Positions 1-64,000 of a DNA stretch of 64,000 nt are shown here, piece after piece; position 1 is the first letter of the stretch, and each line of letters starts with the position of its first letter. The DNA comes from Octopus vulgaris. Lineage: Eukaryota. Under the pieces are notes generated by a model. It saw nothing but the letters and a program-made list of their open reading frames with translations. It was not told the DNA's origin and ran no database searches. Location of the stretch: contig OX597817.1 in assembly GCA_951406725.2 (NCBI GenBank), positions 37,386,001 to 37,450,000 of the forward strand, written 5' to 3'. A program made the position numbers and the translations under genes.

Positions 1-3000
1 AAACTAACAAATCTGATAGATGTTCGTCGGTTAATATACCTTTTTATCTCACCCGTTAGACCAGTTTTTATAGAAAAATAATGACTGGCATGAATTATCT
101 AGTAGCGCCATATTCATCAGAGAGCGTTAAGTTTGTTAATTTAGTTAGTAAAAAAAAAAAATTTATTATTTGAAATTACTGTAGCAATCAGCATATATAA
201 AGATTAGGTTCAATGATTAATGTTAATTAAATCTTGTCATGATAAAATAAAGGTGACTCCGAAATTTTAATTTATAGATTTTTTTTTTATTTTTTCTAAT
301 TTTGAGGCTAGGAAGCTTGTCGATTATATCGCTCGCAATATTTAAGTGGTACTTATTTTATCGACCTTGAAAAGATGAAAATCAAAGACAACTTTGGCGG
401 AATTTGAACAGAAAACGTAAAGAATCGGAGGAAATGCCGATAAGCATTTTTTTTTGACTCGGTAACGATTCTGCCACCTCACCATCTTTGAAATTTAAAT
501 TTTCAAATTAGGTATGCATTGAGATGATGGAAAACATTAGCTCGTGGACTAATTTTAATTTAACGAATATTTGCAGGTGCTATGGTTACTGAGGAAATGC
601 ATCACTTTTATTAGGCTTAACTCAATAAAGCATATCTTTATCCTTTTCCAGTACTTGCTAAACTTCATGACAGATGTCACTGTGTATATGTACAAGTCAT
701 GCACACAGGTTGTCAAGACAACTATGATTTCCAAAAGTACCTCGAGACTCCCTCAGCATGTGACATTAGTAATGTAATTACATTTTAAAAGATATTTTCC
801 CATTGCATCAAGTGTGATAGCAATCATTAAATTATTGAAAAATGGATCAACGATTTTTTAATGCTTTAGATTTTATATAAATATTTATTTTGTCATATAG
901 TTGTGTTTACAATGTAAACTAACAGTTCAAATATGTCCGGACGCTATTTGAACTTTTAAAAGCTTTTCACTGCTGTTTCTCCTGCATAAATCAAAAAGGT
1001 TGTTAAAGCACTGTAATCAGCTCAGAGTATTCTCTATTGGTTTGATGAATGTATTTCGAAAGAGTTTCTTCTCTTCGGTGTTAGACACCAAGAGAGAAAA
1101 CTCTTCGCTGATTAGGAGGCCAAACTTTCTTTGTCTTAAGTGGGTATACTTTCCTTCACTGTTTCGCGCAGCTTCTTACGTACTTGTCTTTGCTACATTT
1201 TTAGAGGACTAGTCTACACATTAAAGTAAAAAGTAAACGGATCTTCCATCGATTTTTACTACGGGTATTCCAGGCTTTCGATCGTTTGAAATCCTTTGCA
1301 TTATCATATATGTGGCTGAGTATTCAACAGTCATATATAGTCTTAACGTAATCCGCGGCCAAGATCATCGTAACACAAGATCATCGTACATGACGAAGCT
1401 GGTCTTTGAATTACTGTCTATATGATAGCCTTCCACATGGTTTTTGTCTGCCCAATTTTATTCACAAAGCTCTGAGTGACTTCGGTCTAAGGTAGACGAC
1501 ACTTGTCCAAGATACTACACAGTAGAATCAAATCGTGTTGAGATATTCCAAAGTTATAGACAATATATTATGCACTAATAATTTACATAACTGTTTAACC
1601 GGTAGCCAGCTCTGATCGAACAGATCTACGATCAAAGCCATTCTGGCCTAAGCAAGTAGGTGCTTGCTCATCTTGAATAACACAGAATAGTGTAGAGACT
1701 AATGGGGAAAGCTATACAAAGTAATACGAAAAAGTAATCACCTTTCTTTTACAATGTCTTGTCCAGATTCTGTCATTACATGAAAAGAAAACCGCTTTTT
1801 ATTTTGCATCGCGGTCAAAGAATCATCTTTGAGTAAATGTTTATTGTTGAAAACTGAATCAAACGGCTAAATCTTCAATAATAATAATGACGATGGTGTT
1901 GATATAATTTTTAAGCAAGGGTTGACTAAAAGATCAAGGACAGTACAGCCGGATACAATGTGTAAATACATGAAAAGCGTGTAAAAAAAGGGAAATGGCA
2001 AACGCCAAAAATAGTCGAACAAAAGTCCCTAGAAATGGGAAGGGACCTCCAAGGGTTACTCGTAAAAACCCCACAAATCCGCGGTCACCTTGACATCTAA
2101 GTCAAGTGCCCTCTCCTAACGGTCCTTCTTCAATCTACAAAATAGTCCGTTCTCCCAAGCCATAATCGCCATTCTCATTCACCTTTCAACAAATTTTCTG
2201 GAAGAGGCATTTCTTTTTAATCCTCTCCAATCTCATTTTTCTTCTCAAGTGAAAAGAAAAGCGAGAGAAAAGTAAGTTATATATAAAGAGTATCCGATAA
2301 TAAATATATTTACATTTACCAACTTTGATGAAATCAATAAATTGAGATTTTGGTATTCATATCTTTCGTAAGATCGTTAACTACATATATGAATTGATAA
2401 AGTTACAACATATCAAAACCAGAACATGAGCCTAGTTAGTCAGGTACCTTTTTTACCAACCTTCGATACTCACAGTAGTAAATTACAGAAGAAATTACAT
2501 CGTAAGCAATTAATAACAATAGGTATATGTATATAATGTGTATATAACGAGAATGTATATATACTAACTCAAGCTAAAACCATTAGTTGACCTTAACATT
2601 TCTGCAGTAGAACTTGTCTGATTTTCTAAACATATAGTTTCCTGTTTAATTTATGTCAGTAAAGTTGGACTATAGACTAGCTTTTATATATATCTTAGCA
2701 ATTATTTAACAACTGTTTATAAGAACACCTTTAGATTAATTTTATTTCATACTTTGAATATCATATTCGCTAAATGCGTCATGTTATTTTATTTATTTCT
2801 ACTTTTATTTTTCTATCAAATATGGCAGCTATTTTCAAAAGTTCTATATAATTCATTGCATCTCTAGATGCAAAGTAAAAAGGAAGTTCTTTTATATTTT
2901 ATTCAATTCGCTCAATAATTTAATGTAGTCACAAGCCAATGTAGTTCTGATGCTTATTTCTCTTTATATATCAACCAACTCATACAGGAAATAAATCGTG

Positions 3001-3770
3001 TATGAAAGGCCAAACTTTGGACATGCCAGTATGTCTGTTTACTATTAAAATAATAATAATGAAAAAAAAATTAAATTACTCTAGCTCAGATTTATGGAAT
3101 CTGCTTCAGATAATATTTCTGCTTGTAGCTGTGATCTTCCATTTTTCACTACCCTCTCTCTCTCTCTCTGTAAATTTTTATTAGGAGGTGTTGTGGTGTG
3201 TGTTAACGCTTCTCTGCATATCTCGTAATAATTTGCCTTGTGAAGATTTCAGCGCAGCAATGCACTCTGACAAAGCCCTCATCAATTATCCGCTTCTACT
3301 GCTGCTTGCTCATTTGGCACACGTTACCGTTAGTCCGTTACATAGTTATTCATTTATTTGTTTGAAATATTTATCAAATTCACCTGATTTAGTCAGTCGC
3401 CTACAGCCATTCTGGGGCAACGCTTTCAAGGTTTTCAGTCGATCAATCGCCCACATTGCATATTTCAGGCTGGCATTTCTTCTGTTCGGTTCTGTTTGTA
3501 GACCCATTTGGTTACGAGTTATAAAGGGACATGGTATTAACAACAAAGCTAACCTAAACACAGGCAAATATGCAATTACAAATGTGTGTGTCTGGGAGGG
3601 TGTCACTTCGTGTCTGTGTTTGGCCCCCTCATCGCTTGACAACCGGTGTTGGTGTCTACAAACGGTTTGACAAAAGTGCCCGATAGAATTACTACCCGGA
3701 TTTTTAAAAAAATTAAGTACTGGGGTCGATCCATTCAAATAATACTTCTACAAGGCAGTACCCCAGCATC

Positions 3771-3940
3771 GCCGCAGGAGTGGCTGTGTGGTAACTAGCT
3801 TGCTTACCAACCACATGGTTCCGGGTTCAGTCCCACTAGGTGGCACCTTGGGCAAGTGTCTTCTACTATAGCCTCGGGCCGACCAAAGCCTTGTGAGTGG
3901 ATTTGGTAGACGGAAACTGAAAGAATCCCGTCGTATATAT

Positions 3941-3982
<42 letters not shown>

Positions 3983-4190
3983 ATATATGTTTGTGTGCCT
4001 GTGATTGTCCCCTAAGCATCGCTTGACAACCGATGGTGGTATGTTTACGTCCCCGTAACTTAGCGGTTCGGCAAAAAACACCGATAGAGTAAGTACTAGG
4101 CTTAAAAAGAATAAGTCCTGGGGTCAATTTGCTCGACTAAAGGCGGTGCTCCATCATGGTCACAGTCAAATGACTGAAACAAGTAAAAGA
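3771..4190 (+). mobile_element. tRNA-derived SINE family A (about 400 bp, internal TA/TG microsatellite)
   Basis: Head gcaggagtggctgtgtggtaa...ccgggttcagtccc (A/B boxes) and tail ...gtcaaatgactgaaacaagtaaaaga. There are more than 10 copies in the window. It is preceded by an older 3' fragment at 3590-3775. Confidence 0.9.
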
Positions 4191-4256
4191 CTATACACAC
4201 AGACGCACATACACGTATAGTGACATCTTGTTAGATGTTCCTATACGAATATAAAT

Positions 4257-4470
4257 ATTGGTTTCAAATTTTGGCACAAGAGCTCCAACTTCAGGAGAGG
4301 AGTAAGTCGATTACATTGACCTTAATATTCAACTGGTACTTTATCTCATCGACCCGAAGTTTTAAAAGCAAAGTTGACCTAGTGGCATTTAAACTCAAAA
4401 TGTAAAAACGGAAGAAATGCTGCTAAACATTCTTCCCGGCGCGGTAATGATTCTACCAGCTCGTCGCCTT
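4257..4470 (-). mobile_element. Older SINE family B copy (others at about 295-487, 6457-6612, 37491-38030, 58368-58550, 60040-60252)
   Basis: Diverged reverse-complement match to the family B head and core. Confidence 0.75.
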
Positions 4471-4935
4471 CAGGAATACAAATATTATATGTTAATATTG
4501 GTTTCAAAATTTGGCACAAGGCCCGAAATTCTGCTATTCAACCTTTCGGGGTCGATAAAATAAATAATAGTTAAACATTGGAGTCGATATAATCGTCTTA
4601 CTCCCCACTCCTCAGGTCAACATTTCAGATTAGTATTAAACCTTATCAATTGTACCGAGATAGTTGAAAAGACTTGGGATGAGAACCCTGTCACAATTTT
4701 TCAAACTAACGAATATACTTTTATTTTTAAATGTAAAGAGAAGTGTCACTAGCTGTGGATATTCAGTTTGTAATAAAATACAAATCCGTAACTTTTTCTC
4801 TGAAAACATGCGAGTGTACATATCTGAAACATATGTACCTAACCAAAGTGATGATAACTTTATACATTATTTTCAAGAACACCAAATTTGTCTGTATTAT
4901 TCGCTCTCTGAGTAGTCGTACTGATTCACTCTGTG

Positions 4936-4990
<55 letters not shown>

Positions 4991-5932
4991 ATTTCCTATT
5001 CCACATTTTTGCACATATTTTCCATGAATTTTCCTAAATAACTGATAAATGAAACGTTTTTATATCAACTATAAATCTTTTATATATTTTTGACAGTATT
5101 CATTCAAATTTTTCGTGTTTCATAAGTTTTCTTCTGAGTTATTAATATTTGTTTTTATTTTGTGGGAAAAACATATTGGTTTATTATTTATTTCCTGCAC
5201 AATTTGCCTGAAATGATGTGAAACAAAGAACAAAAATACACAAATAGTACACTACATAATATTCTCATCTATGATAGAATATCATTTATGGAGTGCGAAA
5301 AAGTCTTCCAGATGGGTTTGCAGCAAACGTGGCAAAGAAAATAAAAAATGTATTTCAATTTATTTTGATCTCGTATCTTAGAAGAAAAAAATGAATATCA
5401 ATGACTGGTGCAACCTGCAGTCATTAGACTCATCTTTATAGCGAAATGTACTAAAAATTGAAATTTACCTTTACTAATTCGACGAATATGTGTAATGCTA
5501 ATACAAATTGCATCAGCCATGTAAGATATAAACCTAGAGTTAAAGGAAATCAAGCATTTCGTGGTAGTTATTAGAGCGAATGGATTTTCACAGTAAGTAG
5601 TGAGGGGTGTAAAGTAGAATTCAGTTACTGCAGAATTTATTTCTACTGAAATTAGGAAGCCTTTTCGATTGCTGATCCATGTTATTTTAATTAGCTTACG
5701 ACACGATATTGATAAAAAGGCAGAGATAACCACAATATCCATTTCTTCTCTCAGAATCTAAATTTGAAACCTTGCATATATGTAAGAAATCTACTGTTAT
5801 TGCTATTTCTTGTCAATAACAGATCTTTGAGTTTTTTTTTTTGTTTTTTTTTTCCGAATCATTTCAATGAAAAATTTTAGGATTCTGATATTCTTCTTTG
5901 TGAGAATAGAAAAGCATGGAAAGACTAAAAAT

Positions 5933-6352
5933 ATTCATTATTTACATTTGACGGATATTTATTCTCATCTTGTTTGTTGCTAACACAACGTTTCGGTTGA
6001 TATACCGTCCAGTCTTCTTCAGGTGCCTTAGGGAAGTTTCGAACCTGGGTTCTCCTTTCTAAGGTATTTTTCGATGTTATTATTATTATTATTATGGTCG
6101 CTACCTGGAATCGAACCCGCGCTCTTGACCACTACGCCATATGCCCGTGGCCAATAATGAAATGAATTTTAGGGTTTATAAATCTAATATCTTTCTATCC
6201 TTCCTTAATACCGGTTCCCATATGCTGCTCATATCTGCACTCGGTCTGCTTAGGAGGTTATTGTGTCCTTGTCCTGGCATATGTGCTGCTTCTTTTAGTT
6301 TTCGTATTGTAAATAATGTACATAATTCCTCATCTCTTAAATATAGAACTGT
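5933..6352 (-). mobile_element. Penelope-like element 3' remnant: GIY-YIG tail + tRNA-like cassette + (AAT)n + hammerhead
   Basis: Minus strand 6310-6183 encodes TIRKLKEAAHMPGQGHNNLLSRPSADMSSIWEPVLRK, which resembles the C-terminus of PLE GIY-YIG ORFs. An internally deleted tRNA-like piece, (AAT)n and an HHR follow. There is an 11-bp inverted repeat at 5936-5946/6308-6318. Partial copies lie at 26270-26445 and 48555-48665. Confidence 0.65.
5982..6026 (-). ncRNA. Degenerate minimal hammerhead motif (same family as 26304)
   Basis: Reverse complement: GCAC-CTGAAGA-A-GACTG(gacggtatat)CAACC-GAAA-CG-TT-GTGT. Stems I and III are intact; stem II has two mismatches. Confidence 0.55.
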
Positions 6353-8184
6353 ACTAAAAATATTGTTACTACAATTTGCAAAACATTTCTAGCATGACTC
6401 ACAATATGCAAGGACTCCTTCAAATAGATGGTTATAAATAGACATCACCCAAAACATCAGCACGCCGGGTGAAATGCTTAGCGGTATTTCGTCTGTCGTT
6501 ACGTTCTGAGTTCAAATTCCGCCGACGTCGAATTTGCCTTTCATCCTTTCGGGGTCAATAAATAAAATACCAGTTTCGCACTGGGGTCCCTTGTGGGCAG
6601 TAAAGAAATATATAAATAGACATCACCCAAGATTAAGGTGACTGTGTTGTTTTTGTATAGGAAAAATAAGCAAATGGTTCCGGCCATGCCTATCACAACT
6701 TGTTTTCAGACGGTAGGATTACAAATGCATTATCCATTGTTGTCTTCCTTTTTTGTAAGATAGAAAGTTCTGATTTGAGAGTTATTTTGTTGCCATTTCC
6801 AGCATGTTGAATGACCATCTAGAACATAATCTCACTAGATAGATTGAGTGATCTTAATTATATGGGTATAAGTGTAAATACCTATGTATGCGTGAGTTTG
6901 TATACCTACGTATCTACGATTGTGAATATGTTGATCATCTAGATAAAAATAAAAGCTGATTTAGTAAAGTTATATTATTCAGATTTGATTATCAATATTT
7001 GATTATCAATTTCAGATTGTTTTCCTTTAGCATAATGGATATTTAATGACAATTGATGTACATTTATGATAACATTAGTGTAGTGGCGTCGTTATCACAT
7101 AGCAGTGTGTTAAGTTTAAAAGTCCTGCTGTTCCATTTTAATTACTTAACTTGTTCACTATTGTTTAGTGTTTGTATATTAACCATAATTAAAAATACGA
7201 AGCTTAGATAATATTATCTGTCAAGTAATACCTTTAAATAATAGTGTTATTGACTATTATTTAATAATATTGTTATGAAATATTGTTTATATAATATCGT
7301 TATATAATATTGTTGATTTGGGCATACGTTTCACTCAATCCTTATTTGCCTTCCTCTCAACAAGTTCTAAAACTCCTACATTGCAATAGAGTTTCTTCAG
7401 ATGTCTTCCGTCTTTATGTAGTGCCTTTACAAATTACTAATCTTCTGTGAAATATCAAACAAATCTATTAAATTCAGCGATATAATTACTTCACCGAAAT
7501 CCAAGTTTTCCTTAATTAACAGAAACATTTCACTGGCAACGTTCCAAACTCTTCATTCAAATAGCTAGCTACAATGGCTCATACACAGAAAACAGAACAA
7601 TTGGAAGAAGCAGAATGGTAATACAGAGATATTACAATACTGGAATAAAATGTGATCTTCCACTAGAAATTAATATCCTCTTGGAATATTAGAATACTGG
7701 AATTATTCAAAACAGATCAAAAGGTCATTACACAATACACTACGCCACAATAAAAGGCATTAAGCTGCTTTGTAAAGCACTATCCATAACCGCTACAGTT
7801 CTATATATCCTTACCCCGATACTATAGACGTAGTAACATAGCACACCACATCACTACTAGAGCATTACATTACTAAATAGTAGCATCGCACTATATATCC
7901 TTACCATAGTACTACACATAGCTAAGTAGTAACACAGCACTATGCATCACTACTACAGCTTAATGAATCCCTTCTATAGCACTTATACATCACTATTATA
8001 GTTCTATACAGCAATATTATAGCTCTATACACAACTGCTATAGAACTGCACATTATTTCTTAGTATTATAATCCGCTATGACACCACTACGTGTTACTGT
8101 ATGGGGACTATACATTACTACTATAATATTAAAATCATTTATCCATGTATTATGCATGTATGTATTATGTATGTATGTATGTAT

Positions 8185-8580
8185 GCAGGAGTGGCTGTGT
8201 GGTAAGTAGCTTGCTAACCAACCACATGGTTCCGGGTTCAGTCCCACTGCGTGGCATCTTGGGCAAGTGTCTTCTGCTATAGCCCCGGGCCGACCAATGC
8301 CTTGTGAGTGGATTTGGTAGACGGAAACTGAAAGAAACCTGTCGTATATATGGATATATATATATATGTATGCGTGTGTGTTTGTGTGTCTGTGTTTGTC
8401 CCCATAGCATTGCTTGACAACCAATGCTGGTGTGTTTACGTCCGGCAAAAAGAGACCGATAGAATAAGTACTGGGCTTACAAAGAATAAGTCCCGGGGTC
8501 GATTTGCTCGACTAAAGGCGGTGCTCCAGCATGGCCGCAGTCAAATGACTGAAACAAGTAAAAGATAAAAGATAAAAAAG
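8185..8580 (+). mobile_element. SINE family A copy
   Basis: Full-length match to 3771-4190. Confidence 0.9.
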
Positions 8581-8599
8581 ATATATACACACACATACA

Positions 8600-8741
8600 C
8601 AATTAGAGCAAAGAGAAAAATATTTTTTCGCCAATATGCTGAAAAATAGACGCTGTAAGGGAACATATTTTATGTGGTTACATGATTTAGCGTCTATTTT
8701 TCAGCATATTGACAAAGAATTTTTTTCTTTATGCTCTTATT
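8600..8741. repeat. Hairpin repeat with about 50-bp arms, interrupted just downstream by a Helentron-like insertion
   Basis: AATATGCTGAAAAATAGACGCT ... AGCGTCTATTTTTCAGCATATT are perfect inner arms, extended by agagcaaagagaaaaa / ttttttctttatgctct. Confidence 0.8.
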
Positions 8742-9077
8742 ACCTCCGCCTTCACTAAGGCTCGGAGGGATTGTTTGCAGTCGTGTTTGTTAGTCTGTGG
8801 AAAAGATATCTGAAGAAGCGCTGGATGGATTCAGATGAATCTTTCAGGGATGTTTGGCCTCGTGACTGGAACGAACTGATTAGATTTGGGATTCTGGATT
8901 ATTTTTCCTGTTTTTTACTTAATTTTTGAGCGCGGTCGTGTTCATTTCTAGTATTTCGTTTGGGAGAGCAATCGAGTTTATTTAAGATATTCTCCTTCTT
9001 AAAATCTTCTTCGGCTAATCGAAGAAGTCATTAGTGTTGCCTTGGCGGAGGTTTACGTACTCTGAGTGGTCTTGATT
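8741..9077 (+). mobile_element. Non-autonomous Helentron/Helitron2-type element (HINE/DINE-like)
   Basis: Subterminal inverted repeats ACCTCCGCC (8742-8750) and GGCGGAGGT (9044-9052). It also has a short 5' hairpin partner (ctcggagg), a gtttgt/gtctgt tract, a degenerate 3' hairpin (tactctgagtg), and a T-rich insertion site without TSD. Confidence 0.7.
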
Positions 9078-9151
9078 ATAATTAAAAGGTGTTTTTCATA
9101 TGCTGGCCACTGATAAAATGTAATAATAAAATTTTATCCTTGTATTAGAAG

Positions 9152-9190
<39 letters not shown>

Positions 9191-10109
9191 TTGTGTGGTG
9201 TTGGGTTAAATATTCCTTCTCGAACTTTGTAAATATTTTACGGCGTACTTATCCTTGTGGCTAACAATTAAGCTTAATAAACATCGTTTAACATATGTCT
9301 TTAGCTGATAATATTTTTGTAGCAGCAAATTTTATGTCTTTAGCTTAGGGATTGTAAATGATGAATAGATAAAATGTTGGTGATAATATTTAAAGTATAA
9401 CCATTTAGAAAATTTAGCCGAGGAAGTTCATGACTTCGCTAAAATTATTTTGACGTGAGTGCAGTAAATGTACGAATACGAGAATTTACAGACTGGTGTA
9501 TTTAGTCTCCCAAGAGTTTATTTACTTTTTCTATCTTTTACTTGTTTCGGTAGTTAAACTGTAGCTATGCTGGAGCGTTACTTTGAAGAATTTTTAAAGT
9601 CGAATGAATCGACGCCACTACTTATTTTTTCTAAGCGTGAGCGTCTTTTGCCGAACTGCTAAGTTACGGGAACGTAAACACTCCAACAAGCGGTTGTGCG
9701 GGACAAATATAGACACAAAGACATATATATACACACACAGATATATATATATCAGATGTTGATATATCGCTGGTCATAATGCGCTTCGCATTGTTTTTTA
9801 GCCTTCAAAGGACGCCACCCCGCTGGCTAAGCGAGCAGGCCAACAAGAAAGAGTGAGAGAAAGTTGTGGCGAAAGAGTACAGCAAGGATCGCCACCACCC
9901 TCTGCCGGAGCCTCGTGGAGCTTTAGGTGTTTTCGCTCAATAAACACTCACAACGCCCGGTCTGGGAATCGAAACTGCGATTTTCGTTTCTCATTGTGTT
10001 CAACGTTTTTTTTTTTTTTGATGTCCCATATATGCATGTATATATGCATATAGATGTAGGTATGTACATATATATATGTATAGATGCATATATTCATATA
10101 TTATTTATA

Positions 10110-10714
<605 letters not shown>

Positions 10715-11891
10715 AAACGGGCGGGTTTTTTCCTAGAGTTTTCGTCTACCAAATCCACTCTCAAGATTTTAGTAATCCGGACGCTATAGTAGAAGGCACC
10801 CATTGTGCCACGCAGTGAGACTGAATCCAGGACCATGTGGTTGAGAATCACACTTCCTACAACATAGCAACACCTGCGCCAAAATAACTAATTACATAAC
10901 ATGAATTCAGTACCATGGATTTTGCAAACTTGTGATGCCAATATTCACTTCCTAGATAGATCCCTCTAACAGTATGTAGATAGCGAATCAACAGACTCGT
11001 TAGAGCGTCGGATAGAAGCCTCATCTTATTGTTTCAACACTATTGAACACCCTGAGTTCAAATCCCGTTGAGGTCAACTTTAACTTTATCCTTTAGGAAT
11101 GGATAAAAAAGATATGCCAATTTAGAGCAGTGGGTTAACGATAACGTATAAACATCGAACCAGTTGCCTTGTGTTTGCTGCGGGTTTTTTGCGTTCTTAG
11201 TTCAAATCCCGTCACGGTCTACTTCGGTGGTAGACTCAACTTATCAACTGGTTTAACACCTGCACCTGGCACTTTGGGTGACAGTAACAAAGTCAATTCT
11301 GTTGCAAGGATTCGAACTACGTCTCCATTTTGAGGATACCTTCTACTCTCCCTCCTCTCTCGTTGATTCTGTAAAGGGTTATCAGCGCTTTCCTCCTTTC
11401 TAGCTAACAAAAATGAATCCGTTGATAAAATGATTAAATATTATCTGCTAATTAATTTCAAACATATCAAATATAAATCTGTATTATCAGTTTGACAATT
11501 CTTAATGACAGATATCCATTAGAAGATTAATGTCAGCCTTGAATCTGGTGAAGAATGTAATGGTAAAGCTCATATATTATATTTTCAAACGTAGTTATCA
11601 ACATCAGAAAAGTGAAACACGTTCGAACAACAATCAAACCTGGGTTGGAGAGCAGATTCGTTTCACTGTAGCTGCAATTAATATTTTATACCAAACTGTT
11701 GATGTTGAATGCATCATAGCAGTTTAATAAGGTCATTTTTGCTTCGGTCTCTGCATCTGTTTGATAATACACCAGTCTATCTCATGTAATATTCTTCTAT
11801 TTAGTACAACTCTCGATATATACGACCTATCCCCTCCTCGAACTTACTGACCTTTTGCCAAAATTTGAAACCAACTTTAAAGCTTATCGAA

Positions 11892-12474
11892 GGCGGCGAG
11901 CTGGCAGAAACGTTAGCACGCCGGGCGAAATGCGTAGCCGTATTTCGTCTGCCGTTACGTTCTGAGTTCAAATTCCGCCGAGGTCGACTTTGCCTTTCCT
12001 CCTTTCGGGGTCAATTACATAAGTACCAGTTGCGCACTGGGGTCGATATAATCGACTTAATCCGTTTGTCTGTCCTTGTTTGTCCCCTCTGTGTATAGCC
12101 CCTTGTGAGTAGTAAAGAAATAGGTAATTCGTCTGCCGTTACGTTCTGAATTCAAATTCGTCCGAGGTCGACTTTGCCTTTCATTCTTTCGGGGTCGATA
12201 AATCAAGTACCAGTTACACACTGGAGGTCGATGTAATCGACTTAATCCCTTTGTCTGTCCTTGTTTCTCCCCTCTATGTTTAGCCCTTTGTGGGCAATAA
12301 AGAAATGAGAATCGTTAGCACTCCAAGTAAAATGCTTAGAGACAAATTCTGTCAGGGTTGACTTTGCCTTTCAACTTTACGGAGTCAACTTTACCAGGTG
12401 AGCAATGGGATTGATGTATTCGACTTGACCCTCCCCCAGATCTGCTGGACTCGAGCCGAAATTTGAAACCAATA
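11892..12474 (+). mobile_element. Tandem cluster of SINE family B (tRNA head + Meta/MESC-like core) just upstream of the first coding exon
   Basis: ggcggcgagctggcagaaacgttagc...gagttcaaattcc...gcctttcatcctttcggggtcgataaa..agtaccag; one full unit and two partial units. Confidence 0.88.
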
Positions 12475-12577
12475 TCTTACTTCTACACTTGTTTTCCATT
12501 AATGTGTATTTATTTACATTTTTTTGCATATTCTACTCTTATTCATATGTATTATTTATGTTTGTTTTTCCTTGCAG

Positions 12578-12638
12578 AGCCTGTTCCATTCAGTCCGTCA
12601 CCATTAACCCGACAGTCACGGCGAGTTCATATTCCGAG
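12578..12638 (+). other. 5' UTR part (or N-terminal extension) of the first tetraspanin coding exon; implies an unlocated upstream exon
   Basis: Strong polypyrimidine tract plus CAG acceptor at 12575-12577. There is no ATG in these 61 nt, and the frame is open into the ATG. Confidence 0.65.
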
Positions 12639-12704
12639 ATGGGGTTGACGAGGTGTGGAAATTTTCTCAAATATTCCATGTTCATATTCAACTTCCTCAT
12701 ATTA
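12639..12704 (+). CDS. Tetraspanin, first coding exon (N-terminal tail and start of TM1)
   Basis: ATG at 12639 gives MGLTRCGNFLKYSMFIFNFLIL (22 codons), matching the tetraspanin C..KY.LF.FN TM1 signature. It is followed by a GTAAGT donor at 12705 (phase 0). The acceptor is tttgtttttccttgcAG ending at 12577, so the exon starts at 12578. Confidence 0.93.
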
Positions 12705-13516
12705 GTAAGTATATACCACTTTATATCATTTCCTGTTTGAGCAACACTAAAATATCTGTGTGTATGTGTACGTTTGCATGAGTACGAGTTCGTGTTTTTT
12801 TTATGATTGTATGAAGTAGTGACAGACTATACTTCTGACTGTGAATCATATTAGGTGACCATTGATCCAAGGATGAATACATGTCAGCCAAAACGAATAC
12901 CCTTTGGTTGTGTTATGATGAGTTTGGTGTAACAGTGCACGGTTTTAGCGTTTCTTGCACGGCCTAAGACACAAAGGGAGAACTTAAAATTGCAATCATA
13001 ACGTACGTAAAATATATAAAATATGTATGTATATACATGTTGCATTTATAAGACAAAAAAAAAGCATGGACATAAAACTGGTATATATAACATGCAAATT
13101 ATTTAAAATAGATAATATATATAAAAAATAGCATATATAAAAGATAAATATATGTGTGTATGTGTAAAACTCGTTACGTATAGAAAGTTCGGCTGCTTAC
13201 ATTTATAAGTAATACCTATAGATATTATATAGTTACAAGTCGAGCCAATGAGAAGAATTGCTATATCGTCATTCGGTTTGCTAAAGATAGTAGTTAAATC
13301 TCCCCCAATGGTAAATGTAGTCCTTGATATATTGTATCCAACAATTTTGAAACTACAACAACGTAGGCTCAGCTAATTAAACTAAATTGGTAAACGTTAA
13401 TCGTCTTCACTTTGGATGGAGCGAAGTGACGTGAGCGTCAAGAATCGAAACTTAGATGCGCAGATCGGTAGGATGATACAGATGTTGTATAGGTCGGATG
13501 AAATTTCAGTATAACA

Positions 13517-13579
13517 CAGTGGTTTCCAACAATTTTTATTTAAATGAGTTTTTCCACGGACCCCTTTTCATATGCTTAT

Positions 13580-13634
<55 letters not shown>

Positions 13635-30127: not shown

Positions 30128-31025
30128 TAAGTCAAACTAAATAGTAATATTCTGAAACCATTTAATACGTATGTTTTAGCTCTTTATAATATATAATTGG
30201 AAATACTTCCACTACGTAAGCTCGTTCTCAGTTGAAATATTTCAAAATATGATCCACTTGAGGGAAAAATTTCAACATATATGGTCAGAAGTGTAACTCG
30301 GCTACGAAATTACGAGGATTAATATGGATATTACAGAGAAGAGCGCTAAGCAGTGAAAAGTAAAAGTGTAATGTTATCAGTCTCAACCTGCTTAAGACAT
30401 GTCCGAACCAGTGAACAAACTACTCACTGCGTTTCGTCACGGAGAATATATCCCGCTTGTTGACAAATGGCGTATGTATACCCAGATAAGCTCGCAGCGC
30501 TGCCAACCCGGACTGTGAGATGCAAACTTTTCGGAGTAGTTATCTCCTCCTCAGTTACAGACACCAGGCGCTACGGGCTGGCTGAAGAGATTGATTCTCT
30601 TATGATTCTCTTATTTTACTTATCACTGCTTAGCGCCCCACCACCACCACCACCGCTGTAATTTACTTACGGTGAGCCGCTGCATAGCGCTGCCAGTCAC
30701 CATATGGCAACTCGAAAAGCATAAGAGACGCACTCTTCAATCAGCTTGTAGTGCCGCCCGCCTGGTGTCTGTGACCGAAGAGGGGATAACTCCTCCGAAA
30801 TCCTTGCAGTTCACAGTCTGCGTAGGTGATGGTGGGAGCTGATTTAGGTGTCTACAAACGGTATATATTTTTAGTGACAACGCAGTGAGTAGCTTGTTCA
30901 CTGGTTCGAACGTGCTTCAAGCATATTCGGGCTGATAATAACATTACTAATATGGATATATTTCGTGGACCGAACGAAAGGTGTGCATTAAAGTATTTCA
31001 AAATATTACTATTCGATTTGCCTTC
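30128..31025. mobile_element. Old palindromic (foldback) DNA-transposon-like element, about 900 bp
   Basis: Nested inverted matches: aatagtaatattctgaaa/tttcaaaatattactatt; cgaaccagtgaacaaactactcactgcgtt/aacgcagtgagtagcttgttcactggttcg; acagacaccaggcg/cgcctggtgtctgt. The centre is near 30680. Confidence 0.78.
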
Positions 31026-31039
31026 GTTTTAACAACATA

Positions 31040-31141
<102 letters not shown>

Positions 31142-31291
31142 ATGTAAGCTAGAAATTTTAAGATCTCTTTCTTTGTAACTCGATTTTAAATTTCAGTCTT
31201 CTAATCTTGATAAGTATGTAGAAATGATTATCTCCCTCACACTCAGTGGCCACCAGGAAACACCAGGTGTTCTTATTACATATATATTGTC

Positions 31292-31330
<39 letters not shown>

Positions 31331-31617
31331 GTGCACGTTCTCCGACACAAACAGATAAAAAGTATATGTACTAGAACGTGCATACACATTGTGTGCATGT
31401 CTTTTTCTCTCTCTCACACAAACACACACGCACACACACACATGTATATGCGTGTGAATGTGTGTAAATGTCATTTATACATATGTGTGCGTGTTGATTT
31501 CAGATTCACAACAAACTTCACCTGTTAATGTTTTTTTGTTTTGTTTTGTTTTCTTATACATAATATCCTTTTGACTACATTCATATATCACGACTAAATC
31601 TAATTTTTCTTTATCAG

Positions 31618-31812
31618 ATATGTGGTTGTGTATTACTGGGCATTGGTATCTACACACGCGCCAATGACACGCCAGCCTGCATCACATCTTTAGGCAGCAA
31701 CTTGTTTTTGCCTGTTGCTTTCATGCTTATAACCCTGGGCAGCATTGTCATCATACTGTCATTCCTCGGATGTTGCGGGGCAATCAAAGAGGTTCGCTGT
31801 ATGCTTGCAACG
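31618..31812 (+). CDS. Tetraspanin exon (end of TM1, small extracellular loop, TM2, intracellular loop)
   Basis: Acceptor tttttctttatcAG, then 195 nt open: ICGCVLLGIGIYTRANDTPACITSLGSNLFLPVAFMLITLGSIVIILSFLGCCGAIKEVRCMLAT. It contains the diagnostic FLGCCGA.KE..CML motif. GTAAGT donor at 31813, phase 0/0. Confidence 0.96.
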
Positions 31813-31887
31813 GTAAGTTCTGTTTCAGTTTAATTATTCAACTTTTTTCCAAAGAGATTTTTTAATCCAGTAGTTACATGTTATTAA

Positions 31888-32100
31888 GGCGGCGAGCTGG
31901 CAGAAACGTTGGCATGCCGGGCGAAATGCTTAGCGGTATTTCGTCTGTCTTTACGTTCTGAGTTTAAATTCCACCGAGGTTGACTTTGCCTTTGATCCTT
32001 TCGAGGTCGCTAAATTAATTACCAATTGCGTACTGGGGTCGATCTAATCGACTGGCCCCTCCTCAACAAATTTCGGACCTTGTGCCTAGAGTAGGAAAGA
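31888..32100 (+). mobile_element. SINE family B variant, 75 bp downstream of exon 2
   Basis: Family B head and core with an alternative tail (cccctcc...aaatttc...ccttgtgcct). Confidence 0.88.
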
Positions 32101-32276
32101 ATATTCACATGCTATTGTTTATAGTTTTACCTACTTCGAGTTCAGCTGTTAAAAATGAAATGTCTCACGTTTTTTAATGAGTCTAAATGCTTATGACGTA
32201 AAGAACACACAATTCTCACTGTTAAGAACAAAACTTCCCAAATGGAAAGAGAATTCCAAAATATTCTTTTGGTCTA

Positions 32277-32617
32277 ACTCTTTTACTTTCTTACTTGTTT
32301 CAGTCATTTGACTGTGGCTATGCTAGAGCACCGCATGTCCCTCCCCCAACATCAAGCCATGCTGGAGCACTGCATGTCCCCCCAACATCAAGCGATGTTG
32401 GGGCGACAAACACAGACGCACAAACATATAGGCACATACATATCTATATATATACATATATACGACGGGCTTCTTTCAGTTTCCGTCAACCAAATCCACT
32501 CACAGGGCCCGAGGATATAGTAGAAGAGACTTGTCCAAGGTGCCACGCAGTGGGACTGAACCCGGAACCATGTGGTTGGTAAGCACGCTACTTACCACAC
32601 AGCCACTCCTACACCTA
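32277..32617 (-). mobile_element. SINE family A copy (internally deleted and duplicated)
   Basis: Reverse-complement match to both head and tail of family A. Confidence 0.85.
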
Positions 32618-34342
32618 CGAACATAACTGTTGAACATCTCGTATGTTTACAGATGTGGTTTTGTGTCCTACATGTAGCCTTCGTTTTTAACTCTCAAAAG
32701 GAATCTCTTTTAAAACTCAGTATTTATATGCTTTAATTGTAGCTTTATCTACTTCGAGTTCCATGATTAAAACGATTTATATATACGCTTTAGCATTTAG
32801 TTATTTATTTATTTATTGCAACTGTGAAGTTTACAGCTGTTTTTGATGTTACTACTCTGTGACGGTGATTTATAAACCCATTCTGAAAATGAAAGTCAGT
32901 GAAATAAAACCTCAACATACTAGAAATATTCAACGACCCTGTCTAATCCAATACCCAAACTGAAATTTAATACTCATAATATAATTCAACACCCAAGCAA
33001 AATTAAACATTTTAGTAAAATTAATCAGGCGTGTAAATTCTTGACCTGAGTGAAAATCAACACCTAGGAAATATTTAACATTTAAGCATTTTATAAGACC
33101 AATTCCTATGGGAATATCCATCTAAAATGAAATCTACTTCTCTATTGCTTAAGTTATCCAGTTCTGTCTTGGTGCATGGCTTTGCGTTTGATTATTTTGT
33201 TCTCAACCATGTGGTCGCGGGTTCCATCCAGATCCACTGAATGTTCTATCATATCTTTAGGGTGATATAAGGCTAGAAGCTTGCCAAGAATCTCCCGCAG
33301 TTCCTTGTAGATATAGTTTGGTGAACTATAACTTTATAACGTAAATAGTATCTAAATATAGCGAGGAAGTTGCGGATACAAATGTTAAGAAGTTAAAAGC
33401 ATTCAATATCCCTGATTAAAGTTTTATGTATTTTTTATTTATAACCTGGTTAATCCATTGTCACTATAAGTTTCAAAATGGTTTGATTTATATCTATGTT
33501 TCTGTGACCCATATTCTATGACTCCAGACTACGGGCCTGAGTGTAGGTAAGAGAATTATCTAACTCGTTGACGTGTTCTCAGTTTTAAACACCAGACTGT
33601 GCTCAGTGCCTTACTGTATTTGATGGAGTACATTGGCCCGAGCCTCATCTGGCTCTTTCATCGGCGGTACATGGAAAGCAGTTGGTGTTACCCCACTGCA
33701 GTCCAACACCAAACTCTTATTCTACGTCAAAACAAATGCAAATGAATTCCTTCATCGACATTGCACAGTAATGATGATTTCTTAAAATTACCCATATCAT
33801 AAGAAGAGTATTACTGCTTGAGGTTTGAATACATGATAGAAAAGAAGTTTATTTTCATATTCTGTTAATCAAAACCACCACAGCTCATACTAATAATAAA
33901 TAAACAAAATAGATAAACGCTGATTAAAAAAAAAATTATTATATTTATTCTTTTGGCTGTTGAATTCTACACAGCTCTAAAGTAATTCGCCTGTGTAGAA
34001 TTTATGTTGTCATATATGTATGTAAAGAATTTTCCTGTGATTGAGGATTTTCTGGTTTTAACTTGATTTGGTTTCGCTGTGTAATTTGGTTTCTTCATAC
34101 AGAACATGCTGTATTAATGCCAAACTTAATGGTAGGCAACAAATTGATAGATCTCTCTTTTTCTCCCAACATATATATATATGCATATGCATATTTATGT
34201 ATATATATATGTGCATATGCATATTTATGTATATATATGCATGTGCATATTTATTTATGTGTGTATTATATATAATATATATGTAGGTATATTTATGCAT
34301 GAATATATTTGTTTATATACATATTTGTTTGTATATATGTGT

Positions 34343-34343
<1 letters not shown>

Positions 34344-34409
<66 letters not shown>
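34344..34409. repeat. (GATA)n microsatellite
   Basis: Directly visible. Confidence 0.97.
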
Positions 34410-35886
34410 CACGCTCTCTCTATTTTATTCGATCATCTAATGATTGATGTAAGTAATCACGCAGTAATACGAAGATTTTCAATATCTTATCAATGAAGAA
34501 GGTCTGTTCACATATCTTTAGGTAGAGGAGAGCCTTTTGAATCACAAACCTGAATGGGATTCTTTGAAGTTATTTTACAAAGTTCAACATCCCAATAACA
34601 TGTATATTACGAGCCGAGCAAACATTTACAGGAACTGGTTGCTTGAAGACTGCATTCTTTATAAATAAGGACAACATTTGTTGCATGTTATTTATGAGTA
34701 AAACATAAACTGGGCGATGAGAGGCAGGGAAATAGATGCAACATGTTGAATAAATGAACGATGTTTGACAAGTGATAGATTTCAATAACTGAGCAGTTCG
34801 CAACTGTCCGTCCCGCGATAAACTACCAACTGGATATTTGAAATACGATGCGTCGCTGGATCAGATATTCAATCCTAAGCTAATTCTAATCCTACAGACA
34901 TAAGTTCAAAGACGTTCCAGATGAGACTATCATGTCTTATATTAGACATATATTAACTAATGTGGACTTTCTGTTATTAAGAGAATACGATCAGTTGAAG
35001 TAAATTTTGTTCCTATTTCTAGCCGTTAGAATTACCGGGTACAGTTTTCTCTGCGGTGTTTTGATGTTACATAGAGTTCTGATTACAGTAAAAGTAATCC
35101 ATTGGAAAATATTAATACACTTATGGTCTGCCCAAGCATAAAACATAACATTCTCATATGTGGTCTGTCCAAACATAAAATATTAAACATTATCACTGCC
35201 GCTACTGGGTGACTTTCGACTACTACAGATATATTTATGATTTTGAATCCAGTACGTCCATAGGAGATATTACCTTTAAACGAATACCACAGTTAATTTG
35301 GCTTTTCACGCTGCATTCGCAATAAGTATGATACATAGATGACTAATATAATACGCTTTTGTATATACAGACGCGACACAGTCATCAACAAACTCAGTCT
35401 GGTTTATTTAACATTATTCTACATAGTTATTGCTTCACCTTCTGTTTCAAAGTCATATCTCACGTACAAATGACATCAGCAATAACATACAAAATCTTAA
35501 TGAACCTGAGAAAGTTCTTGAAATACACTGTTCGTCCAAGTAATAGAAGGACAATTTTAGTATAGATGGATTAACTATTTTCTCTTACTAGTCTTTTTAC
35601 GTTGGGGCAGCGTCTTCAAAATTTTTGACGGTTATAAGGTCCTCTTTACTTAATAACTTATCTTATCGAAGAATTTCTGTCAACTAAATGCTATGTTCTA
35701 AGTATTACGTTTAAAATTTTAGTTAACAGAAATTCTTAGATAAGTTTTGATTTTGTTTTAAGTAATATGGTTAAATTTTATTCGATTATTTATTAAAACA
35801 TGTATTTTCCTATATTTATTTGGTAATTATTATAAGTTAAGATACGTACATTTATTTTATTATTTTCATTATTATCATTATTCTTT

Positions 35887-36008
35887 TAGACCTGATGAGT
35901 GACTATATTTTTAAATAGAATTAATTTTAGTTCGATTTAGTTTTAAATCGAATTGATTTTATTATTATTATCTATTTGAAGATATAGCCACGAAACGCGC
36001 GTAGTCTA
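35887..36008 (+). ncRNA. Type I hammerhead ribozyme motif, canonical core, very long stem II
   Basis: TAGAC-CTGATGA-[GTGACTATATTTTTAAATAGA...TCTATTTGAAGATATAGCCAC]-GAAA-CGCGCG-TA-GTCTA. Stem I is TAGAC/GTCTA, 20 of 21 positions pair at the base of stem II, stem III is the palindrome ACGCGCGT, and the cleavage triplet is GUA (after 36003). Confidence 0.8.
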
Positions 36009-36281
36009 TTTATTGTTTATGTACTTTATTGATTTTTAGAATAATATTTTTTATAGTATATTCAATTTTTTCTATATGGTGTGAATAACGTCTTTCACTA
36101 TTTAATTGCTTAATAGAGGTTTTTCTCGAAATTATATAAATATATATATATATGTATATATGAATATATATATATATATGTATGTGTATATATATATATG
36201 TGTATAAATATGTATGCATATGTATATACATATGTATATATGTGTATATATATGTATATATGTGTGTATATATGTATATAT

Positions 36282-36690
36282 ATATATATATGCATATGTT
36301 TATACATATGTATATATGTATGCATATCTTTATATATATGTATATATGTATGCATATGTTTATATATATGTATATATGTATGCATATGTTTATATATATG
36401 TATATATGTATGCATATGTTTATATATATGTATATATGTATGCATATGTTTATATATATGTATATATGTATGCATATGTTTATATATATGTATATATGTA
36501 TGCATATGTTTATATATATGTATGCATATGTTTATATATATGTATATATGTATGCATATGTTTATATATATGTATATATGTATGCATATGTTTATATATA
36601 TGTATATATGTATGCATATGGTTATATATATGTATATATGTATGCATATGTTTATATATATGTATATATGTATGCATATGTTTATGTATA
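36282..36690. repeat. 30-bp minisatellite (tatatatatgtatatatgtatgcatatgtt)n
   Basis: About 13 near-identical tandem units derived from TA/TG microsatellite. Confidence 0.93.
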
Positions 36691-39600
36691 TGCATATATA
36701 TGTAACTGTCACTTGCTCATATTAACATGTAGTGGAAATGAAACCCAGAACTAGAGATTTGTAAATAAACTTAATCACATAACTATATCTGTACACGTTA
36801 TTTTGAACATAAGAAAGTCTTCCTCATTCAACATCATTTTTCTCCTCTACGTCAATTTACAATTCATTACCTGCGCACTACTACTCCTGGCAAGAAAATC
36901 ATCACTGTCTCGGGAAGGATAGAGTGAGAGTTGCTTCCATCTCTCTCTTTTTGTTTTTTGTATTTTTCACCAATGTTACAGGAACCTGACGCAGCAATTT
37001 ATTGCTGTATTTAATTTATCTTCGAGTCTCTTTCCTACTGATTCTAAATATTTGCCTTTTCGTTCTTCGTGTTTTTGTTTCTTTAACACCTTATTGTTTT
37101 TTTTTAACACCTAGGAATAACGTGATAAATATTTAGATTTAATTTTTTAAGTCTTGGAAATACCGTTACAAATGACGCCCTACAGTGAAAAGCACCTCAT
37201 GCTATCCGCGATGTTATTCAAATTGTGTTGAAAACATCATTAACTTTCTCGAAACGCCATATATAATCTGATCTAATCTATTCTTATTTGGTCACACTTA
37301 ATTATTTCTTTCTATCTTCTTAATCTTCCTTATCCTCCTCTTCTACTACCTCTCAGCCTATTTGATAACTGTCATTTATATTCATTATTTGTGCTCTCGT
37401 TTTTTTTTTCTTGCCTTATTTCTCCTGCTTTGGCATCGAAATTTCCTCTTTCTAAAAAAATTCTATTATTATTATGTATTCATTAAGAAAAGCGGCGAGC
37501 TGGCAGAATTGTTAACGCTCCGGGCAAAATGCTTAGCACTATTTTGTCTGTCTTTACGTTCTGAGTTCAAATGCCAGCTTTGCCTGCTATTCTTCCGGTG
37601 TCGACAAAATAAGTAGTAGTTGAACACGGGGGGTCGATGTAATTGACTTACCACCGAATTTGCTGGCCTGGTACCAAAATTTGAAACCTTTAAGTATTCA
37701 TTAAGAAAAGCGGCGAGTCGGAAGAATCGTTGAATACAGGGGTCGATATAATTGACTAGTCCCCTCCCACCAAATTTGAGGCCTTGTGCCTTTACTAGAA
37801 AGGATTATTATTATTATGAATAATAATATAGGTTGGTAGGATCAGAAAAGCATCAGACAAAATGTGAAATTGAGTTCTGGCTGTTGACGTGCTGTGATAA
37901 AATCCTGCCGAATTTTATCTTTCTGGGGTCGATAAAATAAAGTACTACTGAAATGCTGGGATTTATTAAATTGATTGCCTCCCCTCCAAAAATTTGAGAC
38001 ATTGCACTTATGTTGACACGCAATTATTGTTATTACTAATGAGCGTAGTAACTTTTCCTGCTTTTCCGATTTCAAGTCCCACCAAGGTCGACTTGGATAT
38101 TCATCCCTCCGGGATCAATAAAATAGAATATTCAAGTACTTGAGTCGATTTAATCAGTTGATTCATCAACCATCAAAATCTTAATCTTCACCTCTGTTAG
38201 AAGCAGATATTTTTATCATTAATTTTTGTTTTTATATTACGAATTATATCCCGGTAATTACCTTTGCAAATTTGTTGTTTTTCTCTTCTGTAACTGTTTA
38301 GATTTGGGGATCTACCTAATCTAACCTTCTAATTACTTCTTGACTCTACTTCTCGGCTATTATTATTTAAAATTGATCCAGGAACAGCCCACTTTTTTCT
38401 TGTTTCTTGTTTTTCTTCAGCTTTGAACATACCAAACGAACTTTCCTTGATTTTCTCCTATAATAACACAACAACACTCTATCATTTTCCCGTTGACATC
38501 CTCAGATAATTTCCATGCAATAATGATGCAATGTTTGTATTACAGATGGTTTCTATTTACATTTATCTTCAACTCAACGCTCGCTAGATGAGAGGTTTTA
38601 TTTTTATTGTCAGCTCTAGCCCCATCAACGCTGTTATTTAACGACAGCTTTTGTACATCAAAGAGAAAAGTATTTTATGCTTTAAAAAATCAACCTCATC
38701 TTTATTTCTTATTCTTTTTTTTTCTCTTGACGTATTTTTCCTTTTCTTTTCAATGTATAAATTCTAGAAAGGTTGCCAACCAAGACTAAAGAGCTTCTCC
38801 AATCCATTTGTCAGTTTATTCTGCTGTTTCATTATCTGTTACTGTTTGTTATAGTTTAACGCATGTCTGTGTGCAGAGAGATATTCCCGTTTGACACTGC
38901 CTGCAGGACTACAATATCGATTTGTGTCATTGGCAGAAAGCCATAAATTTTGGACAAGTTGGGATCGTATCGTCTATCATATCAATCCAACTATTTCACT
39001 GCTACGTATTTTATCTACCCGATATAGTCGACTGTACCCAAGGTGACAATCACAAGCAAATATAGCCTGACAGTATGTACCACATTTTAGTTAATTATTT
39101 TAGGTATCTATGTAATCGCGAGTGAACATTGATATCTCTCGTCAACCCACTTATGGATGAGTGGAATGTCTAAGACATGACAGTTGAATAGCGGGTATAT
39201 CTCATATGCCAGTTTACTGGAGGAAAGTTGAATGAAGTATCTTGCACAAGGATAAAAATTATCACCCGGTTTACCGCTTTATGATCATGAGCTGAACAAC
39301 CTAACCATGCCGTCACATGATTTCATTAGTTTAATTTATCAAAGCTATCATTCGACAAATTTACCACCCGGATATTGTAGATTATCTCAACTTAAGTATT
39401 GTAGTACTACTTATATTATCACTGTAAGAGCTTGGTTTGCTATTTACTAAGGGGGATATCAGCCTGGTTCTTATTTTACCTACTCAGGAAGGTAGAAAGG
39501 CAAAGCCGGTTTTACTGGAATTTGAACTCAGAACGTAAAGACATGATGCAATAGAACAAAACATTGCAGTAATGCCGTTTACACATCCAGACAAAACTCT

Positions 39601-39732
39601 TCGTAATTCTTTTCGTTCATGAAAAAACCTTTGTCAATTGATTAAAGCAGAAGGAAGTCTAACAAGACCGAAATATGCCAGTGGTTGCCTCCCTTGTCTA
39701 GAAATAAAAATCTGATTTGTTTTCTTAACATA

Positions 39733-40107
39733 CTCTTTACTCTTTACTCCTTTAATTGTTTCAGTCATTTGACTCGGCCATGCTGGAGCACCGCCTTTAG
39801 TCGAGCAAATCGACCCCAGGACTTATTTTTTGAAAACCTAGTACTTATTCTATCGGTCACTTTTGCCGAACCGCTAAGTTACAGGGACGTAAACAAACAA
39901 CCATCGGTTGTAAGCGACGTTGGGGGAGGGGGCAAACGCAGACACAAGCATATACATACACATACATATATGTATACATATATACGACGAGCTTCTTTCA
40001 GTTTCCGTCTACCAAATCCACTCACAAGGCTTTGGTCAGCCAGAGGCTATAGTAGAAGACACTTGCCCAAGTGGTTAGTAAGCAAGCTACTTACGACACA
40101 GTCACTC
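39733..40107 (-). mobile_element. SINE family A copy
   Basis: Reverse-complement match with a deletion in the head. Confidence 0.85.
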
Positions 40108-40984
40108 ATTGTAAAATTAATTCCTAATTTCTGGAAATTAATTCCTTTCAGCAACTACCACTAGGTTTTTGTTGTCTCTATCCAACTAAGATGTAAATAA
40201 ATTCAGAATTTTTCCGGGCGTATATATGTGTGTGCTTACGTAATTGTCTACTTCATTCCTTCCCGTGAAAAAACTGGAGTTATTTCCCTTAGCTCATGTA
40301 AAGTTATAATTGTATTAGACAGATATTATAATGACCAAGTTTAAAGTAATGTAATTTGCATTCGTATCATCTAGTCAACCGATGCCACACAATCAAAAAA
40401 CATTGCCACAAACACCACCACAACACTAACCATTATAGCTATCATAACTACCACCATAACCACACCAGTCTACGTAACCACCAACATGCCAACAACCACC
40501 ACAATAATCGCAAGTACGGCAGTAACAGCTGCAACCACCTGCACAAAGAACACGACCACAACCATCACAACCGCAGCCACCACAGTCATCATTTAACCAC
40601 TACCGCAAGGACAATAACGCAATCACAATAACCACAACCAACACCACCATCACCACCAGTACCACGACCAACATAACCAATAAAAGAGAGCTGATACAAC
40701 AATACTAAAAATAATAATGCAATTTTGAAATAATATTACTGAATTGTATGTCTTGTTAGAAGGAATGGCGTCATTTTAATATGGAAATGAACAAAAGAAC
40801 TTGCGGCTACAATATAGCAAATCTAATGTATTTTCTTTCCTTCTCAGAGAAATTATTCCCCTAGGTCATTACATTGCTAGACTCGTATATAGATGGCTGC
40901 ATGTCTGTCTCTGTGTTTAGATAAAACAAGTATTTCTACGTATTTTTATTCTATATATGTTTGTGTATATACCTACACACACAA

Positions 40985-41035
<51 letters not shown>

Positions 41036-41128
41036 CATATATATGTATGCATATATATGTATGTATATATATATATGTGTATACATAGATATATATGTAT
41101 ATACATACATTTATATATATATATTTAT

Positions 41129-41159
<31 letters not shown>

Positions 41160-41360
41160 CACACATATAGACATATATATGTATGCAGATATATGTGTAT
41201 ATATATGCATATACATGTATGCATATATATATATGGATATATATATACATATATATGTACATATTTACATACAAATACACATACATATATACTTATATAT
41301 ATGCATACACATATGCATACATATACATATATATATATATACACACATATATATATATAC

Positions 41361-41392
<32 letters not shown>

Positions 41393-41436
41393 GTATACAT
41401 ATATATATATACATACATACATATATATATATATAT

Positions 41437-42870
41437 CACAGCTGCATCCTTGTTACACGAGAAAAGCCATTGGCAAGAAGACTTACTGAAATGATTCATG
41501 AGTGTTTCCATGTGATGCCCTTATATGACTTTTAAGACCAGCCAAGCTTTTACACATTTTATTACATACTAGACAACTGTGCTGGCTGGCAGATGAAACA
41601 GGTGCCACTACATGCACTCTCTTAACATGACTTTTTAGACCTCAAACTGAGATGCACACCCTTCCATATTTTACACTTGTTCTGTGTGAATTTTAATAGC
41701 GACTTCATTGTTTATCATCGGTCGATTTCTGTGAGAATTTTGATGGCTCACCAGTCCTGCACGACTCAAACACCTCCACCCACAAACCACACACATAAAA
41801 AGCAACACTGTCTGACTTTCCACAGGTTCCCCACTTCTAAGTCTCCTCCTAATTCTCTCATACTTCACTCTCTCCCTCTCGAACCTTGAACAACCATCAT
41901 GCACTATCTTCCTCCATCCATGGCGGTCTTGTGCTTCCCTCCCCCAATTATCAGCAGCAATTCCTGTCTGTATGAGAGCATTTTTAAGGCAATCTTTAAA
42001 TCTTAGTTTCGGCTTACGCACTGGTCTCCTGCCATCTTCCAACTCACCATACAATAGCTGCTTGGGCAGTCGCTCATCCCTCATCCTTACCAAATGCCCC
42101 ACCCCCCCTCAAACGTCTTTGTAAAATCATTGACTCTATACTTCTACTGCCACACCTCTCAAGCACCACAACATTACTAATAGACATTTTCCAGTTTATC
42201 CCCAAATCTTTCTCAGACAGTATTGATGAAAATCGTTCCAATTGCCTTACCTGCCTACGGTAAACAACCCATGCCTCACTACCATATAGCAAAGATGGGA
42301 GGACACATGTGTTATATACCTTAACTTTAATTTGTGAAAATATTTTATGTTGCTTCCACAGACGTCTATCAAGCCTACCAAAAGCACTACTAGCTTTGCT
42401 GATTTTGTATGAAATTTCATCAAGACCAGCAGTGCTTAAGGTAATTCCTAGATAAATAAATCTAGGTACGGTCTCTAACCTTCGATCATTCACAGTTATA
42501 AAAGGTTCCACATATATCTTGGAGGAAGTGCGTTGGTACATTATAACAGTTTTTTTTAGATTGATTGTTAGACCTAATGCTGCACATGCTGCAGAAATCG
42601 CATTTACCATGTGCTGCATATCTTTCTGAGAATACGCCAACAGGTCACAATCAACTGCATACAGAAACTCAACAAGGTGAGAATGCAAAAATTTCGTTTT
42701 GGCACAGAGTCTTTTTAGAGGGAATAGTTTTCCTGTTGTCCTATATCTTATATAGACCCCCTTAAGATCAATCTTTAAAAGCTATTTGAAAGATTATTGA
42801 GAAATATATAGCAAACAGTGTAGGAGCAGGAATATCACCTTGTTTTACACCATTTTCTACAGAAATTGGA
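41437..42870 (-). mobile_element. 5'-truncated RTE-clade LINE (frameshifted RT pseudogene)
   Basis: GVKQGDIPAPTLF, EFLYAVDC (decayed YADD), GLTINLKKT, KVYNTCVLPSLLYGSEAW, RLPKQLLYGEL..G.R...KPKLRFKD, and a C-terminal C2H2 finger CVVCGWRCLSRAGLVSHQNSH. Confidence 0.92.
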
Positions 42871-43052
42871 TACATATATATTTATATACATACATATATA
42901 TACATATATGCATACATACATACACATATACATAAATATATATCACGTGATCACGTGAGCGATCAGGCTATCAGATGTTGCTACACATCGCTGGTCACAA
43001 TGCGCTTCGCATTGTTTTAGCCTTCAAATGACACCACCCCGCATGGCTAAGC

Positions 43053-43720
43053 AAAATTTGTCATGGCGATACCTGCTCAGAGGTCTACGTAAAGTGGCAG
43101 AAAATGTATGGAGAGGAGTGTATAAGCCGCACACAAATCTACGAGTGGTTCAAACGCTTCCTATGATGGACGAAAAATGTCAGTAGTGACAACATCTGGC
43201 AGACCCGCAACCAGCAGAACTGATGAAAACATTGCAGATGTGCGTCCAGTTGTGAAGGGAAATCGTCAAATCACCATCCGTGAGTTATCAGAGGATGTGC
43301 AGATTAGTAACGGGTTAGTTCAGTCCATTGTCATTGAAGTTTTGCGTATGAGATGCGTGTCAAAATTGCTTTCAGCTAACCAAAAATACACTCAGGTTTC
43401 AGTTGCACAAGATCTTCTTGATTGGGTTGAGAACGATGAAAATTTTTTGAAAACTTTGCGTAGCCTCTGAGCAGGTATCGCCAAGCTTTTGGCAAAATTT
43501 GATGCAGATTCTCTTCTCAGCTTTCTCTGTCATGGCCAGTGCAACGATCACCACTACTGTAAACAGCGTAAATGAGCTAGAACGTTAAAACTTTGTGCGC
43601 ATGCACAGCAGAGTCGAAGGTCAATCTGTGCCAAGCGGCTTCACTCTGCATACTTTAGCTTCGTTTCTATATATACATGGTCTGATCAACAGTCCGGGTA
43701 CTTACTGATCAGACCACGTA
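43053..43720 (+). mobile_element. Non-autonomous mariner (Tc1/mariner) remnant with transposase HTH fragment
   Basis: YGEECISRTQIYEWFKRF, SGRPATSRTDENI..V...V..NRQITIRELSEDVQIS (mariner N-terminal HTH domains). The terminus is tgatcagaccacgta, and there is an internal inverted duplication at 43063-43095/43452-43484. Confidence 0.85.
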
Positions 43721-44249
43721 CATATTTATAGTCATATATGTATACACATATAAGTATACGTATATAATATATATGTGTGTGTGTATAAACGCACAATCAC
43801 AGACATTCACACACACATATATAGTGTTTATAAAATAAAGAAAATGTATATGGTAATCTCTGAATTTATTAAATACTTCTTCTGTAATCGTAGCTAGACT
43901 GACGATGTCGTTATTTTAATGAAACCCTGTGATTCTATAGTATTTAGGTATTTCGGAATGTTCAACATTATTCTCTATAAAATTTGTTTTGAACAATGTT
44001 GATAAGAACTGAGTTACATATGAAAGGATATATTTGATAATGTAGTCCTAGATACACCGTGTCTAAGGAAGCGACTGGATGGCCAAAGCTGTGGGGTGCC
44101 TCTTTTTTATATTCTAAGTTTATATCCAGCTCAGGTAAACTTTACCTTTCATCCTTTTGATTTCGATAAAAGAAAGCACGAGTTAACTGTTGGTACCGAT
44201 TATATCGACTAACAATCATCATCATCATCAACAACAACAAGTCTTATGG

Positions 44250-44470
44250 CTCATAGTGCCGGTTACATGGATTTCATAGTGAATAAGTGACTAATATGAA
44301 CGGTGATGCGATCACGTCACAAGTTTACCCATTTACAGATTAGCGGACCGGAGCAACTTGAAATAAAGTGTTTTGCTCAACAACACAACGCATTGCGCGT
44401 TTCAGGAATCTAGACTGCTATCTTGCGATCACAAATTCAGCAACCTAACCACTATGCCACGCACTTCCAC
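44250..44470 (-). mobile_element. Old tRNA-derived SINE (related remnant at about 39100-39320)
   Basis: Reverse-complement head gtggaagtgcgtggcatagtggttagg and body ttgagcaaaacactttatttca...tgtaaatgggta. Confidence 0.6.
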
Positions 44471-45292
44471 TATTGACTGACACGCTGCCCGCAAAATTGT
44501 TGTCGGTGTATCTAAATTAGTTACAATTAGAAACAGTATTTAGTGGGGTTTTTCGGTATTTTTTCTTTCCATTCATTTTCTATGAAATTGTCTAATGACT
44601 ACGATTGAACGGTTAATACAGCAACACTGAACTTCCATTTCAATTTCAGATTATAGATTGTAATAACTTGCTGCGAGCGTTTACTAAATCAGACAAGTAG
44701 ATACATGTGAAAGAAAGGGAGACAAAGTCACATGACTAATTAAATGAAATACGTTATATAGCGCAATAGTTTTAATTGAATAATGAAGCTGGCTTCGGGC
44801 GTTCAGGACGTCAATTTACATCTTACTTTAGTTACAGTGTCATGTCCTGAAGAAAATTATTTAACTACTTTTCTAAGATTTCATGCGTAGTTACAAAGTA
44901 TTGTTCACGTTTTACAAAGAAATCTTCATTCTGTTATTGTAAACTAATCGCCACAAAAGTAATGAAATATAAAAAGACAGTTTTAAAGCTGTTTCTTGCT
45001 ATATTCCTATGAAAGGGAATCAGTAAAGCTAGTGAGGAGAGAAGAGATGGATTAAATTACTTCAAAGTGTTTGCTACTTCGATCTCTTGTATTTCTGTAT
45101 TCAAACTCAACGGTGATTGTTGTTAAAGTTGTTTTCACTGTTTTTGTTGTTGTTTACCAGCAAATCCTCCCTGACAGAGCAGACTTACCATTAAAAATAT
45201 TCCTGTGACAGCCTTTTTGGATATATTTTTTTCTTTACATATGACAATAAGGCATTCCTTGATGTAATTTAGCAACTATTCCGTGCAGATTT

Positions 45293-45645
45293 TGCGGTAG
45301 CCTGCTTACCAAACACATGGTTCCGGGTTCAGTCCCACTGCGTAGCACTTTGGGCAAGTGTCGACCAAAGCCTTGTGAGTGGATTTGGTAGACGGAAACT
45401 AAAAGAAGCCCATCGTATATATATATGTGTGTGTATTTGTGTGTTTGTGCTTGTTCCCCCAACATCGCTTGACAACCGATACTGGTGCGTTCATGTCTCC
45501 GTACCTTAACGGTTTGGCAAAAGAGACTGATAGAATAAATACTAGGCTTACAAAGAATAAGTCTTGGAGTCGATTTGTTCGGCTAAAGGCGGTGCTGCAG
45601 CATGGCCGAGTCAAATGACAAACAAATAAAAGAGCAAAGGAGTAA
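45293..45645 (+). mobile_element. SINE family A copy
   Basis: Match to the family A body and tail. Confidence 0.85.
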
Positions 45646-45790
45646 ATTGAAATGCTTTCTTTACTTCTTGAATCAGCAAAAAGATGTGTCTACGATAGCA
45701 AAGAAGTATTTTTCAAACTACCATATCTCAAAAAGGAAAAGACACATTGGATAATATATTCAAAGATATCTTAAATAATACTGATTATGG

Positions 45791-46184
45791 GGATCTTTAC
45801 CTTTTGACCGACAGATTTTTAAAATATATTTTTGTAACTGAACACTTTCAAACTTCGTATACTTGTAAAATGTGTCACATAAAACATCTTTAACTTTTGG
45901 CGTTGTTGAGAAAATTCTATATTTTGGAAGTTATTTTTTTGTTAAAGTTGTATTTCGGTAAACAACAGCAATAATTTTATTCAGCTGAATACACGTCATT
46001 GATTGGTTGAAATTACCGAAATACGACAACTTTTAAAAAAATAACTTCCAAAATACAGAATTTTCTGAACAACGACAAGAGTAAAAGATGTTTTATGTGA
46101 CACATTCTACCAGTATACGAAGTTTGAAAGTGTTTAGTTTCAAAGAATTATTTTTTAAATCTGTCGGTCAAAAGGTAAAGATCC
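45791..46184. mobile_element. Foldback MITE with about 170-bp TIRs and an 8-bp TSD (Merlin- or MULE-like)
   Basis: GGATCTTTACCTTTTGACCGACAGATTT...AAATCTGTCGGTCAAAAGGTAAAGATCC, with TSD GATTATGG at 45783-45790 and 46185-46192. Confidence 0.9.
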
Positions 46185-46409
46185 GATTATGGATCTGATT
46201 GATCAAGGCTGACTTGAGACAAAAAGAACAACAATGACAGAAATAAAGAAATTTGTCCTGTCTTCATATTGTTTTGGTTGCTTTTGACCAAATACATTGC
46301 TTCGTGTTTATTGAGGAGCTTGGAAACAGATTTCTCTAAATTTTATATATCGTTATATTTGCGAAGGGAAACCGTTTTAACCTGGAATCAAAACTGATGT
46401 CAGTGGCAT

Positions 46410-46412
46410 TTC

Positions 46413-46505
<93 letters not shown>

Positions 46506-46510
46506 TACAC
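46410..46510. repeat. (CT)n(CA)n microsatellite
   Basis: Directly visible. Confidence 0.95.
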
Positions 46511-47662
46511 ATTATGAATTTCTTTAGGCATTAATATGCAAATCTATTAACAAATAGTATGTATTGACAAAAATACCTTTGTTAGAGTAGCATAATCAAA
46601 ATGATAACTTCAACAAGTATTACGCGCGCGGGCACATACACACACATGCACATATTCATACGCACACACACACACACATACGGCCAGTAGATAGAGCCCA
46701 CTTCTTCCTACACATTATATGAATTTTTTGAATAGGTACAAAGATCTTGATTAAGTTGCGGTTACATTTTTGTTTAACACTAGGTCATTCCTGACCGATC
46801 AACCCTAAAATTAAAGAAAAAAAACTCTATAGCTGTGATTGGTTGTGGTGGATGTCTGTTATTCGAAACTAAGGATTTTCACTCCGAATTATCGAGAAAG
46901 CTGCTGGCCATTTCACAATCATGTGTCCCCTAAACGAATCGAAATGATACGTTTCCATCTCACGAGGTACGGATCAATGCGTGGTTATTAATGATGACAG
47001 TTACTCAAAATGATACGCAGTGATCGAACCTGGAAACCCATGATTGCCTGGCAGATTTCTTGAGCATTTGGCTTTACTGTGTCTATAGATATGATTAACA
47101 AATATATTTTTTTCCTATTTATTTACGACTACATTAACAAACAGTTTGATATTTTATGACAATCAAATGTTTTATAAGACAAAATTTGGCTCCTTTTCTT
47201 GTAGCTCTTGCGACCACATACAGCCCCACGCCACTTGATGATTTGAGAATGTTAATTCATAGTAAAATATATAAATTCAAAGGTTTAACGGCATGTAAAC
47301 TTTCCGCTAAAACATTTGCATCATAACTCAAATGAACTTCATCCAGAAATATGATGGGGTTTCAGACGTAAATATCTTACTATTTTATACTCTTAGAAAA
47401 ATAAACTCGTACAAATATTGGATAAATATAGTTATATAGCATATATAAACATTGGATAAATGCATTTTCAAAACAAAACTATTATATGAGTGCGGGAATA
47501 TTTCCGTTGTCTTAGCAGTATTTCAACGAAACAGAAGGTGTAACTTTTCCCAGGATTCAAATGAATTATACATTCTTTCTTGATGGAGCTGTTTTTATTT
47601 GTTTCATTTTTAACTATTATTGTAAGGAATGGTATTGAAATGCCTTAAAGACAACCGCTAAA

Positions 47663-47779
47663 ATAGATAGATAGATAGATAGATAGATAGGATAGGATAG
47701 GTAGGTAGGTAGGTAGGTAGGTAGGTAGGTAGGTAGGTAGGTAGGTAGGTAGGTAGGTAGGTAGGTAGGTAGGTAGGTA
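47663..47779. repeat. (GATA)n grading into (GGTA)n microsatellite
   Basis: Directly visible. Confidence 0.95.
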
Positions 47780-48368
47780 TCCTATCTATTTTGCAACCAA
47801 TTTTTCATATTTATTTATATCTTTTCTTCCTTTCATTTTGTTTTCTATATTTTTAAGCGTTGAACTTAAACATTTGTTAAAAACTTTTCCCTTGCGAGTT
47901 GTTTTCTGTTTGTGCTCCTTGTCGTATGCATGTATGTATGCACGAGTGACTGCACAAACGGAAGAAAGTAGCACTCAGCACATTTTGTTAGAGTTACATA
48001 TATTTAGAAGCGGTTTGACTGAATTTCACATTACTTAAAGTTTTGTTGACATAAGATACGTCCAACCTACCACATTGCAGAGTCGATGTGGACGTATTCT
48101 ATGCAAACAGAACTTTAACCAATTAAACTGTTATTTATTCTATTTATCTCCAACTAAATGTGTTGAATGTCATAGTTCTCCGTTTCTTCACTCATTCAGA
48201 TAGATAGATCGATATATAGATAGATATAGATATACAGTAAAATAAGGATTCAGATAGATAGACTCAGATAGATATGCACCAGGATAAACCTGTGGTTCCG
48301 GCCTGTGGTTGGTAAGTAGGCCATGCGCCCGTCATATATGTATATATATCATATATGTATATATATAT

Positions 48369-48457
<89 letters not shown>

Positions 48458-48564
48458 TTACATATGTATATATTTACATATGTATATATTTACATAAGTA
48501 TGTATATATGTATATATATATGCATATATACACGTGTGTATGTACATATATATATTATTATTCA

Positions 48565-48637
48565 GGTCAATGCCTGAAATCGAACTCAGAATCTTGGGGT
48601 TAGTAGCCTGCGCTCTTAACCACTACGCCATATGCCC
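48565..48637 (-). mobile_element. tRNA-derived (Ser-like) Pol III cassette of the PLE-like repeat; not a true tRNA gene
   Basis: GGGCATATGGCGTAGTGGTTAAGAGCGCAGGCTACTAACCCCAAGATTCTGAGTTCGATTTCAGGCATTGACC. It has an A box (TGGCGTAGTGG) and a B-box-like GAGTTCGATTT, but the stems are imperfect. The flanks match 6093-6175. Confidence 0.6.
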
Positions 48638-48679
48638 GTGGGCAATTATGGAGTTAATTTTAGGGCAGACAATATCACT

Positions 48680-49450
48680 TTCATACTATATTTGACGCGT
48701 AAGTAGAACTCATGTCTAGAAACCTCTTCACATACTTAGATTGTTGGAAAAATCGACAATAGCGCCCTCCAATGTATCCTGCTATCTACTACGTATTACT
48801 AATATTATATCTAAACAACCCAAGGGAAATAACCTATACCACCTGCAGATGTTAGCGAAGCGTTCAATATTTGATTCTCACGATCAACCGACCTAATTCT
48901 GCATTTCACTACTCACAGCTTTGAGCTGCTAAACACTATTATTGCACTTCCTTAATTTGAATCTTAAACCTTAAAGACGTCATTCATACATTTCTATACA
49001 TACATACTTTTTTGAATGCCCAGTACTCCGATAATTCTGCATTTTTACAGTTACACTTTTTCCATGATAGTAGATAAATTTTTTATTCCACAACGTATTT
49101 GTAGTGACTTCATGCAGGCATAGCGTGGACTCGATCCTCGATTGCTGAATTTCACTTAACATTTCAACAGCGCTTTTCTCGCGGTAAAACAATAGTTTTT
49201 CTGTGAATGACAGTAGTCATACATTTCCCAGATGCCTTCGCTAAGCAGAATAATGTCTTTGCCTCTCGCCAACTTCCGAAAACCTCTCTCGCCAACCTCC
49301 AACAATCTCTCCCTCCTCCAGCAGACAGTTTTTCATGACGCAAAATACACCTTTTGTAGCAGTTACAACGAAATTGCTTTCTTATATCATAGTAATAAGG
49401 CGTTTCAATAGAACATCTCTACCCCTGAGAGTTACCGGGTACGCCAGCTA

Positions 49451-49451
<1 letters not shown>
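48680..49451 (+). mobile_element. Possible non-autonomous Helitron
   Basis: The 3' end has an ACCC...GGGT hairpin (49421-49440) followed by acgccagCTAG|T. The 5' TC start is uncertain (about 48680 or 48785). Confidence 0.45.
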
Positions 49452-49486
<35 letters not shown>

Positions 49487-49828
49487 TCATATATATATAC
49501 ATATAGATATGAATCTGTATATATATACTCATATATATATACACACATATATATATACACATATATATATATACACATATATATATATATACTCATATAT
49601 ATACATATAGATATGAATCTGTATATATATACACATATATATATATATACACATATATATATATATATATACTCATATATATACATATAGATATATATCT
49701 GTATATATATATATACATATATATACACATATATATATACATATATATACATATATATATATATGTATACATATGTATTTTTATACATATATATATATAT
49801 ATACATATATATACATCCACATATACAA

Positions 49829-49886
<58 letters not shown>

Positions 49887-50937
49887 GAGAGAGAGAACGG
49901 TGGGTTTTTTATATATATATGTAAGCTCTTTTTTAATCGTTCTTTTCCACACGCCACTTCTATATTTTTATCTATCATCATTTATACTTCCACCTTTCAA
50001 CGAACTGTGGCGCATCTATCCGATGGTTTGTAAACATCGCAGATTTAATTTATGTTTAGAAGTCACCATTAACGATCTGTTTTATTTCTCATCCATCTAT
50101 ATCAGTGGCTAGTTTTGTATATTTATGCATGTGATAAAACATTATGTAATGTTTACAAATGGATGTAATGCGAAAGTACATACATTTATGACTTTGAGTG
50201 TGCGTGTGTGTGTATACACACGCGCACACATCGAATATTTATCGGTAATAAAGATAGTCATCACAACTGATAGGTGAATGATGGACTTGGTCGACCTGAA
50301 TATGATTGAAAGTAAAAGCTGGAGATGCTATGTTTTTGTTGAAAGTAATAGCCAACGTTTCCGACAGGCCCTTTAATCAGAGTAGAGACGTAGGGAGGGG
50401 GCATTGAGTAAATCGTTTGAGGCTATACCTGGAACACTAAGAAAGGTCACAGCTACTAAATGAGATGTATTTATCAAAGATATTTCGTTCGATATAGCCT
50501 GTAAAAATCGTTTGGCAATAAAATGGTATGTTTTCGAGATATGAGATGTAGAATCAACTTGAGACTGGTTTAACAGGCAGGGGCCTGCTTACGCAATATT
50601 CTTTTCATGTATTATCATATGCAGACCCATTACTTAAAAGTTGGATTTCTTGTCAGCCAATGAGGCAGCATGTTCATTTGATCGGCTAGAAATAGCAGCT
50701 AAAATTCTTGAAATCATGCCTTCTAGAAAAAATAATAAATGTAGGCCTTGGATGGTAATGCGTTCATCCAGTAGGCTTTCTGAGCACATGAAGGGTAACT
50801 TTAGCCTGATAGGACAGGAATGGACCTAAACACCGCAAGGTAATCTGCTACAGTATAAGTGCGGGCATGGCTACGCTTTCTACTATAGCCCTAAGCTACC
50901 CAACACCTTGTTAGTGAATCTGGAAGACGGAAACGAC

Positions 50938-50981
<44 letters not shown>

Positions 50982-50987
<6 letters not shown>

Positions 50988-51292
50988 GCGCAATGGCCCG
51001 GTGGTTAGGACAGCGGACTCGCGGTCGTAGGATCGCGGTTTCGATTCCCAGACCGGGCGTTGTGAGTGTTTATTGCGTGAAAACACCTAAAGCTCCACGG
51101 GGCTCTCGCAGGGGTGAAGATGGCAATCCCTGCTGTACTCTTTCACCACAATTTTTCACACTCTTTCTTCTGTTGGCCTGCTCGCTTAGCCAGCGGGGTG
51201 GCGTCATTTGAAGGCTAAAACAATGCGAAGCGCATTGTGACCAGCGATGTGTAGCAACATCTGATAGCCTGGTCAGTCACATGATCACGTGA
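50982..51292 (+). mobile_element. tRNA-derived SINE family C (partial copies at 9750-9985 and 42943-43052, minus strand)
   Basis: Head gaggcgcaatggcccggtggttagg...ggtttcgattccc (A/B boxes); shared body gctcgcttagccagcggggtggcgtc and tail caacatctgatagcctg. Confidence 0.85.
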
Positions 51293-51299
51293 TAGATAA

Positions 51300-51330
<31 letters not shown>

Positions 51331-51452
51331 AGTGCTAAGTACCAATACACAAATCGGACCTTGAGTTTAACTTCGGTTAAATATCAATGAAAATATACAT
51401 ATGCTCATATTTTGAATTCTGTCTTTCCTAATTGCATCACAATGTGTGTGTG

Positions 51453-51505
<53 letters not shown>

Positions 51506-51631
51506 AACGACATCTTAAAAGCTGGTATTATTTTCTTATGTCTTTTATAATTTTGTGGTTCGGCAGCAGACTTACAATCAATCCTGGGGTCGATTTGTTC
51601 GACTAAACTCTTCAAGCTAGTACTCTAGCAT

Positions 51632-52335
51632 GGAGGAGGAGGAGGAGGAGGAAGAGGCGGAGGAGATGAGGAGGAGGAGGAAAAGGCGGAGGAGATGAGG
51701 AGGAGGAGGACGACGACGACACGACGACAACGACGGCGATGTCCATGCTGATAATATTGGTTATGATGATGATGGTGGTGAAAACGACAGCAACGATAAT
51801 GATGACAACAGCGATGATGATGATCATGATGATGATGGCTTAGTTCCCTCATTTTGTATTTTTTCCGTAGTTTCTATTGCTGCCAAGAATTTCAACTAAT
51901 CTTTTCTCGCCAACCTAGTAGTATCCTTTCATTCGTCGTCTCTCTGTATCACCAACCCTACCATAGTAACCGCGACCAAAACTCTTTCCTATCATTACCA
52001 GCATCACCACAACAACACCCAATCACCACCACTGAAACGACCACTAATACCACCACCACCACCACCACCACCGCCTCCATCAGCAGCAACTGTAGTAGTA
52101 GCTGTGAGCATAAACGGTTCAACATCAAATCATACATGACTGTGATATTTACGAAAAAAGAAAATAAGGAAGACGATGAGGAGGATAACGACAACAGGAT
52201 GATGACGATGGCGAAGATGATGATAGTGATGGTGGTGGTGGTGGTGGTGGTGATAATGATGAGGGATGATGATAATGATGATCATGCCAAAGACCATGTT
52301 GATGATGATCATGATAACGATGATGATTGTGGTGG

Positions 52336-52366
<31 letters not shown>

Positions 52367-52462
52367 AATGACGATGAACATGATGATCATGATGATCATG
52401 CGAATGACCATGTTGATGAAGATCACAATGATGATGATGATGAGGAGGAGGAGGAGGAGGCC
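51632..52462. repeat. Trinucleotide-rich low-complexity block (GAG, GAC, GAT, CAC, GGT); similar blocks at 40400-40690 and 58060-58200
   Basis: Directly visible; it produces spurious D/E-, H- and T-rich ORFs. Confidence 0.88.
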
Positions 52463-52752
52463 GAACAAAATGAAGAGAGAGGTGAGGTCTATTTGCTGAA
52501 ATGCTACTACTTTGATAAACTGACTTGATGTGACTTTGGCAGATTCACCTTGAAGTTATCTTGGCGTGTTCCTTCTCTGAATCACGAACACAGATAATGA
52601 CGAGAGTTTTCGAAAGATCGATAACAAGAGTAAAATCAATAGTAGCGAAGGTAAATGAAAAAAAATATATATATATAAATTTATATATAAATGAATCGAG
52701 TAACATAAATCATTAAAAAAAGATGTTGTCATTAGCTGTTGGTCGAGCAAAA

Positions 52753-52770
52753 TGTCCACCAGATGGCAGA
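52753..52770 (+). promoter_or_regulatory. Candidate CTCF binding site
   Basis: TGTCCACCAGATGGCAG matches the bilaterian CTCF core CCASYAGRKGGCR in otherwise AT-rich, non-repetitive intron. Motif match only. Confidence 0.4.
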
Positions 52771-53087
52771 TAGGTTATGCGTGATAAGATGAAAGCTTGA
52801 ATAAGATATTGTGCACTCCTGCCATAACACGCATCCCGAATTAAGAACCAGAGTGAGTTTGGATCTAAGAGCAAGTAAAAGCTGAACATTGATCTGGTAG
52901 CTGAATGTATATGTGTGTATGTATGAGTTCGTGTGTGTGCCTGTGTATGTGGTACGTGTGTGTTTTAGGTTTCAGTTAAAACTTATAATACATAGCACCA
53001 TATAATAATGAGTTTACTAAGTGTATGCCCGATAGTGCAGCATAATTTCCAATGATAATTCTTTTAAAATATACGTACAGTTCAAAT

Positions 53088-53204
53088 CAGGCAACCTTCT
53101 TTGAGAAGCGGGCCGCATGAGCCATGTCTCATCATCAGGTAGACCACATTACTAAATAAAGTCAAGGCAACGTTTTGTTAGTCGTCGCAGTTTGCCTATG
53201 ACAG
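53088..53204. mobile_element. Small degenerate hAT-like MITE
   Basis: aggcaacc...gtttgcct inverted ends, a gcgggccgcat subterminal motif, and an imperfect 8-bp TSD gttcaaat/gtttaaat. Confidence 0.45.
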
Positions 53205-53624
53205 GTTTAAATATAGTGTAGAACGACAAAATCTATAGGGGCAGACAGAGTAAATATTTAATCTAAATTATTTCATTAATTAATATTTCGTCAAGCACTC
53301 ATTAGTGTGGAAGAAAAGATAAATTGTGCGCTATTTTCTGCTATTTGTGGCATCCGTTTGCCGTTTCAGACAGAGCAAAACATGAGTCGTGAGAATAATC
53401 TTTACTAGAATTCTTTTAAGCTAATCTCAGTATTCCCGCATTTATCAATGTGCTTTGTCTCCCTGTATCAGAGGAAAGAAAAGCTAGTACGTCATCGAGA
53501 AACAACCAGGTGCAGGGGTTTTCACGATAGTCTACATTGCTAAACTTAATCGATTTCCTGGGGTCTCACTCCATTTGTAGGCTGGCCTTGACTCCTTCTT
53601 GAATTCCTCCACACAGCTAAATAT

Positions 53625-54011
53625 TTAATTCTTTATTGCCCACAAGGGGCTAAAGATAGAGGAGGACAAACAAGGACAGACAAAGTGACTAAGTCGATTA
53701 CATCGACCCCAGTGCCTAACTGGTACTTATTTAATCGACCCCGAAAGGATGAAAAGCAAAGTCGACCTCGGCGGAATTTGAACTCAGAACGTAGCGGCAG
53801 ACGAAATACCTATTTCTTTACTACCCACAAGGGGCTAAACACAGAGAGGACAAACAAGGACAGACAAACGTATTAAGTCGATTATATCGACCCCAGTGCG
53901 TAACTCGTACTTAATTTATCGACCCCGAAAGGATGAAAGGCAAAGTGGACCTCGGCGGAATTTGAACTCAGAACGTCACGGCGTGCTAACGTTTCTACCA
54001 GCTCGCCACCT
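53625..54011 (-). mobile_element. SINE family B dimeric copy
   Basis: Two tandem body/tail units behind one head, flanked by a ccacacagctaaa direct repeat. Confidence 0.88.
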
Positions 54012-54710
54012 TCCACACAGCTAAACATTGTTGTTGGTTCAGTTATAGATGGCCTGGCCATGAAACAAACAGTATTAACATAATTACCAGTAACTGGTCA
54101 TTTTTTTTTTTTTTTGTTTTTTTTACCTAACTTCGTAAATTTTGTAAGAAAGACATGAACCGTAGCATTCACAAAGACAAAATAGGCCCAAAAACACATT
54201 TCCTTAGTAATAATAACATTTCAGACTGCTCAGTTTCTTAATGAAGCAACAGTTAAATATTCTAGTTATATTATGTAATATACACTGTGTTTTATCTCTT
54301 AGATACATAAAAGAATAGTTTTCACAGCTGCGTCTAATGTTGCGACAAAATATCGACAATTAAGCTATGTAAATAAATGTGCAAGTAAACACTTAAATAT
54401 ACCGGAGGAACACACGATTAATATTAGTAAATATCAAAATAATTATCTAATTACAATTACTACATAATAGTCATTAACATTAATTTTCATCGAGGGAAAT
54501 CGTCTGTGCAATCTACTCGTTAATTTCTTTTAGACACATTTCGTTTGGATAGTCTGAAAATAAAGAAAAAAATCACCGGTACTATATCATCACCTTTAAA
54601 AAAGAATTCATCGCCTTTGCCTACGAAATTTATGATGGCCGAAAATTATTATAAATAGTGGGTAGGCGCATACTATCTCTTTTTTAATCTAATGTTGAGT
54701 AGTAAATGTG

Positions 54711-55036
54711 AAGGAGCATGGCTCAGTGGTTAAAGCGTCGAGCTTACGATCATGAGGTTGTGAGTTCGATTCCCGGACCGGGTTGCGTGTTGTGTTCTTG
54801 AGCAAGACACTTTATTTACCGTTCACTCAGCTGTAGAAATGAATTGTGACGTCACAGGTGCCAAGCTGTATCTGATGTTGCCTTTCCCTTGAATAACACT
54901 GGTGGCATGGAGAGGGGAGGCCGGTATGCATGGGCGACTGCTGGTCTTCCATAAACAACTTTGCCCGGACTTATACCTCGGATGGTAACTTTCTAGGTGC
55001 AATCCCATGGTCATTCATGACCGAAGGGGGTCTCCC
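54711..55036 (+). mobile_element. tRNA-derived SINE family D with a 14-bp TSD
   Basis: Head catggctcagtggttaaagcg...gagttcgattccc; TSD gagtagtaaatgtg (54697-54710) / gagtagtagatgtg (55037-55050). Confidence 0.88.
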
Positions 55037-55799
55037 GAGTAGTAGATGTGCAAAACAATGTTAGAAGCATCTTTAAGTAGATATCTGTTTTAGTATCTGC
55101 TAGTATGGATCGTGTTGTTCCTATATACATGTAATTATATAATAGCTCACATGCACACACAAATACACAGATATATCTTTGTATGTATGTGTGCGTGAGT
55201 GTGTCTGTCTGTCTGTATGTATCTATCTATGTATGTATGTATGTGCGTACGTGCACATGTGCAAAACTCTTACTACGATATGGTACATTATAATCTTAGT
55301 TTGTAGCATTTCAAGGCTAAAAAATGCACATTCGTCTCAGCACAACATTTGAAACTATGGATGTGCACAAAACAAACGGGGGAGCAATTACACATGACCA
55401 ATTGCTTGTTGACTGCTCTTTCATACACACACGTATTCTGACATCAAAGCAAATTAGCATATGTTTGGGGATATAGTTACTAATGCATTCCCAAACCACA
55501 ACACATCTCGTGAGCAGAAATAGAAGTAGAATCCCGAGAGAGTGAGAAAACACTAAGAAAATGAAAAAATTTAATAAACATGATAATGGACTAAAGTATC
55601 ACTACCAGCAGCAGCAGCATCAAAAGTAAAACAGCAATAACAACGCCGGAATCGACAAAAATATCATCTTCAACCGCCTGAAAATTATCATCAACAACGA
55701 AAGGCCCGTGGAGGGAGATTTTGCCAGTTATAAAACTAAGCGCAGCAACAAAGTTCTTTGATGTCAAAAAAAGCATAGGGGCCGCTCTTTCACCCAGTG

Positions 55800-57130
55800 G
55801 TTCACTAGTTGATAGAAACAATATTCTCCACAATATCGGCAGATAAAAGTAGATGGATTCTACAGAAACAATACTACTTCATGTTCATTATTAGGGATTA
55901 TTAGTGTAAACAAACCCCCAACTTCTCATGTTTGTCATAAATTTTAAAACACCTTGAATATCATAACAGTAATAAATAAAATTAGACACTTCTCAACAAT
56001 AGGTCCCAATAAATTCGGTATAAAGGTATACCGAAGCTAGTTTACATCTCTTATATCTAATCTCTCTAAAATATTGCTACACGCGCGATATGTACTTGAA
56101 CATTTTATACTCACAGTTTTCGAAAAGGGATATGAGTCCCTTGTAATAAAGTACCAACTGATCTTCATGTAATTAATTGAAAACGTTTGAGAGAGTGGTG
56201 AGATTACAGATATCTAACTTACGGAAAAACAGCTATACCTTAAATCCCAACCAGCATGGCTTTTAATGAAGCAAAGACTACTTAACACAGCTCCAACAAT
56301 TCTATAACGACATTGTCAGTGTTTGAGTAGTAAATGTGAAAGAGCATGGCTCAGTGGTTAAAGCGTCGAGCTTACGATCATGAGGTTGTGAGTTCGATTA
56401 CCGGACCGGGCTGCGTATTGTGTTCTTGAGCAAGACACTTTATTTCACGTTGCTCCAGTTCACTCAACTGTAGAAATGAATTGTAACGTCACAGGTGCCA
56501 AGCTGTATCTGATGTTGCCTTTCCCTTGAATAACACTGTGTTTGAGTTTGAAGCACATTAACTTTAGTAAGTTCCTCAGCAGATTTTGCTGTAACATTCT
56601 ATTGAAAATTCTATCCAAAATTGGAGTCAAAGTTCTCAGAAAATGTTGTCGCTAGATTAAATGCTTCCTGGTTGGCAAATCCAAATATGTTGTGATCGAG
56701 TGAATCCGCCCGGAAATTATTAGTGATATCTCCCAAGGCAATGTTTTCGGTCCATTTCCCTCCATACTTTACTTAAACATCACAAATATCATTGATAGTA
56801 GAATGTTTGCAGGTGATTCTAAGTTTAATAAGGAAATCAGAAGAATAGGTGACCGGCTATATCTCCTGTCTTACTTATATGTTGTGTCAATGAGCGAAAC
56901 AAAACTGTGTGTTTCTAAAGGAAAGAAATTTTGAGGCTCATCGACTTTGAAGAAGAGGACTTGTTTCAAAGACCATAATCTCACACTGCAGGACTTCCAA
57001 TACTATCATAGCATAATAAATAATTGTCAACAATAATCTCTCAACTGGAGCGCGCACATCAACAATGAAGTCAATATGACACGTACGATACGATCTTGGA
57101 TACTTAGAACAGATGATCTCGCCTTTCTAT
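55800..57130 (+). mobile_element. Decayed CR1/L2-like LINE RT remnant, interrupted by a SINE copy
   Basis: Fragments NPNQHGF...LTQL, ISQGNVFGP and MFAGDSKF (decayed FADD) occur in the expected order. Confidence 0.6.
56322..56538 (+). mobile_element. 3'-truncated duplicate of the 54711 SINE, including its 5' flank
   Basis: Shares the upstream flank ttgagtagtaaatgtg and closely matches the 54711 copy. Confidence 0.85.
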
Positions 57131-58707
57131 TCCGTACATTTGAATATATTGAGGAGCCTCAATATGCATCAACACTCAGGAAAAGGATAAATGATAAATT
57201 GCATGATGGGTCTTGGTTACTGGGTTCAGACTGTGTTCTCGCTAACGCCACCGTAAACGCTACTTCATTTCTACAATGGAAAGATATACCACCAGCGTAG
57301 ACCAAAAGTTGCTTATATCTACTTTTAAAAGTATATGCAGTTACTCTACATTTGTTGAGGGCATGTAATACGACCTCTACAAAAGTCGACTAACAGTGTA
57401 TAGCTGCATTTTAATAAGCTGTTTTTCTTTACTTTCTTTAGCTAGTCTTACTCTACTCAGTATTATACCGAAGTAAATCAACGAAGGATATAACCCATAA
57501 CATTCAAACGATATCGACAAATTCCACCTACAAATCCTAGAGAACCATGGACTCTCTGAAATGTTTCGTCCGGCATCACCTCCCAACATGATTGCGTCTA
57601 TGTGTTTGGCTTAAACGATGGTGCTTTTAAGTTAAACACGGCCAGAGCTCATACTGTCCTGAAATTATATATGTCTGTGAGTGAGTACATGCACACGTGC
57701 GTATATATGAATGTACGCATGTGAGTTTGTGAATGGGTACAGGTTTGCTTACATGTGCATTATATAGATAAATACACACACACACGCATATATATATATA
57801 TATAAACTTTCATCATTAACTGATTGTGTGCATTCTATAGTCGATTAAAATCTACTACAATTATATTTATTTATTTCTGGGGGATTTTTTTCCATCTAAT
57901 TATTGTAAAAAAAAACGTTTGCAGCCAATAGCAGGTAAATTCGCTTTCTTAATCTGACAGGAGATTTTCAACAATTTCTCGCTTGCCTACTTAAAAAATC
58001 TTGGCAGCCAAGCAGCAGAATCAAAAGTAAGATCCCATACTTCAGTGATTTTATTGATGGCATCGAGAACGGCAATGAGAAAGATGGCGTTGACGATTGT
58101 GGTAGTGGTATTTGTGGTGATGGTGGTGGTCGGGGTCATCGTGATTTTGATGGTAATCGTGTGGTTGTTGATGATGATGATGATGATAATGGTGAGAATA
58201 TTAACACAGCCCACAAATTTTCACTGGAAAGCACAGTCGATTAAATTAATACCAATAATTGGTTGTCACTTTGTTAGTGATCCCGGACGGATATAACATT
58301 AAAGAAGAATTGATGGATTTGATAACAAAATTTGAAAGAAATTATGATAACATTGATAATCATAGTGATTTCTAATTTTGGCACAAGGCCTGAAATTTTA
58401 GTGGGTTCGTCGATTACATTGACTCCTGTTCGTAACTTGTGTTTTATTTCATCGATCCCGAAAGGAGGAAAAGTAAAGTTGCTCTCAGTAATAGGAGAAG
58501 TACCACATGGCATTTTGTGCAATGCACTAGCGATTTTACCAATCCTGGAGAAACTAGCAGTCCTGAAGAGAGGGTGGGTAGCCGACCCCATCGACTGCAG
58601 AACTTCACTGGCACTTTAACCTGGGGAGGGGGGGAGGGATGAAAGCAGGTTTTGAACACAGAGCATAAAGAACCAGAATAAACATCGCAATACATTTCCT
58701 CCAAAAT

Positions 58708-59097
58708 TTACTCTTTTCTCTTTTACTTGTTCCAGTCATTTGACTCTGACCATGCTGGAGCACCGCCTTTAGTCGAGCAAATCGACCCCAGGACTTATTC
58801 ATTGTAAGCCTAGTACTAATTCTATCGGTATCTTTTGCCGAACCGCTAAGTTACGGGGACGTAAACACACTAGCATCGCTTGTCAAGCGATGCTGGGGGG
58901 ACACAGACACACACATACACATATATATACATATATACGACGGGCTTCTTTCAGTTTCCGTCTACCAAATCCACTCACAAGGCTTTGGTTGGCCCGAGGC
59001 TATAGTAGAAGACACTTGCCCAAGGTGCCACGCAGTGGGACTGAGCCCGCAACCATGTGGTTCGTAAGCAAGCTACTTACCACACAACCACTCCTAC
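58708..59097 (-). mobile_element. SINE family A copy
   Basis: Full-length reverse-complement match. Confidence 0.9.
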
Positions 59098-59289
59098 GTT
59101 CAAATTTTATCTACTCGACCGATCCAGGGCCTCATGTTACAATATTTATTTAAACAATAGTATCAACATTCTTTTATAGGACATGTATCGCTAATTTAAT
59201 TGACCTGGCGCTGGAACTTTTATCAACCGAGCAAAGTTGCCCTTGGTGAGATTTGAACACAGAATTCTAAATGATGAAATGAAATATCA

Positions 59290-59643
59290 TTTACTCATTT
59301 ACTCATTTACTTGTTTCAGTCATCTGACTGCGGCCATGCTGGAGCACCGCCTTTTAATCGAGCAACTCGACCCCGGGACTTATTCCTTTGTAAGCCCAGT
59401 ACTTAATTTTATCGGTCTCTTTTGTCGATCCGCTAAGTAACGGGGACATAAACACACCAGCATCGGTTATCAAGCAATGCTAGGGGGACAAACACAGACA
59501 CACAAACGCACACACGCATATATATATTGGTCGGCCTGACGCTATAGTAGAAGGCACTTGCCCAAGGTGCCACGCTGTGGGACTGAACCCGGAACATGTG
59601 GTTGGTAAACAAGCTACTTACCACACAGCCACTCCTGCGCCTA
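59290..59643 (-). mobile_element. SINE family A copy
   Basis: Reverse-complement match with an internal deletion. Confidence 0.85.
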
Positions 59644-61173
59644 TCAGAGCATGTTTTTCCTCATACGCTCAAATTTCCACAGTCCTTTGAGCATTCTTTC
59701 AATTGACATCTTTTGAACTTGTATGCCTCTTCTTTTCTTCATATGTAGTCCCTCGCTGCAGTGGTTTCCAGCCTTGTTTGGGACAAAGCCGTTAAAAAAA
59801 AACTATTTACAACCAGGTCACTGAACAGAAATGTGTTTTGTTGTTGTTATTATTGCAAAAAGATATTTCCATGATACACTGGACCTATGTCTAGGATTTG
59901 CATCTTTCCTGGAACTGTGAAATTTCTTCACTTTTAACAGTAATAACAGTCTAAAAGCTTTATGTTACATTATCACACTCACCTATGTTTCTGTTTTCTG
60001 AAACTTCATTGTCATTTGTTAATATATGGGAGGTCAAAGGGAGCAAGCTGGTTGAATTGTTGGCATATCGGGAAAAGTGCTCAGCGACATTTTACCCTCC
60101 TTACGTTTTTAGTTGAAATTCCGCCGAGGTCGACTTAGCTTTTTCAACCTTTCGGGGCCGATAAAATAAGTATCAATTGAGTACGGTAGTCGACGTAATC
60201 GATTTACTCCGTTCCCCTGAAGTTGCTGGCCTTGTTCCAAAATTTGAAACTAATATATGGAAGGAAACAAACTTTCACAGTCTTGAACTCACGATTTATC
60301 ATTGAAGTTCTTTTTATTCTCTCATTTTAGACACCTGTAAACGTTTTACTAAACTGACTTAATTAATCACTGTTTGACAATCTTTAAATGTCACATTGTT
60401 TATGTCTCATATGACTCTCAAACCTTTATCTTTTCTGCCGTTAATCAATATTATTGTCTGTGAACATATATTTACTCTGATAATTCATATCGATCCACAC
60501 GCCGCAGTACTTACGACACGCGGAACAATACAAATATCACTATTCAGTATCAGAGTTCACAGAGTTTATCACAATTCATAGTTCACATTTCCAAGTTCAT
60601 ATGTAACTTAGTTCTGACATAACAGTTTTACAACTCTAAGTTTCTGTGGCACAGATTTTAACGTCGTAATAATGCATCACGATCTTTACACGACAACTTT
60701 CATATATCAGAGTCACACCGTCTTTGTCGAAAAGAACAGTTTTTATATGAATAATACACAATAAATTTGTGGCTAACACAGTCAACTTAGATATACAAAG
60801 CAGACATAATATAAAATATTGGTAACACACATAAGTTAGGCGTGTGATAAAAATTTAAAGAAGAAAATAAAGAGAATATTGAATTAGTGTTTGTTGTTTA
60901 ATTTTAGTTTGTCACTGATTGAGTAGAGCGTTGACAAAATGTTTCTGCCAGGATTAGCTGATTTACCCCATTTTTGCCTACCGTCTTCAAAGATGAAAGA
61001 CACTTAGCCTGATATATACAAAAAAAGATTATGGTACGATCTCAAGGGAATTTGACTGGTAATTGTAATAGACGGAACCTTGATGAAGGTTCAGGATTAG
61101 AGAAAGCGAGAGAGTGCAGAGAGACAGACAGAGAAAGTAATACATAGACAGGTCATTCACATTTGAACATATT

Positions 61174-61408
61174 TGTTTCTTCATTGCCCACGAGGGGCTA
61201 AACATAGAGGGGACAAACAAGGACAGACAAACGGATTAAGTCGATTACATCGACCCCAGTGCGTAACTGGTACTTAATTTATCGACCCCGAAAGGATGAA
61301 AGGCAAAGTCGACCTCGGCGGAATTTGAACTCAGAACGCAACGACAGACGCAATACCACCGCTAAGCATTTCGCCCGGTGTGCTAACGATTCTGCCAGCT
61401 CGCCGCCT
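61174..61408 (-). mobile_element. SINE family B with an 18-bp TSD
   Basis: TSD TTCACATTTGAACATATT at 61156-61173 and 61409-61426. Confidence 0.92.
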
Positions 61409-62000
61409 TTCACATTTGAACATATTAACACCTGTTTATGTCAAATAAGAAGCCAGCTTTTAGAGAATCGGCAGTGACTTCAATTCATAACAATTATATG
61501 TTGAAGACTATAAATGGAGATGAGTTCGTAAGTTGTTGGGAGGAAAACTATAACGTTTCAAAATTAACTTGAACCTGAGAGAGTTGACTAAGTTTCTCTC
61601 TCGAGCAAATATTCACTAGCGAAACATCAATATTCTTTTCTCTCTACGATGTACTAACCGATGCAAAACTTCACTTTTTATATGAACTTTGTTACTTATA
61701 GAATACTACAGTGAAGTATAAACTAACTATACTACAATGAAGTTTCCATTATGCCATGCATTAACTGTACGGCATTAAGGATTCTATTATACAACATATA
61801 ACTTTTTACGTGTCCACTATATCAAATATTAATTGTACCATGCTTGTTTCCACTATACCATACATTAACTGTACCACACTGAAGTTTCCATAATAGTATC
61901 TATTAAAGTTTCCACTATACCAAATATGAGGCTGAAGTTGTCCCTGGTTCATGTATTACACTGAATTTTCCACTGCCATAATCCCAACAGTTTTCAATTC

Positions 62001-62205
62001 ACTCTCTCTTTTACTCTTGTTTCAGTCATTTGACTGCAACCATGCTGGAGCACCACCTTTAGTCGAGCAAATCAGCCCCAGGACTTATTCTTTGTAAGCC
62101 TAGTACTTATTCTATCGGTCTCTTTTGCCGAACCGCTAAGTTACGGGGACGTAAACACACCACCATCGGTTGTCAAGCGATGTTGGGGGGACAAACACAC
62201 ACACA

Positions 62206-62287
<82 letters not shown>

Positions 62288-62453
62288 TACGACGGGCTTC
62301 TTTTAGTTTCCGTCTACCAAATCCACTTACAAGGCTTTGGTCAGCCCGAGACTATAGTAGAAGACACTTGCCCAAAGTGCCACGCAGCAGGACTGAACCC
62401 GGAACCATGTGGGTGGTAAGCAAGCTACTTACCACACAGCCACTCCTGCGCCT
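62001..62453 (-). mobile_element. SINE family A copy
   Basis: Full-length reverse-complement match with expanded (CA)n(TA)n. Confidence 0.9.
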
Positions 62454-62589
62454 ATTGTAGAAGATTTAGAAGCTTTCACAATACCGTACACATTGTACAA
62501 CCTGTAAAGCTTCCGATGCACATTTATATCCATTTATACCGCATATTACAACGGATTCTTGCTTTCACACGTGTTAAGTGTACCTTTTT

Positions 62590-62811
62590 GTTTACTACCC
62601 ACAAGGGGCTAAACACAGAGGGGACAAACAAGGACAGACAAACGGACTAAGTCGATTACATCGACCCCAGTGCGTAACTGGTACTTATTTAATCGACCCC
62701 GAAAGGATGAAAGGCAAAGTCGACCACGGCGGAATTTGCACTCAGAACGTAGCGGCAGACGAAATACCGCTTAGCATTTCGCCTGGCGTGCTAACGATTC
62801 TGTCAGCTCGC
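62590..62811 (-). mobile_element. SINE family B with a 16-bp TSD
   Basis: TSD CACGTGTTAAGTGTAC at 62568-62583 and 62812-62827. Confidence 0.9.
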
Positions 62812-63043
62812 CACGTGTTAAGTGTACTGCATTGCTATTAAGTCCAGGAGGTGTTATTAAGTTAGACATGGCCTGGGCCAATACTGGCCGAAACCTATCA
62901 AAGTATCAACGTATATATTAAGCATAAGTTTCCTCTATGCTATGCACTACAGTAACATTTTCCATTCTACCGTGTATTAATTGTTCTGCAAAGAAATCTA
63001 AAATATATCGTATATTAATGGCTTTTACTGTTTTGTTTTACAG

Positions 63044-63118
63044 TTTTTCGCGTTGCTCCTTTTAATGCTGATTGTCTTGATGATTGGAGGAATAATAGCG
63101 TACGTTTTTCGGGGAGAG
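63044..63118 (+). CDS. Tetraspanin exon (TM3); gene continues beyond the window
   Basis: Acceptor ttttgttttacAG, then 75 nt: FFALLLLMLIVLMIGGIIAYVFRGE, and a GTGAGT donor at 63119. A 75-nt phase-0 TM3 exon is typical of tetraspanin genes, and it continues the previous exon in frame. Confidence 0.93.
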
Positions 63119-63389
63119 GTGAGTACCAACACTTGAGAGTTTCTGCTTTTTTCACACGTTTATATACACAAAAATGTATTAATATATTTCAATAGAGAAA
63201 CACAGTCACATGCTTTCTTATTTGTCGCTCTAATTCTGTATTTATCTCTATCTATAGTTGTACTTTTTGTGCGTGAGTGTGTTTGTTTTATGCATAATTA
63301 TATATATATAATCGCAGCGTGGAAGGTGTTTGTAAGCCATTTAAGAAACACACAAAAGCCGTTCGATTCACTTCAACATTCAAGTTTAA

Positions 63390-63440
63390 TTTGTCAAAAT
63401 ATTTTCTTCGCTTTAAGACCGCGACCTGTTCACTGACAAA
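63390..63440 (-). ncRNA. Inverted second copy of the G3-C8 hammerhead-like motif (stem II closing C mutated to A)
   Basis: The reverse complement reads TTTGTCA-GTGAACA-G-GTCGC ggtcttaaa GCGAA-GAA-AATATT-T-TGACAAA. Confidence 0.5.
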
Positions 63441-63478
63441 AATCCGTACTGCATACTTTCTCAGATGCAGCACGGATT

Positions 63479-63529
63479 TTTGTCAGTGAACAGGTCGCGG
63501 TCTTAAAGCGACGAAAATATTTTGACAAA
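63479..63529 (+). ncRNA. Hammerhead-like motif with G3-C8 compensatory core variant
   Basis: TTTGTCA-GTGAACA-G-GTCGC(ggtcttaaa)GCGAC-GAA-AATATT-T-TGACAAA. It has a 7-bp stem I, a 5-bp stem II and a palindromic stem III. The core GUGAACA is CUGANGA with both C3>G and G8>C. Confidence 0.62.
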
Positions 63530-63677
63530 TTAAACTTAAATGTTGGAGTGAATCTAACAGCTTTTGTGAGTTTCTTAAATGGCTTACAAACACCTTCCAC
63601 ACTGCAATTATTTTCGTTTCAGCACACGATTTCAGATCAAATCACTTGCTATGCAAGTACATCTCCTATATATATAG

Positions 63678-63875
63678 TTAATCCAAACAAGAAAGCTAAA
63701 AAAAAACAACGCGAGGACGTGGAACAAATATAGTATTATTGAACGCTCAGGAAAGAAGGAAAGAAAGAGGGTTTAACGTTTCGAGCGGAGCTCTTCGTCG
63801 GAAACATAGAAGGAAAGATCCAGAGAAGGGAAGACAGAGGGGAAAAAATCGCCAACGGTACACACGCGGTCACAT
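63678..63875 (-). mobile_element. Short non-coding repeat carrying the U4C hammerhead (PLE-pLTR/retrozyme-like)
   Basis: About 200 bp between TA tracts. It shares the gaagagc..gctcgaaac...ttcctgagcgt layout with the 23781-23915 repeat. Confidence 0.55.
63771..63805 (-). ncRNA. Minimal hammerhead ribozyme motif, U4C core variant
   Basis: Reverse complement: GTTT-CCGACGA-A-GAGC(tcc)GCTC-GAAA-CG-TT-AAAC. Stem I is GUUU/AAAC and stem III is the palindrome AACGUU. Confidence 0.65.
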
Positions 63876-63877
63876 TT

Positions 63878-63930
<53 letters not shown>

Positions 63931-64000
63931 TATTTATTACTATCGTACAGTTTACAATTTTGTTTATAAATTCCGTTTCCTAAGCATATTTCGGTAGTTA

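Follow-up and report, generated by a model that had tools for sequence, protein, structure and literature searches.

We describe a type I hammerhead motif with an unusually long stem II, found in a tetraspanin intron of Octopus vulgaris within a stretch of 64,000 nucleotides, referred to here as the window. We consider it probable that it represents the hammerhead in the pseudo-LTR of a 5'-truncated copy of a Hydra-clade Penelope-like element (PLE), that the active element cut its RNA as a dimer, and that the cut RNA was often copied back into the genome. Truncation of sister copies frequently falls at the predicted cut site; we therefore think it likely that cutting worked for the retrotransposon and not for the tetraspanin gene of the host. 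Statements on published systems refer to the available text of the cited sources.

The hammerhead motif and its predicted dimer

The features of the motif, of the element copy and of the host gene are collected in Table 1. All parts of a type I core, namely CUGANGA, GAAA, an NUH cut triplet and the G10.1-C11.1 pair, are present in the motif; the triplet is GUA and the predicted cut falls at 36003/36004. The basal helix of stem II contains 20 of 21 possible pairs, two of them G-U, and one A-C mismatch at pair 4. In the minimum-energy fold stem I forms together with the 93-nt stem II (z = -5.74, with equal stability reached in 0 of 200 shuffles). The intact core, the GUA triplet and the UAGAC/GUCUA stem I reported in the first-pass annotation were thereby confirmed from sequence and fold, and the fold likewise bears out its 93-nt stem II, in which 20 of 21 basal pairs form, and its distal hairpin. 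As to loop I-loop II contact, the core has no terminal loop II close by, and stem I is only 3-5 bp.

Table 1. Coordinates of the features discussed, numbered from the first nucleotide of the window
Feature	Position	Strand	Basis or remark
Type I hammerhead motif	35887..36008	+	Read from sequence, folds, pattern scans
Stem I, UAGAC with GUCUA	35887-35891 with 36004-36008	+	Sequence, fold
Core, CUGAUGA and GAAA	35892-35898 and 35992-35995	+	Sequence
Stem II, 93 nt	35899..35991	+	Basal helix 35899-35919/35971-35991, distal hairpin 35927-35939/35944-35956
Palindromic stem III ACGCGCGU, 8 nt	35995..36002	+	Sequence
5'-truncated 3' UTR / pseudo-LTR of Hydra-clade Penelope-like element	35685..36135	+	Collinear with other loci; 87.6% to L008
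Short inverted fragment at the 5' junction, from the same element	35653..35688	-	Typical Penelope-like inversion
TA-rich microsatellite array, at the element 3' end	36133..36703	.	Insertion target type reported for Hydra elements (PMC8557442)
Tetraspanin exon	31618..31812	+	Pfam PF00335, E 2.3e-11
GT-AG intron holding the insertion, 31,231 nt	31813..63043	+	Read from DNA, not RNA
Next tetraspanin exon	63044..63121	+	In frame with the upstream exon; join read from DNA

Strict and relaxed scans for type I hammerheads on both strands of the 64-kb window returned 35887-36008 as the sole match. With Rfam, no hammerhead match up to E 10 was obtained in 35800-36100, and no hammerhead was among the best 150 of 180 matches for the whole window. 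Two decayed minimal hammerhead-like motifs of another repeat lie on the minus strand, antisense to the tetraspanin gene (5978-6030 and 26301-26353); each has a short stem II and a 4-nt stem III, with stem II broken in one and stem III in the other. They are probably the other motifs with a 4-5-bp stem II to which the first-pass annotation compared the present one.

Within a monomer, stem III consists of 2 bp and a tetraloop; in the predicted dimer two molecules share an 8-bp stem III. Cofolding two 35887-36008 copies gives as its minimum a double hammerhead of -84.3 kcal/mol, with binding of about -13.8. Two copies, carried by one tandem transcript or by two transcripts, would swap their stem I strands and pair their palindromes to build such a structure. 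Across sister families stem I is CAC/GUG, AAC/GUU or GAC/GUC, and stem III is always an 8-nt palindrome (ACGAUCGU, ACGUACGU, ACACGUGU, ACAAUUGU, ACAUAUGU or ACGCGCGU); the covarying positions of both stems are those not forced by the search pattern. A three-helix type I fold with covariation is thus found across sister families for stems I and III, and this covariation shows, at the level of sequence, that the fold was under selection while the elements were active. The A-C mismatch at pair 4 is common to the 44-nt and 93-nt families, but it then became part of the search pattern.

Dependence of cleavage on a dimer, as proposed in the first-pass annotation, is supported by prediction, namely by the cofold minimum and by the kept palindrome. 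A strict need for a dimer is not certain, because Cervera and de la Pena 2020 (available text) regard a helix III of 2 bp with a tetraloop as the more stable kind and report that the hammerheads of invertebrate retrozymes cleave efficiently as monomers. The latter hammerheads have loop-loop contacts, whereas such contacts are not evident in the window motif. In most family copies (e.g. L018, L011) a 5-bp GUAGU/ACUAC hairpin can be drawn across the cleavage site, in potential competition with the active fold; a short deletion has removed the downstream half of this hairpin from the window copy (36004-36020).

The element, its relatives and the stem II arm

The intronic hammerhead of the first-pass annotation is real, but its membership in the end of a high-copy retrotransposon, present hundreds of times in this genome, had been overlooked. 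The element copy spans about 35653-36135, including the 36-nt inverted piece, and has no ORF left; no PLE ORF remnant was detected by tblastn in the window and 30 kb of neighbouring DNA. Searching the genome with the element gave 905 first-look candidates, of which 40 were scored, and the other full-length matches were 84-91% identical. Two short anchors had 187 and 164 exact genome matches (reversed controls, 0). Summed contig depth over the element, which is not a copy number, was ~800-1,200x that of the flank in one run.

The motif sits in a dispersed repeat whose longer copies (L008/L031) run upstream into a decayed ORF with reverse transcriptase (RT) and GIY-YIG parts and Hydra motifs. 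The decayed ORF of L031 is, in six pieces, 61-81% identical to an intact 841-aa sister ORF (L047), which carries RIKWK, DKT, GLYRDD, CxCx5C, YIGST, CxxC and CRH; the Hydra-clade signature given by Craig et al. 2021 comprises RWK-like, DKT, CxCx5C, CxxC and CxH motifs (PMC8557442). L047 and L031 together display the Hydra-clade arrangement of a single ORF with RT, then C-terminal GIY-YIG, and these motifs, the placement resting on motifs compared by eye with published Hydra proteins. Pfam gave no passing match for the Hydra-type ORF. Two named homologues come from Argonauta, and one partial match comes from Octopus bimaculoides. Further Hydra-type traits are the pseudo-LTR hammerhead, insertion at a TA array, tandem or inverted truncated copies and an optional 3' tail (38/115 copies).

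Two other assignments were rejected. The Neptune clade had been taken as the first one and was dropped, as the Hydra motifs fit. A non-LTR retrozyme would consist of head-to-tail 150-450-bp hammerhead units of no coding origin; here there is a single copy, and longer copies reach an ORF.

Several related lineages were observed alongside. A young Hydra-type family (L047 3407-5929, L048-L059) has many intact 820-860-aa ORFs with near-identical proteins, unrecognised by Pfam, together with a 3.5-kb repetitive 3' region and 3,126 exact matches to its 3' anchor; a second anchor for the younger families has roughly 6,100 matches. The untranslated region of this young element contains a 1.8-kb spliceosomal intron (L047 about 7604-9432) that ends 13 nt before the hammerhead, and many short genomic copies of the family (L240-L309) are spliced retrocopies. 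Families with 38-44-nt arms occur in spliced and unspliced forms alike. For spliced copies of the window family, 0 matches were obtained at each of two guessed junctions. A short hammerhead-less lineage with a Hydra 3' end (L382, L387, L392, L394, L397-L404, L406, L407, L409, L415, L416), possibly a non-autonomous derivative, begins with an AT-rich 5' end whose position, ~100 nt ahead of the anchor and near the would-be cut site, varies little. At L031 177-5287 a 359-360-bp tandem array with two inverted arms, ~99% identical, adjoins a Hydra copy.

Preservation of the motif was followed in 47 distinct family copies with the whole motif, a sample enriched for copies like the window copy. The whole core is intact in 27/47, and the core together with the exact palindrome in 5/47. 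The window copy keeps all 4 CpGs, as do 5/47 copies, and lies 3.0% from the majority base, compared with 2.6-7.8% in 15 copies. Because the sample is biased in this way, intactness is not a sign of selection, and chance and sampling can account for the good preservation of the window copy.

Stem II has 93 nt in 27 of the 47 copies and 88-99 nt in 43 of them, so that the long stem II, whose conservation the first-pass annotation had proposed to check, is kept among copies of this enriched sample. Covariation did not appear convincingly within the family: double changes occur at 5 of 43 pairs versus 2.7 expected (36/500 shuffles); each is confined to 1-2 copies, and most involve CpG sites. Such a lack is as expected of copies that decay after insertion. 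The basal helix is 97% paired within the family, and RNAalifold picks another register for the middle of the arm. Arms of related families measure 16, 17, 19, 36-39, 44, 53-55 and 75-77 nt. Patterns based on the shared basal helix, which covered shorter and longer arms but not intermediate lengths, gave 1,308 matches with shorter and 286 with longer arms, and 0 in controls. A more distant Penelope-like family (L033 3744-5766; L052 9705; L138 5059) has a stem II of 53-54 nt built on another basal helix; independent origins of long arms are therefore possible.

5' ends of copies and competing explanations

In total, 115 window-family copies were anchored at their 3' end and the upstream stop of homology was mapped relative to the cut, loci picked by likeness to the hammerhead having been left out. 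Reading upstream, 36 ends fell at +22..+110, 41 of the remaining 79 at -3..+21, 12 of the following 38 at -4..-111, and 26 further up. The corresponding rates per nucleotide are 0.0042, 0.028 and 0.0033, a ratio of about 7 for a -3..+21 window that was chosen after looking, with nominal p values and with offsets uncertain by several nucleotides in AT-rich DNA. In constant-rate simulations, where the best 25-nt window was scanned, 0/300 reached the observed 0.51 (maximum 0.39). On a finer split, 14 of the 41 ends are at -3..+4 and 27 at +5..+21, most ends thus lying 1-21 nt downstream of the cut and not on it. As many as 26 of the 41 belong to inverted pairs and are non-independent; after removal of the 44 copies with inverted partners, 15 ends were left, with a ratio of 4.2 and a nominal p of 4e-5.

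Of the 5' ends in the young sister family (87 copies), 21 of 80 lie at -3..+25 and the hammerhead itself holds 4 of 59, which corresponds to a ratio of 5.3, or 4.5 for the 68 well-aligned rows. Among these copies 28/87 diverge from the unspliced reference where the splice acceptor lies, 13 nt ahead of stem I, and in 21 of the 28 the donor-side exon is visible beyond an intron of about 1.8 kb; the start site of this family therefore lies upstream of the hammerhead. For the third family group the end window was fixed in advance: all 53 rows gave 19/28 ends within it and a ratio of 5.2, and the 27 rows kept after removal of 26 rows of a diverged lineage that fits no reference gave 7/16 (ratio 3.3, p 0.018). 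Both sister families show a weaker pile-up than the window family. The accumulation of 5' ends at and just after the predicted cut site suggests that cut RNA was copied into the genome. The RT may have run off the cleaved 5' end, with up to about 20 nt lost afterwards at joining. We lean towards regarding these junctions as a record of cutting in vivo.

The same ends could have arisen next to a real element hammerhead for other causes, namely a nearby transcription start, stalling or fold-back of the RT, or AT-rich microhomology joining, which we regard as rather unlikely. The spread of the ends over about 25 nt, the 5-bp hairpin that many family copies can form across the site and the fold-back type of the inverted pairs mentioned above would agree with such causes, and the window family, for which no spliced copies were matched at the two guessed junctions, may have a start site near the cut. 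However, the peak window is no richer in AT (0.76) than its neighbours (0.79), and only 1 end falls at the base of stem II, the strongest structure and the place at which the RT should stall. In the young family the peak persists although transcription starts upstream of the hammerhead, and across three families with different downstream sequence the peak tracks the cut site. A separate question is whether selection acted on the long stem II as a functional module in its own right, for instance as a handle for the RT-endonuclease of the element or for an RNA chaperone. Arms of 55-93 nt do fold well with differing sequences (z about -3 to -8), and a UCGAAUU-like segment recurs in several arms. 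On the other hand, arms of 36-50 nt retain nothing more than the basal helix, closed by a loop without structure (z +0.1 to -1.6), and families of this kind are at least as abundant by pattern matches. Families with intact ORFs have 16-19-nt arms, and within the window family no covariation beyond that of shuffles was seen; we hold a selected module to be unlikely. Under the element-hammerhead explanation that we prefer, the ribozyme would need the basal ~8 bp of stem II, and the distal arm would be a tolerated extension that must stay paired.

It is very improbable, in our view, that the window copy actively cuts the nascent tetraspanin intron by concentration-dependent pairing in trans and so affects the gene. 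The motif does lie on the sense strand, 4,074 nt into the 31,231-nt intron, which agrees with the 4 kb and 31 kb of the first-pass annotation, and cutting of the nascent intron by this copy is possible. The core and palindrome are intact, as in so few of the sampled copies, the predicted dimer is favourable, and the insertion junction is present in assembled contigs from a single study, in two DNA-like runs whose organism codes differ, an occurrence that says little on selection. Yet pattern scans of the intron found no second sense-strand hammerhead as a partner, and the two other motifs are antisense, decayed and different in stem III. With natural flanks of 17-62 nt (three lengths) the CUGAUGA core pairs in folding with upstream sequence even in the dimer, and stem I has a probability of 0.01; the core of this copy is thus predicted to be sequestered within its own flanks. 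PLE hammerheads were weak or inactive in vitro (single motifs inactive, dimers weak; PMC4209133) or protein-dependent (PMC11167929), and splicing stayed efficient despite intronic hammerhead cleavage (Dye et al., Bentley lab, cited in PMC2995048). The intactness of the copy carries no weight as a sign of selection, given the bias of the sample.

A host role of the motif is unlikely, because there is no sense-strand partner in the intron, the flanks are predicted to misfold the core and the relatives are decaying. Host-conserved intronic hammerheads, such as HH9/HH10 of amniotes, are single-copy and conserved at one orthologous intron; the present motif sits in a high-copy repeat. We would rather see in the window copy a passenger, intact by chance, which would be cut rarely if at all, leaving splicing largely unaffected. 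As regards the tetraspanin gene, the finding is likely unremarkable. The most far-reaching version, in which Hydra-element hammerheads cut in vivo as dimers, stem III acts as a family-specific pairing code, cut RNA is a main template for insertion, intact sense-strand copies like the present one are still live substrates and RNA of the same family tunes the cutting of host pre-mRNAs including that of tetraspanin, appears to us, taken as a whole, highly doubtful. Just inside stem I, at 35870-35891, a U-rich tract and TAG resemble a 3' splice site on the host sense strand.

Relation to known systems and significance

Hammerheads in PLE pseudo-LTRs, the dimer model and the Hydra clade are already published. 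In Hydra-clade elements (Craig et al. 2021, PMC8557442), among which Octopus bimaculoides Hydra-1_Obim is listed, the hammerhead is likewise a sense-strand type I motif near the 3' end, and the ORF motifs, the TA-array target and the inverted 5'-truncated pieces are also alike. Their published stem II regions measure about 10-25 nt (File S2, PMC8557442), in contrast to 93 nt here and 16-99 nt across the lineage; the octopus elements also differ in the 8-nt stem III palindrome, which varies by family, and in an ORF of about 840 aa with an Asn/Lys-rich insert. The minimal, short-helix-III PLE hammerheads of Cervera and de la Pena 2014 (PMC4209133) share with the octopus motif the short helix I, the palindromic helix III, the G10.1-C11.1 pair, the dimer model and the many scattered truncated copies. 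Their 'larger than usual' helix II has 7-8 bp, compared with about 36 bp in three segments here, and the available text of that source reports no genomic footprint of cleavage, whereas in the octopus family 5' ends cluster at the cut site.

The Anolis Poseidon element PAc (Frangieh et al. 2024, PMC11167929) is similar in its pseudo-LTR hammerhead, optional 3' tail and AT-rich targets. According to the available text, cleavage in PAc required the protein of the element, insertion in vitro did not depend on cleavage, and RNA reads with ends at the site were absent; the genomic 5' ends of the octopus family, in contrast, do cluster there. Animal non-LTR retrozymes (PMC7229834; bioRxiv 10.64898/2026.07.22.740005) likewise carry a type I hammerhead, within a repeat that is rich in AT and connected with PLE ends, and many of their copies are intronic, but the window copy is the truncated end of a coding element and not a tandem unit. 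In Xenopus, 42-44% of retrozyme copies overlap introns, a depletion after normalising (bioRxiv preprint).

Among the openly accessible papers searched, none described a stem II of this length or 5' junctions located at the cut, though an earlier description elsewhere is conceivable. As the long arm makes plain, a large class escapes both Rfam and short-spacer descriptors; the genome holds at least 1,594 exact pattern matches of it. The weight of the finding is nevertheless on the junction footprint rather than on the tetraspanin locus. The role of the hammerhead in endonuclease-bearing PLEs was called unclear by Craig et al. (PMC8557442). As an inexpensive fossil read-out that scales to thousands of copies, the accumulation of 5' ends in three families would make the role of the hammerhead in Penelope-like elements directly testable.
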